Source of the DNA: a virus
Taxonomy: Duplodnaviria; Caudoviricetes
IMG/VR virus record: IMGVR_UViG_2974731583_000001
Span: 34,668 to 98,667 of that record
Direction: 5' to 3' (one strand)
Length of the DNA: 64,000 nucleotides
Translations under genes and position numbers: made by a program
Shown: piece after piece, positions 1 through 64,000 of the stretch
How the letters are laid out: each line of letters opens with the position of its first letter
Position numbering within the stretch: the first letter of the stretch is position 1
The notes under the pieces: model-generated
Database searches by the model: none
The model's input: the letters and a program-made list of their open reading frames with translations, nothing else
Told to the model about the DNA's origin: nothing

Positions 1-2
1 AC

Positions 3-929
3 GTATTAAATAGAATGAACAATACGTCAACCAACACAGAAGACACTACCGATACAGAGGAACACGAAGATGTTTCAGAAGAAGAGATAACTGAAGCTAA
101 TCAGGTTAGTACTCTGTTTGACGCAATCGGCGAGTCTATGGGTTGGAATATGGCGGAAATTGACGACAACGAAAAGCCAGTTACTGTAGACGAACTTACT
201 TATTATCTACAAGAAGTAGTAAAACAAAACTCAATTCCTGACTATGGCGACGATCGAGTTCGTCAGCTTGATGAATACGTTAAGAATGGTGGTAAGTTCG
301 AAGACTTTTATCAAAAATAGCAACAGGCTATTTCTATCGACAACCTCGACATGGATGACGAAGCTAATCAAAAGGCAGTAGTTCGCGAGCTTCTACAGCG
401 TAGCGGCTATACTGAAGATCAGATTAACAATAAAATTAATCGTTATCTTGATGCTGATATGCTTGTAGAGGAGTCTGAAGACGCATTAGAACGCCTTAAA
501 CACATTCGTGAAAACGAAATAGAGCAGCAACGTTTACAACAAGAACAGATTGCTAAACAGCAAGAAGAGAACTCTCGTAAGTTCTTTGATGACGTTACGT
601 CAACAATAAACCAGCTTACTAATATTCGTGGTATTCCGATTCCAAAGGAGGATCGTAAATCTCTATTGGACTATATATTCAAAGTAGACCAGAATGGAGA
701 AACACAATATCAGAAAGACTTTAATGAAAATCTTGCTAAAAATCTAATTGAGTCGGCTTACTTTACAATGAAGGCTGATCAATTTGTTTCTAATGCAAAA
801 AAGACTGGTGAAACATCCGCTGCAGAAAAACTTAGAAAAATGTTAAGACATACGACTAAAAATCACAGTTCGTATAATGTCAATGAAAAACAAAAGTCAG
901 TTATAGACCTTGCGTCAGGACTATTTTGA
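3..929 (+). CDS. Acidic/coiled-coil structural protein upstream of MCP (putative capsid scaffold); 5'-truncated, one in-frame TAG at 318-320
   Basis: Track ORFs 15..320 and 351..929 are in the same frame and are joined by TAG plus QQAISIDNLD (FYQK*QQAISIDNLDMDDE). The frame is open to the window edge and ends in TGA. Position just before MCP is typical of crAss-like phages. Confidence 0.75.
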
Positions 930-954
930 CATTCAAAATTAATCAAAATTATAT

Positions 955-2478
955 ATGAATAACAGTTTACTTAATAATCTCCAGCTTTATCGCGGAAAAC
1001 GTTTTAGCGACCTGGTAGATGAAAACATGATTTCTAACGCATTGCTTACAAAGCCCCACGAAGTAGCAGGTCTTCTGTCTCTCGTATTTGGTACAAAGGA
1101 CGACGGTGTTTCTACCGCAATCGATCTTATCACTGGTGGTCTTGGTAAAACAATGATTATTGATAACCGCGAGTATGAATGGTCAGTACAGATTGATGGT
1201 GATCACGCTGTAAATATTCGTTGGGCAAAGTGTGATGGCGCTGAAATCACTAGCGCAAACTACTCTACAGTAACTCCAGGTATGAATGGCACACCTATTT
1301 ATATCGGTTTGGAAGAGCGTTGGTTTGGTCCTGGTGCAATCCTCTCATTCGACGATATTAACTTCCAGGTTCGCATCAATGGTATGCCTTACCAAGATGG
1401 TTCTACTTGGGTATATGAGTGCTATGTAGCAGATGGTTTCTCTGGTTCTTATATTCCTGGTGAGTTCCTTCTCCCTGGTCGTCAGGTAAGCCGTATCGGT
1501 TCTGCATATGAGGAGTACAGTGATGAGGCAGATATCATCAACTATCAGACTCCATTTAAGATGCGCAATAACCTCATGACAATGCGTCTTACTTACGATA
1601 TCACTGGTGATGCTTATTCTACAGTACTTGCTATTGCTCTTACTGATCCCGAAACAGGTAAGAAGAGCTACTTGTGGTCAGACTACCAGTATTGGAAGGC
1701 TCTCCGTGAGTGGAAAAAGCGTGAAGAGTATCAGCTGCTCTTTGCTAAGTCAAACCGTAACGCTGATGGTACATACAACTTGAAGGGTACTAACGGTCGT
1801 CCCGTTGCAATCTCTGCAGGTCTGTTTGAGCAGATTAGCCCAGCAAACGTTCGTTATTACACAACTCTTACAGCTGAGTTGCTCGAGGATTATCTCTTCG
1901 ACCTGTGTTATAACATTCTTGGTACAAACGAGCGTAAGTTCATGGCACTGACTGGTGAAATGGGTATCCGTGAGTTTGACCGTATCCTGAAGGAGAAAGT
2001 TGCTAGCTTCAACCTTATCGATACTACATTTGTTACTGGTTCTGGTCAGAACCTTACACTTGGTGGTCAGTTCACAACCTATAAGATGACAAACGGCATT
2101 GAGCTTACACTTAAGCGCTGTGCACTGTTTGACAACATGGAAATGTTCCGTCAGCTTCATCCTCTGACAGGTAAACCACTTATGTCTTATACATTCCTCT
2201 TCGTAGACCTCGGTTCACGTGATGGTCAGGCTAACGTTGTAAAGGTTTGTCGTAAGGGTCGTGAGTTTGTTCAGTGGTGCACTGGTGGTTCTGTTTTGCC
2301 TACTGGTTATGCAAACAACGTTAACACCATGCGTTCTAACAGCCGTGACGGTTACCAGGTACACTTCCTCGGTGAGGAGGGTATTATGTTGCGCAACCCA
2401 TTGTCTTGTGGTGTTCTGTATTGTGATGCAGAAGATACCGAGATGAAGAACGACGGTTCAGCAATGATTGGTGCGTAA
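955..2478 (+). CDS. Major capsid protein (crAss-like, HK97 fold), 507 aa
   Basis: Size, position, crAss-type MCP sequence (LFEQISPAN...L..YL; SNSRDGYQVHFLGEEGIMLRNP) and strongly biased high-expression codon usage. No TAG codons. Confidence 0.92.
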   Translation: MNNSLLNNLQLYRGKRFSDLVDENMISNALLTKPHEVAGLLSLVFGTKDDGVSTAIDLITGGLGKTMIIDNREYEWSVQIDGDHAVNIRWAKCDGAEITSANYSTVTPGMNGTPIYIGLEERWFGPGAILSFDDINFQVRINGMPYQDGSTWVYECYVADGFSGSYIPGEFLLPGRQVSRIGSAYEEYSDEADIINYQTPFKMRNNLMTMRLTYDITGDAYSTVLAIALTDPETGKKSYLWSDYQYWKALREWKKREEYQLLFAKSNRNADGTYNLKGTNGRPVAISAGLFEQISPANVRYYTTLTAELLEDYLFDLCYNILGTNERKFMALTGEMGIREFDRILKEKVASFNLIDTTFVTGSGQNLTLGGQFTTYKMTNGIELTLKRCALFDNMEMFRQLHPLTGKPLMSYTFLFVDLGSRDGQANVVKVCRKGREFVQWCTGGSVLPTGYANNVNTMRSNSRDGYQVHFLGEEGIMLRNPLSCGVLYCDAEDTEMKNDGSAMIGA

Positions 2479-2506
2479 TCTCAATATAAACAATAATGTT
2501 CGAGCT

Positions 2507-2523
2507 GGGGCATTTTGCCCCAG
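2507..2523 (+). promoter_or_regulatory. GC-rich hairpin after MCP (CTGGGGCA-TTT-TGCCCCAG style); possible mRNA stabiliser or partial terminator
   Basis: Inverted repeat ctggggc/gccccag in the MCP 3' intergenic region. No clear U-tract. Confidence 0.5.
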
Positions 2524-2556
2524 TGTACGACATTACAACATACTAATTAAATAATT

Positions 2557-3309
2557 ATGGTAGTTGAATTAAAAATTAAAAAGAAAAATCCCTGGGCGGG
2601 TTTGATTAAATATAAGAGTTGTTTTGATTATATCGCTCCTTATTTTACTCGTTCTGGTTCGATTTATACGGGACTCACCCCAGAAGATGAGAAATATTTT
2701 GAAAAAGCTTTGGGTTATGAGGAAGGTCATCTTTCTAAAACAAGCGACTTTTGGACAACATTCTGTGTAAAGATTGGTGCAAAGACTCTTCTTTTAGATG
2801 ATTCTATTCCTCGTCAAGCAATGATTATTAAATTCCTTAGCGGTCACAAGCGCGTATCAACATCTTTAGATAAGCTTGATGCAGGTAAGGATTATCTGTT
2901 GATTAATCGTGAAGCAGAGGCTATTGAAGCTAACAAGCTCAACAAGCTTCGTCGTGATGCAATTAAAGAGTTTGATAAGATGTCTATTGATCAGATGCGC
3001 AAGTGTCTTAGAATCTATGGTGTTAAGAGTGATACAATGTCTAATGAACTTGTAGAGTCTACTTTGTTTGGATTCGTAGACAAGAATCCTAAAAAGTTCT
3101 TTACTAAGTGGGTCAACAATAAGACCAAAGATACAGAGTATATTCTTGAAGCAGCTATTGCAAAAGGTGTTATTCGTAAAGATAAGACTCATTATTTCTA
3201 CGGCAGCGACATGTTTGCAGATTCGTTAGAAGATGCTATTGCATATTTGGACTCAAAGAAGAATCAAGACCTTAAGCTTTCAATAATTAACGAAACAAAC
3301 AATAAGTGA
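2557..3309 (+). CDS. Conserved crAss-like protein downstream of MCP (gene 75-like), 250 aa
   Basis: Clean ORF in the conserved position after MCP. Confidence 0.7.
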   Translation: MVVELKIKKKNPWAGLIKYKSCFDYIAPYFTRSGSIYTGLTPEDEKYFEKALGYEEGHLSKTSDFWTTFCVKIGAKTLLLDDSIPRQAMIIKFLSGHKRVSTSLDKLDAGKDYLLINREAEAIEANKLNKLRRDAIKEFDKMSIDQMRKCLRIYGVKSDTMSNELVESTLFGFVDKNPKKFFTKWVNNKTKDTEYILEAAIAKGVIRKDKTHYFYGSDMFADSLEDAIAYLDSKKNQDLKLSIINETNNK

Positions 3310-3332
3310 TTTAATCACAAAACATATGAGAT

Positions 3333-4217
3333 ATGACGCATAAAGACATATATACTAAATTCATGATAGAATATGACAAGGCTAATCTTACTTCGTCATA
3401 TCCATCGTTAACAGAATATGAGGTTGCTACCGTTCTTGATAAAGCGTATAATGCACTAATTGCACAAAAGATTACAGGAAACAATTATCGTAGATCTACT
3501 CTCGAATCTGACATAAAATCTACTGCTGATTTAGAGCCGCTTATTCGTAGAAAGAAGATGACTGCTAAAACGCTGAGAGATTTGAACGTAATGTACGCCG
3601 ATCAGCCAGAAAACATGCTGTATTATATTGAAGCGTTGCTCTATACTAATGGGATTACTCTAAATAAAGATACTAAGGATGCAAATCAGTCTTACGATCC
3701 ATATGACGGAATTACACTAAGAACAATGCCAACGCAGCTTGTTACGCACAAAGCGGCTGAAAAGTTTATAGTAAGTTCTTCTAATCTACCATGGGTAAAG
3801 AATCCAGTATGCTATTTGGAAAACAACAAAATATTCTTTGTGTATGACCCAATAAATAAACCAGCGTTACGTAATTCAGAAACAGGTTTAAATGAAAACA
3901 ATCAATCTACTCCTGTTGTAACAGCTTCGCTACAAAACGACGAAGATAATCCATACGTAGATGGCGGTCAATATGGAGACTTTGAGATTGTATATATAAA
4001 AACTCCAAATAAGTTTGTAAAAGACCTACAAAATCCACAAACAGGTTGGGTTAGTTATTTTGATTGGTCTACTGCTGAAACTCCCGATGCGTATAAATTT
4101 GAGTGCAATGAAACAATGGCAGAAGAGCTTATAAGTCTTGCAGTAATGTTTGCGTTGGAGAATGTAGAGTCTCAAAGACTTGGTACTAAACTTAATATGA
4201 GAGGACTTGAAGCATGA
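3333..4217 (+). CDS. Putative tail ring / head-tail connector protein, 294 aa
   Basis: N-terminal pattern (F.IEYDK......P.L..YE....LDKA) and C-terminal (C.....EELI.LAV..ALEN.ES.R) are shared with the paralogous ring genes that follow. Confidence 0.65.
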   Translation: MTHKDIYTKFMIEYDKANLTSSYPSLTEYEVATVLDKAYNALIAQKITGNNYRRSTLESDIKSTADLEPLIRRKKMTAKTLRDLNVMYADQPENMLYYIEALLYTNGITLNKDTKDANQSYDPYDGITLRTMPTQLVTHKAAEKFIVSSSNLPWVKNPVCYLENNKIFFVYDPINKPALRNSETGLNENNQSTPVVTASLQNDEDNPYVDGGQYGDFEIVYIKTPNKFVKDLQNPQTGWVSYFDWSTAETPDAYKFECNETMAEELISLAVMFALENVESQRLGTKLNMRGLEA

Positions 4218-5035
4218 CACTAGAACAAACACGATTATTAGGTATTGAATTCGAAAGACGAATACAAACCATGATACCAGATAGAGAGCTTGAAAAACTT
4301 GATACAGAAACAATATATTCGTTTCTAAATCAGTATCAAGATAAGTATGTCCACGATATATACAGAAATCTTGACAAAATTCCATCTGGTACTAAGCTGT
4401 CTGCACATGTTGAGTCTGTACTACAAGCGATGATTAAAACTGAAGATATTTCGATCGATGCTTCTGGTGTAGTAAACAATACAAGTAGTATTACTGATCC
4501 AAATGGGGTTACTATATCAAATACAGGTCGTTCTGTAACATATCCTCTTAGCGAGCAGTTCTATATGTATATTAGAAGTGTATCTAAGGTATCAAGTTCC
4601 TTTAGCTTTAGATCTGCAAAAACTGGTAATGCTACATCAATTCGCGTATTGCCAAATCAACTTGTATCACAAACAGACGTATGGAAGCTTATTGAAACTC
4701 CACATGATAGTTTACGTATAATGAGATATCCTGCTGCAGTATTAAATAAGTACGCTGGAACTAAACCTACTATTACAGTACTTTACGACCAGTATACAAA
4801 GCCAGAAGGTATTTCAATAGTATACTATTCAGAGCCAGCACATTTTGATCTTATGTCATCTACTCCATGCGAATTACCAATGGATGTGTTTGAAGATATT
4901 GTATCTGGTGCAGTTGATTTGTATGTACAGTATGCAGCTGGTGCAGAAGCAAATAAACGCAGACAAGACGAAGCTGTACGTAAACAGCAGCAACAAGAAC
5001 AAGCCAACAGAAGAAATAATAACGACGAAGATTAA
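4214..5035 (+). CDS. Putative tail ring protein, 273 aa
   Basis: ATGA overlap with the previous gene. Paralogous pattern (I..FLNQ.QDKYV; Y...P; CELP...EDIV..AV). Confidence 0.65.
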   Translation: MTLEQTRLLGIEFERRIQTMIPDRELEKLDTETIYSFLNQYQDKYVHDIYRNLDKIPSGTKLSAHVESVLQAMIKTEDISIDASGVVNNTSSITDPNGVTISNTGRSVTYPLSEQFYMYIRSVSKVSSSFSFRSAKTGNATSIRVLPNQLVSQTDVWKLIETPHDSLRIMRYPAAVLNKYAGTKPTITVLYDQYTKPEGISIVYYSEPAHFDLMSSTPCELPMDVFEDIVSGAVDLYVQYAAGAEANKRRQDEAVRKQQQQEQANRRNNNDED

Positions 5036-5037
5036 TT

Positions 5038-5724
5038 ATGAGGTGTGTTGATTTAATTGCAGCTTTTGAATTGGAGATAAACAAGATTGATGATACAATT
5101 CAAAAACCTGTAACAGACGATTCACTGTATTGGATTAATCAAGCTGTTATGAAGTTTGTAAAAGATAGATTTAACGGAAATGCTCCAAAACGTACATCAT
5201 ACGAGCAAAACGAAAAACGTACTAGAGATCTAATTAAACTCCTTAAGGAAGAAAAGAAAGAGACTCCGGAAGTTATTCCGCATGTAAACTATGATGAATA
5301 CGAATATGATTATCCAACAGATATGATGTTTGTATTAAACGAAGATGTTGTAATATCCGATATGAACGGCGAACACCAAATGGACACATGTATTTTTGAG
5401 TGTACTGCCGATAGTTTTATGTACAGAATTAACAATTCTCTTACAGACTTTCATTATAGATATCATAGAGCTCGTCCGTTAAGAATCAGGACAAACGATG
5501 GTTTTCGTCTGTTGACAGATAAAAAGTATAAAATTGATTCTTACACGGTAGGATATTTAAAGGTTCCTACTGAAATAACAAATGAAAATCCTTTAACTGA
5601 GTACAACGATTTTGAAGATCATATATGGTTTGAAATCACTAAGATTGCAGCGCAGATGTATATAGAGAATCAATCCGACCCGCGCTATAAAACCATCACA
5701 AACGAAGTACTCACACAAGAATAA
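5038..5724 (+). CDS. Putative tail ring protein, 228 aa
   Basis: Paralogous pattern (WINQAV.KFVK.RF; YEQNEKRT.DL..L; YLK.P; EITKIA..M..EN..DPRY). Confidence 0.65.
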   Translation: MRCVDLIAAFELEINKIDDTIQKPVTDDSLYWINQAVMKFVKDRFNGNAPKRTSYEQNEKRTRDLIKLLKEEKKETPEVIPHVNYDEYEYDYPTDMMFVLNEDVVISDMNGEHQMDTCIFECTADSFMYRINNSLTDFHYRYHRARPLRIRTNDGFRLLTDKKYKIDSYTVGYLKVPTEITNENPLTEYNDFEDHIWFEITKIAAQMYIENQSDPRYKTITNEVLTQE

Positions 5725-5737
5725 GTTTAATTTTAAC

Positions 5738-5786
5738 GTGGAAACCCCAGCCAGTTAGGTCTGGCATTTAAGTATAGGGGGAGTAG
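5738..5786 (+). promoter_or_regulatory. Structured 5' leader of the auxiliary capsid gene
   Basis: CCCC...GGGG outer stem enclosing a GCCAG-ttaggt-CTGGC hairpin in an otherwise AT-rich spacer. Confidence 0.4.
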
Positions 5787-5802
5787 AAAAAATTATTTAA
5801 AT

Positions 5803-6819
5803 ATGGTTACATTTGTAAGCAAGGTGTTTGTTAGTAATGGAAATAACAGCGCCCTGGCAACAGCCCCTGCCAGCATTAAAAAGGGCCAGTTCATCGTATA
5901 CGATGTAGATGCAGCTAAGTACACAATCGACGCAGATACAAAGCGTTTCAAGATTGGTATGGGTAGCGGCAAGTCAGTAAAAGATCACAAAGGTGTTTCA
6001 CATCCTGAGATTAAGTGGTCTAACATTATCCAGGCTGACGATATTCGTAGTATTAACGTTCTTGCATATAAGGCAGACACAGAGGAAGCTGTAAAGATCG
6101 ACTTCACAAAGATCAATGCAGCTGTACTTAAGCTTCTCGCTGTAGGTGGAAAGCGTATAATTGTTCGTCTTACTTTCAAAGATCTGCCCACACGCTTCCG
6201 CAAGTGGACTGAGAGCTATGAGTATGTAACACTTCCTGGTGATACTGCTGCTACTATTTCAAAGAACATTGCTGATCTTATTAACAAGCAGTGGAAGCGT
6301 GCTCGTGTAGTTGCTACAGATGCTGCTGGTGTTATTACTCTTACAGCAATGCCTTATGATGATGACGATTCAGTAGATACACTGAACGTTGCTAATAAGG
6401 TTCGTTTCAACGCTAACGTTTATTATACCGATCCCGCTGCTGAAGGTTGGGAATCACTCAATAAGCATTATCCTACTGGCGTAACTATCGAGAAGACTCC
6501 TGGTACACAGTATGCAGCTTCTGCTAAGCTTGTACGTGACCGTGAGGCTTGGAGCATGGGTTACGATGGTATCCTGAACCGCGGTGAAGGTACTTGGCCA
6601 ATCATCAAGCCTGCTATGGAAACTAAGCTCGATGGTCAGTATAATGCAATCAACATTGAGTTCGAAAATGCTTATCGTGCTGCTGACGATATCGTTCGTA
6701 AGACCAAGCAGAATGTTGAGATTTACACTACTGGAGCTACAAACATTATTACAGATCTTATCGCTAAGATTGGTACTCCAGAAGCTGCTAGTGTTACTAC
6801 ACACAATAACGGCGATTGA
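5803..6819 (+). CDS. Putative auxiliary capsid (decoration) protein, 338 aa
   Basis: Same high-expression codon bias as MCP, TAG-free. Size and composition fit the crAss auxiliary capsid protein. Confidence 0.65.
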   Translation: MVTFVSKVFVSNGNNSALATAPASIKKGQFIVYDVDAAKYTIDADTKRFKIGMGSGKSVKDHKGVSHPEIKWSNIIQADDIRSINVLAYKADTEEAVKIDFTKINAAVLKLLAVGGKRIIVRLTFKDLPTRFRKWTESYEYVTLPGDTAATISKNIADLINKQWKRARVVATDAAGVITLTAMPYDDDDSVDTLNVANKVRFNANVYYTDPAAEGWESLNKHYPTGVTIEKTPGTQYAASAKLVRDREAWSMGYDGILNRGEGTWPIIKPAMETKLDGQYNAINIEFENAYRAADDIVRKTKQNVEIYTTGATNIITDLIAKIGTPEAASVTTHNNGD

Positions 6820-6821
6820 TT

Positions 6822-7535
6822 ATGAAAATCAGAATAGGAAACGATATATGTGCCCGTGTAACTATTTAGTTACAGGGATATGATGTTGTAAATATACAAT
6901 CTATCAAAGCTTGTATAATCAACAAAACGAAGAAGGCTGAAATCGAAAACGATTGGAAAAATAAGTCTCGCTTTATTGGTCGATTTCCTATTGAACCTTT
7001 TACAGATGAATATCTACCTACGGCATACGATATAAATTCAAGTGGGTATCCTTAGTATTTTGCTACCGTACCACATCGGTATAACGGATTTGGTGTGTAT
7101 CCAGACTGGACACACCTTTTCCCAAAAGCCGAATTGAATGTTACCGAATACATGGCGCAGGTTCGTCGTACAAACGATCCTAATATAATAGATGTACTAT
7201 TTCCAGCTAGTGCGTAGCTGTATACCGGAGAATACAAAATAATACTTGTACTTGGTGTATATTCTCCTGGTTATAACCAAAACAACATACGCACTATTTC
7301 TGTAGACTATGACAACGCTTTTGAGTTGGTGTCTTCTACCGAGGATGCTGATGCAGGAAGCTCAGCCATAATAACCATAGACGGTATAAACGACCCAAGT
7401 TTTTGGGATAGTCCGGAAGATATTTATACAAATTCTGGAGAATACAAGAGTGGGTATCTTAATCTTAATCTTACTAACGGCAATAAGGTCAATGTTGACA
7501 TGAGCAGTATAGATAAATGGTACGAGGGGGATTGA
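6822..7535 (+). CDS. Putative tail/fibre-adaptor protein, 237 aa, 3 in-frame TAG
   Basis: Starts MKIRIGNDI (common N-terminus of Bacteroidota phage tail-associated proteins). Frame is interrupted only by TAG and joins track ORF 7326..7535. Confidence 0.6.
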
Positions 7536-7537
7536 CT

Positions 7538-7813
7538 ATGGAAAAATGGAAAGATATTGTACAATATGGTACCGCTGTAGCATCAATGGCCAGCGGAATC
7601 GTGTTAGCTAATTTCAACTATTTTAATTCTGGAGATATTGCTAGCGGAGTGCTTGGATATGTTGCACAAACATTAATATATGCTGGCAGTATATTCGGAG
7701 TTACTATGTATTGGAATAGTAAATACGGAGAGTTAAAATCAGTAATATAGCACAATAGGAAAGATGATAATACCAACATACCCGTTGGTAACGAAGATAA
7801 AACGGCTAATTAA
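7538..7813 (+). CDS. Putative holin, 91 aa with TAG 7748-7750 read through
   Basis: Two hydrophobic segments (YGTAVASMASGIVLANF; VLGYVAQTLIYAGSIFGVTMYW). Readthrough adds a hydrophilic charged C-tail ending at TAA 7811-7813. Confidence 0.65.
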
Positions 7814-8423
7814 GGCATTTTTAGGCCTTTCTGTCGTATTTTTAGTGGGTTGGGGTATAACACTCCATAAACAGAATAAAAAGCTGTCAGAGAGCCTAGA
7901 AATGGCTTAGAACAACATTGAGGCCTATTAGGGTTCCATCGCGGGATCTTAGTAGGCCAATAATGTTTTAAGACTAGACATAGCTTCGTTACAACAACAA
8001 AACGATAAACTGCTGCATGATATAGACAGCGTAAGTAAAAAACTTAAAATAAAATCAAAACAAATTAATACAGCCGCAACTCAAACGCAATCCATAAACG
8101 TTAATAAGAGTAAGGGGGTAAGGGGGGATATATAGACTATATTATATAAAGATAGTATATATAAAGATAGTATATCATATAATGATCTTACTACTGTATA
8201 CTATACTATAGGAAAAGATACCGTGAATGTTGCGTTAGATATACAAAACACACAGTATCTTTTTGTATATAGCACTAAAGAGTATAAAAACAAGAAAAGC
8301 TTCCTTAAACGTCTATTTACATTGGATTTTAAAAAAGTGCATAGAGATACGTATCGTATAGAGAACACAAACGAATTATTGCGTACATCTGACGTTAGGG
8401 TAGTAAAAACAACAAGTAAATGA
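7764..8423 (+). CDS. Putative spanin (i-spanin-like; N-terminal TM then coiled coil), 219 aa, 5 in-frame TAG
   Basis: MIIPTYPLVTKIKRLIKAFLGLSVVFLVGWGITLH TM anchor followed by a coiled coil. TAGs at 7908, 7929, 7950, 7953, 8133. Joins track ORF 8223..8423. Overlaps the holin end. Confidence 0.6.
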
Positions 8424-8424
8424 T

Positions 8425-9153
8425 ATGAAGAAGATTTCACTAAAAGAAATAACAGACGATATTCTTCTAATTGTACGCAACAATAATATTAGTGAAAGTG
8501 AAGACCTATCAAGGGCTCAAATACACGCCTGGGTACATCATTATGCGCATTAGTTGTGGAAAGCTGAGAAAGATCGTAGAAAAGCGTTAGCTAGACAAGG
8601 CAATTTAACATGGGAAGACTTAGTCGACGATGAGTTTATAAAAAAGATTGAGTCTGGACCACTAGAGTTGGAAGATATAGAATCTCATAGCAACATGCCA
8701 GTGTTTACAAAACGTATAAAAGAACCTCTTAAGGATGTACTCGATAACGATGAGAAGAGTATACTTGCGGTACATGATCAGCAAGGTGAAGTAATACAGT
8801 ATATGAATCATATTCGTAGACACTACCACAACTGGCGTAGATACACTTATGGTGATCTTACGGCATACTATGATGATGGATATGTGTATGTACAAGGTAT
8901 TGTTGACGGTAACGATCTACGCTATATATACGTATTGTGGTTACAAGAAGAAGATGTAGACAAAGATCCTGATGATGGAAATGAAGATCCAGATGAGGAC
9001 GATGTTAAATATCCAGCGTGGCTTGTACCAGACATAAAAGCATTGATAATGAAGAATGAACTTTCATTTATGTTAGGACGTCCAAGTGACGATAGCAACA
9101 ATGCTACACTGGCAAGCGTTAAACCACACGGTCCACAAGACGAAGAAGAATAA
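8425..9153 (+). CDS. Putative tail ring/structural protein, 242 aa, 1 in-frame TAG (8551)
   Basis: Starts MKKISLKEITDDILLIVRNNNISESEDLSRAQI 1 nt after the previous stop and joins track ORF 8554..9153. Confidence 0.65.
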
Positions 9154-9590
9154 TGAATAAATCGTATACGTTTAGGGATATGTATAAAACAATTGGCGCA
9201 GAGGTACCATACAAGCTCTATACGGCAATTCTACACGCAATGTGTTAGATTATACTAGAACACGTATTAGAGCGCTCAGAAGGCTTTAAAATGCCTTATG
9301 GGCTTGGTTTTATACAAGTGGGTAAGTATCTACCTAAACAATTAACTCCAAAATCACTATCAATAGACTACAAAGCCACTCGAGAATATGGTAAAAAAAT
9401 ATACCATTTAAACGAACATTCTGATGGGTATAAATACAGACTATACTGGTCTAAGATACCACAGACATTCCCAGATAGATACAAATATCAATTATCGTTC
9501 GTAAGACAAAATAAAAGGAGATTGGCAAAGTTAATATTTGATAAAAAAGACTACTTAGATATAAATGATATACAAATATACAAAATGTGA
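9153..9590 (+). CDS. IHF/HU-like DNA-binding protein of the crAss tail module, 145 aa, 1 in-frame TAG
   Basis: TAATG overlap. GFKMPYGLGFIQV resembles the IHF/HU GxF-type arm motif. Sits directly before the tail tube gene, as in crAss-like phages. Confidence 0.65.
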
Positions 9591-10488
9591 ATCCGTAATA
9601 GCAAAGATTATGGCAGATATGGATTCAACGGAGGTGCGGTAGCGTGTAACTGACATTAAAGAGTGGATTTTTGAAGCTGTTGAACGTATTGGTGCTCCTA
9701 TGCAGTATGCGACAAAAGAGTCTGGTGTAGATTCTCCAATACTAAAAATACAAGATTATCAAGTACCACTACCTGCAGATTTACATTCGCTTGAAGGCGT
9801 GGCATATTCATCAAACGAAAACGGCCCGTGGAGACCAATGGACAAGTCTACTTCAATGATACATCAACACAAAGACATAAAGAAGAGACCTCCATTCCCA
9901 CATAATCCACAGATACCTCATGATGAGAACAATAAGGCTATAGACGTACATGTAGTCGATGTACACGAACATCAACCAGAAGCAAAGAAAGCGATTACGT
10001 CATAGTCACAATTTTACACTCAGAACTTCATGAAATACGTAGATAAAGTAAACCCATATGAAGTTCCAGAGTATTTTATAAAACCAGGCTGGATAGTAAC
10101 AAATGTGAATAAAGGTTACATCAAGCTTATATACAAAACAATTCTCACAGACGAAAGAGGTTATCCTTTAATTCCGGACTTAGTATCGTACCAAGAAGCA
10201 TTATACTGGTATGTACTAATGAAATTAAGTTTTGCAAAGTGGATGAAAGGAACTCTTGGAGGAAAAGGAGTAAATGCTGGTCAAAATATGTATACGTTTA
10301 TACATCAGCAATGGAACTTTTACCGCAATTAGGCTTATGCAGAAGCAATGATGCCTACTACAGACGATATGCGTAACATAAAGAACCAGTGGAATAAATT
10401 AATACCCGATTGGGAAGAAGATAAACATTTCTTCTCTACTATCGGAAAAGAAGAAATAACCTATAACGACTATTACCATGGATATTAA
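9565..10488 (+). CDS. Tail tubular protein (Ttub), 307 aa, 3 in-frame TAG
   Basis: MIYKYTKCESVIAKIMAD...DIKEWIFEA; TDERGYPLIPD..SYQEALYWY; WNFYRN*AYAEAMMP. Joins track ORFs 9700 and 10030. Confidence 0.8.
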
Positions 10489-13400
10489 ATCAAATACACA
10501 ATAGATAAATACATTCGCTGGCGGTATGAATACTGACTTGTCAGACATGCTTTTAAAGTCGTCTCAGTATAGATTGGCTAAAAACGTACGTTATGTCACA
10601 AATGACGAGGAGAACGGCGGAGAATTACGAATGGTCGATGGTTGTGTGTTTGGTGGAGATGTATCTGATGGTTTCATTATAGATGATGAATATAAAAACC
10701 GGTTAAAAGTACTTTATACAGGGGCTATTAGAAACTACGCAATAGCTATAGTTAAAATAGAAGTTAATGACGGAGAAAGAATTAATGTTATAGACCCACA
10801 CAACACAAGTAAAGAACTTACAAACTCTCATTGGTGGGTATTGGTTTCAAAAAATCCGTTTGAAAACGTAGACAACGACACCTATATACAAATGGATAAA
10901 TTTAAGGTTGCGTTTGGCCCTTGTGGAGCAACTCTTGGAAATAAATTAAGTGTTGTATGTAGATACGAGAACTATAATAACGTTCACGTTTATATTGCGG
11001 ACGGAATAAATCCAGTACTATCTATAAACATAGGACATGCGTTCGACGATGGATTTGTGCCAAGCAGTGATTATAACGCAATAACATCGAACCCGCAAGT
11101 AACATTTAAACGTATACAATTTGTTGATCTTGTAGACGGTGCTTTACCAGCAGGAATGGTTGAATACAGTTATCAGTACTTTAATAAGTACGGAAACGAA
11201 TCTAAGATTTCAGTACCAACAAAGCTGATACCAATTGTAAAAGGATCTGGTAATTATGCAGAAGGATATAGATCTGGAGAAACATCTAATCGTGGTGTAG
11301 AACTCCGGTTTCCAGGAAAACACGAATCGTTTGATTCTATGCGTATATATCGTATACAGTACATAGAAAACGGGCAAGCTCCTACGGTTGATGTTATATA
11401 CGAATCAAATGTCAACACAACAGATTTCTGGACATATATAGATGGTGGACAACCACCTCTGTATAATGTAACTTTAGAAGAGTATAACGCCAACAGCGGA
11501 ATACACATTATACCAAAAGTAATAGAATCCAAAGAAGATCGCTTATTTGCAGCAAATATTAAGAAAGACTTAAACTCATTCGTTTCTCAAGATATTTTAA
11601 ACTGGGATGCTAGAGCATATAGATTTCCAAAAGACAGTACAACAACCACACTGTATACTTATGGTACAACAAGTAATCCTATTACTGTAGACAACACGTA
11701 TTAGGTGCCAAAGAAACACGACTGTTGGCAATCTACAAACAACATAAATAAAGACCTTACTGAAGACGACCCGCAATATCAATATAACAGTAGTGTTGTT
11801 GGAGGAAGCGGAAAGAATATATCATGGTCTTTTAATGACATTAAAACATCTGCTGACGCAAATATTAGTGATAGTGATTATTATAGTATTCCTGGCACAA
11901 ATGGAAAACCATTATCTTTACAGGATGATAGAAGTTTGTATGTGTTAAATTACACAAAATTTGACGATGGAAATCATCTTATGGGAACTGATATTAAAGC
12001 TTCCTTAGCCAACTCAAAAACATCATACACATATCCATCGTTAAAAGCTGATGAATTATATAGATATGGTATTGTACTTTATGATAAATACGGAAACGCA
12101 AGCCCCGTAAAATGGATTGCCGATATAAGAACTCCAATAGAGTTACCAATATATACGAACGAATTTTCTGATTTAACAACGTCACAGCGTGGATTATTTT
12201 TTGATGTTAATGAACAATCTTTAATAAATGTCGGTGTAACGTCTTACGAGATAGTTAGATGTATAAGATCAGAAAAAGACATAAAGAATTTGTCTATTGG
12301 AGTATTGTCTAGACCAATAAAAAAACTTACTAACAAATATAATTTGCGCAATTCATAGGCAACAGCATCTTATCCATATACACCAAGCGGATGGCTTACT
12401 ACAGCAGATTATTGGGCAGGATCTAATAGACAATTTGACTTTAAAGATTATACTGATGAATATGAAGGGCATTGGTGGGCAGAATCAAACTGTGCAATAC
12501 GTCACGTTGATCATGACGATAATACAACGCATACTACATATAGCGAACCTAACAAATCTATATTTTAGTTTGTATCCCCAGAGGTTTGTTATTCACAAGA
12601 TTCTTTTAAGCAACTTTTACAAGGACAATCTATAAAAATTAAGCCGCTTACATATTTATATGGATATAAGTAGAGAAAAAACGATTAGGATTTTGACCAT
12701 AATTCTTCATTTTTAATATTTTATCCAGCTGAAAACAGTACGTCTAGTGGAGTATTTTTAGACTAGGTGTTATATCCAGGAAACGATTACACCAGAATGT
12801 ACGTAGAAAATACAGCTGTTGTATACAGTGAATTTCCTGGTGAGTATATTGACTTGTCTATAAATTCCGCAGAAAATTTAGATTAGCGAGATATTATAAC
12901 AAATGCATCATCTGTAGCAACGCTGTTTTATTATGGAAATAAGAAATTATCAGACTGTATTACTGGTGAAGGAGATAAAAATTATGTTGTAAACGGAAAA
13001 ACGTATAAAATGTGCTATACTCCGTCTGGATATGAAAACAACGGAGTTGGTTTTAATCAGCTTGATACAGACAAAAGATATTCGTATATAAAGTTATATA
13101 TAGCATCTGACAATATTATTGTTTCTCAATTTACTAAAGGTAATAGAAAAATAATTGAAAATAAATCAGTATCTTCTATAGGTTCTTCTGAAGTTGATGA
13201 TTTTGCGTTTGCAGACACGCTCTAGTGGGATGATTTTGCGGAGATAAAAAAATCCGGAGAAACATATTCTTTAAAATATACAAATACATCTACTGCTATA
13301 GGAAACAATTCGTTTGTAAACTGGGTGTCTAATGGAGCATACAATGTACCAGCTACTGGAGATTGGTCAACGCTTAAACTAGACCAGGCAAATTTACAAG

Positions 13401-15223
13401 ACGACATGCTTCTGCAAACAAATGTTGTCATGGGCCCAGGTGGTGCTTGTATGTTATTAAACATAAAAGATGCAGATGTTGCATTATGGAATTCTGCTGC
13501 TGTTCCAAACAATTAGTTTAAGGATACTACAAGTTATATGTATTCTTGTAGTGTTCTTAATGGAGCTATAGTCGGTGGTGGTAGAAAAATATATGTTGTA
13601 CCAGAAAGCAGACTTGGTACATTTTTGTGTAGTATACAACATACAATAACACCGTATAGCGGATTCTCATACGAAAACAGAAAACAGGATATATATTATA
13701 GCTTTGGAGATTTATTTGTTCCTACAGAAGTTGGAACTTCACAAACACACCTTAATCTCCCAGAAGGATGGTATAGACGTCCTGTATTCAACGGCGACTG
13801 TTACAGACAAGCAATGGAATATGTATCACAGCACAAATATTATTTTGCACCAAATAAGTATACAAAGAATGCTTGTGTTGTATATTCGTTCCCAACAGAA
13901 TCGTCTATAAACCTTGCATTTACTGATGGATTTGAATTCCATAAAAACAACGCTCCAACAGAGATACAAGAAAAACCAGCAGATGTATACAAGAAGTTTG
14001 TTTAGACAAAGTCTTTATATAGATACAACCCAGTATATAGCGCACACAGTACAGCTCATCCAAAAGCAATGCAGCTTGATAGAAGCGATTACGATATAGA
14101 ATTTGATACAAGATGTTTCTACTCTAACGTAAAGAGTAATAACGAAAATACTGATAATTGGTTGCATTTTATGCCAGCAAACTTTATCGACGTTGATAGT
14201 AGAAAAGGCCCAATAACGAACCTAAGAACATTTAATAACCAGCTGTTCTTTTGGCAAACAGACGGTACCGGAATATTATCCGTAAACGAGAGAGCTGCTG
14301 TTTCCGATCAATCTGGACTTCCATTGATGCTTGGTACAGGCGGAGTATTAGAGAGATTTGATTACCTTAATACTGCTTGTGGCATGAAAGAAAACGAATT
14401 TGCAGATGCTCAATCTGATTCTGTACTATATTGGTGGGATCATACAAGAAAAGAACTTTGTGCACATGCTGCAGGAAATGGTCTTGGCGTAAATTCTCTA
14501 TCAAAAGAAAAAGGAGTACAGAATTTGATAAACGTTAAGGCTAAACAAAACCTATTGGCATCAGATCCAACTCTGATATACGATAAGAAGTATAATGAGC
14601 TTATTGCCTATATAGCAACAACAGCAGAAGATGATACTACTAAAGATGGCACACCATCTGAAAAAATTACAGCTACAGACGACGGTTCTATGATATATAG
14701 TGAACTTACTGGACAGTTTGTTTCTTTAGTAGATGTATATCCAAAACACGCAATATAGTTTGGAGATAAAATATATATGATGTCTGACAAGGATGCAAAC
14801 GACAAATACTTGTGGTTATGGAACTATCAAGAGTGCAAGAAAAACCCTGATGTTTCGTATGTAAGAGGATTTTCTAATATGCTTTATCCGTACGTAAAGT
14901 ACGTCATAAACGACAATAATACATTCCCAAAAGTATTTGATAATATTACATTCGGCGGAAGATTTTATGGTGGTGACAAAGAAGATATTACTCCGTTACG
15001 TTTCAAGTTTAAGACACCGCTAAAACAACAAGGTGATGCTGATGGAACTTCTGTAGAGAATAGAGAATACGACTTTAGAATGGCTATTCCTCGTCATAAA
15101 AATTCGCAGTATGGAGATAGATTAAGAGGAAAAACAATGCAGTGTGAGATGTGGTCTTTAAAATCTGACGTAGACTTTTCATTGCAATATATAACAACTA
15201 AATATAGAATATCTTGGGTATGA
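10478..15223 (+). CDS. Tail stabilisation / muzzle protein (Tstab), 1,581 aa, about 12 in-frame TAG
   Basis: N-terminal *INTFAGGMNTD; ELYRYGIVLYDKYG..SPVKWIADIRTP; IF*FVSPE; NFIDVDS..GPIT.L; C-terminal RLRGK. Track ORFs 10526-15223 are all in one frame. Gaps were read by hand and contain only TAG. Confidence 0.85.
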
Positions 15224-16029
15224 GTGAAAATAAAAAATTTAATCTTGGTGAAACAGTATAGAAAGCCATGCCAGGAGCAATATCTTTTGTAGGTAGTGCT
15301 ATAAATGCGTTTTCACCAACTAAAAATACACAACAGTTGCTTTCAGATGCAGGAACGTCTACAGGATATATAAACGGTATAGCATATCAACAATAGAATG
15401 CCGTTGATCAGTCTAGAGAGATGTCAGAGCTATCTAAAGAAAATACATCAAATACGCTTGGTATGGCTGCTGCTGGAGCATCATTGGGATCTTCATTAGG
15501 CCCAATTGGTTCTGTTGTAGGAGGAGCTATTGGAGCTATAGGTGGCTTGTTTGGAGCGTCTCGTAGAAAACGACAACTTAGAAGAAAAATATTTAATGCA
15601 CAACAACTTACATATAGAACAAACAATAGTGCACAAGCTTCTGCAAACAGTGATTTCTTAGAACAAAACGAAGCTTTAAAATACGGACCGTCTGATGGTG
15701 GGCAGCAAATGTTTATAAACGCATACCATGGTAAAGATTCTGGTACACCGATAATATAGTCTTCTGTAGGTAGATTGCTGGGTAGACCAAACGCAAGAGT
15801 TGCTGGTCAAGAAAGTATTGTAGATAACATACACGACCCTTACAACACAACAGGACATATTGTTCGTTAGGGACAACGTGGTGTAGATGGCCCATTAGCA
15901 CACGTAAACGACGGAACTGTTATATTTGGCAATGACGTAGATCTTGCAACAGGAATTAAATTTATGGACGAAGCTGCTCCATATACTGCAGCTATTGAAA
16001 TGATAAATAAGAAATATGGTAAACAATAA
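15220..16029 (+). CDS. Cargo/ejection protein, N-terminal part (glycine-zipper TM), 269 aa, 4 in-frame TAG
   Basis: ATGA overlap with the muzzle gene. GMAAAGASLGSSLGPIGSVVGGAIGAIGGLFGA hydrophobic zipper. Ends at TAA 16027-16029 (see frameshift finding). Confidence 0.65.
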
Positions 16030-17086
16030 AATAAAAGAGCTTAGAGGTAGGCTTGGTGAAGAAACAAATAAGCTGCAATAGCAAGAAGTTGCAAAACTAA
16101 AAGCACCATATGTACAAGCGCTGCAAGACATAGCCTATAGACAACAGTAGCAACACGAAGCGATGCAACAACCAGCAGACTATAAAGGTATTCCAGGATA
16201 TGCTGACGGTAAAGATATAACGGGCATTGTGGCATATGGACAAAATAAGATACCAAGATATACTTTATTTGGTAATCCGCTGGCTAATCCCATTATACCA
16301 AACATTCCAAAAATAAAAATTGGTGCTCAACCAGACATGTTGTCTACGTAGCCAGCACCACAAGGCATACCTACACCAACTCCAGAAGTGTCGATTCCTG
16401 GGGCAGATGAACACGGCAACACTTGGAATGATGAAGATAAAAATCCAAACATAAACGGAATATATAAGATAAACAACAGGGATAATCTTATAGCATCTAT
16501 TGCTGGAATGGGCATGTCTCTTGGTCAATACCTTGATGCAAAAGGACAAGATATAAGGACTCCAGATATATATGCTGCAAATCCATATGAAAGACAAGCT
16601 TTGTCTACAATGGCAAATATAAGAATAAGTCCATATGCAGCAATGAACAAGGTTAGAGATATGAACCGTGTTGCAGCTAGACTTATAAATACTTCTGGTG
16701 GGTTATCCGGTGGACAAAAATACAGTGCTCTTGTTGGTTCTATGCTCGGTACACAGAGAAATATGGCAGATGTACTTACAAGCACACAAGCACAAAATAA
16801 CCAGTATAGACAACAATACGCACAGCTTGCTGGAGAACTTGGAGCTAAAGATGCTGCTAATAGAATGGCTGCAAACCAATACAACACCGAATACGCAGCT
16901 AAAGCACATGCCGCAAGACAGCAAGGAATGCAACAAGGTATGACTAACTTCTTAGGCCAATTACAGCAGTATATAGCAAATAAAAATTCTGCAGATATGT
17001 ACAACGGAATGCGCGCTATATATCAGTAGGATGTCGATCTAAGAAAATAGGCGATAAAGCCAAGAACAAAAAATAAAAAACGATAA
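16016..17086 (+). CDS. Cargo/ejection protein, C-terminal part (Gln/Ala/Met-rich), 356 aa, 5 in-frame TAG
   Basis: Frame +1 relative to the previous ORF. ATG at 16016. Joins track ORFs 16163 and 16388 and ends at TAA 17084-17086. Confidence 0.6.
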
Positions 17087-17089
17087 TTT

Positions 17090-18565
17090 ATGGTATACGC
17101 ATACGATTAGTGGGCGCCACTACCCACAAAAGATTTATATAATACTCAGCTGATGTTAGCCTCTATAAATGCTGCTAAGGATATGTATGATAAAGCAGAA
17201 TCAGCACTAAAAGAGTATTATACAAAGTACGGCGACTTTTATAGCCCAATAAAAAAAGACGTAGATTGGTATCAACGAAACGTAATAGATCCAGTACAAA
17301 CTACTATATCTAATATGTACGATTCTGGCGTAGATCCATTACGATCTGCTGAAGGAAGATCACAGCTCATGCGATTGGCTACAAGTGCTCCTGTTGGAGA
17401 AATAAACAAAAGAAAAGTTGCGGCAAAGATGGCGGAGGAATATTTAAAAAACGTTGGTCAATTACAAGCATAGAACAAATACGATCCGGAGTTTGAAAAA
17501 TTTGTTTTAGCACAGCAAGGAATTCCAATGTTAGATTCTTGGGATACTGGCGTAAACGGAATATGGACAAGAACCGCTCCCGCTGAATTTTAGACCCTTA
17601 ACCAAGCAACAGCCCATTGGTTTGATAATATGGAAGGTAGCGATAAAGGTACCAAAGGAGGATATAATTATTTTGGAATAGACGATTCTGATTTGGAAGA
17701 TGTTGCAAATCCACATATACAAGGATTTACAGACAGTCTTCTTGGAAAATATTACTTAAGTAAAATCAGAGATAGAGTTTCTTCAGAGAATCCATACAGG
17801 TCACCGAAAGAAATTGAGAATATATCGAGAGGTCAATTGCTGAAAGAAGTTGCACAATCTCAAAAGGAGCGTAAGTTTATGAAGCGAGATGCAGACAAGT
17901 TTGCATTGATGGCAAAACAAAACGAATACGATGTTGCAAGGGAAGACCGGAGACATAAACACGCAATGTAGGAAGCTGCTGCTTCAAGAGGTTATGATAA
18001 TGGAAATATGATGCTTAGTGTGTTTGATCAATTAAACGCATATGCAGCAAATGGTATAATACATCCGCAAGCTAGAAACACTACACAATTTGCACACATT
18101 TCACCCACAACAAACCCAAGGAATCAGTGGATTGCACCGGTTGCTGCAGGAATTAAACAGAAACTAAACACCAAATCCAAAGAATATTATTACGAAGTTC
18201 CGGTGTCACAGTTATCTACTCTTGTTAGAATGTGGAATAAACGAAACGCAGCACAAGATATACAAACACTTGACAAAAACATGATTGGCAAAACTGTAGT
18301 GTTTAATCCTACTGGAGAATATACATTACAGATAGATGCTCACGGTAATCCACATTACTATTCTCTTGGTACTATTAGTACACGACATAAGAAAAATCAG
18401 GAAATTACTCTTGATCCACTCACCACTAGCCGCAAGAAAGATCCTAACTTTTTATATAAAATGGAAGTTAAAAAAGAACAACTTAATTTCGAATAGAATT
18501 TACAAGGTAAAAAATTAGTATCTTCTGGCATACCAGAAACGAATCCAGTTTATAATCATCGTTAA
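17090..18565 (+). CDS. Cargo/ejection protein, 491 aa, 5 in-frame TAG
   Basis: MVYAYD*WAPLPTKDLYNTQLM... joins track ORFs 17153, 17630 and 18008. Ends TAA 3 nt before the giant gene. Confidence 0.7.
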
Positions 18566-18568
18566 CAT

Positions 18569-21500
18569 ATGAGTAATATACAAACACCATTAAGGCCTGT
18601 GAGTAAGATAAACTTTGCAGGCCTTGATAAACCTTCGTATACAGAACAAACCTATTTTGGACAGCGTGCATTATCTGCAAAAAGACAATATGACGAGCGT
18701 AAGAAGGCTAAGGAAAAAGAAAAGGCAGAAAGAATTGCTGCCGATAATGCGCGTATAAAAAGAAATAGGGAAATACAGCGTCGTAGATACGAACGGGAAA
18801 AACAAGAAAGCTTACAGCGTAGACGTAAGTGGGAGTTAGAAAACGAACAGGAAAAAAGAAACGCCGATGACCTATATAATAAACAAGTTACCAGTTGGAT
18901 TGACAACCAGTTTAAGAAGGTAAATATCGATCCAAATGGTGTTATAGGTAACATTGCAAAATTCGTAGGAATTAGAAACAAGCTAGCCCTCGTAGCTGAA
19001 CTTAAAAACGCTATTGGATCTCTTGCAGAAAGTAGTATAGAAGTAAACGGAGAGACAATATTTGGTAAGAAAACAGAGGCAGAGTTGAAAATAAAAGCTG
19101 CACAAGCGCACGATAAACTTGTAAACACTCGCAAGCAGTATAAAGATATTACAGACCAAATTCAAAATTTTGAGGCACAATATCTAAAACACCAAGATTA
19201 TATAAACAATCACAAAGACGACCCTTCTGTAAAAAGTATTCTAGAACAGAGAAATTTGTTACATCAGACTCAGCAGGAATTGAAACAGCAATTAAACGAT
19301 CCTACACTTGTTGGATTAGACGATTCATACAAAGAGTTTTATGTAAAAAATAAGCGTGGCATTGTGGGTAATTTGTGGGAACTTGCAAAGCAGGCGACAG
19401 ATCCAATATTAAAGGGGTGGAATCCACAGAGACTTAGACAGTATTATAAAAACAAAGTCGATGAAGAATACAACAACTACCTTGGAGAGGATATGTCTAA
19501 AAATCCAAAAGATCACCAAGAAGTAGAGCGCAGTAATACAAAAAGCATGATCAAACAAGCAAACGCAGAAATAGCCGTTTTGCAAAAAGATTATGAAGAT
19601 AATAGAAATCATTTACGAGAAAGCAAACGCTTCTGGGATGTGATGAACGGATACAAAAAGGAAACAGAAGCACATCAAAATGACCCTTTGTATAATCCAT
19701 TATATTGGCGATATGAAATGGCTCCAATGATTGGTAGCTCAATGTCGTCACCATCTCAAGCAGCAGGAACTATACTTAAAACAGCAGCTACGGTAGGAGG
19801 AACATTACTTGCTCCGTATACTGGTGGTACTAGTTTAGCTGCATTGCCTGTATCTGAAATAGCAGCTACCCCATTAGAAATAGCTGGCGGATTTGATGAA
19901 AACTATGCTGAAATTGCAACAAGACGTGCTGAAAACGTACAAGCATTACTTAAAGATGATCTGACAAAAACAGCAACAGCTGCTCAAAAAGGATATGACA
20001 GTACAATTAGCGAATTAAAAAAGAGAGACGCCGAATATTGGAAATCACAAGGATGGTCAGATAAAGAAATAAAAGATTATCTTGAAGGAGATGAAGGAGA
20101 TAAAAACGCAATACGCGATCATTTAATGGGATTTACTTCGTCTGGTAAATTTAAGCCATACAACAACCCACAATTCCAAGATGCGGTTTTAAACTCTATG
20201 CAAGGCCTGCAGGCACAATTCCAAGGAGATAATGCTCGTACTATGTATGACATTGCATTCCAAAAGATATTACTTGCAGCAGCCCCGCTAAAGTGGTTAA
20301 AGTCTTACGGCATTACTAAAAAAGCAGGTAGTACTGTTAAAGCTGCTATTTCTAATACAAAGAATGCAATATCAAAGGCAAAAGGTGCATACCTTGAAAA
20401 ATACGGAACAAAAGAACAGAAGGTTGCATCAATGCTCGGCAAGAATATAGACGACTATGAAACTTCTTCTATTGCAAAAGCTGCCGCTAAACCATATAAT
20501 GCTCCGACAGAAGCTGCAGCAGAAACTACAGTTTCTAAATATAGAAATGGTTTTAGAAAACCACAATATACAACTAAAGACGCTGTAAAAAAAGGATGGA
20601 ACATTGGTTCTGAAGTTGGAGAAATGACCGGAACTGGTGTTGTAGGACACATGGCAGGAGGAGCTCTTGGTGTTGCTGTCGGTACTGCAGGAAGAGGTGC
20701 TGTACAATTAGCAAAAAAGATGTTGCCTGCAAGAACTGCTGCCGCTCTCGAATCTATTGCAGACAAAGCTGTAATGAAATATCATACAGTACTAAATGCA
20801 ATATATGGTAATGCGCCTCTTCGAAGAACACTTACTAAATATGGTCTAAAGACACTTGGATCTCAATCTGCTGTTGCATTAAATGAATCATACGAAGAAG
20901 CTGTTCAGTCTTTAAATAGTAAAAAAGACTTTGGTTCTGAATATGGATTTGCTGGTGGAGATTTAGGTTCTCTTTTAATAAACGACGCTGCACAAGGAGG
21001 TAGAGTGTTTGACGCATATATGGCAATGCTTGGTATTGGCGAATCACCTTTAGCGAACGACATGGACTTTTTAGCAGAGGCTCGTGGTGGTGCAGCTCTT
21101 GGTTTCTTTGGATTAGGAAACGTTACGTCTGTGGTAAATGTTGGAACATCTATCAACGACGTATATAAAGAATATCAAACAAATAAGTTGTTATATACTC
21201 CGGCGATATTAAACCGCGAATATAGTAAAAAGAGTAGAGCAGCAAACGCTATATTTGCAAAAATGGCAATGCGCGGAAATTCACAACACGTTATGGAGGC
21301 TATCGAGGACATGGAGAATAGGGATCGTTATAGTGAAGATCCTACATATTCTCAAGAAGATTACGACGAGCGCAAACAAGAAATACGCCGCGTAATGAGC
21401 ATGACCAATGATACAAACATTAGAAAACTAATGGAGCAAAACGGTATTAAATATAATACTGATGAATATGCCACTGCAATTGCTGATTTAGCAAACATTG

Positions 21501-24500
21501 ATGAAGCCAGACGCGATAACAACAAGCAAAGAAAGGATGTAGATTCACGTATATAGAATATACTTGCTAGTGATGTATTTAAGAATGCTATCGATCAATA
21601 CATAGATAAAAACGTATACAATGCTCCAGAATTAGAAAGACAGCGTATTGAAGCTTCTGCACAGAAAGAGCTCCACGATCGTTTTATAAATCGAATAGAA
21701 CAGGCAGAAGAGTAGGTTATGCGAAAACTTCTAAAGGTAGAAGATGGTCAACCATTAGATAAAAACAGCAGTGAGTATCGCAAAATGCGTAGATCATCTA
21801 CATTTACTAGAAGGATGTATGAGCACTCTAGAGAGATTAAGCAGTCTTGGGAAGATGAAAAGGCTAACATAAATAAAACACTAGATACAAACTTCCGCAG
21901 ATATACTGTAGATAAAATAGCACTTGCTTCTGAATTGCGCGCACTGTTACGTTTAAAAAACAGGCATAATAAGATAGATTCTTTCTTTAATATGCTGCAA
22001 GACAGATTTAATTTAAAGGCACAGCGCCCAGATGCAGCTACTATTAGACAGAGCATAAACGAAAGAATTGATTTACTTAAGCACAAATTATCTGATGTTG
22101 TTAGTCAAACAGTAGATGAATTTGACACGGGACTTTCTGATACCGATATGCTAAAGCATATAGAATCTATGGATATAGCTTATGAAAACAGCGAACTCGA
22201 TGATCTGTTTGCCCATAGAGCGATGTTAGACGCGGATAAAAAAGTCACAGATAAATACTATAACACGTTTACAGACGGAATTGTATATCATGAAGGAAAA
22301 CCTGTATACAATCCAACGCAACGAAAAAAAGAAGATGAGCTGGATAAAAAAATAAAGACGGCAACAAATTCTGGAAACCTAGAACAGGCTCTTAATTTAA
22401 TTAAACAAAGAAACGAATTAGAGTATGATTCTGAAGGAGAGGTAAAAGAAAGACAATCATCAAAAGCTTTACGTAGAGTGCGTGCTATAATGCAGGCAGA
22501 ACAGGATAACAACGCTATCGACCACGCAATAAACGATATTGCCAGCGGAGACTTTGTTACAAAGCTATATGAAACTTTCGAAGAGGAAGAGATTGCTGCA
22601 AACGCTAAAGCAAATTCAAACGATCTTGTATCTGATGATGACATTACACGTGTTGAAACTGCTACTCCTTCTACACAAGAAACGAGTACTTCTCAAACAA
22701 ATGATCGTACATATAGATTGACAGAAGACGAGAAAAAACAGGCAAAGTCTAGAGCATTTAAGATGAAGCGTAGTAGACTTTTGAACAATATGCAAAACTC
22801 TATTAAAGACCTGTATAAAAAGTTTGGGGGTAACGCGTACATTGGATTATCTCCAGAACAACTTGCTTCGTTTGTTGCTGTTACTGCTAAAAATGCATTA
22901 CTTTCTTCTGAATATATACTTTCTTATGCTACACAAGGATTAGATAAGATAGATGAGGTTCTAGACAAAAACACATTTGTAAAAAATGCTCTAGAGTATA
23001 TTAAAACAAAAGCTTCTAGTAGAGATCAAGCTATATTAAACAAACTGTTTGGTACAGACGATAACAAAAAGCAAGAAGTTCTTACTAAAATATTAGAAGA
23101 AATGCATCCAACTTACGCAGAACAAGTAAAAGATGTACTGTTGGAAAGTATGGATGATACTACAGGAAGTACCGATGTTATAGTAAACGATACAGATAAA
23201 AACAACAATAAGTTTAATTATGACGATCTTCGTACAAACCTAGAAAAAGATTAGGAGAACGTTGATGAAGATGTATCTGGTTACTTTGATGTAGTGACAA
23301 AAGGAGATGGCAACATATATCCAAATAGATTTGCGCTAAATAACCATACAAAAGAAGTTAGTGGTATAAGAGATGCATTTATTGAAGCCCGTAAACAAAG
23401 TGATAAATTTAATGACACAGCATCTGCATCAAATGCGTTTATAAACTATCTGTTAAATGATAAAAGTATTACTGCAATATCTAGATCCGAACGCAACAAT
23501 ATAACAGATCAATAGTTTAAATAGTTTGTCGGTTCATATTTTAAATATAAAGATATACAGGGTATAGAAGACGTTTTTACAAGAGCTTTACTGTCGCTTG
23601 CTGAAACTACTACGAAGAACGATAATAATAGAAACACGCTAAAAGTTGCGGATGATGTTAAAAACGCGATATGTTCGGCACTGTCTTTAAAATCTCCAAA
23701 CGATGCTTTAAAATACAGTCTCGACCAGGTATTTAAATATGAGCATAGTGATTAGTACATTTCTGAAATTGCCACACAAGTTAAAAATGTTGAAAAATGG
23801 ATTGAGCAGCAAGGATATTCTTTAATAGATGTTTATAAAAACAACATTTATGGTTTTGTTGATGGTATCGCAACTTCTTGTATGTTAGATATACTTGCTG
23901 TAAATGAAGACGGCGATGCTATATTGATAGACGTTTATGTAACAAAAGGAGATTTAACTTTAAACAAGCTCCCGTTGGTCAGAACTGAAGAAATGCTTTC
24001 TGAGTGTGAGAAAATATTACAACAGAATTATGGCATTCGTAACGTAACTAAATATATATTACCTTTACACAGAACTTCAGTAGATATTTCTTTTTCTGGT
24101 AATACAGCAAAAGACAATATAATACCTGTTTCTGAAAATGCACAGCAGAACGAAGATCTGAGTTCGTATAAAGTAACTGCGAAAAATTTAGTAAATGCGA
24201 TAAATGAAACAATTGATAAAATCAATAGTTCATTGACCGATAAATCTAAAACCATTGCTTATGAAATGCTCGATGAGCAACCGGGCAAAAAAGAGTATAA
24301 AAATTATATAGACACTCTACAAAAGAGACTGACTCAAGTACAAAACGACCTATCTAATAAGATTGGAAAAGAAGAAGAGGTTCGTCTTGCACAAGAAGAG
24401 GTTCTTCATGAAACAGTAGATCGGGCTGATGCAACAGAATTTTATTCTATATTGCCGTATTTATTGGAGTACGGTGACGATTTAGACTCTCACGGAAAAG

Positions 24501-27500
24501 AATATCAGTTGGTTGCAAACGCGTGTGCACAGTTAGATTATATGGTCGATCGCGTTAAAAACTATAAGATTTCTTCAAACGCAAGTGGAGAAAAGCTATA
24601 GGAATACCACAAACTAATTGAAGATTTTGTATCTAGACTGCATTATGCACAGAAGTTAGTAAACAGATATATATATCACACTCTTCCTGCTAGCAATCAA
24701 CAGGACATGACTTAGGAGTTGCGATTGATTTATAACGCAATCATAATACTAAAAGACCTTCAGCATAAAAAAAATACTGGCCTTAGTAATAAAGTTCCAT
24801 ATTTCTTGATGGATACAACTTTTATTAATCTTGGAAACATACTTGGTAGTTATGTAAGAGATTCTAAAAGTGGACAACATATGTATTCAATACCAAACTC
24901 AATAAACATAATGAATGCATATACAGTATAGCTGGAAATATATATCGAACAGTTTGAAGATATGACTGAAGAAGATTTCTCTGAAAACTTCGGTGAGTCT
25001 AGAGAAATGTTTGAGTTTTATGGGTCTGTTATGAACCATAACGTAAAACAGTGTTTGGACAATGCTACGCTTTGCCTTACAGAAGCAAGTAAAATGAATT
25101 TAGATAGAGATTCAGTATTTGCATCGTCTTATCGAGATTTACAACGCACTTTACCAATATTACAGAATATATATGAAAGATTTACCGGAGAAAGAGGAAT
25201 GTTTCATAATGTAGACGATCCGTGGTATTAGGAAGCGCAAGCCGATATAAATGAGATAAATGCACTTGTTCCAGATGGTTATAACTTAAAACAATATACA
25301 GATCCTAGATCTCCATATGGAGCGTTCTATCCAGATATTTTTGCAATGCAGAAAGGTTCGTGGCAACATATGTCTAAATATCCAGACTTATTAGACGATG
25401 TAGAAATTGTTGGAGAACGTTATGTTAGAGATCCAAAAGCTAAGCCTACAACAAATAAAACTATAATACAGCTGTTCCGTAAAAAAGACGGAACTTTATG
25501 CTTATATATAGAATATAATAAGGCTAAAGATAAAACTACAGGAGAGCCACAAAAGCAGTTTGCGTATTTACCATTTACAGAATCTTTAGTAACGCCAGAC
25601 GGTGTAAAAAGAAGTGGTATATCAGAAAAGGGAATGGAAAACCTTGAGATACATGACGAAGCTATAAGAAGATTGGTTCAGTATATAAAAATTCCGTTGG
25701 ATTATGTAATAAAAAATCCGGCATACGTTCTTTCATTTTCTGTAGATTTGGATAGAGGAACTATTACGTATGATGGAGATAATTTTCACCCTATAACAGA
25801 ATTTGCATTTGCTGACAAAGAAAATGATCACAACTTGTTTGATATACAAGTTGGAACAGAACATAGAATTGGTTTTGTATCTCAATTCAAATAGGGCGAA
25901 TTTAGTAAAAAATATACTATTACTGGTACAGATTTAAAATCGTCTATTGGTTTTAGTATAAACAACACGGAGGCAGACAATCGAGGAATAATGAACGGTA
26001 ACTTGGTGTATTTCTATGCATATGATAAGAACCCAAAACACCACATTCCATTGAAGATAGAAAACGCAAAAGCTGCACCGTTTGCAGAATTTATTGCAAC
26101 CCTTGTAGGAAATATGGCTTCTGGCGATGAACGGACAAAAGAAGGATTCAAAATAGCCGATTTGTTGGATATGTTGATATATACCAAAGAACACACTCTC
26201 GACGTTGGATATGGAGACGGTGTTGTTCAGTTGAATGGTGAACGTTTTGAAAACATAAACAACGATATGGTACAAAGAAAGGCGTTCATAGAAGCTGTTT
26301 CTAAATTATATACTACCGTTACTGCAGAAATTGCAAACAGACGTCTTGGAGATCTTGCAAAAGAATCTGGTAAAATATACAGCAAAATTTATTAGCTTTT
26401 AAAGAGAAGCGGTAAAAACGAAATACAACTTCCAAACGGTCTTACTTTTACAGTAGATGACTTTGAACACGATGGACATGGTTCTACAGTTTTGGGATAT
26501 ATGTTCAGAAACAACCTGCTTGGTACAAGTGCTGTAGGAAGTGGTTATAGACAGTTGTATATAAAAGATATCAAGTTAGTTAAAGCTGCTGATATCAATA
26601 AGCCTGTAATAAAACCAAACGTTCAAGAAGAAATATCTGATGTTGCTAGTGGAAGCGATTTGGACTTTTTGTTTATGACAACCAAGTCCGCAGAAGGAAA
26701 GATTGTAAATCGAACAAAAGAAGAAGTATCTGAGTACGAAAAACTTGCAAAACAATATTTTAAACAAGTGTTTGGAGACGATGCTGGTGTAATGGTGTCT
26801 AGAGAAAATACAATATTTTTACGTACTGCTACAGAAACTCTTAGTGTTCTTGGATATTGTACATCTAAGCTTGCAGTATTATCACAACACGCTCCAGAAG
26901 AAGCAATTTGGCACGAGGCTTTCCACAGATTGATGGAGCTTGTATTGCCAGCAAACGTGCGAGACGAGTTTTATGAAAGATATAAAGCCAAATTTGGTAA
27001 CAATCTTACGGATGTAGAAGTAGCAGAAGGCCTTACTGACCTTTTTGTAAACTATAGACACAAGTTAACTACACAAGGATCTACCAAATGGTATACAAAA
27101 CTATTAAAGTGGTTTAAAGTAATTAGCGCTCAGATAGATTTAACAAAGCAAGTAGGTTTTAGAAATGCATTAAAGCTTGGAACACTGTACTATAAGTTTG
27201 AACGTGGAAAATATAAGGGTGCCAACATAGCAAAAGAAAATATAGAAAGATTTGTTAAAAAGTTTGGTGACGAGTTGCACTATGAATACAACGGAGTAAA
27301 GCTCAATAATTTCTCTACTTCAGACGATATGCATCAAATGGCGAAAGCGCTTTCATATTATATTGTAAGTAGTATTTAGCGAAACGATCCATATGTAAAC
27401 TTTAGCGTTACTGTAGATGATATGGTACTCAATCATATACCAGAAAAGACAAGACGTCAACTTATGGAATACGGTAATAACTCTTCAACACCAGAAAAGT

Positions 27501-30500
27501 TTGCTGATGTAAGAGCCGCATATAAAGAGATTTTTGAGTCTGCAGAACGTGTAAAAAAGGGTAAGGATGGAAAAGAGATAACCGAAACATATTATCCTAA
27601 GTTTGTTGCTATACAGCGAGAAGTTGCAAACAATATAGCAGCCCTTACTGGAGATTATGAAGAAAAATTTGACATAGAGAATACAGTAAGTGATGGCTAT
27701 GAGGAAGATGAACAAGGAAAGCATATCGATAAGTTTGATTCTAGTGCATACGAGTTTAACCGTTTGTCAAAAGCTGGAAAAAAAGTAAAGATGTTTTTGG
27801 CTACTATTCCTTATATGCAGAAAACAGACGGACCCAGCGGTATAGGATTTGTATTTACAAAAAATAAATACCTTTCTCCACAATATATTCCAATGCAACA
27901 GGTGTTCAACGATCTTGTTGAAAATCTTAATTACTGTACTAGTGTAGAAGAATTTGAAGATGGTCTTAAACGATTAGCAGAAATAAAACCAGAGTATAAG
28001 TATATCTTAGGAAAATACTCTAAACTGCTTGATGAAGCTTACGGTAAAAACAGAAATAGAAAAGCTATACGATATTCAGCAGAAGCATTGGCTATTTAGA
28101 TACTGTTAACTGTCCGTAGTCAAAAGATAGATTTCATATATACGTTAGGATAGGATGATACAAGACCTGGTGAAAAGCGCAATAAAAGAGCTAAGCTAAT
28201 GATAAAGCATTCAAACTCTGATAGAGACAGAACAAGATATGCATCTTCGTGGCAGAACTTTTTAAAGACTGGTCAGTCTGGTATGATAAGTCCTATACAA
28301 ACAGGAGGAATTCTTAGATTTAGCGACGCTTTTGTACGTATTGCAGCAAATAAAAACCCATTCTAGGCAATTGCTGATGAATTACAGCAAATATCTAAAT
28401 TTGTTAACATTGGAGAAAACGAAGTTTCATATACTACGTTCGATGGACAACAAGTTAGATATAATAGAAATAGTGCAGTTTCTATGAGAGCTCTAAAAAA
28501 CAGAGCTATACTTCTGATGAACTACCTTGGTATTCAAATAAATATTGATTCTTTAAATGACTATATTAACAGTAGACTCACAAACAATTTAAGATTAGAT
28601 GTAGAAGTAGACGAAGCTGGTGTGATTGGAAAATGGTTAAGTGATGCGAACGCATAGGTATTTTATACAAACATTGCAAAGTTTGCAAAACAAAGCGACG
28701 ATGGCAGTTGGAAAATATCTGTAAATGGGATTAACGCAGAAGAAAACCTATATTCAAAAAGCAGTTTTGTTCAAAACACAGCAAACTGGCATTCAGATTG
28801 GTATAGAAAATGTCATTCGCAAATGTCTTATGGATTCAATAGTAAAAAATTATATGAAATATCTCAAAACAGTGGAATATCTCATATATTAAAGCAAGTA
28901 AATTCTTGTGACGAAACAAACGAATATTTAAATACTCAATGTGGATTTAATTACAACTTGTCAAAAGACGAAAACGGAAGAGAAATTGGATCTTTAATTT
29001 TTAAGAACCGTAAGCATAATAAAATACACGCAATGACATATATTGGCTCAAAGGGTAATATGCGCGGAGATAAAGGAACAGAGTATTCTAAACAAACCTT
29101 TGTTGATGACTATTATACTAAACTTGAAGCTTTGTCAGAAGGATATTTTGTATTTCCAACTCTTTCCGATAAGAGTACTTATTTAATGTTGAGCGGAATA
29201 GATTTTCCAGGACTACATTGGACAAATAAATATGGTGCTCCATTACAAGAAATGATGCTTCCTAGTAAAGAATTCGGAGGACTTTCTTATGACTTTATTA
29301 TGTTAGATGAACAGTCTGGAGATAAGTATCGTGAGCGTATATTAATTCCTAATGTAGAGCAAGTAGATCAAATGATCGAATATGCTAAGACTGAAATGTA
29401 GGCTATCGAATCGTGTATTGAATTCATGGGCAGCGATAAGTGTAATGAAAAGACGATGATTAAAAACTACCATACTTCTGGAAACGGCCAAAGATTCTGG
29501 TCTTTAACTGAACTATGGATACCAAAGAAAATATCAGGCAGAGAAGATGGAGCACGTAAGTGGGACAGAATAAGTTTAAATAATAAAAACAAAACTCCAA
29601 AAGAGTTATTAAAATTAGCAAAAGAAAACTTCTTTGATCTTGATATAGATTCTCAGCGTTTTATCATGATTTGTACAATGCATCAACAAGTAAAAGAAGA
29701 GCTTAAAAAAAGTATTAATCTTGGCTTGATTAGTGCAGGTGACGTTTATAAGAATCATGAGTGGACACGTACACTGATGAATAAGCATTTGAACAGAGAT
29801 AAGTTGGAGTTGCTAGAAAACGCTATTGAAAAACACTACTATGGAAAAGAAGATTATTTGCCAGAGGAAAAAAGAACATCTGCTCAAGATAGACACAATT
29901 TCTGTGGACCGATTGCAATACAGTGGTATATTACCGATGTATTATATAAGTCGGTAATGTCTGCAGAAGAAACTCTTCGTGTGTTTGCTGGACATCCTGG
30001 TCAATTTAAAGTCAAGTATGATAAAGATGGTTATATAGAAGACAGTACGTTCGATATACAAAAGCGTATTGGTGGTCTTGTTTCTACTGGTGACGATAAT
30101 GCTTAGATACAAGGTTTATCTATGAAATATAGATGTGCTGAAGTAAAAGACTATGAAATAAGCTCATCTGCTGATGCAATGGCTGGTCTTGATGACATGT
30201 TTAAAACGTCACAGATAAACGATATATTTGATTAGCTTGTATTAAAACTCGATGACCACGACAAAGAAGTGGTGTACAAATATTTTGTTAGTATCGGTAA
30301 GGTTGATAAAGTTAGTATGGGTGTTGACGACGGTATAATATATGTTTTAAACAACACTACTGCTGACGAAAAACGAGCATTTGCTGAGGAATTTGATAAG
30401 CTTCTTAATACAGATATGGTCTATAAAATAGACTCTGCTGTACAAAAGGTCCATAAAATGTATACAGATTACTTAAAAGATGATGCTGTAAACGTTGCCG

Positions 30501-33500
30501 ATGGTGCTGCATATATATCGGCCGATATGTGCGAAAGAATGCTTAGGACTAGAGGAGTATATAGTGGAAAAGTAAAACAAGCTTTTGAGTTGCTTAAAAA
30601 CGGTACTGGATGGATGTCTAGCGCAGAAGCATATAAAATAATATACGATGAAATTAACGTTGTGTCTACTAAATATACAGCATATGGATTCAGACCACAC
30701 TTGTTGGCAAACGGAGATTCTGCTTCTGATGGGTATACTCAAGTTTCACCTATGGCCGTAGCGTATTATTACAAGTTTGCATTGTTCCCAATATTTGATT
30801 GTATTGCCACTGGTCCAATGGACGGCATATATAAGAAAATGCAAGCAAAAAACGTAGATATGATGCTTATGACCAGTGCTGTAAAAGTTGGATCACAGGG
30901 AGCTGTTAAATTTAACGGAAAAGAAATACCTGATGATTTTAATGTATACGAGCAAGACCTTGGATTTATAAGAAGACAGTTGGAAACAGATCCAGAAGAA
31001 GGATTCCGGTCACAACTTGGTTCTCAGATGTTAAAGATTGCGTTACAGAATCTACGTACATATAGATCCGCAGACGGAAAATACCCATATATTGCTCCAG
31101 ACGGACGTAGATTATCTGGTCGATAGGTTCTCGACAATATAATGAAGTCTATAGAAATGTTATCTTCTATTGGAGAAGAGAATCTTCTTGACAAGTTATC
31201 TACAAATGGAGAAATAGATGAGACCAAGCTCGCTAAATTTTTATATTCTCAGTTGTCTGGAAAAGGTGCAAACCAAAACCAGCTTAAAATGCTTAAGACT
31301 ACTAACGGTAAGATGAAAATTCCATTGGCTGCATCTTGTGACGCAAGCTGGATTGAAAGTATCGTACACTCTTAGGTTTATAAAAAGGTTATTGGCGTTT
31401 CTACACCAGGAACATCTTACATTCAACGTTCTGTTTTTGCAACAGAAGGTTCAGAAGCAGCGAAAAAGCTGTATAATGGAAAACCGTTGATGATAAAGAA
31501 CAACAAAAACAGCATGGACTGTGTTTTGTCTATGGATTTCTTCGATAATATTTTCTTCAAGCAGCTGCGCGGAAAATCTTTTGATCAAAAACGAAAGTGG
31601 CTTATTGATAATGGTATTATAGGAGAAGATGCAGATCCTCTTGTTATAGGATACCGTATACCTACGCAGGCTATTTCTTCTATAAGTGCATTACGTTGTG
31701 TAGATGTAATTGCTGCTACAAAGACAACAGTTGTGTTACCAAAAGAGTTTACGAAAATAACTGGATCTGACTTTGATATTGACCACTTGTATTTAGCCAC
31801 ATATAATTTTTAGATTGTAGATGGTAAAGTAACAAGGCAATTCGACCCACATCCAACTAAAAAAGTAAAACAAAAGGATGATTCTGGAAACGAGGTAGAA
31901 GTAGAAGTAAGAGATATAAACGCAGAAGAGAAATATTGGCAAAATGAGTTGTTAAATATGTACATGGCAACTCTTACAGACCACGTAAACTCTGGGCACC
32001 TACTTCTAAAATCAATCGATAACGATACAGTTCTTCCAAAAAGCGTTGCGGATTAGATAGAACCTACTGGAAGTACAAAAAGACTTGCTTATAACTTTGG
32101 ATCTTTACACGAACAAACAGATAGAAAAAATGACTATATTACTGGTAAATTTGGTATTGGCCCGTTTGCGTTAAATGTGACAAACACCGTATTGACATAG
32201 TTGTATAATGTTACATTTAGAAATGACGATGAGTTTGCAAAGGCAGCTGGAATACAAAACTTCAACTTATATATAGATAACGATGGAGACTATGTTTCTT
32301 CGTGGATGTCTGCGTTTATTAATGCTCATGTGGATATTGTAAAAGACCCGTGGATATCAAAGTTGTGTGTAAATACGTATACATATAACATGTTGAACTT
32401 GCTTATTCGTGCTGGATTTGGAGAAGCAGCTGTATGGTTTGTTTCTTAGCCTATAATAAAAGAGTTGGCTATGGCTAAAGAAAAGAAAAAGACTCGTTTA
32501 TTTTAGGGAACTGAAGATAGTAAAGTAAAGCCGTATGAAAATGCTCTTGCCAAGTTTGGTTTATTTATAAGAAGAGAAGAAATGAACCTTATAAAAGCAA
32601 TAGGTAGTGATCCGTTAAAAGCGGCTGGACTTATAAACTATAGTCGTATTGCATATGAAGAAGCAGAAAAAAACAAGGATACCAAAGAAAACAAAGACAA
32701 ATCCAATTCTTATGAAGACATCATAGGTAAATCTATGGACCCAAACGATAAAGGAGTAGCCACAGGTGTCGAAGACTTTGGAAAAGCCGTACGTGAGGTT
32801 TTAAATAATATTAGTGTTCTTAAAGAAGGCGCTATTCACGGTGTTAATGAAAATTACAAAAAAATGTAGCTTGATGTATATAAGGCTTGGGTTTTATTAG
32901 AGCCGTATGCAAATGCACTTGGAGATTTTGTACAATACACGAAAGTAGATACAAAAAAGTGTGGAAAAAGTTTTGCTGGAGTCTCTGCTTATTATAAAAA
33001 GTATAAAAGTCTTTCTGATCCAAAGACGTCTAAGTTTGATCAAGAGTCGCTTAGTCGCTTACTTCATAGTTCTTGGATAGATGCTAAAACAAACCGCATT
33101 TTTAGAATACCTCGGCGTATTTTAGGAAAACAATCTTTTTATGCAACTAACTTTGTCGATGAAATTGTATCTCGCGTTTGTACAATGAGAAACAATTATT
33201 CAGAAGATTTTGCAAAATCTGTTACACGAGCTGTAGTTACAGCATTAAAACAGCGTTATTTTGTTGACTATTATTACGATGTAAACGGGAAAACTTCAGA
33301 AACTAATATAAACGATTTATTCTTTGGTGAAAATAGTATAAATAAATAGCTTTCACAAATAATTTCTGCTATAGATACAAATCCAAAATATAAGCATTTA
33401 AAGTATAACGAACTTATATCTTAGTTGTATGCAGTGCCTAGCAATATAGTAGAAGATAGTACCACAGATTCCACATCGAGTGAGTTTACTCCAGCGTTTA

Positions 33501-36500
33501 TTACTTTAAAAAGCAACGTTGATGATAGTAAACTCAACGAAGATGATATCATAATGGGCTGGCTTTCGCTTTTACAAGACGACAATCCAGAAATAGTCAA
33601 GTTTGCAAAAAATCTTGTTATATATGCACAACTTACATCCGGAGAATACAGAAGCTGGAATAATCTTGTAAAATTTATTCCAGCTGAATGGGTCGCCGGC
33701 GAATGTGACAACGACAATACTCTTCCGTCTTTTGCAGACTGGTGCAATATGTTACTTATACGCGGTATTTATTCTGGTGGCATAGATGTTCTTATGGATA
33801 AGATTATGCAAAACAATATGGACGAAGATATGATACCAGATGTTTCACATAACAGTGATTATAGTATTAAAGACGGGGATCTAACATTTAGAGATGATAA
33901 CGAAACGGGTAAATCTCCACAAGAATACGTAATGCACGACGGAAAATTATATTCCGTATTGGTACAAACTGAGGATGGTTATATTTACGAAGAATTACCA
34001 CGTCTTGGATTTAATATAAACGGATTTCATATCTATGAATATGCATTTGACCTTCCAGAAGGTGCACACATCGAAAATAATGCAGCCGCACTCCCAGAAC
34101 AAGATTCAGAGCAGGTTTTGCCAGAAACATCACAACAAATAGATAATTCTCGTATAGCAAACGTTTTCTTTGGCGCTAAAGAAAACCCACAACTGAGTAA
34201 CTTTGCCAATAGACCGTTTAGTGCGAAATTCGGTAAGATGGAAAGCGCTAAATTCTATAACGTAGAACAGTATTTCCAAGCAACAAAAATGTTGTATATT
34301 AGAAACTACATAGAATACAAGTTTGGAAAAGATAATCCAGAAGTAAAGCAGTTATCTGCCGATATAAACAATATAATAAAGCAAATTCTTGCTACAAACT
34401 CTCCATATGTTGCAAAAGAGTTTGGTTCTACTAGAATTGGTAGTAATTTGTCTGTGGAAATACAAAACGCAATTTCTGGTTACTTGTCTGAGCATTGGGA
34501 CAAATATCGCGCTTAGGAGGTAATGTATCGTGGAATTAAGAAGTCGTTTGAACAAAACGAAGGTGCTAGAAATGAATTAACAACTAAATATAAAGATTCT
34601 ATCTTCACTCATGATGACAGAAAAGGTAATAGAAACAATCCCTGGTTGTATAAATTCCCACAACTGCTTACTTAGGTTAGAGACGAGTTCTTAAACGGCG
34701 GCTAGACCACAGGTGGTACAGGAAATATTTCCCTAAATTCTTATATTTAGGTACATAATGGCGATTGGACCAGAGAAGAAGCGGAAGACAATAACAAAAC
34801 TCTTTATATATTTACAGACAACACCGACAGAACTAGCGGTACACAAAAAGTAGATTCCCGTTCTCCGTATGCACGTAAATATGCAAATGGCAATACGTTG
34901 TATTATCCTACTAGAACCCAAGCTGTTCTTAGAGGATTACCAAATGCTATGCCAATTAGTACACAACGTTGGTATCATGAGGGAGCGAAAGGTGCTGCAG
35001 GAGTTTGGACTGATGACGCAGTAGAAGAGTTTAAGAACGTGGTTAGAGCAGAATTACAAGATATCGTTAATGAATTTAAAACAGGAAAGTACGACAAAAT
35101 TATGGTCGGAAATAAAGACGGATTCTTTAATTCTTATATCTCTGACATATCACTAGCAAGATGCCCTAAAATATATAATGCTCTTAAAGAACTGCTTATA
35201 GAATTTGGAATGGATAGTCTTGTTCCTAAAAACGATACTGCTGAACAAGCATAGTTTGATCAAAATCATTTGCTAGATCAGTCTGTTTTAGAAGATGCAA
35301 TGCAAACAGAAGAGTTTTCTGAGCGAGCAATTGAAGATTTTAATAAGAAAGTAGATCGAGGTGTTTCGTTAGAAAATGCTATAAAGAGTGTCGAACCTTT
35401 CTTTACACAAGACGAGCTTACTGAAATAGCAAAACGTGGACAGGGAGCAAAAGTGTGGGTAAAGAGTGTATCTAGACATACAGATCCTGTATTTTTTGCT
35501 AAAAAGTTCTTAGATTTTGTAAAGCAGAACGACAAAAAGCCAATGTCAGACAGCAGTAGATTCCTTGCTACAGAAATCTGGACTAAACATGATGGAGAAC
35601 CGCTTGCTCAGATACTTGAAGCATGTAAAAAGTATAGAATTGCTCCAATGGTTTCGTTTAGTATTACTGGTCTCGGTGGCGGTCCACTGGAGCCTGGTGT
35701 TATGAAGTACAACGATCTGTTAGATAGAATAGAAGCTCTTATTGTAAACGGACATCTTGATCCAAGAACTACTACTATAAGAATAGATCCGATACTCGTA
35801 GGTTATACTAAATATGAAGATATTGTAAACATAGTAACTAGATGTAAATCTATGGGAATTCATAAGTTTGTAACATCCGTGGTACAGTCATACCATTACA
35901 CTACTGGTTGGAAAGAAAGAGAAGTTGTTGGAAAGAACGGTAAACCATTTACGGTACTTGGCGATAGAAAAGTGGTAAGTGGAATAAACAACGCCCTTGC
36001 TTCTGTACAACAGCAATATAACTGGGATGAATTTTATGGTAAAATTACACAAGAAGATGTAGACGCATGGAATAAATTCAAACAAGAAAACCCAGGAACA
36101 GATGTTGTTGTAAAAGCAATACAAGCTGGTATACGATCTATTCCAACTGCAGCAAAGCTTGGACAGTATCATCATACGGTTAAACCAGAAAAGCTTAAGG
36201 AACTTGCTAATGTACTTAATGAACTTAACCAAGATCCAAATATAGAAATTGAAACATGTTCGTTCTATATACCAGGTCTTAAATATTCAGCGTGTCTTGA
36301 TCCGGATATACTTGCAGCTGCTGTAGGCACAACAGAAGGTATTATGGACGAAAGTGGCGATTATGCTAGAAACGAAACACGTCCAGAATGCTGTTGTTTC
36401 AAATATAACAGTGACTTGTTAGGATATAGCGATCAATGTCCAAGTATGTGCGCATATTGTTATGGCGGTCATTCAGACGATGTTATAGATCAACAATATA

Positions 36501-37729
36501 GATATTATGACGAAAATGGAAACTTAAAGGATAATATATTTACTAGAGTACCAACATCAAACTTTAAAGGACACGACAGAATATTTAACGCTGTTCATAC
36601 AAAAGACATCGTTATTGTTTCTGGAGGTGCTTATGGCGGTGATACGTTGTGGCACGAACGAGCTCTTGTACACGGTGCTTCTGTAAACAACATACACCAT
36701 TTAGTTGCTGCTGATAATACGCAACAAGTACCAACGAATATAAAATATTCTGCACAGATGGTATATGATTATAATGGAATGTCTAGACCAGAAGTTAAAA
36801 GTAAATCTACGTTCGACGCAATATTGAATGGAGAACGTATGGCTACGACAAGATATGCTTCATAGGGGCATCTCGACGATTGGAAATCTTTAAAGGTTGG
36901 TGACTTTGTTTCATTTAGAAGCAACGACGGAAGAAAGCTTTATGTAAGAATAACAAAAGAAGCAACTACTCTTACAAAAGACACTGACGCCGAAGAATGG
37001 TCTAAAAAAGAAGGGTGGTCTACAGAATACTATAAGAAAGAGGTTTTTGATAAACACATTAACAAAAACGACGAGGCTGTTCAAATAGAATATGTGTTAT
37101 ACAATACTACTGTTAAAGCAAAACCAACAGTGAGAAGTAAGCGCCTCATTAATGAGGGTATTTCTCCTTTTGTAGTTTCTGAGGATAGATTATAGATCGC
37201 TAGAAAAGAATTACAAAAGATTACTGGTCGTACTTATAATAACGACTATGTTGGTAATTTGCAAGCTAGAGATTATTATCAAGCTGCTTGGGCAAACGCG
37301 GTTTATGCAATTGCTCCTATAACAGGAGATAAAAAAGGCGTAAAAGGTGGAACAAATTCAGCAGTTCAAACATCAATATATCTTAACAAGCCAACATATG
37401 TTCTTGATATTGCTACAGGTAATTGGTACGTATATTCTAAGAAAGATGGTATATTTATAGAAACACAAACACCAACATTGTCTAATAGATCTGCTCTTGT
37501 TGGATCTAGAACATTAGAGAAATATTCTAAAAAGGATAAAGATGGAACGTATAAAACTACAGATGTACTTGGCGAATATATAGGAGACGATGCAGTTAGG
37601 GCGCTTGTAAAAAAGGTAGATGAAGTATTTGATAAAACTGAGAAAAAAGCCAGTCTTTATGACAAATTACAAATAACTGAAGAAATGGCTATAAAAGCAG
37701 AAGAAGTTAAAAAACATTGTAAAAATTAA
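18569..37729 (+). CDS. Giant virion-packaged RNA polymerase polyprotein, 6,386 aa, about 37 in-frame TAG
   Basis: All 22 + strand track ORFs in this frame from 18569 to 37729 join up; gaps contain TAG only. crAss vRNAP motifs: ADGAAYIS, PGTSYIQRS, GYRIPTQ, catalytic GSDFDID (DFDID 31769-31783), GKFGIGPFALN, FINAHVDIVKDP, FVS*PIIKEL. Zincin HEAFH at 26912-26926. Confidence 0.9.
34150..34690 (+). other. NADAR (YbiA-like) domain within the vRNAP polyprotein
   Basis: LSNF...PF; F.NVEQYFQA.K; IL.T.SP..AK..G; WD.....VM..G.K..F.QN......L; W...F..LL..VR is the NADAR motif series. Confidence 0.75.
35450..36480 (+). other. DUF1848-like (radical-SAM-related) domain within the vRNAP polyprotein
   Basis: SRHTDP; WTK; FSITG.G...LEPGV; IRIDPI; IETC; CLDP; R.ECCC...D...Y..QCPSMCAYCY, with CxxxCxxC at 36437-36460. 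Confidence 0.7.
36600..37640 (+). other. SLOG-superfamily domain interrupted by an ASCH-like domain (~36745-37100)
   Basis: SLOG halves IVSGGAYGGDTLW ... ARD.......VYAI.......GGT..AV......KP..V.D. Insert FDAILNGERMATTR...LKVGD.V.F......YVRITK...W..KEGW is an ASCH signature. Confidence 0.65.
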
Positions 37730-37734
37730 TAAAT

Positions 37735-40700
37735 ATGATATTTTGTCCTAATTTAAAAAACAAGGTTGTAGGAAAAGAATTTAAAAAACTTACAGATGTA
37801 CTTGGAGAAGACCTAGCATATCTTCTATGGGATAAAACAAATGGCGAAGGAGTCCTCTACGATGAGTAGGGGAATCTCCTTTAGTCATATAAGAAGATAT
37901 TAGATCGTGCTAACGGAGACGAGGAATCTGCTATAATAGCTATTGCGGAAACTATAATAAATGGTACTCCAGACACAGAGTTAAAAACAGGAAAGTTTTT
38001 AAACTATTACGATTATCAGAAGGCGTATATTGAAAAGTTTATGCCAAAAATCAGAATGAATTTGAATAATTCTGAAATCAATGAGGTTGAAGATCAAATT
38101 GTGTTTAATAGAATTTCTGACCTTCTTGGTGTAGAAGCTGCGGATTCATTTCGTTATTATGTACACGAAAACATTGACGATCTGTCTAACAAGGTGTTTT
38201 CTATATCTGTAGATAAGAACAACCTTCCAGATTATTCCAAAGATGTTCGTACTAACAAGATTACAGAGTTGGCTCGAATCTGGTTAAATACAGAGTATTT
38301 TAATAATATTCTTCCAGAACAGCTTCAAAACCTGCGTAACAAATGGATAGATGGCGGAAAAGTTATATCATATCCTGAAATGTTTATATCGAACATAATA
38401 AACTCTATTAAACATTCAGATATAAATGAATATGATCAGACTACACAAGATATAATAAACAACGCTTGTATAATATCATATCGCGCTTCGTTCAACGATA
38501 TTAAATAGAAAAGCCAACGTTTTGGTAAATTAAAACACGATATTTCAGACAAAGAAAGTAAGTTTTATAAATCTTTATTCGATGCAATAAAGCAACACAA
38601 CACCAATATTTTCAGTACAAAACGTGCGTATGACGAACGGCTACGTTTACAATTAGAATATAAAGCCAATTCAGATTTACATAAGCAATTTATAAATTAC
38701 TTATCAAAAAGTTTGGCTAATTATTATTCTGCAAAACAAAGAAAATCGCAATGGAATGTTATAACTAGCCCCACCAAGATGAGTTTAAAGTAGGTGCTTA
38801 CTAGTATAGCAAAAGATCCAGAATATAAAATATATAAAGATCTGTGTGAAAGGTTATCTAAAATGTCTGGTGATATTGAAATATTATTCGACAGAATAGA
38901 TTCCGATGCTACCTTTGGTCGACACCTATATACAAAAAATAAAAATTCAGAAAAAATTACTAAGATAATAATAGATGTTTATAAAACTAGACTAACCCCA
39001 CACGAACAAATACAGACTATATTGCACGAAATCGTTCACGCCGCCACTATAAATTATTTAGTAGACCATAAAGAATTGTCACAAAAGTTAAAAAAATATA
39101 TAGATTATATAGTTAGTGCCAATTCCAACTCGTTGTTTTACATGTTGTCTGATGTTTATGGGTTTAAAAATGAAAGAGAATTTATTGCTGAATTTTTCGC
39201 CAACCCAATGTTTCGCGAAAGTTTAAAGTATATGGAGCCAATGGAAGGCGGAGAATTTAAATCTCTGTTTCATTAGATTATAGATTTTATACTTTCTTTA
39301 TTTGGTTATAAAGATAAATCCGGTAGTGTGTATGATCAAATAAGTCCTATAATGGAATATATATTAGACGAAGGAATTTCATATGGTTCTTTAGTTCAAT
39401 ATAACCCAATTAAACATGCAGAATTTGAACTCATACGTAGTAATTTACAAGCATAGAAATCAACTATAAAAAGCTCTATAGATCGTCTAACTTCTGCATA
39501 CAAGCGTAAAACAAAAACAACGGCGTTAGATGAAGATGTAAAACAACATTTATTCTTTTTGCAGTGTAAATTAAAAAGCTTAGATGATACTGAAAGTAAA
39601 ATCGAGGTTCTTAGAGTTTTTGTTGAAGATATTATTGGCGATATTAGAACACCAAAAAGTTGGTCTGGTAAATATTTAGAAAAAATACAACAATGGGAGG
39701 ATGATACTAATTTTGAACATGTAACTCCATCAGATATTGTAGATGTCTATGAAAATGTAATATGTATATTAAATCTGTTTATTGGTGATACTGGTGTTAT
39801 ACGTTCACAAGATATAGACTTTGATGAAAAAGCCGAAAAAAACTTTGACTCTCTTAGAAAGGCAAAAGATAAGATTTACGACGTTTGGGCTCATGCGACA
39901 CACGAAGTTAGTAGTAGAATAGTAGACGATTTTGTTGATAATTATGCTGACGCAGTAACCGAAGACCGCGAGGGTATGAAACAAGTAACAAAAGACTGGT
40001 TGTTCAACAGTATAATGTTTAATGACTTTGGTGGCGTTGTTGCATTTTTATATAACTACGCGAATTCTCCAAACCCTGTTATCAAACAGATATTCCATTT
40101 AATACAAACAAAAGAATCATTAACTGAATAGGAATTTGCAGAAATAATAAGACCAATCGAACGTCTGATGCACAAACACGACAATATGTTTAGCAGAAAA
40201 AAACATAATGTTGCAAAATTGATTGCAGAAAAAGATGCAAACGGTTAGTTTACTGGATATTATGTTACCGAAGCAAATCGCGGTGAATGTGAAAGAGTTG
40301 TTGAATTGCGTACAGAACAATTTCGCAATAAATTTATGGAAGACCATAAGTTTACAAACAGTTTTGGCGATACTATTTACCCATTCTATATGCAGGAAGA
40401 TGGAAAATGGCTTCTTGTATAGAAGGTAGTAGATAAAGACGGCGATGTTACATTTATAAGGGAAGATGCTTTTTCACACAGAACTTCTCAATGGGTTCCT
40501 GTTGGTGGATCTTATTCTTGGTCTCCAACTGACGCTCCATTGTTTGTACAGTATATGCTCGGCATTGAAAAGATTAAAAGTGAAGAATATGATCGTCGTT
40601 ATACTTTTAATTATTATAGTGAACGTTTAAGTCCACCATATCATGAAAAATATTGTCCTGATGGACACGGTTTGTCTCCTGACACTTTAGCAAAATATAA

Positions 40701-43700
40701 CGAAATTCAAAGCGAAATAAACTTTTATTATGATCTTGCTACTGGAAAAGACGGTGTATGTAGGCCAGAAGATCTTTCTCCAGAAAATAAAGAAAAACTT
40801 AGATATTATAAAAAAGAATTAGAAAATTTATCTAATCCATATATAACACCTCCTAATTACGTTCAAGGTCAAACTGGCATTCTTAAAAGTGGTGATGATT
40901 ATAGAATGGCTTGTGAAATTTGTGCGTGGCAGAAATATATAAACGACAAAACAGAATAGTCATTTGATTTTGATACTTTTGAAGAAGCACTACAAGAAGC
41001 AACCAAAAAAGGAAACCAAGATGCGTTTTTAGAGTTTAATGGTTCTTTTTCTATTTCACCAGAATATTATGAGTATGTTACTAAATAGGTTGCTAATGCT
41101 GTATATAACAAATTAAAAGCAGACGCAGCAAAAACTAATACAATATGTGCTTTTACGTTTGATCAAGTATTGCGTGCGGTTTAGACTAGATACGAAAGCA
41201 AAGATAAATCATTTAAAAAAGCGTTTGGTAAACTATTTAAAACAAACGACTTATTTAATCCAGATTTATCCGAATTCTATAATAAAATAGAGTATTTATT
41301 AGAAGCTAAACGATTAGACGAACAATCTGCTAAACCTTCTAATGCTACTATGGAGACAATTGGAGGTATTCCAATTGGTGTGGTATGGTCTAAGCATTTT
41401 AATAGTTATCAAATACCGTATACAACAAATAATGGTTATGAAAGGGTTATTGTAGATGACGATGGATATATTTCTATAGACGAACTTAACCCTTCAAAAG
41501 ACATTAAACCGGAAGAAAGAGCAACATATTTAGATAAGGCGCTATGCTACTTTGAGGAACTTATAAACGATCCAAATCATTCTTTAGGTATCGGGTATTT
41601 AGACGGTATTAATGATGATCGTGGAGAACCTATGAACATAATAAATGTTGCTGACAGATAGTATGCTCAGTTCTCTAATAAAGGTCTTAGAATACAGCAA
41701 TGGATTTATGACAATATTCTTACATATAAATACACTGCACGAGATAGTTCATGGACAGGAGAAACTATATTAAAGAAACCACTTACCATGTTTTGTGCAC
41801 GTAAACCAGCAAAAGATACGTTTACTTGGAAAGGTAAAGAAGTTCCTTCTGTTTGTTGGACACCGACATCATCTAGGTTTAAACATAAAGGTAATGCGTA
41901 GGATAATAATTTTTTAAATTCTGACTATGATTTCTCTAAACAAGCTTAGGTTCAACCTAAGCTCAGTAAATATAGAAATCCAGATTACGATAAAATATTA
42001 GATGATTAGTACGCAAAATCTTTGTACGACTCTATATTTGATATAATGAGATATTGCTGGGATATATATTTTCCTGATCAGCCGTATTTAGGTCAAATGC
42101 CACAAATAGAAGCTAGTGCTGGTGCACAATTATCTAGACTGTTTAATAATGGATTACAAGCAACATCTCAACAGCTTATATCAAACATGACAGATGTACA
42201 GGCAAAAGATGATGTAATAAGAACAAAGGATAGAATAGTAAACCCAGATGGAAGTTACGCTAACGAGGTTCTTCAGAAATACGTAGGAAAGATAAATGAC
42301 CCACAGATGATTTCTATAGATCATTTCAATGCTGTTGCTCATTTTTTAATGGCCGCTTTAAGTTATAAGAACAAAAAAGATATTCAAGATACTATAAAAG
42401 CTATACGTATGAGTTTAGATCCTAACATTAGATCTAAATATTTTGAAAAATTCGGCCAAAAAGAAGGACAATTTGAACCAAAAGAGAATAAAAACTCTGT
42501 AAAAGTATTTGATGCAATGGTAGATACGCATCTATATGATACAAAATCAGATTTTATAGAATCTGAAGATGATAGTGTTGGAACCGGTGAAGATAAAAAC
42601 AAAATACGCCCATTAATGGTTGGTGCGTTTGCTACAGCTGGTTCTGCTTCTGCTGTAGCTCCATTGGCATTTCTTGGTTTTACAACACTTAGTGTATTTG
42701 GTATAGCTGTTCCTATAACAGCTGCAACGTTAATAACAAGCGCTGCATTTGGTATCGTTACTGGAGCTGCTGCTGCGTTTACTACATATTATCAAAAGAA
42801 AAACGGACAATCTGCTGGTGCTGGAAAGTATTCTAGATTATTCATTACTGCTACTGCATTACAGCTTTTAGGTTTTAACTTATTGTCTGCTATGACAGGT
42901 GCGTTTGACTCTACAATCACATTAATTCGTGTTGCGTTAGAAGGAACTGGTATAAACATAAAAGACTTAACCTCTTCTTTTTATCATGTTATAACAAACC
43001 TGCCAAAAATGTTGCAAAATATAAAAAATCCAGTAGCAAATAATAAAATCACAGAAATGATGAAAAAAGCTGGAGTTTCTATAGACTTCAGGTCTCGTTT
43101 TTCTGACGGATTAAATAGTAGAGCATATAGAGTACTAACAGAACTTCCAATGGCTGTGTATAGACTCGGAGATTACTTTACATCATCTTGTTTGCTTACA
43201 TCAATGTACATGAATACAAGACTGTTTGATCCAGAAAAGTTTAAATATGATATAGACACAACAGTTCCTGCTGGTTTCTATACTAAAAACCAATTAGTAA
43301 CTAAACTTATGGACGACGGATTCCTTAAAAAAGAAGCTATTGCGATTTATAATAGATGTAACGTTAATTTATATGATGCCACAGATGAAAAAGCACAACC
43401 TAAAGATGAGTATAAACATCTAATAACACAAGATAATTTTGATAGATGCAGGTCGTATTCTAAGTTTAGATAGGCTCTTATAAACGGAACTAACCCAGAT
43501 AACGATAAAGCTCCTTGGAGAAATAGTCCGTGGGCTTCTGCTGTAATGTTATTTAGAGGATTCTTGTTACAAAATTTACAAGAAAAATTCGCTGGTGGTA
43601 TAGACAATATACCAAAACGATTCAAACGCACTGAAGAACCAGAAACAACTGGTACAAATACTAAATTGGTTTCAAAAGTTTCTGTTATTCCGTTTACTAA

Positions 43701-44580
43701 ACAAGAGCAAGAACGTAGATTTGCATATAACTATGAACTTGGACATTCATAGCCAGAAACATTTAAAGCTTTATATAGAGCGTGTGGTGCTATATTAGAG
43801 TATGTAATAAATCCAATAGTAAACGCTTTTCGTAATAAGAAATCTGAAACTAGAAAATTAAGCGCAGTAGAGGTTAACGCATTAAAGCGGCTATTTATAT
43901 TCTGTTTATCTATGCTTGTACAAACAGTTGCTGTAAAACAATTCCATGATTTTGCAACAGACAATATAACACTTCCACAGAAAGTACACTATTATAAAAA
44001 CAGAGATGTAAAGGGCCCTAAAGACGTATTCAATGCAGTAGATTGGATCAATTACTGGAAATATGCTGCCGAAAATAGACATTATTTGGCTATTATAGAT
44101 GATGTTTTGTTTAGAACCCATACTTCACAGTTAAATACGTGGAACATATCGGATGCTGAGTCTATTATTACATGTGCTACAGTATTACAGTCTGGTTATA
44201 ATCAGTTACTTGGTACTTCAAGAGCCACTCAAGAGCTTCTTGAAATAGACGACCTTGGAAATAGAAAGGGTAATCAAATAATTACCCACGGTGGATATGC
44301 AGGACAAACCAGAAAAGCTAGAGATTTAGCTAAAACTTTTGGGTGGTTAAATAATACACACACGTCGCTTACACTCGCTGGCGTACAAGCAAACTATAAC
44401 TTTAACCGTAAGACATTTAACCCAATATTAAATAGAATCATTGGTAAAAAAGATGAAGAAAAACCAATTATAAAGAAGGCTAAACCAAACAGAAACGATG
44501 GTTATGATTTAGATATGTCTGGCACAGACGGTTTTGATTTAGGAACAACTAATAGTTCAGACGGTTTCGATTTAGAATAA
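37735..44580 (+). CDS. Large cargo/ejection protein with zincin-like domain and TM hairpin, 2,281 aa, about 18 in-frame TAG
   Basis: Starts MIFCPNLKNK...EF..L. HEIVHAAT (39025-39039)...EFIAE metalloprotease motif. Hydrophobic stretch ~42610-42790. Track ORFs 38041-44580 share one frame and the gaps contain only TAG. Confidence 0.8.
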
Positions 44581-44611
44581 AAACGGCGCTATTTAAGTAC
44601 TGTTTATATAA

Positions 44612-44662
44612 AAAATAAAAAAAAGGGAGACTTGTCAATCGACAGGCCTCTCTTTTTTTATT
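44612..44662. terminator. Bidirectional intrinsic terminator at the convergence of late (+) and early (-) units
   Basis: A-tract-GGGAGACTTGTC-aatc-GACAGGCCTCTC-T-tract. Overlaps the last codons of 44635..45117. Confidence 0.8.
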
Positions 44663-45117
44663 GTTAGAACATCGTCAAATGTAATTGGCGGATCTTCTGG
44701 TGGCACATTTGTTATATCCATCCACACATATGATTCTTTTAACAACCAATCGGTGACTTCATCACCAAGTCCCCAAAAGTCTATAACTTTACGTTTTTCT
44801 TCTGTACTCAAATAGATAGTTTTATTGTCTATTTTGTAGTTTGGGTACGGATACATAGAATATAAACTATATGGAATTCCTTTTATATATCGAATACCAT
44901 TGAATTCTACACGATTATCTAATCGAAGTTTTCTGTTAAGTTTTATTGTTTCTTCATTAACTGGATTTGTTCGGTAAAGTAAGAATATTTTATGTCCTTC
45001 TTGTGGGTGATCTGGATCTGCTGTATATAAGTTTACAAATCCTTTTTCTTTAGAAAAATCATCTTTATTTAAAGTTGATGGTGAAAGTGCTATTATTATT
45101 TTTTCAGTTGGTGTCAT
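44635..45117 (-). CDS. Hypothetical protein, 160 aa
   Basis: Clean ORF with ATGA-type overlap with the upstream nuclease. Confidence 0.7.
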   Translation of the reverse strand: MTPTEKIIIALSPSTLNKDDFSKEKGFVNLYTADPDHPQEGHKIFLLYRTNPVNEETIKLNRKLRLDNRVEFNGIRYIKGIPYSLYSMYPYPNYKIDNKTIYLSTEEKRKVIDFWGLGDEVTDWLLKESYVWMDITNVPPEDPPITFDDVLTIKKERPVD

Positions 45118-46103
45118 TGGATCAGTGTCTCTATTCCATCGTTCTTATAATACTCTAAAGAATGGTCCCATTTATTGTTAACAAGGTGCCATCCTATTTT
45201 ATTTAGAGCATCATCTATAGTAGATTGACGGGTAATGATATCTTTATTTTTTACATACAACACACGAATTTCATAGCTTCCTGTAGTATCTATAGGTATA
45301 AAATACCTATCAAATTTCCATTGTGATGGGTCTTCGTGCTTTTCTATAGCTAAATACCACTTTACAGCTTGAGTATAATATTCAAGTTGCCTTAAATAAT
45401 CATACTTATCAACACTGTGTTCAAAAGTCCATATATTTTGAGTAGTTTTTAGGTCTGCAATAATACAGCGTTTGTTTTTAAAATCGAACGCTACATAATC
45501 TAATAAAGATTTGCATTTAACCATACCATAATACGTGTACTTTTCCCAATTTATATGGAATTCGTGGTGAACTTCCATAGATGTTGGGATTTCTTTGAAA
45601 AGCCATTGGAACGCCCAGTGATTTTTTGCAGTTTCTCCTATACGGTTTAACATGTATGAATCGAAGTCTGATATTATTTTTCTATTGTCATTTGACTTCA
45701 GTAATTCAATATAATCCTTAAGCTCTGAGGCTATTTTTAAGCCTTCTGATAGCATTTTTTCCTCTGACTTACCAACTATGCTATAAGTGTCTTTGTATGC
45801 GTTTAAAACGGCTCTATTTGGCTCTATTTCAAGGGAAGATGCTATAGTCTGACAGAACTTCTCCTGTTGTGCAGAAGAAGGTCTACGTTTGTTGTAAAGA
45901 ACGTAGTCCTTATCGAACTCTTCTGGCTGTAACAAATACTCGTGTATCATTGTTCCACGCTCCAAAACAGCATTTTTCTCTTCTTTTGGAGGATTTGTTA
46001 GCATCTTATGTAAAAAGGCTGGCCCCTTACTAAGGAACCAGCCTATATTAGAGTTTGAGATCCTTGTGAGATCTTCATAATACGGTATAGATAAATCCAT
46101 CAT
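45114..46103 (-). CDS. PD-(D/E)XK exonuclease (RecE/ExoVIII-like)
   Basis: ISNS; GTMIHEYLL.PEEF; CKSLLD; IIADLKTT; Y.Y.RQL.YY. Confidence 0.8.
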   Translation of the reverse strand: MMDLSIPYYEDLTRISNSNIGWFLSKGPAFLHKMLTNPPKEEKNAVLERGTMIHEYLLQPEEFDKDYVLYNKRRPSSAQQEKFCQTIASSLEIEPNRAVLNAYKDTYSIVGKSEEKMLSEGLKIASELKDYIELLKSNDNRKIISDFDSYMLNRIGETAKNHWAFQWLFKEIPTSMEVHHEFHINWEKYTYYGMVKCKSLLDYVAFDFKNKRCIIADLKTTQNIWTFEHSVDKYDYLRQLEYYTQAVKWYLAIEKHEDPSQWKFDRYFIPIDTTGSYEIRVLYVKNKDIITRQSTIDDALNKIGWHLVNNKWDHSLEYYKNDGIETLIQ

Positions 46104-46879
46104 CGCAATTTAAGATTTAACGTTTTTACGATAGTTTCGATAGAATCATCCTTAAACAGTTGCATTTCTTCTGCAATGGTATTAACGTTATCAAAAGATA
46201 TAGTTCTTACATTATTAAAGATATAATCAATAGCTTCAGTTGTACGAGCTTCATCATTAATTCTATCTTCAATCAATTTAAATGCAATATCTTTTGTTAG
46301 TCCTTTATATGTTTTATTGTATCGAATACGAGAACATCTATCTATAAAATATTTAGATATATCATCTTCTTCGTTACACGTACAAATTACTAATTTCTTT
46401 AGGGTATTAGATACTCCGTCAAAGAAGTCAAGTAAGTTTTTTGTAACCCAATATTTATCAATTTCATCGAAGATTATACATACATCTGTTTTAAATTTTG
46501 AGAAAAATGATTCTATATTACAAGATGCAACGGATTTATTTATTACAAGTATTGGTAAGTTAGATTCTTTTGCTAAATGTTTAGCGAAAAGGGTCTTTCC
46601 AGAACCCTTCAATCCACTTAACAACACACCTGTAGTTTTCTTTTCTGTATTCTCAAATGTAGTCAATATACGATTTTCAAAGTTAATGTCATCATTGGTT
46701 AAGTAATAATTACTAGGAAATGTGAAATCATTTCCTTCTACCAAATATACCTCATCTGTGAATCTATCTTGCTCTACATTATATATTTTTCCGTTGACAA
46801 GCGAATAATCGCTTCCTTCTACTTTTGGAATTATTTTACCGTTATGTGATACAAACTCTTGTGTGTTATTGTTTTTCAT
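46100..46879 (-). CDS. AAA-family ATPase
   Basis: Walker A GLKGSGKT, Walker B IIFDEIDK, LLDFFDG, DRCSR arginine finger. Confidence 0.8.
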   Translation of the reverse strand: MKNNNTQEFVSHNGKIIPKVEGSDYSLVNGKIYNVEQDRFTDEVYLVEGNDFTFPSNYYLTNDDINFENRILTTFENTEKKTTGVLLSGLKGSGKTLFAKHLAKESNLPILVINKSVASCNIESFFSKFKTDVCIIFDEIDKYWVTKNLLDFFDGVSNTLKKLVICTCNEEDDISKYFIDRCSRIRYNKTYKGLTKDIAFKLIEDRINDEARTTEAIDYIFNNVRTISFDNVNTIAEEMQLFKDDSIETIVKTLNLKLR

Positions 46880-47261
46880 TTTGTTTCTGACTTAAAAGTT
46901 CTTGAATCATTTCATCTACCTGCTTGTGATTTCTCACAAGATAACATGTCATTTTAGATCTGTGTCGTTTCAGGTAATATTTAAACAATTTATATCTTAA
47001 AGGAAATGAATCTCCTATAAGACCTTTACATTCTACCACAAACCCTTTTCCTATAAAGTCTGGTAGATATGTAATAGGGCGAATCTTTTCGCCCAAATAC
47101 TCGAACTTTGGAAGTAGTGTAAAATGCTTTGGCTCATATTTCACTGGTATACCAGCTTTCATAAAAGCTTCATAAGTATAGAGTTCGAGTTTACTCCTAA
47201 AATGGATTCCATACTTATCGACCGATGTCGCATTCTTTACCCTACCACCCTGCTTTTTCAT
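46866..47261 (-). CDS. Small PD-(D/E)XK endonuclease (DUF1064 / T7 endonuclease I-like resolvase)
   Basis: FRSKLE; YEP..F.L; TYLPDF; VVECKG. Confidence 0.75.
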   Translation of the reverse strand: MKKQGGRVKNATSVDKYGIHFRSKLELYTYEAFMKAGIPVKYEPKHFTLLPKFEYLGEKIRPITYLPDFIGKGFVVECKGLIGDSFPLRYKLFKYYLKRHRSKMTCYLVRNHKQVDEMIQELLSQKQNEKQ

Positions 47262-48247
47262 GGATCATAGTCTCTTGTATAAGGGGTTAATGTTTTATCT
47301 AGCCATGCTTTCACATCGCTAAATGAATTATTTTTTACAGCATCAGATATGTCTTTTGCGTTAAATTTTTTGTTTACAAAGAACGCATGTAGCTTATAGC
47401 GTTTACTATAATCTCTTGCTTTTTGCATTCCTGTTTTGTCACGATCATACAATATAAGCATTTTTTTCCATTTACTCCGTAAAGACTTTAATATGTCTTC
47501 TGGAATAAATGTGGTTTCACTTGAGCTAGCTATAGCATAAAATCCCATCTCATACAAACACATTACATCCTTTAGAGATTTTGTAATGATTAGGAGATCA
47601 CCACCCTCTTTTGGTAACTCGGCTAGTCCCTGTACGTGCCGATTTGTCAGATTGGTACGCCATTTAGTATACTTAGAGGCTAATGGACGATAAATCTTAA
47701 ATTTATCATACACTTTATATGCATACATAGGACTATCTTCTTTGTAGGTTCCTCTGACGACTCTATTACAAAGAAAGTATTTTATGCTAAATACATTATA
47801 TCGTCGTAATGTATCAATAGATATATGAAATTGCTTCCAATATCTTTTGTCTATCTCAGTGAAAGGTTGACGAACAATACCGATGTCTGTATCTACTCTA
47901 GATGTATATTCTTTTGTAGTATTAATTTGTACATTAGTAGGATTAATCCTTCTAACTATACGCAACAGTTCTCTTTCGAGTTCATCTCTTGTTTGTAACC
48001 CCTTGTAAAGCTTCATAAATTTTAGTGCATTACCAGATACTCCAGTACCGTGGTCTTTAAACAATAAAACACCTTCTCTACTATAAAATATAGCAAATGA
48101 AGGCATCTTATCATTATTTCTTAATGGACTATTTATAAGCTTTCCTGGCTTTATGTTGCCTAAATAATATGAGTATATTGTATAATCATCAACTTTATTC
48201 AATAAGTCTTTTAGACTCATTGTAATTGCTGTTTTTGTACTATACAT
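47258..48247 (-). CDS. DNA primase (DnaG-like TOPRIM, crAss type)
   Basis: SPLR.ND..PSF; FKDHGTG; IITKSLKDVM; SET; LYDRD.TG; KDISD. Confidence 0.85.
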   Translation of the reverse strand: MYSTKTAITMSLKDLLNKVDDYTIYSYYLGNIKPGKLINSPLRNNDKMPSFAIFYSREGVLLFKDHGTGVSGNALKFMKLYKGLQTRDELERELLRIVRRINPTNVQINTTKEYTSRVDTDIGIVRQPFTEIDKRYWKQFHISIDTLRRYNVFSIKYFLCNRVVRGTYKEDSPMYAYKVYDKFKIYRPLASKYTKWRTNLTNRHVQGLAELPKEGGDLLIITKSLKDVMCLYEMGFYAIASSSETTFIPEDILKSLRSKWKKMLILYDRDKTGMQKARDYSKRYKLHAFFVNKKFNAKDISDAVKNNSFSDVKAWLDKTLTPYTRDYDP

Positions 48248-48265
48248 GGTTTAAAACTCTTTATG

Positions 48266-48401
48266 TGGCTCCGTAGGGAATCGAACCCTACGTGGACTAG
48301 TAACTATGTCATCATAAAACAACTATGAACAAACGAACCTTTCGTTATGATATTAGATATTAAGTTGTCCATGTCTGTGTTTCTCAACACCCTGACGAGC
48401 C
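48266..48401 (-). ncRNA. tRNA/tmRNA-like structured element, 136 nt, non-canonical
   Basis: 5' GGCTC pairs with 3' GAGCC-A. Perfect T-arm GTAGGG-TTCGATT-CCCTAC. GTGTT-GAGA-AACAC hairpin. Long TGGAC/GTCCA-closed stem in place of the anticodon arm. Confidence 0.55.
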
Positions 48402-48464
48402 GTGGGAGGGGCATTTCACCCCTCTAGGTCAATAGAATTGACTGCTCCACCAACCTGCAAGCGA

Positions 48465-49073
48465 TTAAAAAGGTAAATCGTCTGCAGGGTTTTTATTTTC
48501 ACTCACAGTGTCCGGAATAATGCTTGGTGGGAGATTAAGCGGGTCATTTTGTTCTGTATCTGCGGATACAGGACGCTCCATAAGATCCTTTTTAAAGATC
48601 TTTATCTGCGAGTCTGCTATTTCCATTTTCTCAACAAAAATACCGTTCTGACTTACTTGGGTATAACCCTTTTTGTCATAACATACCTTAAGTCGCAATG
48701 GCTTATTGGTACCGATCATTGGGTCAAGAATACCTTTTACCCAATTGATCATGTCTATAAAAGTATTTAGTTCAGCGTCTGGACGCTTATCATAGAAACA
48801 ATCAATGATTTGACAGATGCGTCCAAACTGAACGTTATCGCGTCTCTGTAATTCTTCGTCTGTCTTAATCCATTGATTCTTTTCGTTTTTCCATTCCGTC
48901 ATACTTGCGGTCTGGCCGTCCGAGTTTTCGAAGATAATCTCTAAGAAATCTCGACCGTTTTGGGTTTTGTTTACATTTACCTCTTTAAGGGTTATATTTT
49001 CGTTAATACCTACAGGCATGTAAGAACCTGTGAATTCCTGATTATTTGTTGTTGCTGTTTTTGTACTATACAT
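48465..49073 (-). CDS. Single-stranded DNA-binding protein, 202 aa (start corrected to 49073)
   Basis: C-terminal acidic DDLPF tail. The start at MYSTKTATT avoids overlap with the upstream gene and has an AT-rich leader. Confidence 0.7.
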   Translation of the reverse strand: MYSTKTATTNNQEFTGSYMPVGINENITLKEVNVNKTQNGRDFLEIIFENSDGQTASMTEWKNEKNQWIKTDEELQRRDNVQFGRICQIIDCFYDKRPDAELNTFIDMINWVKGILDPMIGTNKPLRLKVCYDKKGYTQVSQNGIFVEKMEIADSQIKIFKKDLMERPVSADTEQNDPLNLPPSIIPDTVSENKNPADDLPF

Positions 49074-49089
49074 AATTCTTAACTCTGAG

Positions 49090-49842
49090 TTATACTTCTG
49101 GTTTATACACACGATCCCAATACGTAGTAATGGAACCGTCTTCGTTTCCGGTGGCAATAACTATATCCTTTCCTGCAATATGTTTTGCTCTAGCTTGCAT
49201 GATGGTTTCCTCATCACTGTTCTTAAAGCTAATATGGGTTTCGTTACCTTTACGGTACATATAACCCACAGCATCTGCTAGTCCACATATAATTCTACCG
49301 AGTTTTCCGACTAGATCGATTTCTTTTGCGTTTACTTCTTGTCCGTCTTTTTCTGTTATACTATCTTTGACATGTCCAATCAATATAAATTGATCACACA
49401 GCTCTTTAAACATATCGATTACTTTCTTTACAGCATCGCGTAAGTACTTATAACCTGCACCTCGTGGTAGTGTTGTTACATCTGTTCCTTTCCAGTTTTT
49501 ACCCAGTTCGGTAGAACGATATAATGTACAGGCATAAGACATACAAATGTCTTCGAGTCGTGTTGCATTATCGATAGTAATGTGTTTATAGAATTTATGT
49601 CCAACCTCTTCGTTCTTAGCTCGAATGGCTTGAGCAATTTCGCCTAAGTCTGCGATTGTTCTTGCTTGAACAGCAAGAGCATCGATAAACTTAGATCCGC
49701 CTTCTAGGTCTATAATAAGATTGTTCTCTATTTGTGCTACAGCACTAGTTTTACCTGTTTTAGGCAAACCATAGAGAACAAGATATTGTGGATTTGTTGA
49801 AGTTGCTGGAACTTTTTTGGTAGGTAGTACTAATGTGCTCAT
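49090..49842 (-). CDS. Sak4-like / AAA_24 ATPase (recombination-associated)
   Basis: LYGLPKTGKT; IIDLEGG; ITIDNAT; GAGY; ILIGH. Adjacent to SSB. Confidence 0.8.
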   Translation of the reverse strand: MSTLVLPTKKVPATSTNPQYLVLYGLPKTGKTSAVAQIENNLIIDLEGGSKFIDALAVQARTIADLGEIAQAIRAKNEEVGHKFYKHITIDNATRLEDICMSYACTLYRSTELGKNWKGTDVTTLPRGAGYKYLRDAVKKVIDMFKELCDQFILIGHVKDSITEKDGQEVNAKEIDLVGKLGRIICGLADAVGYMYRKGNETHISFKNSDEETIMQARAKHIAGKDIVIATGNEDGSITTYWDRVYKPEV

Positions 49843-49844
49843 TT

Positions 49845-50282
49845 TTATTGAATAACACTAATTTTTAAACCGTTTACGTAAATATCAACAATTGTCTTCT
49901 TTGTCTTCTTAGGAAGAAGATTAAAGAAACTCTTTTTGCTAAAATCGTTATAAAAATACAGATCAAAGCCAATTTGAATAGAGTCCTCAAAGAAGATTAC
50001 AGGAGTATTACCAATGTAATATGTTACACCATATACATAGGGGGTATTATTCTTACCATAGTTGGCAAGAAAATTCTTGGCATCGATAAAAGTAGCTACA
50101 TCGTCAATAGTCGTGGTCTTACTTGTAGTATTGGTGGTGTTCAGGTAATAGTTCTTATCCATTACATCAGCAATAATAAGATCATCGAGCATCTTAGAAT
50201 AATCGGGCTTCTCAGCACGAAAGTTAAAGATTGAATTACTAGTGTTATTACTCTTATCAAAATCAAAAATATAGTTTTTCAT
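49845..50282 (-). CDS. Hypothetical protein, 145 aa
   Basis: Clean ORF abutting the next gene. Confidence 0.65.
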   Translation of the reverse strand: MKNYIFDFDKSNNTSNSIFNFRAEKPDYSKMLDDLIIADVMDKNYYLNTTNTTSKTTTIDDVATFIDAKNFLANYGKNNTPYVYGVTYYIGNTPVIFFEDSIQIGFDLYFYNDFSKKSFFNLLPKKTKKTIVDIYVNGLKISVIQ

Positions 50283-50321
50283 ATGTTCAGCCTTTTTTAA
50301 ATGTGTATACTATATCGTCTA

Positions 50322-51248
50322 TCAGCATTCTATCAGATTGTTGTACATCAGTTCGTTCTCGAATTCGATTATACAAGGTTTTCCCGCATCTCTATTTTTC
50401 AAGATGTGCAAGTACACCTTATTACTTGTCTGCAAATGACTTGGTCCGTATTCTGATATACCAAGGATTTCTGGTCGGTGTAATACTAATACGTAATCAC
50501 TCGCTTGGAATACTGCGTCAGACGACGAAATATCACTACGCATAGGGTAGTGGTTTGATGGATTGTTTATTCTTTCTGAAGATTCTATATTTCTATTCAT
50601 TTGACCAAGCTGTATAACAGAAGTTAGAGGGAGTTTCTTTACTTGGATAAAGACTCTTTCTAACTCACTAATTGTTTCTAATACAGAACCAATCGGTTTT
50701 GTTAATAAAGTATGGTCATATATGATAACAAAGTGTTTATTTGTTCCTTTAACGTGTTCGTTGTAGAAACTCATAATAACTTCATTTACCTGCATGGGAG
50801 TCATCGGATTATCTACAAAGTAGATAGGATACTCCTTTAGCTGATTGGAAACATTTATGACTTTTCTGAATGTATCATCGTCTAGGTCCGTTTCCGAACT
50901 ATACAGGGTGGAAGTTGTTTTTCTAATTTTGTTAGAAATTGTTCTTCCAACTTGCCTAAATCCAACCATTTCTAATGAAAAGGTAAGAATTATAGTTTCT
51001 TCATTAGGATTACAATCTATCAAGTCAGTTTGGATTAAGTTCGCCATTGAACTCTTTCCGCTTCCCGAGATGCCAACTATGGTATAAACGGTATTTGGTT
51101 CAATACCTCCCATACATTGCTTGTTAAACTTTTTCCATCTCGTTTTTAGGGATACTATATTATGTTCTCGTCTTCCTGCCATATAAGCGATAGCTTCTTT
51201 CGTTACTACGCTCATTGGTCTAACGATTTTAGACAAATTCTGTTCCAT
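50322..51248 (-). CDS. dnaB: DnaB-like replicative helicase (C-terminal ATPase domain only); likely start MEQNL at 51248
   Basis: GISGSGKS; FSLEM; IIYDH; LGQMNR; P.RSD..SS....QASDYV; KNRD. Confidence 0.85.
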   Translation of the reverse strand: MEQNLSKIVRPMSVVTKEAIAYMAGRREHNIVSLKTRWKKFNKQCMGGIEPNTVYTIVGISGSGKSSMANLIQTDLIDCNPNEETIILTFSLEMVGFRQVGRTISNKIRKTTSTLYSSETDLDDDTFRKVINVSNQLKEYPIYFVDNPMTPMQVNEVIMSFYNEHVKGTNKHFVIIYDHTLLTKPIGSVLETISELERVFIQVKKLPLTSVIQLGQMNRNIESSERINNPSNHYPMRSDISSSDAVFQASDYVLVLHRPEILGISEYGPSHLQTSNKVYLHILKNRDAGKPCIIEFENELMYNNLIEC

Positions 51249-51789
51249 ACGCTTTTGTAGCTTTTGACTCATCGTTCATTTCATCTTCAATTGCTTCCCA
51301 TTGGTTTCTTGTTAACCAATTCCACATGGTCATCATATACCCACTAGAGCCTTCGCGCGAACGTTTTGCTAGTTCGTATTCTAGACATCTAATTAGGTGT
51401 TCTGCTGTTGCAGGATTATGACCACATTTAGTATTGAACATGTTTCTACACTTATTTACGTTTGCACGCAAATAGCTTTTGGACCCATCTTTTCTAATAA
51501 CATATACAGGGTACATTTCGTAAAACAGATCAAAATAGTTCTTTTTTAGGGTAAGAACTTCGTTAGCTTTCTCTGTTATACTATATGTTACCGTATCACT
51601 ATTCTCTATCATAGTGACATATCCTTTATCAATTAAGTCTGATATTTCAACGTCGTCAATAAGGCTGACTAATTTACGAGCGCTTTGATCTAATTTTTGA
51701 TTCTTACTCAATATCAAACTTAGGAAGATTAACTGATTGTTATTTATATCTCCTAGGTTTAGGAGATCAGTGTTTACTTCTAAAATCAT
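51229..51789 (-). CDS. Putative replication initiator / helicase loader (wHTH plus FYEMYP...WL....WE)
   Basis: F..FY..YP and WL.+..WE motifs typical of phage replication-organiser C-domains. Overlaps the helicase start. Confidence 0.55.
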   Translation of the reverse strand: MILEVNTDLLNLGDINNNQLIFLSLILSKNQKLDQSARKLVSLIDDVEISDLIDKGYVTMIENSDTVTYSITEKANEVLTLKKNYFDLFYEMYPVYVIRKDGSKSYLRANVNKCRNMFNTKCGHNPATAEHLIRCLEYELAKRSREGSSGYMMTMWNWLTRNQWEAIEDEMNDESKATKAYGTEFV

Positions 51790-51816
51790 ACTATTGACTC
51801 GTCGGTTCTAAGTTGG

Positions 51817-53706
51817 TTAAAAAAGTTCTAATTGTTGTTCAGTAAAGTCAGAAATTATCTTTTTGGCTTCGCTGATATAGTAACGGTAATTTACCTTTCG
51901 GTCTACCATTAAGCGATCATCGAGTTTATTTAAAACAGTTACTCCAGATTTCGTTAACATGTTGTTATATTGTAGTTCTCCATCTGGATTTTGTTTAACT
52001 TTATATAGGTATGCACCATTTGTTGATGCATAAAACCTATTTATTCGTTGAATTGGTTTATCTCCATGTTCAACTTTAAACTTTCTATCGACAGCTTGTG
52101 TCATTAGAAAATCATATATATCGTTATCGTTTTTAATAAACTCGTCAACGGATTGTCCGGTTAAGAAATAATTTATAACAGCTTTTGGTATTACAACCGG
52201 TGCTAAGCCTTTACCAAGTTTTGTTTCTGTTATAAACATACCTTTCTTTTCTATCAATTTTGGATTATGAGATTTTGACCATCCTTTAATGACACCAAAG
52301 TAGTCATTTATAGCGTATTGATAAAACGCTTCGTACTCATCTATTTCAAAACTAAGTTGGGTTATAGATTCTACTTCTGCTATAGCTTCCTGAATTCTAT
52401 TTGCAGAAGTCTTTTTTGATCTATAAACTACACCATCTGTATTGCATTGGATAATCTCACAGCCCAATGACAATAAGCGATCCACAACCATCAATAAAAT
52501 CAACTGACCGTTAATTCTAATTTTGAATACGTTAAATGGATCATATAACCAACTTACCTCCTGTTGCATCTTGCCTGTAGGAGAATTAAGCACAATTTTT
52601 AGGAACTTGTTCTTAAGGTCTTGACCAGTACGTTTTGCTTCTATTCTCTCTTTATACAAATTTGAGAATATATCGCAAAATAATTTTCCTAAGTGGCGAG
52701 GTCCCCATTGATATTTAATCAATAGAGACGGATACATTGATGTTACATCAGCGTGTCCAATAAACTCGTCATCTTTAGGGAGGAATATTTTAGGAGTATG
52801 TATAGTATGTATACCACCAACTCCTATAGAATACACCACATTCGAGAGAACAAACTTCTTCTCGTAGCCTTTTCGCTCTTTAGAGTAAACTACCTGTTCC
52901 TTCATTTCCTCTAAAATGCTCTGTAACTTTGGGTTTTTGTATTTTATAAATGGCAGAATGACATCTTTCAATGGAATATAGTCCATTGGAGATCTCATTT
53001 CCTTTATAACATTTTTCGGAATACCTGATTTATTAGAATATTCTTCTAACAAAAAGGTTTCTGCCATTTTCACAGAATCCATCGATAAACAATCAATTCC
53101 GTGTTCGTGTTCAATAAATAATCGCAATTCGACATCACCCTTCAGTTTGTTTAATAACTCTTCTGTTGAGTTAACGTCGTTTATATTGTAGGATATCATA
53201 TTGTCTATTTCACATGCAGGAAGATTGTTTTCAAAATCTCCTTCATACTCATATACGTTTTTATAACGCATTGTTATCTGCATTGTTTTCAGTCCTACAC
53301 GCAATTTTCTACTAAACAACATTGTTAATAAGTCCATAGAATAGAAGTAATTTGCATACCTCCATCTTTTGACTTTATCTCTTGTTTCATCCTCGTCTTT
53401 TACCAATGTTTGTGAAAGATTGAACAGAGAGCCACATATTTTCCAATACGGTAAGAATTGCATCTTGTTGTAATAGTCTATAATATAGTTTATAATAACA
53501 TCATCGTAGTGTTTGTTATTATACCCGCAGAACATTTTGTCAGTACCAGATACGAAAAAACCAACTAGTTTATCCAGCTGGTTCTTTCTTTCTGATATTT
53601 CAAATTTGTATAGTTCTCCGGTCTCTGTGTCCTTTGCACAACAATGGAATACGTTAGGAAATATTTCTATGTCGTAGACATATACTTTTTTGTTTCGTAT
53701 CCACAT
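51817..53706 (-). CDS. polB: DNA polymerase family B with 3'-5' exonuclease, 629 aa
   Basis: ExoI YDIE, ExoII GYNNKHYD, ExoIII YNINDV. Region II DVTSMYPS, region III K..LNS.TGK, region I NTDG. Confidence 0.9.
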   Translation of the reverse strand: MWIRNKKVYVYDIEIFPNVFHCCAKDTETGELYKFEISERKNQLDKLVGFFVSGTDKMFCGYNNKHYDDVIINYIIDYYNKMQFLPYWKICGSLFNLSQTLVKDEDETRDKVKRWRYANYFYSMDLLTMLFSRKLRVGLKTMQITMRYKNVYEYEGDFENNLPACEIDNMISYNINDVNSTEELLNKLKGDVELRLFIEHEHGIDCLSMDSVKMAETFLLEEYSNKSGIPKNVIKEMRSPMDYIPLKDVILPFIKYKNPKLQSILEEMKEQVVYSKERKGYEKKFVLSNVVYSIGVGGIHTIHTPKIFLPKDDEFIGHADVTSMYPSLLIKYQWGPRHLGKLFCDIFSNLYKERIEAKRTGQDLKNKFLKIVLNSPTGKMQQEVSWLYDPFNVFKIRINGQLILLMVVDRLLSLGCEIIQCNTDGVVYRSKKTSANRIQEAIAEVESITQLSFEIDEYEAFYQYAINDYFGVIKGWSKSHNPKLIEKKGMFITETKLGKGLAPVVIPKAVINYFLTGQSVDEFIKNDNDIYDFLMTQAVDRKFKVEHGDKPIQRINRFYASTNGAYLYKVKQNPDGELQYNNMLTKSGVTVLNKLDDRLMVDRKVNYRYYISEAKKIISDFTEQQLELF

Positions 53707-53790
53707 GACTCTCAGGTTCTTAGTTATACTTAGTGCGTGTGGGGGTTATAATCCCCCTACAGCTATATTATGCTGTACACGCTTCACATG

Positions 53791-54495
53791 TTATGCCACT
53801 TTCTTTTTTATTGGCACTAATACCCCTCCGGTTTTTCCTCCGTGAGATTTTAATACCGCACATGTCATGTTTTTATGGTCTTTCCATGTGGCAGTGGTAA
53901 TTGCCTGTGCTTTTAATATCAACTTAGACTTTTTTGAGTCTAATATGTTGACATTATGGCCTTCGTTATGAGCATCTTTTATTTTTGCAATAAGATGATC
54001 TTCATATACGTGAGGTTTTACCTCGAATCGGCCTATTAGTGGTAGCTTATTAAACATAGTCGTAACCAAACGTTCTATGTTACCAATCGCTGCTTTTTTC
54101 TTTTCTTCCCATTCAGGTAGGAATTGAGATTCAAACAGGTCTTTTTGTGAATCATCTGTTTTTACTGGACATGGATTTCGTTTAATCCACTTTTCTAGCT
54201 TATAATTCACAAAGGCTTTCATTTTTTCATCTTTTGATAGATTCTTAAACAAAGTCTTTTCTATAAGAGAATAGTCTCTGTACTCTTTTTTACCTAAGTT
54301 CTTTGGTTGTGGATATGACATCTTCTTCCAAGAATCATCATATACATACTCTCCAGCATCGTTTTTAACTATTTTACGATGCTTGTTCTCGAACTGGGGT
54401 ATTGTATTGTTATTAACCGTATATTTACGAGAATTGGTTGCAAGGTGCGCTACTTTTCTTCTACGAACCTTAATACGAATGCTGCTATGTCCCAT
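53791..54495 (-). CDS. Hypothetical basic protein, 234 aa
   Basis: Clean ORF, Lys-rich. Confidence 0.7.
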   Translation of the reverse strand: MGHSSIRIKVRRRKVAHLATNSRKYTVNNNTIPQFENKHRKIVKNDAGEYVYDDSWKKMSYPQPKNLGKKEYRDYSLIEKTLFKNLSKDEKMKAFVNYKLEKWIKRNPCPVKTDDSQKDLFESQFLPEWEEKKKAAIGNIERLVTTMFNKLPLIGRFEVKPHVYEDHLIAKIKDAHNEGHNVNILDSKKSKLILKAQAITTATWKDHKNMTCAVLKSHGGKTGGVLVPIKKKVA

Positions 54496-54518
54496 ATTAA
54501 TTTCTCTATGTAATGCAT

Positions 54519-55160
54519 TTATGCTGCTTTCTTTTTAAGTTGTTTGCCGCTATTTTTATTCTTTCGGATAGGCACAATAGTAGCCTTTTTTGCCTTTCTA
54601 GAGGCTCTGACATCAGCTAAGTTCTTCTTTTTCTTAGCTTCTGCTCGCTTTTCTATTTTGCTTTTCCGCTTTGCGACTTTCTTTTTCGGCACCTTTTTGT
54701 TTTGTACGACGTTATCTCCATCGTCAAAATCAATTCGTTTCTTGCGTACTAGCGGTTGTATCTTTGCGCTGTCTGGTAGAACTTCTCGTAATTTATTGAG
54801 CAATTCGTTATCTCCTACGAACTTCATCCAGTATTCCATGATAATATTATCGTTGGCTTTTGTATCTATGTGCTTGTTTACTATAGACGATATAATCTTG
54901 TAATCCTTTTGAGGAAAGAACACATATATGTCATATGTGTTAGGAGATGCCAGGAGCTCTTTCAGTTTTTCTACGTATGCATTAGTCTTTTCTTCAGACA
55001 ATCCATATCTCTTGCATCTTCTTTTCAATGCGTTGACACGGAATGCAACATAATTTTGTTCACGACGCTCTGCTTTTGTGAGCTTACTTGTGTTATCTAC
55101 TGTATTCTCGGTTGTAGTCTGACCATTATTGGCAGTGTCTACTATGGTATTTTTCTTCAT
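54519..55160 (-). CDS. Hypothetical protein with very basic (histone-like) C-terminal tail, 213 aa
   Basis: KKVPKKKVAKRKSK...KQLKKKAA tail. Confidence 0.7.
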   Translation of the reverse strand: MKKNTIVDTANNGQTTTENTVDNTSKLTKAERREQNYVAFRVNALKRRCKRYGLSEEKTNAYVEKLKELLASPNTYDIYVFFPQKDYKIISSIVNKHIDTKANDNIIMEYWMKFVGDNELLNKLREVLPDSAKIQPLVRKKRIDFDDGDNVVQNKKVPKKKVAKRKSKIEKRAEAKKKKNLADVRASRKAKKATIVPIRKNKNSGKQLKKKAA

Positions 55161-55279
55161 AATTTGATATTATTAAATTAAACATGTGTCGTTATTACGA
55201 CTTAGTGACTAGGTGGGAGCATCGAATCCCTCTGATATAATATCAGCTGTCCACATACAAATCTAGTCTATCGATAACT

Positions 55280-55825
55280 TTATACTGTTATGTCATCGAT
55301 AAAATTATTTGAACAATTAGCAAGGTCAATCGTTGTGTTCTTATTGAACTTATCCAATGCTGCATCGTGCTTATTTGCCTCCATCTGATGTTTGTTTATC
55401 AGGGATGCAATCTTCGCAGATGTAAATGTTTCTATCTTGCTAAGCTTGTCCAAGCCCTTCTCTGCTTTAAGAGCTGGGTTTATAGTTTTAATCATCTTCA
55501 ACTGGGCAATTGCCTCTTTAGCCTCACCAGCAGCGAAGATTGAGTAATTGTTCGTCTTTTTAAATGCCTCTATGTCAAACATAGTGATACCCATATTGAG
55601 GTATTGTAGCATTCCTTTAATCATGATTCGTTTGTTAGCCATTTGAGTAATCTCATTATAGAGAGCTTTAAGGTCATAGTTAGAACCTAAACCTGCTTTC
55701 TTGGCTTTCTTACTCATTACGTTTTCACTTCGAATAATTCGCCAATAATCGTTAATTTTACGATCGAGGTTCTTACGAATGATGATTATACTACCTGAAT
55801 TCAACTTGATTGTCTTATTTTCCAT
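55280..55825 (-). CDS. Hypothetical helical protein, 181 aa
   Basis: Clean ORF with AT-rich leader. Confidence 0.7.
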   Translation of the reverse strand: MENKTIKLNSGSIIIIRKNLDRKINDYWRIIRSENVMSKKAKKAGLGSNYDLKALYNEITQMANKRIMIKGMLQYLNMGITMFDIEAFKKTNNYSIFAAGEAKEAIAQLKMIKTINPALKAEKGLDKLSKIETFTSAKIASLINKHQMEANKHDAALDKFNKNTTIDLANCSNNFIDDITV

Positions 55826-55891
55826 ATTATATTGATTAAATTAAACATTAGTTGAATTCGAGAAGTCATTTGCGTGATTTAAATTGGTTAC

Positions 55892-55949
55892 GAGCCAAGA
55901 TAAATCAAAGAATGTTTAAAGAACCGAGATAAACCAAAGAATGTCTAAA
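55892..55949. repeat. Imperfect 29-nt tandem repeat, 2 copies
   Basis: gagccaagataaatcaaagaatgtttaaa / gaaccgagataaaccaaagaatgtctaaa. Confidence 0.8.
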
Positions 55950-56143
55950 TAGGGATTAGAGTAAGTCTCCCGCAGAAGTATACTCAATGCCCCGCAGAGC
56001 ATGTTCCCTATTTTAGACATATGGTTTTGGAATATTCTAATATAAAATGTTAGATAAATTGATTTGTATATAATAGCACGTACATGTGTTGATCTCCCGA
56101 AGAAGTCTTCACAGCCCCCGCAGAGGCTTTTAGCGTACCCGCA

Positions 56144-56737
56144 TTATTTTCCACCAATCCATCGAGCATTCAATATTTCGAATACATTTCCAACGCAATC
56201 GACAACCTTAAATGTAACTGGTGTTACAGGTTGAGGTGTGTCTTTTACGTGTATCACAACTTTGTTATTACTGTCAGATGGTGACTCTTTTTGGGTGTGT
56301 GAATTAAGCCCACTAGTTTTCCAATATCCATCTGATGTTAAATGGCGTACAATGTCGAAGAATCGATCTACAAGCCAGTCCCAATTCTTTTCACGAATAC
56401 CTCGCATAAGAGTTTCGTGACCCAGTCCTTCTAAGACTGGTGTTGCAGCCTTGGTTCCAGCTGTCATATCGACTAATGCATCCCATACACGAAGAGCGAA
56501 CTCTTCAAATGAGATGTCTTTCTTACATTTGATAAGGTTATTCCAGAAGTTACCTAACGGAGAGTTCCAACTGTATTTACCCAACTGAATCAATCCGTTT
56601 TCACGGACGATTTTGACCGAAGTGTAACGCTCACTATGTTTGATAGGAGCAGTTACTCGGTCATAAATCTTTGGTTCCTTAAGGAGAGCCTGTATCAAAT
56701 CACAGCTTTTGGCTGTAAGAGAACCACAACTCTCCAT
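56144..56737 (-). CDS. Hypothetical protein, 197 aa
   Basis: Clean ORF 5 nt from the upstream stop. Confidence 0.7.
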   Translation of the reverse strand: MESCGSLTAKSCDLIQALLKEPKIYDRVTAPIKHSERYTSVKIVRENGLIQLGKYSWNSPLGNFWNNLIKCKKDISFEEFALRVWDALVDMTAGTKAATPVLEGLGHETLMRGIREKNWDWLVDRFFDIVRHLTSDGYWKTSGLNSHTQKESPSDSNNKVVIHVKDTPQPVTPVTFKVVDCVGNVFEILNARWIGGK

Positions 56738-56742
56738 ATTGT

Positions 56743-57366
56743 TTACTCTTCGTGATTAGCAGGAGAGATCACAATGGTAGGAGAACCAGGAGCACCTACT
56801 GCCTGTTTAGGAGTAGAGCTAAGAATCTGCTGGGTGTACTCGTTGGCACGATCTGAATTGTTCTTAATAGTAGAAATGAGACCGTCACGCATCTTTGTCA
56901 GTTGAGCAATAAATGCGTTGATACGAGCAACTTCAATCTGGTTCAACTCGTTTGCCTTCTTGGCAAGAGCCTCGCCATCTGCATAGATGGTATTAGAACC
57001 AGGGTTGGTGAGAGACTCCTTCATAGCCTCCTCAATCGGACGATTGAATGGATTGCTACCAGCGATGATAGCGGCACTTGCCTCAGATTTCTCTCCAGGA
57101 TTGAAGATCACAACGGTAGAACCATCTACGTTGGTCTTAATCTGCTGAGATACTACGTCATAACCGCGTACGACGTAGCGGACAGGAGTGCGGTTTGGCA
57201 TAAAATCTTTAGAACCGCTGTTGCTGTTCTCGAGCTTTACGCGGTCGAAGTCGGGGTACGACTCTACTGCACCGAGGGTGAAATACTTTCCGCCAAGGAG
57301 GCCTCCAATAATGTTAAGTTGCTTGCGGTTCTTTTCTACTACCGCCATGTTTACGTTTGTTTCCAT
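56743..57366 (-). CDS. Hypothetical protein, 207 aa, codon bias suggests high expression
   Basis: Clean ORF rich in AAG/GAG/AAC codons like MCP. Confidence 0.75.
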   Translation of the reverse strand: METNVNMAVVEKNRKQLNIIGGLLGGKYFTLGAVESYPDFDRVKLENSNSGSKDFMPNRTPVRYVVRGYDVVSQQIKTNVDGSTVVIFNPGEKSEASAAIIAGSNPFNRPIEEAMKESLTNPGSNTIYADGEALAKKANELNQIEVARINAFIAQLTKMRDGLISTIKNNSDRANEYTQQILSSTPKQAVGAPGSPTIVISPANHEE

Positions 57367-57384
57367 ATGTCTTATCCTTTTTGA

Positions 57385-59585
57385 TATCGTTATTGATTAA
57401 CTAACGATAAGATTAATAATATGCTACTTCAAAAGGTGTAGCGTTACCTTTGAGATATGATAGTTTAACATCTTGGCTCAAAGGCTCTCGGATGTCTTTT
57501 CAATTTTTATATACATCTTTACCCGTGCTTATGAGAGGGATGTTTTTGGTAAATCCATACAGGTTGTTTCCTAGCTAGATAGACTTACACAACTCGAAGT
57601 TGGTTCTTTCTATCGGGGATCAAACGGTATGATCAGCTATGCCCGTCATTAGGAAATTCTTCTGTCTGCGATAAAACTGCAAACATTGATGTTGTACAAT
57701 CAAGTACAAAATTTACTAAGATCATTTTGTTTATTTTTTGTAAAACAATAATAGACAATTTAATGCCTACTTCTTAAATGAACCAACTAGTGCTAAGCTT
57801 TCGCATCCTAAACGGCAAAATTTTGGTTCTTCCCACGAAAGTTAGTGATATCTTTAGCGTATTTTCCAAGTATGCTTAGATTCACCACGATTGTTATTTA
57901 ACCACAGATTTTCTCTAATGTTGTCAACATTTTCACACATCCAGATTATCAGGAATGTGATTAGGCTGTCGCTAATTTACCTTTTCCTACTTAACGTGAG
58001 GAGTACGTTTCTTTATCGAACAGTCTCACCTTCAGGGGGGTCAACGACTCTACGGCTTGATTTTTTATCTTGGCAAGTGCTTGCCTCTTTGTTTATAGTG
58101 CACGAATACTGGAGGAATTCCACCTCATACCTTATCATGCTTGTCACCCACTTATCTTCTTTGCACATACCTCGAGACAGGAGGTAGTGGTTCCTGCATA
58201 CGATTATATCACTGCGTCTAATCAGTTGATAAGCTGCCCATCACATTTTTGGTATACGACTTTATACTTTCCACCCACATAGATTTGCGGTCTATGCTTC
58301 GCTTCGTTTCGTATTCTGTCAATTATTTCTCAGTCACGGTTGGCACTTGACACCGACTCAATCAAAAAATGGCTAATTTACTATCCATACAACGGTAGTT
58401 AACGGCTTATTATTCCGCTTATAATTAACGTAATTTGTCTATCGGGGGACATGTCGTTAATAATGTTATTTATAATTATTCGCGTTGACTTATTTTCATA
58501 GAAACCATCTTAGCTTAAAGTTATTATTCATATTTAGTATATAACACAAGGTCACGTGTGTTCAGGGACTAAGTAGTATAGCAATAACAGTAGCGATTTC
58601 TATTATTATCCGTCTAAGCATGTATCTGGATCTCTTTCAATACTGGAGTGTACTGTGTCGAATCGAAATACATAAATGATATTGGTTTGGTTGGTTAATT
58701 GTCAGGTAATTATCCTTATTGCTTACCACAGCTTTTTGGTTCTGTGGGGCATTTTTAAAATAGACAACATTGTTCGCTTACCAACAACATTGAATTCACG
58801 TCAGCCTTTGAACGCGGGCTCTTCGTCGCGTAATCACTATTGATTTCAGGTCTGCATTACCTGCTGGTCATTCCACTTTTTTATCCCGCATGAACGAACA
58901 AGGCCTGGCGGTCACACTTCATCGTAATTCAGCCGTTTTACCAACTATATCCCCTGCGCGTGTTAACCAGAGGCACCAGATTTGCACTGGACTGGACTTA
59001 CATAGGCGACGTAGTTACGGTACATCCTGTAAGTATTATCCTTACAGTATTGTTTACTCTGTGTATTTTTTCGGACCTTTATATTGGCGTTGGAGACCAA
59101 AAACACTATCCTACAGCTTTTATTGGTTGATACATCATATAAGGGTGGGATGCCTACTTACTCTAGTCATACGTCGATATCATTGCAGACAATGCCATAC
59201 CATGTACATTCTCTCCCACAACGTAGGTTTTCAGTATTTTCTTATATGTTTCAGCTCGTGTACGTAATTCTAAGGATGTATCAGTCACTTAGATTTATCG
59301 ATACGGTTCATTTTTGCTCTTCTTGAGACTTACGGGTCTTTTGTTATTATTCCATCACCAGACGGTTCTCATGGTAACAAGGAGGTTGATACATACCCTT
59401 ACTCCTCTTACTGTTTGCTTTTCAACTGTACAACAAAAACAGAACAAACAGCATTTCATCCTACCTTTTGGGTTTCTCACCCTTTGAGAGGGCTAACATA
59501 TTCTCAGATCAAGTATTGTTGTATACGATGGTCCTGGGCTAATGAGACCCACTATTTTTAGCGTTCCACACGCCCGACCAAAGGA
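57385..59585 (+). ncRNA. Candidate very large structured non-coding RNA (~2.2 kb)
   Basis: No credible ORF in a genome that is otherwise packed. More than 25 hairpins, many with G-U pairs that form only on the + strand. Confidence 0.5.
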
Positions 59586-59589
59586 AGAA

Positions 59590-60042
59590 TCAGTGTGGAA
59601 TACTATCCAGTTTGGTAACTGTATAATACTCCACAGACGTGTCGTCTTCACAACACGTCATTTTTGCCAGATAATACACTGGGCGATCAACATATATTGT
59701 ATCACCCCGTGTTCGATTTACTCTTGTGCGTTTTTTAGTCGCGGTGAGTTTAGTTCTCGTTGCCTTAACTTTCTTCTCCAGCTCTGTTATACGAGACTGC
59801 AGAGAATCGGTGTTTATTTTAGGAGTGTTTACCACTTCCTGTGCACCTTGTTTTTTCGCTTGGTCTAACAAAAGATCCAAGGGCATTGACATTTTTGAAT
59901 CAGTTGACATATTCATTGCCATAGTTGGCAATGTTGCCGCAAAGGCACCATTCTGATTGTCGTTTGTTGTTTCATGTAGTGCAAGTCCTATTCCAAAGAT
60001 TGCAAACATCATGGAACACAAAATAGATGTAAATTTTCTCAT
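59590..60042 (-). CDS. Membrane-anchored/secreted protein with coiled coil, 150 aa
   Basis: N-terminal hydrophobic segment (MRKFTSILCSMMFAIFGIGLAL) and TDSLQSRITELEKKV coiled coil. Confidence 0.7.
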   Translation of the reverse strand: MRKFTSILCSMMFAIFGIGLALHETTNDNQNGAFAATLPTMAMNMSTDSKMSMPLDLLLDQAKKQGAQEVVNTPKINTDSLQSRITELEKKVKATRTKLTATKKRTRVNRTRGDTIYVDRPVYYLAKMTCCEDDTSVEYYTVTKLDSIPH

Positions 60043-60140
60043 AACTTTGATAGTTTTTGATTACTCGCCCCAGAAGAATTTGTCGATTCTGTTCTTAACG
60101 GCCGTCATAAAGTCGCGAGACTTTTTCTTAATGACGGCAA

Positions 60141-61553
60141 TTATTTTTTTGAACCTTCCTCTTTTGCAGGCTCTTCAACCTTCTCTTCTGTAGACTCGTT
60201 GGTTACAATCAGTTCTGTGATATTGCTTTCTTTGTAAGCAATGTTCTGCTGCAAAGGATCACGGAACATGTTGATGATTACACCAGCATACTGTTGCATG
60301 TTGTGGATAAGAGAATCATGTTCAACCTGCTTAGGTGTGATTCCACGATAGTAGGTCTTCATGATTTCAGAAGCAGTTCGGTGAGCGGTTTTGTATTCTT
60401 CGTGCTCACGATTGTCGTATGCTTCTGGCAGAATGTCAGCAATTGCGGTAGAAGGATCTGTTACAAATGAAGAAACTTCCTTGTAACTTTCGATGCAAGA
60501 CTTATATGTCTTGATCTTTTCATTCTCCTTTTCGATTGCTTTGGCGTTCTGCTTCTTGTTCTTGCTCAAAGCCTTGATGTTAGCCTCGCATGTAGCGATT
60601 GACTCTTCATCAGCTGTGATCTTGGAATCTGCATTCCAAGTTACAAGAATCTTAACCATAGATGCTACTGCCGAATCATCGATAGTAGGATGGCCGGTGG
60701 TTTTGTCAAGCGTATTGTTGCGGAACATGCAGAAAGCCGCCACAGGGCTCTTAGTAGTTGCCGTCGCCGTATACAGAAGGTTTGAAATTCCGTGCATGGA
60801 GAATGGACAGGGGCCAATAATCTTAACCACGTCTCGAAAGAGTTCCTCATTAGAGGCATCCGATACCTTTTTCTTGGCGGCCTCATCGTCGCCTGCACGA
60901 AAGTACAAATAGTCACGATAGAACTTAATCAGGGAAAGAATTCTCGCATACGGACGCGCATCTTCCTTGGTAGAGGCAAGAATATATATTCCACCTTTAC
61001 GCACTCCCTCTTCAGTAGTTACCTTTGAACCATCTGTCTCAGGAATTTCTTCTGCAATGGCGTTCTCCTTTTCAATAGACGCCTTGGTTTCCTTAGATAC
61101 AGTTATTGCTGTACTAGGAAGTTCGATGTTTCCATTTACATCTGGTGCTGGAAGCGCCTTAGTATCCAAATGGATACCAACTTCTCCGCTAAGTGCTACA
61201 ATATTATCTACTGTGCTCTTAGGAAGCAGCATTGTAAATGGATTCTTTGCAAGAGTAATCTCGCATGCGAGAGCTGCTACTTGCATCACAGCATTAATCT
61301 TATTAATACTGTTTACTGTTTCTTGTGGCATACCTGTGTGGTTGGCTGCCATAGGATCTTTACGGAATGTCTCGTGCATTACGGTAATAAGATCCATACG
61401 ATGGTTAGGATCCAGACCTGCAACATGTACTGCCATTTGCTCTGGAGACATGTTTGTCAGATTTTCCATCTGCTCAGAGGTTACTTTACTGTTGTCAACC
61501 TTCTGCTCTACTTTAGGAGCCTGTGCTCCCATTTTTCCTGTTTTCTTACTCAT
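60141..61553 (-). CDS. Hypothetical protein, 470 aa (497 aa, ending at 60061, if -1 frameshifted)
   Basis: Long clean ORF ending on A-AAA-AAA-TAA followed by a hairpin. Confidence 0.8.
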   Translation of the reverse strand: MSKKTGKMGAQAPKVEQKVDNSKVTSEQMENLTNMSPEQMAVHVAGLDPNHRMDLITVMHETFRKDPMAANHTGMPQETVNSINKINAVMQVAALACEITLAKNPFTMLLPKSTVDNIVALSGEVGIHLDTKALPAPDVNGNIELPSTAITVSKETKASIEKENAIAEEIPETDGSKVTTEEGVRKGGIYILASTKEDARPYARILSLIKFYRDYLYFRAGDDEAAKKKVSDASNEELFRDVVKIIGPCPFSMHGISNLLYTATATTKSPVAAFCMFRNNTLDKTTGHPTIDDSAVASMVKILVTWNADSKITADEESIATCEANIKALSKNKKQNAKAIEKENEKIKTYKSCIESYKEVSSFVTDPSTAIADILPEAYDNREHEEYKTAHRTASEIMKTYYRGITPKQVEHDSLIHNMQQYAGVIINMFRDPLQQNIAYKESNITELIVTNESTEEKVEEPAKEEGSKK

Positions 61554-61620
61554 TTTGATAATGGTTTTAAGAGTTAAATAATGTTATTGACTATAATGAA
61601 CCTTTGCCGGAAAGTAACTT

Positions 61621-62049
61621 TCATGAAGTATCAAACATGATATTCTTTATTATGTTACTCCGTGGCATATGTTCATTATATACCCTCATTGGTTGATCTC
61701 GCTCTTTTGAGCGGATCTTAAACAAAGTATTATATCCTTCTACCACATCAAGTGTGTAATCCTTACTTGCAGGGACAGCATCTGTCACATGCATATTGGC
61801 GATCATGATCAAATCGTTTGTAGTAGGTTCTAATGAACTTAACGACTGATCTGATACCTGCATGGGGCACACTTGAGTAATAGAAGAATTAGTACTTTGT
61901 TTGTCGTCCTGGATGTTACGTACAATCGTTGCTATTGCAAAAGCGGTACACAACGAAATAAGCAACTGCCAGAACAGGCGATCGTCTTCGTTATATCGTG
62001 CGATAAGAACGATAACAATCACTGCTAGAACGAACAAACTTAAGATCAT
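61621..62049 (-). CDS. Two-TM membrane protein, 142 aa (possible anti-sigma partner)
   Basis: Two N-terminal hydrophobic helices. ATGA overlap with the ECF sigma stop. Confidence 0.65.
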   Translation of the reverse strand: MILSLFVLAVIVIVLIARYNEDDRLFWQLLISLCTAFAIATIVRNIQDDKQSTNSSITQVCPMQVSDQSLSSLEPTTNDLIMIANMHVTDAVPASKDYTLDVVEGYNTLFKIRSKERDQPMRVYNEHMPRSNIIKNIMFDTS

Positions 62050-62609
62050 AATTCTTGTTTAAATTGTTTTTGGATTTTTTTGCGAGTCCTAAACAACAAT
62101 GACTTAATAGTTCCAGTTGGGATATTTAAGGCCTCTTTAATTTGAGATACTGTTAAATTATCTATGTAAAATAATTCACATACTTGTTTTGTCTGTTCCG
62201 GCAATTTTTCAAACTCTTCAAGTATGTTTTTGTAAGTTAGACGATTTACCATTTCGTCTTCACTTCCAACAACAGCATTACAACTGAATCCTTTATTTTT
62301 AAAGTTTTCAATCATTCTACTATTGCTTTTTACTTCACGTAAATAATCTATAGCAACTCTGTTAGATAAAACTCTTAACCATCCACCAAACGATTCATAT
62401 TCGGTGAATGTCGAGAGCTTTTTGTAAACCTTTAGAAATACAACGTTGGTGATATCATCAGCTTCGTCTGGATCCTTTATATAACTAAATAGAATTTTAG
62501 ATACAAAAGATCTATATTTCTGAAAGATTTGAGAGAACGCAGATTCATCACCTGCTTGGGCTCTTTTGATTATCCCAATCTCCTCTGGGGTAATACGTGG
62601 GGTTTTCAT
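62046..62609 (-). CDS. ECF-type (sigma-70 group 4) RNA polymerase sigma factor
   Basis: GDESAF..IF.KY; A.DI...VFLKV; F.GWL.....VAIDYLR; LP.....V..L......T..QI...L.IP.GTIKS.LFR.RK. Confidence 0.9.
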   Translation of the reverse strand: MKTPRITPEEIGIIKRAQAGDESAFSQIFQKYRSFVSKILFSYIKDPDEADDITNVVFLKVYKKLSTFTEYESFGGWLRVLSNRVAIDYLREVKSNSRMIENFKNKGFSCNAVVGSEDEMVNRLTYKNILEEFEKLPEQTKQVCELFYIDNLTVSQIKEALNIPTGTIKSLLFRTRKKIQKQFKQEL

Positions 62610-62745
62610 AATCAAACAAACAATATGCTAGATAAACTAGGGTGGTTATTAACCGTACGTAACGATGTTCAGACACCAGCTGTTTTAGTGGGGATATTAG
62701 GTTTCGCTCCTGTGACAACATAAATTGTCTATATCCCCAATATTG

Positions 62746-63192
62746 CTAAAATGGTAACATATCGTCCAATAACGAATTTCTCAAATCAGCAATATTTGCA
62801 ACAAGTATTTCATGGAACCATAATGCATGACGCTTGCTAACAAAATTCGCCTCTTCAAGTTTATTCAACATGCATGTCGCTATTCGCAATCTTACATTAG
62901 TTGAATAAACCGATTCTGAGCATCTTAACACGATGTTTTTGTTTATCCATCGTATTAAAAGCATCAGGTGATGATTTGTTAAACATTCGTATATATAATC
63001 ACAGTCTGTGAAATACTCGTCTTTAGTTAGAGGACTTATACATACAACATGATGATCCGACAATACGGGATCATACTCGAATTTACTTTTTGCTGTTGTT
63101 AGTTCTCTCATGTGATCTAGAGCACTTTCTATAGTACTCTCATTTCGCCGAGAATATCTCGATACTAGATAATTGGAAAATACACCGTACAT
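62746..63192 (-). CDS. Hypothetical protein, 148 aa, ends DDMLPF-TAG
   Basis: Own ATG with A at -3. Acidic-aromatic C-terminal tip followed by TAG. Confidence 0.6.
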   Translation of the reverse strand: MYGVFSNYLVSRYSRRNESTIESALDHMRELTTAKSKFEYDPVLSDHHVVCISPLTKDEYFTDCDYIYECLTNHHLMLLIRWINKNIVLRCSESVYSTNVRLRIATCMLNKLEEANFVSKRHALWFHEILVANIADLRNSLLDDMLPF

Positions 63193-63195
63193 AAT

Positions 63196-63696
63196 CTACT
63201 TAGTGTTGCCTTCGATGCAAGAAATTAAGAATTTTGCTAATCTTTTTCCTTCATCGTCGGAATAATCTGGGAAATACTTAGTTGACATTTCTTTTATGAA
63301 AGAATCTTCTTCATACTTTCCAGTCTTACGAGAGATGCTATACATATTTTCTATGTAAGCATAATTTACTGAGAACCAATCCACCCAGTTGTCGACCCAA
63401 TTCCAATAGAATTGTTCTTCATCTGTTAGGTTCTCCCAATCAATTGTTTTGTGAAAATCAAAAAATCGGGGTTTTCCTTTTTTAAGACCTAATAAGGCAC
63501 GAGTCACTTGCTTCTTGTTGTCCTTTTTTGTAGATTTGATAGTACCATTTTCTAGTACTTCATCACCTACTATACTTACAAAACAATCATACACGTGGTT
63601 AATCCATCGTTCTTTTGCTTTACACCATTTTAGTGCAAAGTTTACTACTTCAGGACATCTATCTCGAAGCATTTCTTTGTATCCTTGTTTCTTCAT
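63196..63696 (-). CDS. Hypothetical protein, 166 aa, ends in TAG
   Basis: Starts 4 nt after the tRNA-Leu 3' end. Confidence 0.65.
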   Translation of the reverse strand: MKKQGYKEMLRDRCPEVVNFALKWCKAKERWINHVYDCFVSIVGDEVLENGTIKSTKKDNKKQVTRALLGLKKGKPRFFDFHKTIDWENLTDEEQFYWNWVDNWVDWFSVNYAYIENMYSISRKTGKYEEDSFIKEMSTKYFPDYSDDEGKRLAKFLISCIEGNTK

Positions 63697-63700
63697 ATTG

Positions 63701-63786
63701 TGCTCTAAGCGGGATTCGAACCCGCACGACCATTACTGGTCAAGGGATTTTAAGTCCCTCACGTCTACCACTTCCATCATTAGAGC
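63701..63786 (-). tRNA. trnL: tRNA-Leu(TAA)
   Basis: GCTCTAA/TTAGAGC-A acceptor, AGGGA-CT-TAA-AA-TCCCT anticodon arm, long variable arm, GCGGG-TTCGAAT-CCCGC T-arm. No encoded CCA. Confidence 0.95.
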
Positions 63787-63787
63787 T

Positions 63788-63990
63788 ATTAAAAATGTTG
63801 ACCGCATTTCACAACGAAGCCAACACAAAAGTATTATGCCTAATAAGAATATTTATATCGTGGACCAGCTAGGGCTTGAACCTAGGACCTCCAGATTATG
63901 AGTCTGTTGCTCTAACCAACTGAGCTACAAGTCCTTATTAGATGATTGCCACATTAAAAACACTAACCGCGTTTCACAACGAAGTTAGTG
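63788..63990 (-). repeat. Two copies of a conserved hairpin upstream of each tRNA (63796-63825 and 63961-63990)
   Basis: Shared core TTCGTTGTGAAAYGCG closed by different but pairing 7-bp stems, each followed by TTTTTAAT. Confidence 0.75.
63861..63934 (-). tRNA. tRNA with CAT anticodon, most like Ile2 (lysidine-modified); Met not excluded
   Basis: GGACTTG...TAGCTCAGTTGGTTAGAGC...CAGA-CT-CAT-AA-TCTG...CTAGG-TTCAAGC-CCTAG-CTGGTCC-A. Confidence 0.9.
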
Positions 63991-64000
63991 GTCGTAGCAA

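What the first reader, a model, noticed from the sequence alone, without database searches (positions are those of the whole stretch)
34150..37729. Injected toolkit: NADAR + uncharacterised alpha/beta domain + DUF1848 + SLOG(ASCH) array fused to the virion RNAP C-terminus
Seen: after the RNAP core come a NADAR domain (34150-34690), a domain with LYIFTDN..RTSG...TQAVLRGLPNAMPIST (34740-35210), a DUF1848-like domain with CxxxCxxC, and a SLOG domain. Established: NADAR enzymes remove guanine ADP-ribosylation (DarT1-type toxins); SLOG and ASCH domains bind or process nucleotides and modified bases. Inference: a modular cassette co-delivered with the genome to repair or demodify incoming DNA, or to neutralise nucleotide-based host defences before any phage gene is expressed. 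This would be a virion-delivered anti-defence polyprotein that code-11 annotation misses.
Basis: partly seen in the sequence, partly recalled or inferred. Interest (0 to 1): 0.8.

Follow-up and report, generated by a model that had tools for sequence, protein, structure and literature searches.

The report
Swappable enzyme tail on crAss-phage polymerase
The last ~1,200 residues of a 6,386-residue crAss-like phage RNA-polymerase polyprotein hold four or five intact-looking nucleotide- and ADP-ribose-handling enzyme modules that are shuffled, gained and lost between related phages, which fits a pre-made counter-defence kit, although delivery and activity are untested.

Summary
Observation confirmed. 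With TAG read as a sense codon, window 18569-37729 is one 6,386-aa ORF. The genome carries its own tRNA(CUA). The ORF has the crAss RNAP motif DFDID.

Its C-terminal ~1,190 aa contain:
- a gp30.3/AdfN-type NADAR with the catalytic E/K/H present;
- DUF7831;
- DUF1848, with an invariant CX3CXYC and four more invariant Cys;
- one SLOG domain, split exactly by an ASCH-like insert.

The tail search retrieved 137 giant proteins. In the 121 analysed, the same modules occur in 54 different orders, often with SF1 helicase and sometimes with ART-PolyVal or Kinase-PolyVal domains. Strains 93-95% identical in the rest of the tail differ by clean deletion of the DUF7831 module, or of DUF7831 and ASCH together.

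Delivery into the host and anti-defence function remain inference. They fit the published polyvalent-protein and virion-packaged NADAR/Macro/SLOG concepts.

The protein is not hidden: a 99%-identical protein of phage cr272_1 is in public databases, without functional analysis. This scan had already noted extra tail domains on another crAss giant RNAP (e1-4711982).

Verdict: a new variant of a known kind, of moderate interest.

The parts
18569..37729 (+). Giant virion-RNAP polyprotein ORF: 6,386 aa with 37 in-frame TAG read as sense
   Evidence: tRNA(CTA) lies at genome 12606-12679, outside the window. P0003 is 97% identical over the whole tail query (residues 5130-6386), is 6,372 aa long and represents a cluster of 115 sequences.
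31769..31783 (+). DFDID catalytic motif of the crAss two-barrel RNAP (residues 4401-4405)
   Evidence: The motif is as described for phi14:2 gp66 (bioRxiv 10.1101/2020.03.07.982082).
34157..34615 (+). NADAR domain of the gp30.3/AdfN type. Catalytic Glu at 34265-34267, Lys at 34286-34288, last-strand His at 34610-34612.
   Evidence: Pfam, PHROG and NCBIfam hits. E, K and H are conserved in 67/69, 69/70 and 66/67 aligned homologues. Homologue P0124 hits both NADAR (35.9 bits, over the cut-off) and Phage_30_3 (31.7 bits, under its cut-off of 36).
34724..35242 (+). DUF7831 module (173 aa), present or absent between near-identical strains
35444..36487 (+). DUF1848 module: a radical-SAM-like barrel with a C-terminal Cys cluster (CPSMCAYC at 36437-36460)
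36587..36724 (+). SLOG domain, N-terminal piece (SGGAYGGD loop)
   Evidence: SLOG-family HMM positions 18-61. DprA and ShosA hits.
36722..37126 (+). ASCH-like (PUA-like) module inserted into the SLOG domain, present or absent between strains
   Evidence: Exactly deleted in P0005-P0009. Sub-threshold ASCH hits covering profile positions 7-99 of 103. Conserved NGERxATTR, W and GD motifs.
37133..37711 (+). SLOG domain, C-terminal piece (GGTN loop plus the family-specific TPTL...GSR extension)
   Evidence: SLOG HMM positions 62-251, E 2.2e-54. PHROG_768 DprA-like. 38% identity to a contiguous copy inside the N4-type vRNAP of Klebsiella phage Pylas.

Best explanation
The window comes from a pig-gut crAss-like phage (Buhlduvirus, Oafivirinae). 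It is about 99% identical to cr272_1 over the 371-residue stretch compared. The phage reads TAG as a sense codon in its late genes.

The last ~1,190 residues of its 6,386-aa virion-RNAP polyprotein form a polyvalent-protein-type accessory cassette:
- a gp30.3/AdfN-type NADAR;
- DUF7831, possibly macrodomain-like;
- DUF1848, a radical-SAM-like barrel whose CX3CXYC cluster motif sits at the C-terminus;
- a cpYpsA/DprA-like SLOG domain carrying an inserted ASCH-like module.

Shown here: the domains are present, their key residues are under strong conservation, and the cassette is recombined at module level among relatives.

Inferred: like the RNAP-associated cargo proteins of phi14:2 and crAss001, the polyprotein is packaged, possibly after cleavage by its own zincin, and is ejected ahead of or with the DNA. 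The enzymes would then be present before any phage gene is expressed.

Most likely activities:
- NADAR removes ADP-ribose from guanine in incoming DNA, countering DarT1-type toxins.
- NADAR, SLOG and DUF7831 together bind or degrade ADP-ribose-derived immune signals.
- The ASCH-like and DUF1848 modules act on modified or damaged nucleic acid.
For: Frame and decoding
- One ORF under TAG=Q, with a phage-encoded suppressor tRNA.
- The DFDID motif is present, and the ORF is homologous to annotated crAss giant CDSs.

Domain identity and conservation
- Profile hits for all modules.
- NADAR E/K/H are conserved, with His in the last strand as in phage NADARs (PMC11125620, PMC11543638).
- DUF1848 has seven invariant Cys, including CX3CXYC.

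Modularity
- 54 module orders among 121 giants. Of the 100 that carry DFDxD, the cassette lies after the motif in 87 and before it in 13.
- DUF7831 and ASCH are exact presence/absence polymorphisms between strains 93-95% identical in the rest of the tail.
- Relatives add ART-PolyVal, Kinase-PolyVal, LPD23, PDDEXK, DUF4326 and SF1 helicase domains.

Link to virion delivery
- The same SLOG family sits inside the unrelated N4-type virion RNAP of Klebsiella phage Pylas.
- The phi14:2 RNAP is translocated into the host. The RNAP-associated proteins of crAss001 were detected in virions by mass spectrometry (bioRxiv 10.1101/2020.03.07.982082; PMC10172136).

Functional precedent
- T4 gp30.3 (AdfN) counters DarTG1 (PMC11825919).
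- NADAR, Macro and SLOG are predicted to be virion-packaged and co-fused in DNA viruses (PMC9503650).
Against: - There is no direct evidence that this tail is in virions, or that it remains attached after the proposed polyprotein cleavage.
- Cargo proteins are thought to pass through the tail partly unfolded (PMC10172136). An Fe-S cluster in DUF1848 would be lost and would need reloading in the host.
- DUF1848 is the most conserved module among the retrieved giants, and 71 of 120 carry an SF1 helicase. That pattern looks more like a core nucleic-acid function linked to transcription than like a variable counter-defence gene.
- The NADAR Pfam score is 0.5 bit below the gathering cut-off, and its AlphaFold model was poor.
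- SLOG and ASCH rest on sub-threshold profile hits.
- In vitro NADAR activity does not guarantee protection in vivo (PMC11125620).
Confidence: 0.55

Rival explanations
1. The tail is a transcription-coupled nucleic-acid processing unit of the virion RNAP, not a counter-defence kit. DUF1848, with the SF1 helicase found in relatives, would prepare or repair the DNA template. NADAR, SLOG, DUF7831 and ASCH would process RNA 5' ends or NAD/ADP-ribose-linked nucleotides made during early transcription. This parallels the Macro and NADAR domains embedded in RNA-virus replicase polyproteins.
For: - DUF1848 is present in 112 of 121 retrieved giants, with about 80 near-invariant residues.
- SF1 helicase domains occur in 71 of 120.
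- The phi14:2 RNAP transcribes single-stranded or denatured DNA in vitro (bioRxiv 10.1101/2020.03.07.982082), so template-opening helpers are plausible.
- NADAR and Macro domains sit in RNA-virus polymerase polyproteins (PMC9503650).
- ASCH domains were originally linked to RNA metabolism.
Against: - Module-level gain and loss between near-identical strains, and 54 module orders, are typical of conflict genes rather than core machinery.
- cr130_1 and cr131_1 lack DUF1848, and cr273_1 lacks the whole set.
- Relatives carry ART-PolyVal and Kinase-PolyVal effector domains.
- The closest characterised NADAR, AdfN, is a counter-defence enzyme.
Confidence: 0.25
2. The tail acts in the producing cell late in infection and is not delivered. 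It could modify or proof-read phage DNA before packaging, or be cleaved off by the zincin and left behind.
For: - The gene lies in the late, TAG-recoded operon, so it is made only late.
- The polyprotein is proposed to be cleaved (bioRxiv 10.1101/2020.03.07.982082).
- An Fe-S enzyme would work better in the cytoplasm where it was matured than after being ejected unfolded.
- PADLOC's RTasDUF1848 model (DRT class) matches the tail, and a DUF1848 protein cluster accompanies methylase-fused UG25 reverse transcriptases (bioRxiv 10.1101/2021.12.02.470933), which hints at a role in DNA modification.
Against: - Fusion to a packaged protein is the simplest route into the virion.
- The same SLOG family is embedded inside an N4-type vRNAP that is injected as one chain.
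- All three RNAP-associated giant proteins of crAss001 are in virions (PMC10172136).
- Phage NADAR, Macro and SLOG are argued to be needed at the very start of infection (PMC9503650).
Confidence: 0.15
3. The domains are decaying passengers with no present function.
For: - Several profile hits are weak.
- Modules are easily lost between strains.
Against: - Catalytic and ligand-binding residues are nearly invariant across dozens of homologues at 30-50% identity.
- The only in-frame stops are TAG.
- The DUF7831 and DUF1848 models have high pLDDT.
Confidence: 0.03

Closest known systems
Giant protein of uncultured phage cr272_1 (UniProt A0A7M1RU68; Buhlduvirus porcinus, Oafivirinae, Crassvirales)
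   Same: 99% identical over the 371-aa NADAR+DUF7831 stretch. This is evidently the same or a near-identical phage and gene.
   Different: The public name is only 'NTF2 domain-containing protein'. I found no functional analysis of the tail.
cr130_1 gp79 (5,801 aa, 'DprA-like DNA recombination-mediator protein') and cr131_1 gp50/gp48
   Same: crAss giant RNAP proteins with NADAR, DUF7831 and SLOG in the tail, 35-41% identity.
   Different: In cr130_1 the order is RNAP-SLOG-NADAR-DUF7831, with no DUF1848 and no ASCH. In cr131_1 the gene is split and only NADAR-DUF7831 follows.
Polyvalent proteins of phages and conjugative elements (Iyer et al. 2017, PMC5512222), including the N4 virion RNAP
   Same: Large virion-associated polypeptides that string together many enzymatic domains in lineage-variable orders and are predicted to be injected with the DNA. 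Relatives of this protein carry the ART-PolyVal, Kinase-PolyVal and LPD23 hallmark domains.
   Different: The carrier is the two-barrel crAss RNAP polyprotein. The module set (NADAR, DUF7831, DUF1848, SLOG, ASCH) is not mentioned in that paper's text. The window's own protein has none of the PolyVal hallmark domains.
T4 gp30.3 = AdfN, the anti-DarT NADAR (PMC11825919; PMC11125620)
   Same: NADAR with catalytic Glu and Lys and the phage-type His in the last strand. Homologue P0124 hits the Phage_30_3 profile (31.7 bits, under its cut-off of 36).
   Different: AdfN is a free-standing protein, and the passages I read say nothing about packaging into virions. Here the domain is fused to a virion polyprotein. 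Activity is untested.
Virion-packaged or fused NADAR/Macro/SLOG/Nudix sets of DNA viruses (Iyer et al. 2022, PMC9503650)
   Same: Co-occurrence and fusion of NADAR with SLOG, and possibly with a macro-like domain, encoded among morphogenesis genes.
   Different: That survey's text does not mention crAss-like phages or virion RNAPs. DUF1848 and ASCH are additional here.
Radical-SAM enzymes (PFL-activating enzyme, spore photoproduct lyase and others)
   Different: The cluster motif lies at the C-terminus rather than after beta-1, so the fold is apparently permuted. There are four further invariant Cys. No biochemical data exist for DUF1848.

Membership tests
crAss-like virion RNAP polyprotein | DFDxD catalytic motif in a giant late-gene product that is homologous to annotated crAss RNAP giants | tested here: met
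   DFDID at residue 4401. tblastn shows 31% identity over about 4,000 aa to cr130_1 gp79.
crAss-like virion RNAP polyprotein | Presence in virions and ejection into the host | not testable with these tools
   Known only for phi14:2 and crAss001 (bioRxiv 10.1101/2020.03.07.982082; PMC10172136).
NADAR (PF08719) | Significant profile match | tested here: met
   Pfam E 2.8e-8, 34.6 bits, which is 0.5 bit under the gathering cut-off. PHROG_1017 gives 1.8e-10 and TIGR02464 gives 5.5e-7. Homologue P0124 scores 35.9 bits, over the cut-off.
NADAR (PF08719) | Catalytic Glu and Lys (E43 and K50 of P. nicotianae NADAR) plus an E/D/H residue in the last strand | tested here: met
   E5233, K5240 and H5348 are conserved in 67/69, 69/70 and 66/67 homologues. 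The definition comes from PMC11543638 and PMC11125620.
NADAR (PF08719) | YbiA fold | tested here: inconclusive
   The AlphaFold model of this part had pLDDT of about 40-85.
NADAR (PF08719) | Guanine-ADP-ribose hydrolase activity or DarT1 rescue | not testable with these tools
   Needs biochemistry.
DUF7831 (PF25176) | Profile match over the gathering cut-off | tested here: met
   30.8 bits against a cut-off of 27. BFVD structural matches to DUF7831 proteins of giant viruses and phages, E 7.5e-8 to 2.4e-4.
Macrodomain | Macro fold with an ADP-ribose pocket | tested here: inconclusive
DUF1848 (PF08902) | Profile match over the cut-off, plus the C-terminal Cys cluster | tested here: met
   54 bits against a cut-off of 30.5. 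PADLOC RTasDUF1848 4.6e-21. C830, C834 and C837 (tail numbering) are invariant, as are four more Cys.
Radical SAM superfamily | CX3CX(aromatic)C motif binding a [4Fe-4S] cluster | tested here: met
   CPSMCAYC. All three Cys are conserved in 112/112 and the Tyr in 111/112. Cluster binding itself is untested.
Radical SAM superfamily | Cluster motif in the loop after beta-1 at the N-terminus of the barrel | tested here: not met
   The motif lies at the C-terminal end of the module. Structural alignments begin after the N-terminal cluster loop of the radical-SAM chains, for example 3c8f 61-245 and 4fhc 124-341.
Radical SAM superfamily | Partial (beta/alpha)6 TIM barrel | tested here: inconclusive
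SLOG superfamily (DprA / cpYpsA-like) | Profile match | tested here: inconclusive
   All hits on the window's own sequence are sub-threshold: DprA Pfam 6e-4, TIGR00732 9e-4, PHROG_768 3e-6, ShosA 3e-4. cpYpsA hits 3 of 15 homologues, and P0146 is over the cut-off.
SLOG superfamily (DprA / cpYpsA-like) | Two Gly-rich nucleotide-binding loops (GGxxGxD, and GGT later) | tested here: met
   SGGAYGGD and KGGTNSA are conserved across the family.
ASCH (PF04266) | Profile match over the cut-off | tested here: inconclusive
   The window's module gives E 0.054, 14.6 bits against a cut-off of 21.2, but covers profile positions 7-99 of 103. ASCH is the only family that recurs, in 5 of 17 homologues.
Polyvalent proteins (Iyer 2017) | Many unrelated enzymatic domains in one polypeptide, with architectures that vary between relatives | tested here: met
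   54 ordered architectures among 121 giants, and strain-level module indels.
Polyvalent proteins (Iyer 2017) | Hallmark PolyVal domains (ART-PolyVal, Kinase-PolyVal, LPDs) | tested here: not met
   None in the window's protein. They are present in relatives P0014, P0017, P0018, P0027, P0032, P0036, P0044 and P0122.

The most novel reading that the evidence does not exclude
DUF1848 is a circularly permuted radical-SAM enzyme that crAss-like phages attach to their virion RNAP polyprotein. With the NADAR, macro-like DUF7831 and SLOG modules it would form a pre-made, ejected set that erases ADP-ribose marks and signals and processes damaged or modified DNA or RNA at the moment of entry. This would be the first Fe-S radical enzyme delivered through a phage tail and a new branch of polyvalent effectors built on a two-barrel RNAP.
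Probability: 0.15. Interest if true: 0.8.

Novelty: new variant of a known kind. Interest (0 to 1): 0.55.

Why it matters
Crassvirales are reported to be the most abundant phages of the human gut, and they also occur in the guts of other mammals. How they cope with Bacteroidales defences is almost unknown.

If the tail is delivered with the RNAP, these phages bring ready-made enzymes against ADP-ribosylation and NAD-derived signalling, and they exchange those enzymes as modules between strains. That would link strain-level variation in a single gene to host range.

The finding also gives concrete, clonable candidates for three families without a known function (DUF1848, DUF7831 and this SLOG clade). 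Natural variants with and without DUF7831 and ASCH are available for comparison.

Tried and rejected
Searches that gave nothing useful
- phmmer of the tail, and hmmsearch with profiles of the SLOG, ASCH-like and DUF7831 alignments, against PDB sequences found nothing meaningful.
- Foldseek against the PDB with the NADAR+DUF7831 model gave no hit at E below 1e-3.
- VIA-wide on that model was filled by the poorly modelled helical NADAR part, so it says nothing about DUF7831.
- The single-sequence scan of viral contigs found no locus.

- The look-up of encoding contigs refuses proteins over 5,000 aa, so the strain-level indels were checked at protein level only, not DNA level.
- Searching the genome with the ASCH Pfam model gave no hit.

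Analyses that were uninformative or discarded
- hhalign of A1 against A4 matched only because some A1 members carry an extra SLOG domain. It does not bear on a DUF7831-SLOG relationship.
- The mixed alignment A2 was misaligned and was dropped.
- The module junctions carry no direct repeats.
- A suspected 'DUF7831 inserted in SLOG' architecture in P0013 was not confirmed by the full SLOG HMM.
- cr273_1 looked like the same phage because its capsid protein N-terminus is 100% identical, but its giant protein lacks the whole cassette.
Full report
**What is there**

Under code 11 the + strand between 18.5 and 44.6 kb is a string of short ORFs. With TAG read as a sense codon it becomes one ORF, 18569-37729, of 6,386 aa with 37 in-frame TAG. 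A second ORF of 2,281 aa follows it.

TAG occurs inside the long + strand (late) ORFs and is almost absent from the - strand (early) genes. The complete 98,667-bp genome has direct terminal repeats, and the window is its positions 34668-98667. The genome encodes a tRNA with anticodon CTA at 12606-12679.

The ORF carries DFDID at residue 4401, the catalytic motif of the crAss two-barrel virion RNAP. The capsid protein is 84-87% identical to those of annotated crAss-like phages of the Oafivirinae (cr131_1, cr130_1) and other crAss-like records. A BFVD entry of uncultured phage cr272_1 (Buhlduvirus porcinus) is 99% identical over the stretch tested. The gene product therefore already exists in public databases, named only 'NTF2 domain-containing protein'.

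**The domains**

Profile searches on the last 1,386 aa gave these results.

| Module | Evidence |
|---|---|
| NADAR | Pfam E 2.8e-8, 34.6 bits vs cut-off 35.1; PHROG_1017 1.8e-10; TIGR02464 5.5e-7 |
| DUF7831 | Pfam 30.8 bits vs cut-off 27 |
| DUF1848 | Pfam E 2.9e-14; PADLOC RTasDUF1848 4.6e-21 |
| SLOG | DprA 6e-4; PHROG DprA-like 3e-6; ShosA 3e-4 |

*NADAR.* Across 68 homologous giants the NADAR keeps Glu5233, Lys5240 and His5348 in 67/69, 69/70 and 66/67 sequences. These are the catalytic Glu and Lys defined on the P. nicotianae and E. coli C7 NADARs, plus the last-strand His that marks phage gp30.3-type NADARs (PMC11543638, PMC11125620). T4 gp30.3 is AdfN, which has been shown to neutralise DarTG1 (PMC11825919). 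Homologue P0124 hits both the NADAR profile (over its cut-off) and the Phage_30_3 profile (31.7 bits, under its cut-off of 36).

*DUF1848.* In 112 homologues about 80 positions are near-invariant. They include seven Cys and the motif CPSMCAYC, that is CX3CX(aromatic)C, together with a GG..EP loop. The AlphaFold model has pLDDT 82 and pTM 0.84. Foldseek matches it only weakly.

An all-against-representatives structural search puts radical-SAM enzymes at the top:
- then SkfB, anSME, MoaA, LipA, HemN and BioB.

*SLOG and ASCH.* An HMM built from contiguous homologues matches the window's protein in two pieces. HMM positions 18-61 match residues 6007-6052, and positions 62-251 match residues 6189-6381. 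In relative P0005 the same HMM matches as one piece.

The 136-aa insert is ASCH-like. The window's module hits Pfam ASCH at E 0.054, covering profile positions 7-99 of 103. ASCH is the only family that recurs among its homologues. An exhaustive search found 718 proteins related to the SLOG and ASCH-like modules, many of them thousands of residues long.

**Variation among relatives**

A tail-directed search returned 137 proteins of 3,500-7,100 aa, mostly from contigs of about 90-100 kb. Of the 121 I analysed, 100 have DFDxD. In those 100 the modules lie after the motif in 87 and before it in 13. Counting only the five modules plus the RNAP motif, there are 54 different orders.

Precomputed Pfam annotation adds further domains in these giants:
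- SF1 helicase domains in 71 of 120;
- ART-PolyVal in 7;
- Kinase-PolyVal in 2;
- PDDEXK in 5;
- LPD23, DUF4326, cpYpsA, and RNase H with HATPase in a few.

The architecture seen here occurs only in P0001 and P0003. P0003 represents a cluster of 115 sequences.

Within this cluster the variation is at the level of whole modules. P0004 lacks exactly residues 5386-5558 (DUF7831). P0005-P0009 lack that block and also residues 6052-6186 (ASCH). The rest of the tail stays 93-95% identical.

The GenBank relatives differ again:
- cr130_1 has the order RNAP-SLOG-NADAR-DUF7831.
- cr131_1 has a split gene with only NADAR-DUF7831.
- cr273_1 has none of these modules.

Retrieval was biased towards DUF1848, so its frequency of 112 in 121 should not be read as universality.

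**Link to virion delivery**

The phi14:2 RNAP is translocated into the host with the DNA. Its neighbouring gene products are virion proteins. In some phages the three are fused into a polyprotein that is probably cleaved, and one part carries a zincin protease (bioRxiv 10.1101/2020.03.07.982082). In crAss001 the three RNAP-associated proteins were detected in virions by mass spectrometry, and they are thought to leave the particle partly unfolded (PMC10172136).

Independently, the N4-type virion RNAP of Klebsiella phage Pylas (3,819 aa) contains a contiguous copy of the same SLOG family, N-terminal to its polymerase domains, at 38% identity. Two unrelated kinds of injected RNAP have thus acquired the same module.

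None of this shows that this particular tail is packaged.

**Interpretation**

The best reading is a polyvalent-protein-type cassette (PMC5512222) built on the crAss RNAP polyprotein. Its content matches the NADAR/Macro/SLOG sets that Iyer et al. predicted to be virion-packaged and to act against ADP-ribose-based immunity (PMC9503650). I found no paper that describes this for crAss-like phages. DUF7831 appears in no paper of the library, and DUF1848 in three papers, the one I read mentioning it only in passing.

Three points weigh against a pure anti-defence reading. DUF1848 is strongly conserved. Helicases are frequent in relatives. An Fe-S cluster would be hard to carry through ejection in an unfolded state. 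Two rivals therefore stay open: a transcription-coupled processing role, and a role in the producing cell late in infection.

An earlier follow-up in this scan on another genome (e1-4711982) also remarked on extra enzyme domains at the tail of a crAss giant RNAP.

Noticed in passing
genome G000 12606-12679 (+), outside the window: A tRNA with anticodon CTA, which ARAGORN calls tRNA-Pyl. It is the likely amber suppressor that lets the late genes be read through TAG.
   Followed up: partly
genome G000 193-562 (-), outside the window: ARAGORN calls a permuted tmRNA with tag peptide GNINVVDYTGLQEAA. This may be a false positive and was not examined.
   Followed up: no
window 955-2478 (+): The first 340 aa of the major capsid protein are 100% identical to cr273_1 (Buhlduvirus animalis). 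The giant RNAP proteins of the two phages share only 20-29% identity in the core and nothing in the tail. This points to strong mosaicism between the capsid and transcription modules.
   Followed up: partly
L003 (Klebsiella phage Pylas NC_049444) about 11800-12400, vRNAP residues about 980-1155: An N4-type virion RNAP carries an unannotated contiguous SLOG domain of the same family as the window's, N-terminal to its polymerase domains.
   Followed up: partly
window 37735-44580 (+): The next ORF is 2,281 aa with 18 TAG and has no Pfam hit. It is presumably the second giant protein of the transcription block.
   Followed up: partly
proteins P0010, P0014-P0018, P0032, P0071, P0072, P0079, P0119: In some giant homologues the accessory modules lie N-terminal to the DFDxD motif rather than after it. 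The position of the cassette within the polyprotein is therefore itself variable.
   Followed up: partly
BFVD hits A0A6N1NMG5, A0A5K0U977, A0A3G5ADK8: DUF7831 also occurs as a small standalone protein in giant eukaryotic viruses (Tupanvirus, Yasminevirus, Hyperionvirus), so the family spans both phages and NCLDVs.
   Followed up: no

Follow-up and report, generated by a model that had tools for sequence, protein, structure and literature searches.

What kind of RNA lies directly upstream of the primase gene in this phage, and what might it do there? The stretch of phage DNA that we analysed, 64,000 nt in length and hereafter called the window, carries at this place a tRNA-like element of 136 nt (48266-48401, - strand). 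A sequence-only reading had described it as a miniature tmRNA or tRNA mimic between genes for SSB and primase, and had offered a decoy for SmpB or an amber-sensitive regulator of primase among its possible roles. The parts named in that reading are all in the sequence: the GGCTC/GAGCC-A acceptor, the T-arm with its TTCGATT loop, the GNRA hairpin, the long arm, and a 22-codon ATG..TAG mini-ORF (Table 1). The long arm does join the T-arm closely, as had been stated, but with a spacer of 0 nt and not of 1-2 nt. The absence of G3-U70 was also correctly noted, position 3:70 being C-G. CCA is not encoded, the bases after A48266 being CAU. RNAfold gave the four-way junction from the window sequence alone at -39.2 kcal/mol (z = -3.1), and none of 200 shuffles was as stable. 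Canonical T-arms of the GGUUCGAWUCC type occur five times in the whole 98.7-kb genome, three of them in tRNAs, one in a tmRNA-like region and one in the element. We could find no support for the label of SSB given to the upstream gene, which has no match in Pfam, PHROG or PDB and whose GenBank relatives are entered as 'hypothetical protein'.

Table 1. Coordinates of the tRNA-like element, its parts and its neighbours in the window
Feature	Position	Strand	Remarks
DNA primase gene	47258..48247	-	PHROG 12622 DNA primase, E 1.4e-31; GenBank annotation of cr273_1
Spacer from discriminator to primase ATG, 18 nt	48248..48265	-	predicted leader of processed primase mRNA
Acceptor 3' strand GAGCC and discriminator A48266	48266..48271	-	
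T-arm CGUAGGG-UUCGAUU-CCCUACG	48272..48292	-	canonical loop UUCGAUU; 7-bp stem (6 bp in relatives)
Long arm in place of anticodon arm	48293..48371	-	AU-rich irregular interior, without anticodon loop
Long-arm base UGGAC/GUCCA	48371-48367 / 48297-48293	-	
22-codon ATG..TAG frame in long arm	48304..48372	-	judged non-coding
D-like arm	48373..48396	-	3-bp stem GUC/GAC around AGG, GNRA-capped 5-bp hairpin and one A
GUGUU-GAGA-AACAC hairpin	48377-48390	-	GNRA loop GAGA
AGG in D-like arm	48391-48393	-	invariant
Acceptor stem 5' strand GGCUC	48397..48401	-	pairs with 48267-48271
Upstream module	48402..48453	-	single-stranded UUGGUGGAGC, hairpins GUCAA/UUGAC and GAGGGG/CCCCUC (loop UGAAAUG); always accompanies element
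Upstream conserved crAss-like gene	48465..49073	-	homologues in 30 crAss-like records, all 'hypothetical protein' or unannotated

The window matches the crAss-like phage cr273_1 (NC_055904; Suoliviridae, Oafivirinae, Buhlduvirus), which came from pig faeces, at 99% identity over a 1.1-kb query. Homologues of the element were found in cr124_1 (NC_055899), in cr7_1 and, among related phages, in many contigs from IMG/VR and metagenomes; one layout is common to at least six types of sequence in related crAss-like phages of the Oafivirinae. From its 5' end this layout consists of a 5-bp acceptor, GUC, AGG, a 5-bp GNRA hairpin, A or AA, GAC (GC in type A) and A, followed by the long arm, a 6-bp T-stem with UUCGAWU, one linking nucleotide, the 3' strand of the acceptor and A. 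The helices are kept while their letters change. The acceptor reads GGCUC/GAGCC, GGCUG/CAGCC, GGCUA/UAGCC, GCGGU/ACCGC or GACUA/UAGUC, with double changes in four of the five pairs, and the D-hairpin reads GUGUU/AACAC, GUGUC/GACAC, AUGUC/GACAU or AUGUU/AACAU around a loop that is always GNRA (GAGA, GUGA). The base of the long arm has double changes in all five pairs (UGGAC/GUCCA, AAGGG/CCCUU, AGAAUGG/CCAUUCU, GGAAUGG/CCAUUCC, AGAUAGG/CCUAUCU) and the T-stem in four of six (GUAGGG/CCCUAC, AAGAGG/CCUCUU, GCUAGG/CCUAGC, GUUUGG/CCAAAC). The T-loop and its G53-C61-type closing pairs (GG-UUCGAUU-CC) are invariant in 28/28 homologues, as is the AGG of the D-like arm in the 28-sequence alignment; the discriminator is A in every homologue displayed, and the next base is C wherever the 3' flank is displayed. 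Position 3:70 is C-G in 27 of the 28 homologues and G-C in the remaining one.

As the sequence-only reading had proposed, a covariance model was built from related phages (20 sequences), and conservation and covariation were both found; the model scores the window element at 105 bits and a divergent member from another clade, L014:1903-2012, at 59.6 bits. In the 28-sequence alignment of at least six types, which was fitted to the covariance model and leans towards the model's own structure, 96.4% of cells pair, 16 of the 23 pairs have changes on both sides, and the covariation score is 0.414 versus 0.03-0.06 with the partners slid, none of 500 shuffles scoring as high. RNAalifold on an unfitted MAFFT alignment regained the acceptor, the GNRA hairpin and the T-arm with 7 compensatory pairs, and single-sequence MFE folds presented the same junction in almost every type folded. 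These figures derive from about six known independent lineages. The window's own type is a single sequence, the cr273_1 record being identical, and the putative inner pairing AUCAUAA/UUAUGAU rests on it; scans of viral and metagenome sequences for further variants of this type gave only types B, C and L014 and chance matches. On this evidence the element is a structured RNA with a function, and the compensatory changes in all helices refute the reading as simply a decayed tRNA. Judged from these comparisons, the element is conserved, non-decoding and tRNA-like, and the term tRNA mimic was well chosen, since the acceptor, the T-arm, the elbow GG and the topology of the junction are all kept by covariation.

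What the family has in common is best seen in its smallest members. In L126 a 43-nt version follows the same upstream module and consists of a 5-bp acceptor, a 12-nt linker with GG, a 6-bp T-stem and A; in cr131_1 the version is 42 nt long and has 6+6 bp, and in cr130_1 there is a plain hairpin of 11-12 bp with a 7-nt loop, then ACA. The acceptor/T stack is built from 5+7 bp in the window, 5+1+6 in types A-D, L014 and L126, and 6+6 in cr131_1. The coaxial stack of about 12 layers, the T-loop and the single-stranded 3' tail after the discriminator, by which a t-element or minihelix is recognised, are all present. From these minimal versions and the expanded types, the common denominator is therefore the top half of a tRNA, and selection keeps only the acceptor/T stack of about 12 layers, the T-loop, the GG elbow partner and an A discriminator with C after it, CCA not being encoded. 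RNase P, RNase Z and the CCA-adding enzyme read these parts of a tRNA, and minihelices are established substrates of RNase P and of the CCA-adding enzyme. The acceptor varies in sequence from type to type, and this speaks against an aminoacylation identity common to all. The element is the expanded, four-way-junction member of a group of 'top-half' tRNA mimics of Oafivirinae crAss-like phages, which lie between a conserved hypothetical gene and the gene for primase. It shares with canonical tRNA (RF00005) the four-way junction, the GG elbow partner, A73, the 12-layer acceptor/T stack and a T-arm with a UUCRANY loop and G53-C61 closing pair. However, it has a 5-bp acceptor in place of one of 7 bp, a remodelled D-arm in place of a 4-bp D-stem, no 7-nt anticodon loop and no variable loop (4 nt or more in a tRNA), and it falls below threshold in every detector run.

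We compared the regions upstream of the primase gene in related phages, and a T-arm with an acceptor was found within 90 nt of the ATG in 54 of 76 distinct regions, in the same slot and the same orientation. These 54 comprise 12 tRNAs called by ARAGORN (Leu-UAA, Val, Thr, Trp, Lys, Gln) and 42 tRNA-likes that it did not call. The real tRNAs of the relatives thus resemble the element in genome position and orientation, and since tRNAs and mimics both occupy the primase slot they are interchangeable there. The element lies between two - strand genes and is co-oriented with them, the position expected of a processing signal at a gene boundary. In the relatives, the spacers from discriminator to ATG cluster at 13-16 or 20-27 nt, and, as a point against a processing role, this fixed spacing could simply be due to a promoter or leader that is conserved and lies downstream of a permissive 'tRNA island'. 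A head-to-tail array at L014:1644-2321, arranged like a tRNA operon with 4-5-nt spacers, holds at least four tRNA-likes and a tRNA-Asn and includes the divergent homologue of the window element. No intrinsic terminator or sigma-70-like promoter was detected in the gap by a scan whose promoter search covered the sigma-70 type and not those of Bacteroidota or phages. A replication origin at the AT-rich arm was considered and rejected, the GC skew turning at about 44-46 kb, where the direction of transcription flips.

A short AT-centred palindrome stands directly before the primase ATG in most relatives (GCTTATAAGC, ACTTATAAGT, GCTTAAGC), its window counterpart being GTTTTAAAC-like (48226-48265, -), and a conserved start, ATGTATAGTAC, follows it. 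This palindrome could be an operator or a leader signal.

From its anatomy and position we propose, with moderate confidence, that the element may act in cis as a processing signal for RNase P and RNase Z, similar to the t-elements of mitochondria. The element would be co-transcribed with the genes on either side, host RNase P would cut immediately before G48401, and the cut after A48266 would be made by RNase Z or by 3' trimming. Such cuts would part the message upstream from a primase mRNA whose leader is 18 nt long, and would release the 136-nt RNA, which the CCA-adding enzyme could then tail. The D-like GNRA hairpin and the base of the long arm probably stabilise the tRNA-like L-shape. This is the best reading of the conservation of the top half only, the fixed slot, the arrays, the gap without a terminator or sigma-70-like promoter, three further minihelix-like folds in the same operon and the precedent of t-elements.

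In plant mitochondria, the ends of mRNAs are signalled to RNase P/Z by t-elements (Forner et al. 2007, PMC1920247). They resemble the element in being non-decoding tRNA-like folds at mRNA boundaries, where RNase P and RNase Z presumably cut them, although they belong to an organelle and not to a phage of gut Bacteroidota. The phage element also differs in its perfect T-loop, its GNRA-capped D-like arm and its long variable arm. Mitochondria, like Bacteroidota hosts, are not known to rely on Shine-Dalgarno initiation. Non-aminoacylated signals for RNase P and RNase Z that stand beside another RNA are also found in mascRNA (MALAT1) and in the TMER tRNA-like units of murine gammaherpesvirus 68. 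The likeness lies in a tRNA-like module next to another RNA, and the difference in that those systems are eukaryotic or herpesviral; the Rfam mascRNA match to the element is weak (14.7 bits, E 7) and reflects the T-arm only.

A bare minihelix would suffice as a pure cutting mark, yet six types keep the GNRA hairpin, the AGG and the base of the arm, which hints at something more. Moreover, in Burzaovirus-like phages the element is not beside the primase gene but upstream of a conserved non-coding stretch of 212-232 nt. These two observations give some weight to a role in trans for the excised 136-nt RNA, which we regard as somewhat unlikely. It would be stable and CCA-tailed, and would either bind host readers of the tRNA top half or elbow, with tRNA-directed defence nucleases, processing or modification enzymes, SmpB and EF-Tu as candidate partners, or provide a scaffold for the variable arm. 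The helices that go beyond the minimal minihelix and are kept by covariation speak for such a role, as do the invariant A73, T-loop and AGG, and the fast evolution of the arm is what would be expected of a part tuned to the host. In its interior the arm is AU- or U-rich and 36-80 nt long; even phages that are nearly identical differ in it by indels, and types C and D have simply a large U-rich loop there. However, no conserved sequence or loop was found in it across types, and no anticodon-like loop in any type examined. Its longest perfect match within the phage genome was 11 nt (E>1), not above chance, and an antisense role within the phage was rejected on this result. The varying acceptor leaves no common aminoacylation identity, and in relatives versions of 42-43 nt suffice at this position. 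With its two extra helices kept by covariation, the expanded form is the family's best candidate for a function beyond cutting. That a trans-acting, CCA-tailed RNA, as decoy, sponge or 'tRNA scaffold', together with the UGGUGGAG module, makes up a new phage RNA system is a tentative and rather doubtful proposal.

Perhaps the element instead serves as a 5' processing and stabilising module for the RNA that follows it, similar to a tRNA-linked small RNA, but we find this quite improbable. The RNA that follows would be, with the same low likelihood, the structured non-coding stretch of about 220 nt in Burzaovirus and the primase mRNA in the window. In its favour, the conserved 212-232-nt stretch after the element in Burzaovirus-like loci (e.g. 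L002:3218-3448) is hairpin-rich, has several GNRA loops and ends in a stem and a U-run. Against it, this stretch, which has no Rfam match, is absent from the window, and the reading is in any case a special case of the processing model and no true rival to it.

Burzaovirus-like loci have the upstream module before the element too, and its hairpins covary there (GGUAA/UUACC, GGUGA/UCACC; GGAGG/CCUCC). Most related loci contain a motif related to it, UGGUGGAG, which precedes arrays of tRNAs and tRNA-likes (e.g. L002:3040-3094, L003:2920-2950), while L019 and L042 have it immediately ahead of the primase gene; in other clades its form is GGUCAGUGGUGGAGG-ACUGAC-loop-GUCAGCCCC. UGGUGGAGC is the exact complement of a GCUCCACCA-type 3' end of tRNA-Ala and tmRNA. 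Two pairings that we considered were rejected. A covarying closing stem that would make the module a 'mini-tRNA' has no counterpart in type A to the window's GUGG/CCAC, and the pairing of UGGUGGAG with the CCA-tailed 3' end of the element reaches at most 6 bp and fails in cr131_1.

Known RNA classes do not account for the element. Neither ARAGORN nor Rfam, in its gathering and E-value modes, called it in the window or in the relatives. In 20 related loci the only Rfam family found was tRNA, and the non-decoding tRNA-likes of crAss-like phages have no family in Rfam. YrlA and other bacterial Y RNAs do not fit either: the 5' and 3' ends are the acceptor itself, with no Ro-binding end stem, and no Y-RNA match was found in Rfam.

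A miniature tmRNA or SmpB decoy, or a mini-ORF that regulates primase through its amber codon, is very improbable. The geometry does resemble the tRNA-like domain of tmRNA: beside the acceptor and T-arm, the D region is reduced, a long helix stands where the anticodon arm would be, and the variable loop is nearly absent, with 0-1 nt ahead of the T-arm. However, at 136 nt the phage element has no G3-U70 (among the homologues this position is C-G, or once G-C), and it is without a conserved tag frame, a resume codon and pseudoknots; it was not called as tmRNA by ARAGORN, and the Rfam tmRNA model gave only 9.8 bits, on the T-arm. The genome moreover has a separate probable permuted tmRNA at 284-531 (-), scored by Rfam tmRNA_permuted at 40 bits (gathering 47, E 4e-6) and called as permuted tmRNA by ARAGORN too, with the tag GNINVVDYTGLQEAA*. 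This region (genome C1 189-562, -; locus L153) lies just beyond the right end of the window. The amber reading would suit a phage that recodes TAG and carries a tRNA-Sup(CUA), but it fails because the mini-ORF is not conserved: in type A it has 12 codons and ends in TAA, in type C its length is 16 codons, and in type B and L014 the ATG is missing. A coding role for this frame was rejected for the same reason.

The tRNA-Sup(CUA) is a normal tRNA outside the window, at genome C1 12606-12679 (+), and the element was rejected as a suppressor tRNA in disguise. That tRNA is consistent with TAG recoding of late genes. An extra tRNA at genome C1 189-257 (53.6 bits) had been missed by ARAGORN.

A functionless relic, either a decaying tRNA pseudogene or an intron-interrupted tRNA gene, would fit the failure of ARAGORN and Rfam to call the element and the real tRNAs that relatives have at the locus, among them a tRNA-Leu(UAA) in cr131_1 with the same GGCU../..AGCC-A, but it can hardly be right given the compensatory changes in five of five helices across at least six types, the minimal versions without any anticodon arm, and an insert whose removal rebuilds no anticodon stem-loop and which is too short and unstructured for a group I intron.

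Other tRNA-like folds were observed in these genomes. In the same operon of the window, the intergenic folds at 53734-53782, 55206-55268 and 62689-62738 (-) are possible smaller relatives, each with a closing stem that stacks on a 3' hairpin (loop of 7-8 nt), then A-CUAA(G/A), and one of them with a near-canonical UUCGAUG loop. In L027, L028, L030, L045, L052 and L058, tRNA-likes of about 70 nt lie about 45-130 nt after the UGGUGGA motif. Their order is a 6-7-bp acceptor, AUGGUA or ACGGUA, an H-type pseudoknot that replaces the D and anticodon arms, and a T-arm, and the second stem of the pseudoknot covaries (GUGUG/CACAC, AUAUG/CAUAU, UGCACA/UGUGUA, UAUAUGC/GCAUAUA, UAGAC/GUCUA). Those at L021:2139-2204, L021:2391-2474, L018:2319-2474 and L026:~2295-2477 have normal acceptor, D and T arms together with altered anticodon regions, in which the loop is a GCAA tetraloop, is enlarged to 17 nt, or carries inserts of 95-130 nt; some of these still exceed the Rfam threshold for tRNA.

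The literature that we searched holds no description of non-decoding tRNA-like RNAs in crAss-like phages, and in the papers searched tRNA punctuation is not described for phages, although it is known from mitochondria. Crassvirales rank with the most abundant phages in the gut of humans and animals, and to our knowledge their gene expression at the level of RNA is almost unstudied. If host RNase P and RNase Z are indeed recruited by the mimics, tRNA punctuation would be the means by which these phages organise their long transcripts. This would also explain many of the 'missing' or 'pseudo' tRNA calls in crAss-like genomes, and would give annotators a new class of feature.

Follow-up and report, generated by a model that had tools for sequence, protein, structure and literature searches.

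Intergenic spacers of the minus-strand replication operon of a crAss-like phage contain short elements that probably tell host tRNA-trimming enzymes where to cut the phage message. The tRNA-derived identity of these elements is well supported by sequence comparison with related genomes, and we put at roughly 55% the probability that they act as tRNA-derived top-half signals for processing by RNase P and RNase Z. Few viruses of the mammalian gut are as abundant as the crAss-like phages, and to our knowledge the expression of their long operons is poorly understood. The window analysed here, a stretch of 64,000 nucleotides, belongs to a crAss-like phage of the Suoliviridae from the pig gut and shares 99% identity with cr273_1. 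A first-pass annotation had described four minus-strand sequences in it (elements 1–4 below) as three-way junctions and proposed them as tRNA-like punctuation or small decoy RNAs; all four are present, and two further features (the minihelix and the long element) are added here. From the operon head downstream, the features are as follows.

63700–63934, minus strand: real tRNA-Met and tRNA-Leu at the operon head (ARAGORN, Rfam and sequence).
62689–62738, minus strand: element 4, before the sigma factor gene (MFE fold; z = −4.1 against dinucleotide shuffles).
55875–55906, minus strand: minihelix, before the gene at 55280–55825 (fold and covariation).
55206–55268, minus strand: element 3, before the 213-aa gene at 54519–55160 (MFE fold).
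53734–53782, minus strand: element 2, before PolB (the junction is the MFE fold; z = −4.0 against dinucleotide shuffles).
53707–53733, minus strand: 27-nt conserved leader from element 2 to the PolB ATG (alignment of relatives).
48402–48450, minus strand: element 1, best folded as two adjacent hairpins, directly 5′ of the long tRNA-like element.
48266–48401, minus strand: long tRNA-like element of 136 nt, before the primase gene (strict T-arm scan and fold).

The proposed three-way junction was recovered as the MFE structure of elements 2, 3 and 4. Element 2 consists of a 6-bp closing stem (53777–53782 with 53735–53740), a hairpin (53759–53776) and a T-arm-like hairpin of 5 bp with a 7-nt loop (53741–53757), stacked directly on the 3′ closing strand. 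Element 4 has an 8-bp closing stem (62731–62738 with 62690–62697), a hairpin (62714–62729) and a T-arm-like hairpin of 3 bp with a 7-nt loop (62699–62711), with one bulged A. In element 3, a 6-bp closing stem (55263–55268 with 55207–55212) encloses a hairpin (55232–55246) and a T-arm-like hairpin (55215–55230) whose 8-nt loop starts with TTCGA. Elements 2 and 4 were clearly more stable than their shuffled controls; the junction of element 3 is its MFE fold but is not stabler than dinucleotide shuffles (z = −0.8). The minihelix is a 12-position hairpin with a 7-nt loop (z = −2.4). The junction is not supported for element 1, where it lies 5 kcal/mol above the MFE (ensemble probability ~1e-4) and two plain hairpins are favoured; no clear positional homologue of element 1 was found among the relatives. 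The true tRNA-like element before primase is instead the adjacent long element, in which a 5-bp acceptor (48397–48401 with 48267–48271), an insert of ~100 nt and a canonical T-arm (48274–48290, loop TTCGATT) precede the primase ATG by 18 nt.

Elements 2–4, the minihelix and the long element all have a 3′ side of 12 positions, as in the 7+5 top half of a tRNA. An A followed by a C comes after all six tRNA-like elements (A53734 in element 2, A62689 in element 4, A55206 in element 3, A55875 in the minihelix and A48266 in the long element) and after both tRNAs, neither of which encodes CCA. The T-loops are non-canonical in five of the six window elements (1, 2, 3, 4 and the minihelix), which may weaken recognition by tRNA enzymes; the long element has the tRNA pattern of a 5-bp T stem and a 7-nt TTCRANN loop closed by G-C. 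The tRNA search of the window (ARAGORN; cmscan at E ≤ 1) returned tRNA-Met and tRNA-Leu only, and the elements are not full cloverleafs. Rfam gave no family in the window beyond the real tRNAs, plus a sub-threshold antisense match over tRNA-Met, and two weak matches in 66 kb of relatives.

The intergenic position reported for the four elements was confirmed, including that of element 4 despite an annotated gene across it. The RefSeq CDS KNV62_gp58 covers element 4 only via read-through of two TAG codons, and the upstream ORF ends in a Leu-Pro-Phe-stop that is conserved in relatives, with TAA as the stop in three of them; element 4, which starts 7 nt past this stop, is therefore truly intergenic. 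Each element starts 7–15 nt past the upstream stop and ends ~18–70 nt ahead of the next start codon. Many relatives have the element and the upstream TAG stop overlapping by one base, the G of TAG being the element's first position.

The layout alone was rejected as evidence, because a loose descriptor of it had 704 matches in the window and a stricter one was satisfied at 31% of random coding positions, compared with 70% of PolB slots and 58% of primase slots. Since the bare layout is not distinctive, support for the elements comes from the relatives. A comparison set of 80 related contigs was assembled, and 953 kb of these sequences were searched for the canonical T-arm motif GGTTCGAnTCC in its strict form. 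The motif occurred 157 times on the sense strand versus 15 times on the antisense strand, and 141 of the 157 sense sites were intergenic, against an expectation of 23.5% (p ~8e-70). tRNAs callable by ARAGORN held only 20 of the sense sites, leaving 137 outside. Complementarity around these T-arms was less informative: at least 6 of 7 acceptor pairs formed as often as expected by chance, all seven in 43 cases versus 2–22 at shifted offsets (a modest enrichment), and helix length peaked at 7–8 in 58% of elements versus 35% of controls.

In the relatives, canonical T-arm elements or tRNAs called by ARAGORN occupy the slots of PolB, primase and the 213-aa gene. In the PolB slot, element 2 is in register with these and is followed by the same conserved leader, with mostly 17–28 nt between element end and ATG in the relatives. 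The primase slot contains a canonical T-arm element or a tRNA in 29 of 38 relatives, 15–27 nt before the ATG. Positional homologues of element 3 have the loops TTCGAAT, TTCGATG or ATCGTTC, or are replaced by a tRNA-Gln. Because these spots in relatives hold either real tRNAs or copies that are better preserved, the window elements probably mark cut sites. The same arrangement was seen in cr114_1, from a second subfamily (PolB 48% identical), and the one Intestiviridae genome checked had no such elements.

The stems also covary across relatives. No PolB relatives at 82–99% identity were found by a scan of IMG/VR and metagenomes, and since no relative closer than ~80% PolB identity turned up, the covariation tests draw on the relatives' sequences and not on the window's own. 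In the two slots tested, 94%–97% of cells were paired. The minihelix slot (25 sequences) accounts for the lower value, with compensatory changes in 10 of 11 pairs and 32 G-U cells; slid registers paired in at most 46%. The sigma slot, identifiable in 22 relatives, accounts for the higher value, with 5 of 11 pairs compensatory; a covarying acceptor-like stem and T-arm-like minihelix were present in 20 of the 26 listed contigs, and a few relatives have a T-arm or tRNA there instead. In the element 3 slot, six different closing stems occur, every one complementary, and three of four T-stem pairs are compensatory. Judged by these substitutions, the sense-strand structure is under selection in the relatives. 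A covariance model of the minihelix class matched the window solely at its own slot; thus, the element classes are alike in structure and not in sequence.

Covariation by itself shows a selected fold and nothing more, which would also suit structured RNAs with a role in stabilising the neighbouring messages or in protein binding (as a translational operator or an end-protecting fold) without involvement of tRNA enzymes. The mostly non-canonical T-loops of the window point the same way, as do the highly conserved leaders after the elements: the PolB leader is nearly invariant though the PolB proteins of the relatives are only ~75% identical, and the primase-slot leaders in relatives are highly conserved and contain palindromes. 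We nevertheless consider this explanation doubtful, as it leaves the exact tRNA T-loop kept by relatives, the real tRNAs that fill these slots and the tRNA-matching tail unexplained. The conserved leaders could have a separate role, such as operator or promoter, behind the fixed spacing.

The tail itself is shared between elements and real tRNAs in the form N73-C74-(A/U)-A. In relatives, A predominates at the first base past the closing stem, and C occupies the following position in 80 of 123 mini-elements and in 17 of 17 real tRNAs, against a background C frequency of 17%. The heptamers CACTAAG and CACTAAA showed no enrichment in the window but belong to this real signal. A survey of contig ends gave one suggestive case, contig L051 from IMG/VR 3300042986, which ends at the discriminator of an element plus two C; the near-identical L052 has C then A at that position. 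The end of L051 may represent a CCA-tailed RNA end. Such an end would suit small tRNA-like RNAs acting in trans, perhaps as decoys that occupy host enzymes or defences recognising the acceptor/T-arm half, and the only half of the tRNA that is kept is the one recognised by RNase P, RNase Z, the CCA-adding enzyme and EF-Tu. This seems unlikely given that the relatives' elements form 89 clusters unrelated in sequence and share no conserved segment that could act in trans. A trans-acting role and processing are mutually compatible. The same clustering gave no clear evidence of movement of elements between slots.

Slots in the relatives also hold aberrant tRNAs of 67–73 nt, one of them with an 8-nt anticodon loop. 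Together with the real tRNAs in the same slots and the degenerate T-loops of the window, these could indicate decaying remnants of phage tRNA genes without present function. Decay is decidedly improbable: compensatory changes preserve both the acceptor stem and the T stem as the middle disappears, the spacing to the ATG is fixed, and the slots are filled in two subfamilies. Transcription terminators or attenuators, or DNA-level hairpins for replication, are very unlikely, as the G+C-rich hairpins in replication-module spacers that might suggest them give way on their 3′ side to A, C and A-rich sequence and not to a T-run, the terminator scan made no sense-strand call at any element, and the G-U pairs and one-strand T-loop motif fit a sense-strand fold. 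This fold is taken to be RNA and not DNA from its likeness to tRNA and from the real tRNAs that fill these slots.

The tRNA-derived nature of the elements and their placement as punctuation, as first proposed, are strongly supported by the tRNAs and T-arms in the same slots, the strand bias, the intergenic location, the covariation and the common 3′ tail. What each element retains of a tRNA is the acceptor-like stem and, stacked with it, the T-arm-like hairpin, together ~12 positions; in place of the D and anticodon arms there is a single hairpin, a long insert or no sequence at all. In the likely mechanism, host RNase P would cut at the 5′ edge of the acceptor stem, and the second cut, past the unpaired base that comes after the stem, would be made by RNase Z or another activity that processes tRNA 3′ ends, along the same route that matures the phage's own CCA-less tRNAs. 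The polycistronic transcript would thereby be divided into separate messages, each starting with a short conserved leader, and each excision would release a mini-RNA of 45–145 nt. No phage RNA-processing enzyme was found near the elements, where Pfam and PHROGs name the sigma factor only.

No publication describing such punctuation for phages was found, and three known systems are comparable. In animal mitochondria, tRNA-processing enzymes cut transcripts at the tRNAs, or folds resembling them, that separate the cistrons; the majority of the phage elements, in contrast, do not work as tRNAs, and they occupy some spacers but not others. Escherichia coli produces tRNA-mRNA co-transcripts, and its RNase P cleaves intercistronic regions. 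There too, RNase P of a bacterial host has polycistronic RNAs that contain tRNAs among its substrates (polycistronic tRNA transcripts are treated in PMC2190699), whereas the sites are real tRNAs or weak mimics and not a conserved anticodon-less family. For plant mitochondrial t-elements, a role in guiding RNase P and RNase Z to form mRNA 5′ and 3′ ends has been demonstrated or proposed (Forner et al. 2007, PMC1920247). Like the phage elements, these depart from the canonical tRNA fold yet retain the GGTTCRANYCC T-arm, neighbour protein genes and can stand in for real tRNAs in the same role (PMC1920247). The phage elements share with them the stacking of an acceptor stem on a T-arm-like hairpin (~12 positions), maintained by selection as judged from covariation, and an intercistronic, sense-strand location in slots open to real tRNAs. 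They differ in their phage operon setting, in having far more copies per operon in the group, in lying close to the next start codon at a constant spacing, and in that some forms are a bare 12-position hairpin.

If this processing takes place, these crAss-like phages co-opt host enzymes of tRNA maturation for cleaving and tuning their own messages, an organelle-style tRNA punctuation in a bacterial virus. The processing reading makes precise predictions, namely cleavage at specified bases and mini-RNAs with CCA tails; it would also explain odd 'pseudo-tRNA' calls in such genomes, and at least one read-through gene model (gp58) is corrected. A more far-reaching scenario, which we regard as a long shot, is that tRNA genes of Suoliviridae were repeatedly reduced to anticodon-less top halves serving as obligatory punctuation of the replication operon. 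Their pieces would be CCA-tailed and accumulate as functional mimics, which might for instance sequester host factors or defences with affinity for the acceptor/T-arm half, and RNase P cutting at the G of TAG would remove the stop, linking processing to TAG recoding and the phage tmRNA. At the operon head, the 3′ end of tRNA-Leu lies 3 nt upstream of the ATG at 63696.

The window is 99.3% identical to cr273_1, a crAss-like phage from pig faeces (Crassvirales, Suoliviridae, Oafivirinae, Buhlduvirus). The tRNA-like elements lie in a minus-strand operon running from about 64000 down to 44600 in the order tRNA-Met, tRNA-Leu, two small ORFs, an ECF-type sigma factor, several unknown ORFs, PolB, helicase, a RecA-like ATPase (RefSeq "RecA protein"), SSB and primase. 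The first-pass annotation had listed four folds (elements 1–4), whose quoted sequences are all present exactly as given, and had missed two further members, a 136-nt element and a minihelix.

tRNA-like elements in the window (minus strand)
48266-48401, 136-nt element immediately 3' of element 1; canonical T-arm; end 18 nt before the primase ATG
48402-48450, element 1, near primase
53734-53782, element 2, before PolB
55206-55268, element 3, before a 213-aa gene (54519..55160)
55875-55906, minihelix, before the gene 55280..55825; included in the 25-sequence covariation alignment
62689-62738, element 4, before the sigma gene

Each of elements 1–4 starts 7–15 nt after the upstream stop codon. The three-way junction proposed for all four was the minimum-free-energy fold of elements 2, 3 and 4 (z against dinucleotide shuffles, -4.0, -0.8 and -4.1, respectively), whereas element 1 preferred two adjacent hairpins, the junction being 5 kcal/mol worse. 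The RefSeq CDS covering element 4, gp58 (window 62548-63696, minus), consists of three ORFs fused through TAG at 63196 and 62746 and requires both to be read through. Because the middle ORF, directly upstream of the element, ends in a Leu-Pro-Phe-stop that is conserved in relatives (TAA in three), element 4 is intergenic as originally described, and the part of gp58 beyond 62746 is probably an artefact of annotation. In many relatives, the tRNA-like element begins with the G of the TAG at this position. The common layout is by itself weak evidence, since both loose and stricter descriptors match very often by chance and ACTAAG-type heptamers were not enriched.

The same slots were compared in 80 IMG/VR contigs retrieved by PolB; one set is the phage itself and the others share 58–82% protein identity. 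Flanks of 10 kb around PolB were included where the contig was long enough. Most relatives carry a canonical tRNA T-arm hairpin directly before the PolB start, followed by a closing strand that pairs upstream, a single unpaired base and a leader of ~27 nt that hardly varies; element 2 aligns with these in exact register. In several relatives, ARAGORN calls tRNA-Leu, Met or His at this point, or a tRNA whose anticodon loop has 8 nt. The primase slot holds a canonical T-arm in 29 of 38 relatives and tRNA-Leu, Trp or Glu in some, and the element-3 slot holds TTCGAAT, TTCGATG or ATCGTTC loops or tRNA-Gln. Before the sigma gene, an acceptor-like stem and T-arm-like hairpin directly follow the stop codon in 20 of 26 contigs; a canonical T-arm or tRNA occurs in only a few.

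The stems covary in three slots, which points to selection on their structure. In the sigma slot (nine sequences), 97% of cells were paired, with compensatory pairs at 5/11 positions and slid controls at ≤ 53.5%. The minihelix slot (25 sequences) gave 94%, 10/11 and ≤ 46%, respectively, and its 32 G-U cells are consistent with a sense-strand fold, since the other strand would be mismatched there. In the element-3 slot, 3/4 T-stem pairs were compensatory and six different closing stems were all complementary.

Across 953 kb of relatives, a strict T-arm motif (5-bp stem, G-TTCRANN-C loop) had 157 matches on the sense strand of the operon vs 15 on the other strand. Of the sense-strand T-arms, 141 were intergenic (23.5% expected) and only 20 lay inside ARAGORN tRNAs. 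Because the elements, which span 41–224 nt, form 89 sequence clusters, the description of unrelated sequences in one layout holds for the whole group. Their ends lie 15–28 nt before the start codon at primase and PolB. Outside these relatives, T-arm elements also precede PolB and primase in cr114_1 (Uncouvirinae, another subfamily; 48% identity in PolB), whose sigma gene is preceded by a minihelix and then ACTAAAA. In 42 kb of cr3_1, one Intestiviridae genome, the only T-arms were those of three annotated tRNAs. A literature search returned no description of such elements for crAss-like or other phages.

The supposed echo of real tRNA ends was also borne out. In relatives' elements and tRNAs alike, the first base after the closing stem is A-rich. 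C comes second in 80/123 mini elements (mimics of the tRNA top half) and 17/17 real tRNAs vs 17% background, followed by A or U and then A. Both real tRNAs and all six elements in the window have A then C, and none encodes CCA. This common tail suggests one signal read alike on real tRNAs and mimics.

The elements are unlikely to be ordinary terminators, as they lack terminator features. Neither ARAGORN nor Rfam detected the elements, and no RNA-processing enzyme was recognisable beside them. RNase P and RNase Z recognise the acceptor/T-arm half of tRNA, exactly the half that the elements keep. Their slots can also hold real, necessarily processed tRNAs, which have the same 3' context. Most economically, the elements are read as putative cis-acting cut signals, whose cleavage would yield messages with short conserved leaders. 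Such a role has been shown or proposed for plant-mitochondrial t-elements (PMC1920247). The contig L051 ends at the discriminator of its primase-slot element plus CC, where the near-identical L052 reads CA. This may mark the end of a CCA-tailed RNA, provided that the sample is a metatranscriptome; as an anecdote, it points the same way as cis-acting cleavage, fitting CCA addition, although a single case could arise by chance.

Several further features of the operon were observed. In two relatives (L016 and L018), the end of an extra ORF, which may be an inserted mobile gene, fills the PolB slot, and the tRNA-like element and conserved leader are absent. A conserved 8–10-nt palindrome, possibly an operator or small hairpin, lies 10–20 nt before the primase ATG in relatives (e.g., L012 and L029), with a related near-palindrome at about 48250-48260 in the window. 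The sigma-gene leader (62616-62688, minus) resembles a small conserved pseudoknot in which the loop of a short hairpin pairs with bases 3' of a second hairpin; on visual inspection, both pairings are kept in three or four sequence variants, and RNAalifold recovered only the inner hairpin. The first operon ORF opens with an ATG 3 nt after the tRNA-Leu end (63696-63700, minus; RefSeq start, 63672), and tRNA-Leu processing would leave this message almost leaderless. In-frame TAG codons are abundant in the plus-strand late genes, for which a CUA-anticodon tRNA (12606-12679 of the genome assembly) is the suppressor; it and a tmRNA (193-562) lie outside the window. Duplication of tRNA-Met at both assembly ends suggests terminal redundancy of the genome. 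Finally, a 2.2-kb gap of higher GC interrupts the packed operon at 57385-59585 (minus), with no Rfam match and no ORF, even if TAG is decoded as Gln; in cr114_1, an unannotated gap of 1.85 kb lies at a comparable place in the operon, downstream of the sigma gene.

Follow-up and report, generated by a model that had tools for sequence, protein, structure and literature searches.

The pRNA of phage phi29, of 174 nt, is a structural component in a machine built of protein and forms rings through intermolecular loop-loop contacts. In OLE RNA, internal loops recruit the proteins OapA, OapB and OapC, and a kink-turn is bound by OapC. The largest of the ornate RNA classes is GOLLD, with more than 800 nt (PMC12286853). 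Both GOLLD and ROOL are often found near tRNA islands and form RNA-only nanocages (PMC12286853). The literature on crAss-like/Crassvirales non-coding regions and large phage ncRNAs was searched and a description of the element reported here was not found; Yutin et al. 2021 mention only unexplained short-ORF regions, chiefly in the Zeta group (PMC7886860).

The window, a stretch of 64,000 nucleotides, was obtained from a pig-gut crAss-like phage. As noticed in the original prediction, it contains a single long non-coding stretch in an otherwise packed genome, provided that TAG is read as Q in the late arm. This ORF-free gap (57367-59589) lies between a 207-aa gene (56743-57366, minus strand) at its low-coordinate end and an annotated 150-aa ORF (59590-60042, minus strand) at its high-coordinate end. 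No ORF longer than 125 aa is present in it under table 11, TAG=Q or table 4, and 6-32 copies of each type of stop codon occur per frame in all six frames. A hidden protein gene under another code was rejected, since neither TAG=Q nor TGA=W opens any frame and no period-3 conservation is seen (ratio ≤1.4 in the gap versus 5-20 in the flanking genes, 18 diverged relatives). The predicted absence of protein genes was therefore confirmed by the code-15-type (TAG=Q) and six-frame checks. The gap is non-coding and is under stronger sequence constraint than the neighbouring genes, with a nucleotide conservation of 0.44-0.66 versus 0.29-0.43. Between genera its nucleotide identity is 51-61% and reaches 70-85% in blocks, compared with 22-32% identity for the adjacent protein.

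A gap of 1.85-2.3 kb in the same gene order was found in Oafivirinae, Loutivirinae, Bearivirinae and Uncouvirinae, four ICTV subfamilies of the Suoliviridae, and also on more than 100 IMG/VR contigs. Members of this family, the 'delta' crAss-like group, rank with the most abundant viruses in human and animal guts. Locus length and layout are fixed in the family. In every IMG/VR locus with enough flank the gap measures 1974-2278 nt, and its conserved motif is placed 1750-2010 nt from one flanking gene and 205-355 nt from the other; among the four subfamilies, total length and motif position within the gap vary by only about 10%. No missing, duplicated or swapped module was found among about 50 loci. 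A search for related loci with the flanking protein matched only the phage itself, and the protein alignment was too diverged for use. In all the GenBank records inspected the region is blank or carries spurious small ORFs. Judged from the sequences, this is probably a family-wide Suoliviridae locus for a very large (~2.1 kb) structured non-coding RNA.

The evidence for structure is comparative. The RNAalifold consensus of the family alignment reached -297 kcal/mol on the minus strand, against -100 ± 8 for shuffled columns, and -249 against -92 ± 8 on the plus strand. The shuffled-column z values were -7.4, -12.3 and -8.2 for the gap sections versus +0.6 and -1.5 for flanking coding controls; section 58360-59320 gave a consensus energy of -108, against -35 ± 6 for shuffles. 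Two domains were formally tested. In the domain at 59303-59534 (37 sequences), pairing was 93.7% versus 73.0 ± 1.1, the covariation score was 0.561 versus 0.176 (slid registers scored 0.08-0.13), and 126 cells showed double-sided change versus 32. In the domain at 58090-58460 (18 sequences), 93.0% were paired versus 83.0 ± 0.9, and double-sided-change pairs numbered 18 versus 9.3. For both domains the observed values were reached in none of 500 shuffles, so the covariation sought in the syntenic regions of relatives was recovered. Since a column-permutation null is too lenient for a helix scan, a parallel-stack control was used instead: 33 local covarying helices were antiparallel, against five in the control (15 against one at a stricter cut). 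Altogether, dozens of helices are kept by compensatory change, including those that close multi-branch domains of 90-250 nt. Because the MAFFT alignments are poor in variable stretches, the list of helices is not complete and is in part erroneous.

The single sequence, by itself, folds no better than chance: the windowed RNAfold z against dinucleotide shuffles averaged -0.04 on the plus strand and -0.59 on the minus strand, so the structure is visible in the comparative data only. The near-continuous stems described originally are not confirmed in that form, as the windowed folding check gave no excess over shuffles. The stems named individually fared unevenly, with three to four of the nine scorable ones conserved in 18 diverged genomes. 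In that set, the stems at 58168-86 (WC 0.78, 6 compensated pairs) and 58278-96 (WC 0.74, 7 compensated pairs) are clearly conserved, and those at 59027-47 (WC 0.67) and TTCCTA/TAGGAA (WC 0.71, many gaps) are conserved in part. The remainder are not conserved, namely 57447-84 (WC 0.36), 57856-76 (WC 0.49), 58726-47 (WC 0.40), 59326-39 (WC 0.48, zero compensation) and GAACCA/TGGTTC (WC 0.50), several of which fall in poorly alignable stretches. The pair TGGTC/GACCA was located and lies outside the scored set. The evidence first put forward (single-sequence stems, G-U pairs and loops) is mostly what a T-rich strand yields by chance. The core idea of a very large conserved structured non-coding RNA is strongly supported by the conservation, the lack of coding signal, the covariation and the lack of an Rfam match (see below). 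Three general marks of such an RNA were observed here: no coding signal, conservation, and compensated pairs beyond controls.

The conserved structured element, the proposed RNA, covers 57370-59560 on the minus strand, with 57 consensus helices, 260 bp and 173 compensated pairs. In RNA sense its 5' end is placed near 59560 and its 3' end near 57370, and the following features are all given on the minus strand. Hairpin H1 (59535-59551) is a covarying stem of 6 bp, four of them compensated, with the conserved loop UCUCAUUAG; its stem variants, read by eye, include GGG/CCC, CAGG/CCUG and UAAGG/CCUUA. Helix H2 (59458-59509; 59509-06 with 59461-58) is 97.2% paired with double-sided change in 4/4 pairs, and encloses a covarying inner hairpin. 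The AGGAG...CUCCU hairpin (59380-59406) is 89.6% paired, shows double-sided change in 5/5 pairs and has a conserved loop of the GAGCGUUGUAUCAA type. A further domain (59136-59248) is closed by an 8-bp helix (59248-41 with 59143-36) in which seven pairs are compensated. The central domain (58760-59055) is well conserved; it contains the hairpins 59026-08, 58992-74, 58973-57 and 58898-67 and a closing helix, 58907-899 with 58810-02.

A multi-branch domain of about 250 nt (58097-58347) has a long-range closure between AGUGC (58347-43) and GCACU (58101-097), which is 98.9% paired with four of five pairs compensated (in L106, L004 and L057). An additional CG/CG pairing joins 58338-37 with 58104-03, and the hairpins 58297-77 and 58186-68 and a long irregular arm are enclosed. 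A candidate second long-range helix (58143-58451) would pair UGUCCCC (58451-45) with GGG-UGACA (58150-43); it is 94.4% paired, its variation being nearly all G-C to G-U in the minus sense. As it crosses the closure of the multi-branch domain, the two would form a pseudoknot if both are real. Helix CCGAU/GUCGG (58354-58445; 58445-41 with 58357-54) has a canonical fraction of 0.98 and five compensated pairs, with the variants UUGGC/GCCAA, CAGA/UCUG and CUCUAU/AUAGAG, and encloses hairpin 58398-82. Toward the proposed 3' end, a stem (57611-57648; 57648-42 with 57617-11) encloses hairpin 57634-30 with 57622-18. The last feature is a conserved two-tier hairpin (57370-57412) of 9 bp (canonical 0.98, six compensated), which stops 3 nt short of the ATG of the 207-aa gene and may mark the 3' boundary, direct processing or act as a translational operator.

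Conservation within the element is highest in the block UGAGAACCGUYUGGNGA (59371-59355), which lies in a hairpin at 59352-59374 with a covarying closing stem, in which 16-19 of 37 sequences are changed on both sides per stem pair. The hairpin is composed of an asymmetric internal loop (5'-GAGAA / 5'-NG), a 2-bp CC/GG stem and a GUYU loop. In an independent anchor set the block was exact in 58 of 81 cases, with rare variants U:A to C:G and A:U. The sequence fits the kink-turn consensus, which comprises a three-base bulge, tandem sheared G.A/A.G pairs, an essential 1n adenine, an unpaired L1 and a variable 3b.3n; at position 3n, U, A and C do occur, uncompensated. A Kt-7-like kink-turn was nevertheless rejected, because in the independent anchor set the putative L1 and 1n positions covary like a Watson-Crick pair, changing from U:A to C:G three times and to A:U once. 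Elsewhere in the 98.7-kb genome the motif has neither a further copy nor a complementary target, near-matches being at control level.

At somewhat less than even confidence, the whole 2.1 kb may be one RNA, which would be the largest structured non-ribosomal RNA known in a phage or bacterium. It would be made from the sense strand in early/mid-infection by every family member and serve as a scaffold for an RNP or as an RNA machine, with the invariant loops as contacts and a pseudoknotted core at 58.1-58.45 kb, doing a job that is done by proteins in other phages. An appreciable minority share of our confidence goes to a string of smaller, mutually independent structured RNAs or processing modules. 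There might be two of about 1 kb, for instance, or five or six of 100-400 nt, cut from a single precursor or each with a start of its own. The compensated helices are all local or close domains of at most ~250 nt, candidates for long-range pairing do not exceed the parallel-stack control, and no compensatory support was found for a helix spanning more than ~300 nt, so that the domains are not tied into one molecule. Conservation troughs (~57420-57560, 57770-57950, 58360-58420 and 58700-58760) also separate the conserved cores. Against a modular string stand the length and motif position held within about 10% in four subfamilies, not expected of a loose cassette array, and the intact set of modules in the ~50 loci. 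Moreover, the element contains neither a conserved -7 promoter box nor a U-tract terminator.

The RNA of this locus would be transcribed from the minus strand, co-directionally with the surrounding replication/regulation arm and probably by read-through, as no conserved internal promoter or terminator was seen. Its fold would be a chain of at least five to six separately closed domains. It would act as RNA, its invariant unpaired loops and internal loops contacting protein or another RNA, in a mode resembling that of GOLLD and ROOL, the large ornate RNAs of phages, or as an RNP scaffold, and the hairpin abutting the next start codon may be where its 3' end lies or where it is processed. In public RNA-labelled runs (four libraries from four studies) the region lies within 8-29 kb contigs that cover the whole phage evenly, and these runs are probably DNA carry-over for that reason. 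Basic proteins (pI 9.6-10.1) are encoded downstream of the gap and small membrane proteins upstream, in line with the neighbourhood first described, although nothing connects them to the RNA as suggested. Pfam and PHROGs named only an ECF-type sigma factor among the neighbouring proteins, and for the 207-aa and 197-aa neighbours the ESM Atlas models are of low confidence (pLDDT 0.50 and 0.37) and gave no fold match above TM 0.5.

The shared sense with the flanking genes, the absence of internal terminators and the compensated hairpin ending 3 nt before the next start codon would also suit an element acting in cis within the operon mRNA, as its leader or spacer. Such an element might serve processivity, antitermination or stability, or be the translational operator of the 207-aa gene. 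This is improbable: no known leader needs anything like 2 kb containing dozens of conserved helices plus invariant loops, and the RNA evolves much more slowly than the downstream protein. A group I or group II intron was rejected as well, with no match to the Intron_gpI, Intron_gpII or D1-D4 models; the 207-aa gene downstream has a conserved start of its own, and coding periodicity does not extend into the gap.

The RNA is probably read from the minus strand, in the sense of the neighbouring genes, and thus probably not antisense to the operon, a call based on wobble statistics and energy differences. Wobble cells, which are not independent counts given the relatedness of the sequences, numbered 58 for A:C (wobble on the minus strand) versus 23 for G:T, about 2.5:1 for minus and contrary to the compositional expectation, and 15 helices leaned toward minus wobble versus three toward plus. 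Under plus pairing rules, covarying antiparallel helices equalled the parallel-stack control (36 versus 34), whereas under minus rules they exceeded it (32 versus 13; 11 versus one at a stricter cut). The minus consensus was better than the plus by 39-48 kcal/mol in Oafivirinae and by 45 kcal/mol in an independent distant clade (19 net of the shuffle baseline). The GC and AT skews of the gap carry on those of the minus-strand genes, as fits minus-strand transcription. The original prediction had placed a functional RNA on the plus strand, antisense to the operon, with mostly plus-strand G-U pairs and UNCG/GNRA loops; these points were not supported, and none of the 34 four-base loops in conserved hairpins is GNRA or UNCG in either sense. 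Such a plus-strand RNA is quite unlikely, even though Watson-Crick helices are equally present on both strands, the plus consensus is far beyond shuffles (also in the distant clade, -476 versus -316) and three terminator-like sites occur on plus, where 2.8 are expected by chance.

A DNA-level element (replication origin, packaging site or other structured ssDNA signal), first named as the main alternative, is highly improbable: it would suit an arm carrying DNA polymerase and primase, and an ssDNA form of one strand would also fit the strand-biased wobble pattern, but the gap has no iterons, tandem repeats or AT-rich unwinding stretch, its GC of 0.40 is above the genome mean, the skew is unchanged across it without inflection, cumulative GC-skew extremes and strand-switch points lie at genome 6-8 kb and 79 kb, ~13 kb away, and to our knowledge origins are far shorter and none conserves 2 kb of helices.

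If real, a conserved 2-kb folded RNA would more than double the size of the largest ornate phage RNA and would be a prime target for cryo-EM. The annotation of these phages would then have skipped one of their best conserved genes, in a family, the Suoliviridae, whose unusual biology has so far not been tied to any RNA. The strand call guides the choice of probe and in-vitro transcript.

The element matches no catalogued RNA family. Rfam 15 gave zero matches at E≤10 over 57200-59800 and zero at E≤1 inside the gaps of five diverged homologous loci, and with cmscan at the gathering threshold two tRNAs were the only Rfam matches in the window. These tRNAs lie 4-5 kb upstream on the same strand, where a tmRNA is annotated in NC_055904.1. 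Like GOLLD (RF01998) and ROOL (RF03087), which occur in phages and prophages, the element is phage-encoded and protein-free, with an elaborate fold, multi-stem junctions and possible pseudoknots; it is likewise defined by covariation, without known function, and has tRNA genes in the same genome region. Unlike them, it is more than twice the size, shows no sequence or structure match at any threshold, sits in sense orientation between protein genes and is confined to one phage family, as far as sampled. The signature of homo-oligomers, adjacent self-complementary 4- or 6-mers that covary yet stay palindromic (PMC12286853), was sought as palindromic kissing loops; no window with at least two distinct palindromes was found in 18 genomes, a search of low power to which A-minor contacts are invisible in sequence. 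OLE (RF01071), also a large structured RNA, differs as a chromosomal RNA of extremophilic Firmicutes of ~600 nt, and there is no match between the two. A kink-turn in the conserved block is contradicted by covariation. OLE is a model for an invariant internal loop working in a big RNA. The element has no similarity to phi29 pRNA and no oligomerisation signature; pRNA nonetheless illustrates one possible mode of action for a conserved phage RNA that carries invariant loops.

The window proved to be the final 64 kb of a crAss-like phage genome of 98.7 kb. By blastn, the query region was 99.6% identical to NC_055904.1 (cr273_1, Buhlduvirus animalis; Suoliviridae, Oafivirinae), obtained from pig faeces, in which a tmRNA and tRNAs are annotated just past the window end. 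The protein-free gap (57367-59589) is bordered by a 207-aa gene (56743-57366, − strand) and an annotated 150-aa ORF (59590-60042, − strand). As the original prediction had it, no protein-like ORF was present, the longest with table 11 being 125 aa. No frame was opened by TAG=Q or by table 4, and each stop codon occurred 6-32 times per frame in all six frames. The + strand late arm (window 1-45000) is clearly TAG=Q: with the standard code it shows about 20 apparent gaps of 0.4-1.2 kb, which vanish once TAG counts as an amino acid. TAG is hence recoded in this arm, and the − strand arm keeps to the standard code. With TAG=Q allowed, the gap was indeed the sole long non-coding stretch of the window. 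Outside the window, three more stretches with few ORFs (0.5-1.65 kb; full-genome positions 5927-7580, 2586-3134 and 5109-5626) lie close to where the − strand arm begins, and may contain additional non-coding RNA genes.

In an 18-genome alignment, the flanking genes displayed period-3 conservation (power ratio 5-20). Codon periodicity was absent from 57375-59600 (ratio ≤1.4), despite a column conservation of 0.44-0.66 versus 0.29-0.43 in the flanking genes, which rules out a gene in decay, a recoded gene or exons hidden in the gap. In GenBank relatives the homologous gap is filled by a 160-aa + strand ORF or by a dozen ORFs of 30-100 aa on both strands (records L003, 4729-5235; L006, 4598-5080; L005, 3445-5453); given the missing periodicity, these annotations are almost certainly spurious. 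The last ~70 codons of the 150-aa ORF (59590-59800, − strand) also showed no period-3 conservation and were of low identity (0.27-0.33); the N-terminal part of this ORF, which includes a TM segment, appears coding. The tail contains two very stable − strand hairpins (about 59600-59680; region z −4.8). Perhaps it does not code for protein; alternatively, the hairpins could be part of the RNA locus, at its 5' margin. A run of at least six A's (60140-60155, − strand) at the stop of a 470-aa gene is shared by virtually all of the 18 diverged genomes (19 matches in one 10-nt bin).

The region was matched by blastn in six further phage records, which represent five or six genera of Oafivirinae; in each it was a 2.0-2.2-kb blank in unchanged gene order. 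Oafivirinae gaps align over their full length at 51-61% identity, with blocks reaching 70-85%, while the adjoining protein is just 22-32% identical. A conserved 17-mer retrieved 107 IMG/VR loci, 81 of which were confirmed by an nhmmer profile, and 18 of these were full length and mutually <93% identical. Every IMG/VR locus with sufficient flank contained a sense-strand ORF-free gap of 1974-2278 nt, the conserved motif lying 1750-2010 nt from the gene on one side and 205-355 nt from that on the other. The same pattern recurred even in clades where the profile recognises just 100-200 nt, which belong to other ICTV subfamilies: Loutivirinae (Blohavirus, Buchavirus; 2.1 kb), Bearivirinae (Afonbuvirus; 2.08 kb) and Uncouvirinae (Aurodevirus; 1.85 kb). 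In all three the order is large protein, ~150 aa, gap, ~200 aa, ~190 aa, on one strand. A distant clade, aligned separately, gave a consensus fold of −521 versus −342 ± 12 for shuffles.

The near-continuous stems first reported could not be distinguished from chance in the single sequence, windowed folding being no better than dinucleotide shuffles (mean z −0.04 on +, −0.59 on −). Among nine named stems that were scored, three or four are kept in relatives and the rest are not. Structure was evident from the alignments. Stacked, covarying column pairs were sought without an energy model. Permuting the columns gave too lenient a null, and parallel stacks in place of antiparallel ones served as the control; 33 local helices were found against 5 in this control, and 15 against 1 at a Watson-Crick covariation of at least 4. 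Whole-alignment RNAalifold gave −297 kcal/mol (− strand) and −249 (+ strand), against −100 ± 8 and −92 ± 8 when columns were shuffled among others of their conservation and gap class. The same procedure yielded −2.9 and −7.0 for the flanking coding alignments (z +0.6 and −1.5) and z values of −7.4, −12.3 and −8.2 for three gap sections; the structure is thus specific to the gap. The − strand consensus comprises 57 helices and 260 pairs, with double-sided compensatory change at 173.

The anticipated covariation was borne out in two domains, which pass a formal pair-count test (0 of 500 shuffles). In 59303-59534 (37 sequences, <95% identical, several subfamilies), 93.7% of cells were paired versus 73.0 ± 1.1 after shuffling, with double-sided change in 126 versus 32 cells and a covariation score of 0.561 versus 0.176 (slid registers 0.08-0.13); none of 500 shuffles attained the observed pairing, double-sided count or score. 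For 58090-58460 (18 sequences) the pairing was 93.0% versus 83.0 ± 0.9, with double-sided change in 18 versus 9.3 pairs and 55 versus 17.7 cells (0 of 500 shuffles) and a score of 0.393 against 0.05-0.13 for slid registers. This domain exceeds a simple row of hairpins: a closing helix AGUGC/GCACU (58347-43 with 58101-097, − strand) encloses ~250 nt, is 98.9% paired and is compensated at 4 of 5 pairs in three different genomes. It is crossed by a long-range pairing, UGUCCCC/GGG-UGACA (58451-45 with 58150-43, − strand), and a pseudoknot of the two helices in 58.1-58.45 kb is possible but unproven, since the crossing helix varies almost solely by G-U wobble. A conserved and compensated two-tier hairpin (57370-57412, − strand) ends 3 nt ahead of the ATG of the 207-aa gene, and might mark a site of processing or the limit of a transcript, or act as a translational operator.

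The gap might hold several separate structured RNAs instead of one molecule, a reading that stays in play because compensated helices span at most about 300 nt and conservation troughs separate the conserved cores. It is the less likely reading: the total length is fixed, no module is lost or swapped in any locus, and conserved internal promoter boxes and terminators are absent from the element. A constant length and layout despite heavy sequence turnover argues, if indirectly, for a single constrained architecture.

The strand was assigned from wobbles, which discriminate strands as Watson-Crick helices do not, in helices whose definition admitted either type of wobble. In + letters, A:C cells, equivalent to G.U on the − strand, numbered 58 versus 23 G:T cells, contrary to the G-U bias first reported; 15 helices lean to − strand wobbles versus 3 the other way, and base composition predicts a slight G:T excess, opposite to what was observed. 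Covarying helices numbered 36 versus 34 in the parallel control under + strand pairing rules, and 32 versus 13 (11 versus 1 at a stricter cut) under − strand rules. The − consensus was better than the + by 48 kcal/mol in Oafivirinae (shuffled baselines 8 apart) and by 45 in the distant clade (baselines 26 apart). GC and AT skews run unbroken across the gap with the sign of − strand genes. Neither UNCG nor GNRA loops, described on the + strand, occur in conserved hairpins in either sense. We infer that the element is quite probably read from the − strand, in the sense of the operon and not antisense to it. A single-stranded DNA origin, the alternative first offered, finds no support, since the element lacks iterons, tandem repeats and AT-rich stretches, its GC is above the genome mean, and the extremes of skew, like the strand switches, fall at genome 6-8 kb and 79 kb, ~13 kb from the gap.

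Public 'RNA' runs in which the region occurs contain the complete phage in long contigs. In four runs labelled metatranscriptomic or RNA-Seq (X1, X4, X8 and X7; window 44001-64000), with sources including pig gut, another gut sample and wastewater, the phage or close relatives occur as 8-29-kb contigs, which points to carried-over DNA or to viromes made from total nucleic acid.

The most conserved block, UGAGAACCGUYUGGNGA (59371-59355, − strand), caps a covarying stem in which both sides of each pair were changed in 16-19 of 37 sequences. As the first set of loci had been fetched with the block itself, loci were re-sampled with another anchor 100 nt away; the block was exact in 58 of these 81. 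A Kt-7-like kink-turn was discarded, its supposed L1 and 1n positions covarying as a plain base pair: in rare variants they change jointly, from U:A to C:G (three times) or A:U (once). A better description of the block is a 2-bp stem with a GUYU loop, beneath which lies an asymmetric internal loop (5'-GAGAA / 5'-NG); the block is likely to be contacted by a protein or by some other RNA. The 98.7-kb genome contained no second copy of the motif or complementary site, and the neighbouring proteins gave no family or fold match, apart from an ECF sigma factor encoded three genes upstream.

The gap region had no Rfam 15 match at E≤10, and five diverged homologues none at E≤1, in line with the original non-recognition. 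On this basis the element is not GOLLD, ROOL, OLE, a group I/II intron, RNase P, tmRNA or another catalogued family. No description was found in the literature searched; it is a conserved, structured, family-wide element without Rfam counterpart. In GOLLD and OLE, kissing contacts are marked by covarying palindromic loops (PMC12286853); none were found in the element by a test of low power, and the kissing-loop idea was set aside. As a guess by analogy, the sense-strand RNA would fold domain by domain during transcription and serve as an RNA machine or as a scaffold for an RNP, acting through those of its elements that are invariant and unpaired.

Follow-up and report, generated by a model that had tools for sequence, protein, structure and literature searches.

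We consider it likely that one gene of a crAss-like phage makes two proteins from the same message, a form of 470 aa and a form of 497 aa that carries a short extra tail, and that what would part them is a conserved programmed −1 ribosomal frameshift just where the gene ends; the phage belongs to Buhlduvirus, in the subfamily Oafivirinae. A sequence-only reading of the DNA had claimed as much, namely that such a shift appends a tail to the 470-aa protein, and the comparative evidence supports it from several sides: a heptamer conserved in phase and a hairpin that covaries, a −1 reading frame that has no start of its own and collects substitutions of the coding type, and the loss of run and tail together. 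The frameshift mechanism itself is classical. What is notable is how deep the conservation goes, the non-structural context, an unusual preference for the last (Z) base of the slippery heptamer and an apparent switch of mechanism between subfamilies.

The DNA that we analysed, which we call the window, is 64,000 nucleotides of IMG/VR record IMGVR_UViG_2974731583_000001 (positions 34,668 to 98,667). A region of it is 99.3% identical over 3.2 kb to RefSeq NC_055904, the crAss-like phage cr273_1 from pig faeces, which the RefSeq record places in Buhlduvirus, Oafivirinae and Suoliviridae; the 2026 NCBI taxonomy puts Oafivirinae in Darmviridae. The + strand of the window holds genes for a Crassvirus major capsid protein and muzzle protein, and the − strand holds a gene for a DnaB-like helicase. 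Prevotella is the reported target of a related Bohxovirus (PMC12697116), and the hosts of these phages are presumed to be Bacteroidota. Two tRNA genes lie on the − strand at 63701-63786 and 63861-63934 (Rfam tRNA, 51.9 and 65.7 bits), and a tmRNA is annotated in cr273_1 just past the end of the window. On the + strand, from about 28000 to 44000, the ORFs called with table 11 look broken up, an appearance consistent with stop-codon reassignment in late genes.

The signal at the end of the gene

The main 0-frame ORF (P0001) encodes 470 aa at 60141..61553 on the − strand, its translation ending ...EEGSKK, and the 3′ end of the gene reads GGT TCA AAA AAA TAA. A slippery heptamer had been claimed right at the stop, and there it is: A_AAA_AAA (60150-60144, −), in the X_XXY_YYZ phase, followed directly by the 0-frame TAA (60141..60143), which is part of a 5-nt spacer, TAATT. 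The putative stimulatory hairpin (60101..60138, −) begins 5 nt past the heptamer and was assigned by RNAfold and by covariation in the family. It consists of an outer stem of 8 bp, in which GCCGTCAT (60138-60131) pairs with ATGACGGC (60108-60101), an inner stem of 6 bp (AAAGTC with GACTTT) around a 4-nt loop, TCGC, and a 6-nt asymmetric bulge between the stems. The spacer and the strong stem with its inner part had been read from the letters, and RNAfold yields exactly this 8 + 6 bp hairpin. The 48 nt past the heptamer fold at −16.6 kcal/mol (z −3.75), a stability that no 48-nt window within the gene's own ORF matches.

One step back at the heptamer gives access to an extension (60061..60144, −) of 27 sense codons plus TAA (60063-60061), which encodes a tail of net charge +4 ending in FFWGE and would bring the trans-frame product to 497 aa; its stop lies 18 nt ahead of the ATG of the next gene (60042), the same open frame and the same small gap that had been described before. 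The canonical elements of −1 frameshifting are thus present together: an in-frame heptamer, a stable structure 5-9 nt downstream and a conserved −1 ORF that has no start. Of all the window's ORFs that reach 90 aa, whichever the strand, the 470-aa gene alone carries an X_XXY_YYZ heptamer 0-1 codon away from its stop.

How would such a site work? Ribosomes on the 470-aa ORF would arrive at A_AAA_AAA with both the P and the A site filled by Lys-tRNA, while the mRNA entry channel meets the hairpin that begins 5 nt downstream, and a fraction of them would slip back one base (a tandem −1 slip of the two Lys-tRNAs), miss the TAA and add 27 residues. Both isoforms would then be made in a fixed ratio: the 470-aa one would stop after its acidic, flexible linker, and the 497-aa one would go on into a basic amphipathic helix that carries an aromatic motif at its C-terminus. 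The sequence-only reading had taken the short form to be soluble and the tail to target membranes, which may be so. That helix may be a membrane or partner anchor in a module of four proteins: a sigma factor, a protein with two TM segments, the 470-aa protein itself and a protein with one TM segment.

What relatives keep and what they lose

If the site matters, relatives of the phage should keep it, and heptamer, hairpin and −1 ORF are indeed conserved in orthologues. A protein search gave 66 homologue clusters at 90% identity, nearly all of about 460-480 aa, whose C-termini read [S/P]K[K/N] plus 0-1 residue despite a highly variable acidic linker just before. An exhaustive profile search gave 220 clusters at 50% identity; 100 of the 113 full-length representatives end in K[KN] plus 0-1 residue. 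We then turned from proteins to the DNA of 79 IMG/VR loci, 78 of them usable, with 27-40% protein identity to P0001. About 72 of the 78 have an A-run of 5-8 (almost always 6-8) that is in heptamer phase and ends 0-1 codon before the 0-frame stop, together with a −1 ORF of 17-53 codons; the +1 frame is mostly closed within 5 codons.

Reduced to distinct orthologous contexts, the loci number 64. The heptamer is an in-phase A_AAA_AAN in 59 and C_AAA_AAR in the other five (AAAAAAC 34, AAAAAAA 24, AAAAAAT 1, CAAAAAA 4, CAAAAAG 1), and the 0-frame stop comes 0 codons past it in 41 contexts and 1 codon past it in 23. All 64 have a −1 ORF of 17-53 codons (161 in one fusion variant), and in all 64 the −1 frame is free of ATG, GTG and TTG between the preceding −1 stop and the heptamer. 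Closer relatives (L082-L085, 52-68% identity) have the same layout, with tails that end in FFWGE or WLYGE. The tail is kept in most of more than 80 related phage sequences, and the deepest split of the protein tree has the signal on either side.

Five loci without an A-run are also without a tail, with intergenic gaps of about 30-43 nt; they represent three separate losses in the protein tree, one of them very recent (L049 beside L061), and each of the three removes run and tail together. RefSeq cr114_1 (Uncouvirinae) has neither run nor tail. A main ORF fused in frame to the tail was found nowhere among the 66 and the 220 clusters. Two seemingly fused long homologues that were looked up, P0009 and P0028 (494 and 476 aa), were rejected as gene calls made with TAG read as Gln: at L082:2438 and L085:2390 it is a 0-frame TAG after the heptamer that is so read, giving spurious public proteins of 476-494 aa, and knowledge of the signal corrects such C-terminal extensions.

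Two oddities deserve mention. Only one case, L029:2560-2680, is out of phase: compared with its sister L028 it lacks one A, so that the conserved tail falls in the +1 frame. An error of assembly could account for this, or the allele may be dead, or the site may work by slippage at some other step. At L036:2736-3230, and also in L037 (two samples), an 11-nt deletion removes the stop of the tail, so that the −1 ORF runs for 161 codons and the tail is joined in frame to the downstream membrane-protein gene.

The stem sequences of the hairpin differ between clades. It is detected with z < −2, starting 5-7 nt past the heptamer, in 34 of 55 unique sequences. Covariation was assessed with a structure given by hand and with slide controls, on a sequence-only MAFFT alignment (A3). 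Eight of the nine pairs of a 9-bp helix in the family alignment have changed on both sides, and compensated cells number 50 against 19.9 ± 4.7 in shuffles (0 of 500 shuffles as high), counts that are uncorrected for relatedness; pairing is 71% and 67% in registers 0 and −1 against 25-31% at most other slides. RNAalifold, run on the MAFFT alignment, predicted no consensus structure because the stems are offset by one column between two registers. Several clades with A6-A7 (L012, L030-38, L046/71-75, L053) are without a detectable hairpin, and Rfam has no family that matches it. We also tried reading the hairpin as an intrinsic terminator and rejected the idea because it has no T-tail.

The tail, for its part, behaves like protein. 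Differences between related tails of equal length fall at positions 1/2/3 of the −1-frame codons in the numbers 372/321/649 (the pairs are not independent, and relatedness is uncorrected), and the kinship of the tail peptides can be recognised: they share an early hydrophobic-x-x-x-K pattern, and they end in FFWGE, WLYGE, NWFYGE, YIFA and the like. Judged by these substitutions, the −1 frame is under coding selection.

Ribosome, polymerase or neither

A run of A can deceive a polymerase as well as a ribosome, and of the other readings the one that survives best, though we think it unlikely, is transcriptional slippage: RNA polymerase would add one A to some of the mRNAs, the same 497-aa product would follow, and the hairpin would have another role or no role. 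An A7 run does also permit low-level transcriptional slippage to the same protein, which counts against a ribosomal shift. The site is a pure homopolymer, run length in the family goes from 6 to 10 with the tail frame kept, and the Loutivirinae cr56_1, cr109_1 and cr4_1, with other distant members, have A9-A10 and no hairpin, as slippage-prone sites in the IS elements of bacteria usually do. Runs that serve transcriptional slippage are typically of at least 8-9, and they need neither codon phase nor downstream structure. Several things speak against a polymerase: the window's run is short at 7 A, and roughly half of the family have no more than 6; outside L029 every run keeps the X_XXY_YYZ phase, which transcription does not require; a covarying hairpin stands 5-7 nt downstream, at a position that acts on ribosomes; and hairpins are enriched precisely where runs are short.

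This last point can be given numbers. L086-L089 and the three Loutivirinae just named (L090-L092) have A9-A10 runs and mostly no or a weak hairpin, with −1 tails of 16-25 residues that are mostly basic and aromatic-rich. Among contexts with A≤8, 37 of 59 have a hairpin with z < −2; among those with A≥9 it is 1 of 7 (Mann-Whitney p = 0.0016, with no correction for phylogeny). Such a difference is what one would expect if a short run had to be helped by a ribosomal stimulator. IS elements show both kinds of recoding, frameshifting by ribosomes stimulated by a hairpin and structure-independent transcriptional slippage on long runs. Because the split between hairpin and run length matches the split known from IS elements, we favour a ribosomal shift at the site in the window and allow for a transcriptional one in the Loutivirinae. 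In other words, we infer that the shift in the window's phage is ribosomal, not transcriptional, and the hairpin-less A10 runs suggest that the Loutivirinae use transcriptional slippage.

Might there be no recoding at all? The Lys-Lys end would then be a preference at the level of the protein, the hairpin an element of mRNA stability or attenuation and the open −1 frame incidental. The genome is indeed AT-rich (the GC content of the window is 35.8%) and A-runs are common in it; the + strand has 78 that are 6 A or longer. We nevertheless find this very improbable: runs of at least 7 A number only 4 on the gene's strand of the window, the hairpin comes without a T-tail, the −1 frame is open in 64/64 contexts with an excess of third-position substitutions and related peptides, and run and tail were lost together three times. 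A shade less probable again is that the tail is a separate micro-protein, made for example by reinitiation at a near-cognate ATA or ATT overlapping the stop. Such a triplet does often lie in the −1 frame across the 0-frame TAA, but a canonical upstream start occurs in 0/64 contexts, the internal ATG of the window is not conserved, and the conserved in-phase heptamer and hairpin position would be left unexplained.

That the true gene has 8 A and a single 497-aa ORF, an error of sequencing or assembly of the sort that homopolymers invite on some platforms, is scarcely credible when the independently assembled cr273_1 likewise shows 7 A (its sole nearby difference is a C-to-T right after the hairpin, synonymous in the −1 frame), when 15 of the 15 distinct members listed from a 446-member protein cluster at 95% identity, seen on at least 45 contigs from independent ENA and Logan assemblies, are 470 aa long, and when the shift is needed at each of more than 70 divergent loci, with no fused ORF among them. 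The length of the run is therefore no assembly artefact, and the sequence-only reading, which had named an 8-A run as one thing that would undo it, survives. A scan of JGI metagenome contigs by pattern, for the window's site with 6-9 A, gave no match. Even taken together, the absence of recoding, a separate micro-ORF and a sequencing error make up only a small part of what we think probable.

The protein, its tail and known systems

With programmed −1 ribosomal frameshifting as the preferred reading, what sort of protein would be given two endings? The capsid and muzzle genes are about 50 kb away on the other strand, and by context the 470-aa gene is a non-structural, early or middle gene. It belongs to a conserved block of four genes on the − strand, headed by a gene for an ECF/sigma-70-type sigma factor (62046..62615). 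Next to it upstream is a 142-aa gene (61621..62049) whose hydrophobic N-terminal residues 1-47 read as two TM-like segments; downstream, and syntenic in all loci, is a 150-aa gene (59590..60042) with one N-terminal TM-like segment (residues 3-25). No TM segment is predicted in the 470-aa protein. Wherever the flank suffices, the order is kept: a sigma-70/ECF-type factor, a protein of about 120-140 aa, the 470-aa-type gene and a protein of about 115-240 aa. The gene had been placed outside the usual tail-chaperone setting and among membrane proteins, and both placements stand, its neighbours being a sigma factor and small predicted membrane proteins, with one of the latter on either side.

Some features of this neighbourhood are worth recording for their own sake. 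The 142-aa gene overlaps the sigma-factor gene by 4 nt (ATGA), where one would usually look for an anti-sigma factor; its product, though, showed no anti-sigma domain. The sequence CTATCAAAG (60045-60053, −) stands 1-3 nt before the ATG of the downstream gene in nearly all loci, tail-less ones included; as a genome-wide motif it was rejected, with 26 matches (≤1 mismatch) in the window against 22 expected. Farther downstream, 2.2 kb of DNA (57385-59585) hold no convincing ORFs even with TAG read as Gln, the largest being of 125 aa on the + strand; an Rfam search of this stretch gave zero matches at E ≤ 1, and its counterpart in cr273_1 is unannotated.

In an AF2 model of the 470-aa protein (55 sequences; pLDDT 82.6, pTM 0.79), a disordered N-terminus leads into a mixed alpha/beta domain, which is followed by a long helical hairpin (293-365) and, at the acidic C-terminus, by disorder again. 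The core is mostly helical and confident, residues 95-292 have a pLDDT of 87.7, and the acidic, low-complexity C-terminal linker has low pLDDT at 456-470. Searches for relatives beyond the crAss-like phages brought little: PHROGs gave no match, Pfam only a sub-threshold coiled-coil DUF7365, a sequence profile search of the PDB nothing credible, Foldseek against the PDB no match at E ≤ 0.001 with either the full model or residues 95-292, and the ESM Atlas no lead. Matches in BFVD are uncharacterised crAss-like proteins only. VIA-align wide returned generic helical-hairpin matches for the full model (ESCRT-III/Snf7 included, Z ~8) and a best Z of 5.7 for the domain at residues 95-292; both are within noise, and we set them aside.

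The tail is easier to describe. It had been called basic and amphipathic, and the numbers agree: the window's tail has net charge +4 and an 18-residue helical moment (muH) of 0.53, the family's short tails have charges from 0 to +9 (median +4), and the median muH of tails is 0.58, as against 0.33 (90th percentile 0.48) for 27-mers of the main proteins; most tails are strongly amphipathic. That the tail is an anchor to a membrane or a partner is plausible; that it binds membrane specifically is possible, although we would sooner wager against it. The fusion of tail and downstream gene in L036/L037 is a weak Rosetta-stone hint that the tail may act at the membrane near the downstream protein.

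A broader reading, which we offer as tentative and would not call probable, is that the recoding is ancient across Oafivirinae and Loutivirinae and makes free and membrane-tethered forms of a conserved protein with a novel fold, within a membrane-associated regulatory module (ECF-type sigma factor, two-TM protein, 470-aa protein, one-TM protein), and that lineages have switched between ribosomal frameshifting (A6-7 and a hairpin) and transcriptional slippage (A10, no hairpin). In E. coli the best shifter is A_AAA_AAG, not A_AAA_AAC or A_AAA_AAA, a point that tells against the ribosomal reading, as do the A6-A7 clades that show no hairpin and the out-of-phase L029. If the broader reading is true, these phages offer a natural system for −1 frameshifting on Bacteroidota ribosomes, with a preference for A_AAA_AAC/A that is unlike the E. 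coli paradigm.

Why should anyone care about 27 codons? The Crassvirales are among the most abundant gut phages, and most of their early genes are unexplained; here a signal in the DNA reveals a predicted isoform that is unannotated, the tail region bearing no annotated feature in any RefSeq record examined. Since all that would distinguish the isoforms is a basic amphipathic helix, the site is a concrete and cheap handle on the function of the protein, and its more than 60 natural variants form a comparative set for the rules of heptamer, spacer and hairpin in phages of Bacteroidota. A literature search (crAss-like, Crassvirales or crAssphage with frameshift, and the PRFect tool) found no description of the site; the only frameshifts brought up by Yutin et al. 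2021 (PMC7886860) are unexplained ones in RNAP genes of the Zeta group.

One near likeness among known systems is to orfA-orfAB of the IS3 family (IS911, IS150) and to dnaX of E. coli, which share with the crAss-like site an A-rich X_XXY_YYZ heptamer, a hairpin 5-8 nt downstream, a 0-frame stop close to the slip site and two products at a fixed ratio from one mRNA. They differ in using A_AAA_AAG, often with an upstream SD-like enhancer, whereas here Z is C (34), A (28) and only once G; Bacteroidota ribosomes make little use of SD pairing. And the dnaX shift truncates its protein, whereas the crAss-like shift would extend it, by a short tail and not by a second domain.

Phages themselves supply two further comparisons. 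The 10A/10B capsid proteins of T7 and T3 also arise from a −1 shift at the end of a gene, with a short C-terminal extension drawn from seemingly intergenic DNA and a minor longer isoform, but they are structural and use another slippery sequence, whereas the 470-aa gene is non-structural by context and its tail basic and amphipathic. In G/GT of lambda, too, phages have conserved a −1 shift close to where a gene ends, and across very divergent phages it is the position that is kept, not the sequence. That site is found between the major tail gene and the tape-measure gene and brings in an entire domain, in a protein with a chaperone fold, whereas the 470-aa gene lies in an early/middle regulatory region of a podovirus-like crAss phage, beside a sigma factor and small predicted membrane proteins. 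Programmed transcriptional slippage, as in IS elements and Thermus dnaX, likewise joins two frames at a homopolymeric run of A, and the hairpin-less A9-A10 members of the family fit it; the window and most relatives differ from such sites in having only A6-A7, a strict codon phase and a downstream hairpin. The tail, finally, recalls the membrane-targeting helices of MinD and FtsA, short, basic, amphipathic and aromatic-bearing at the C-terminus behind a flexible linker, with the difference that here the predicted helix would be carried only by the recoded fraction of the molecules.
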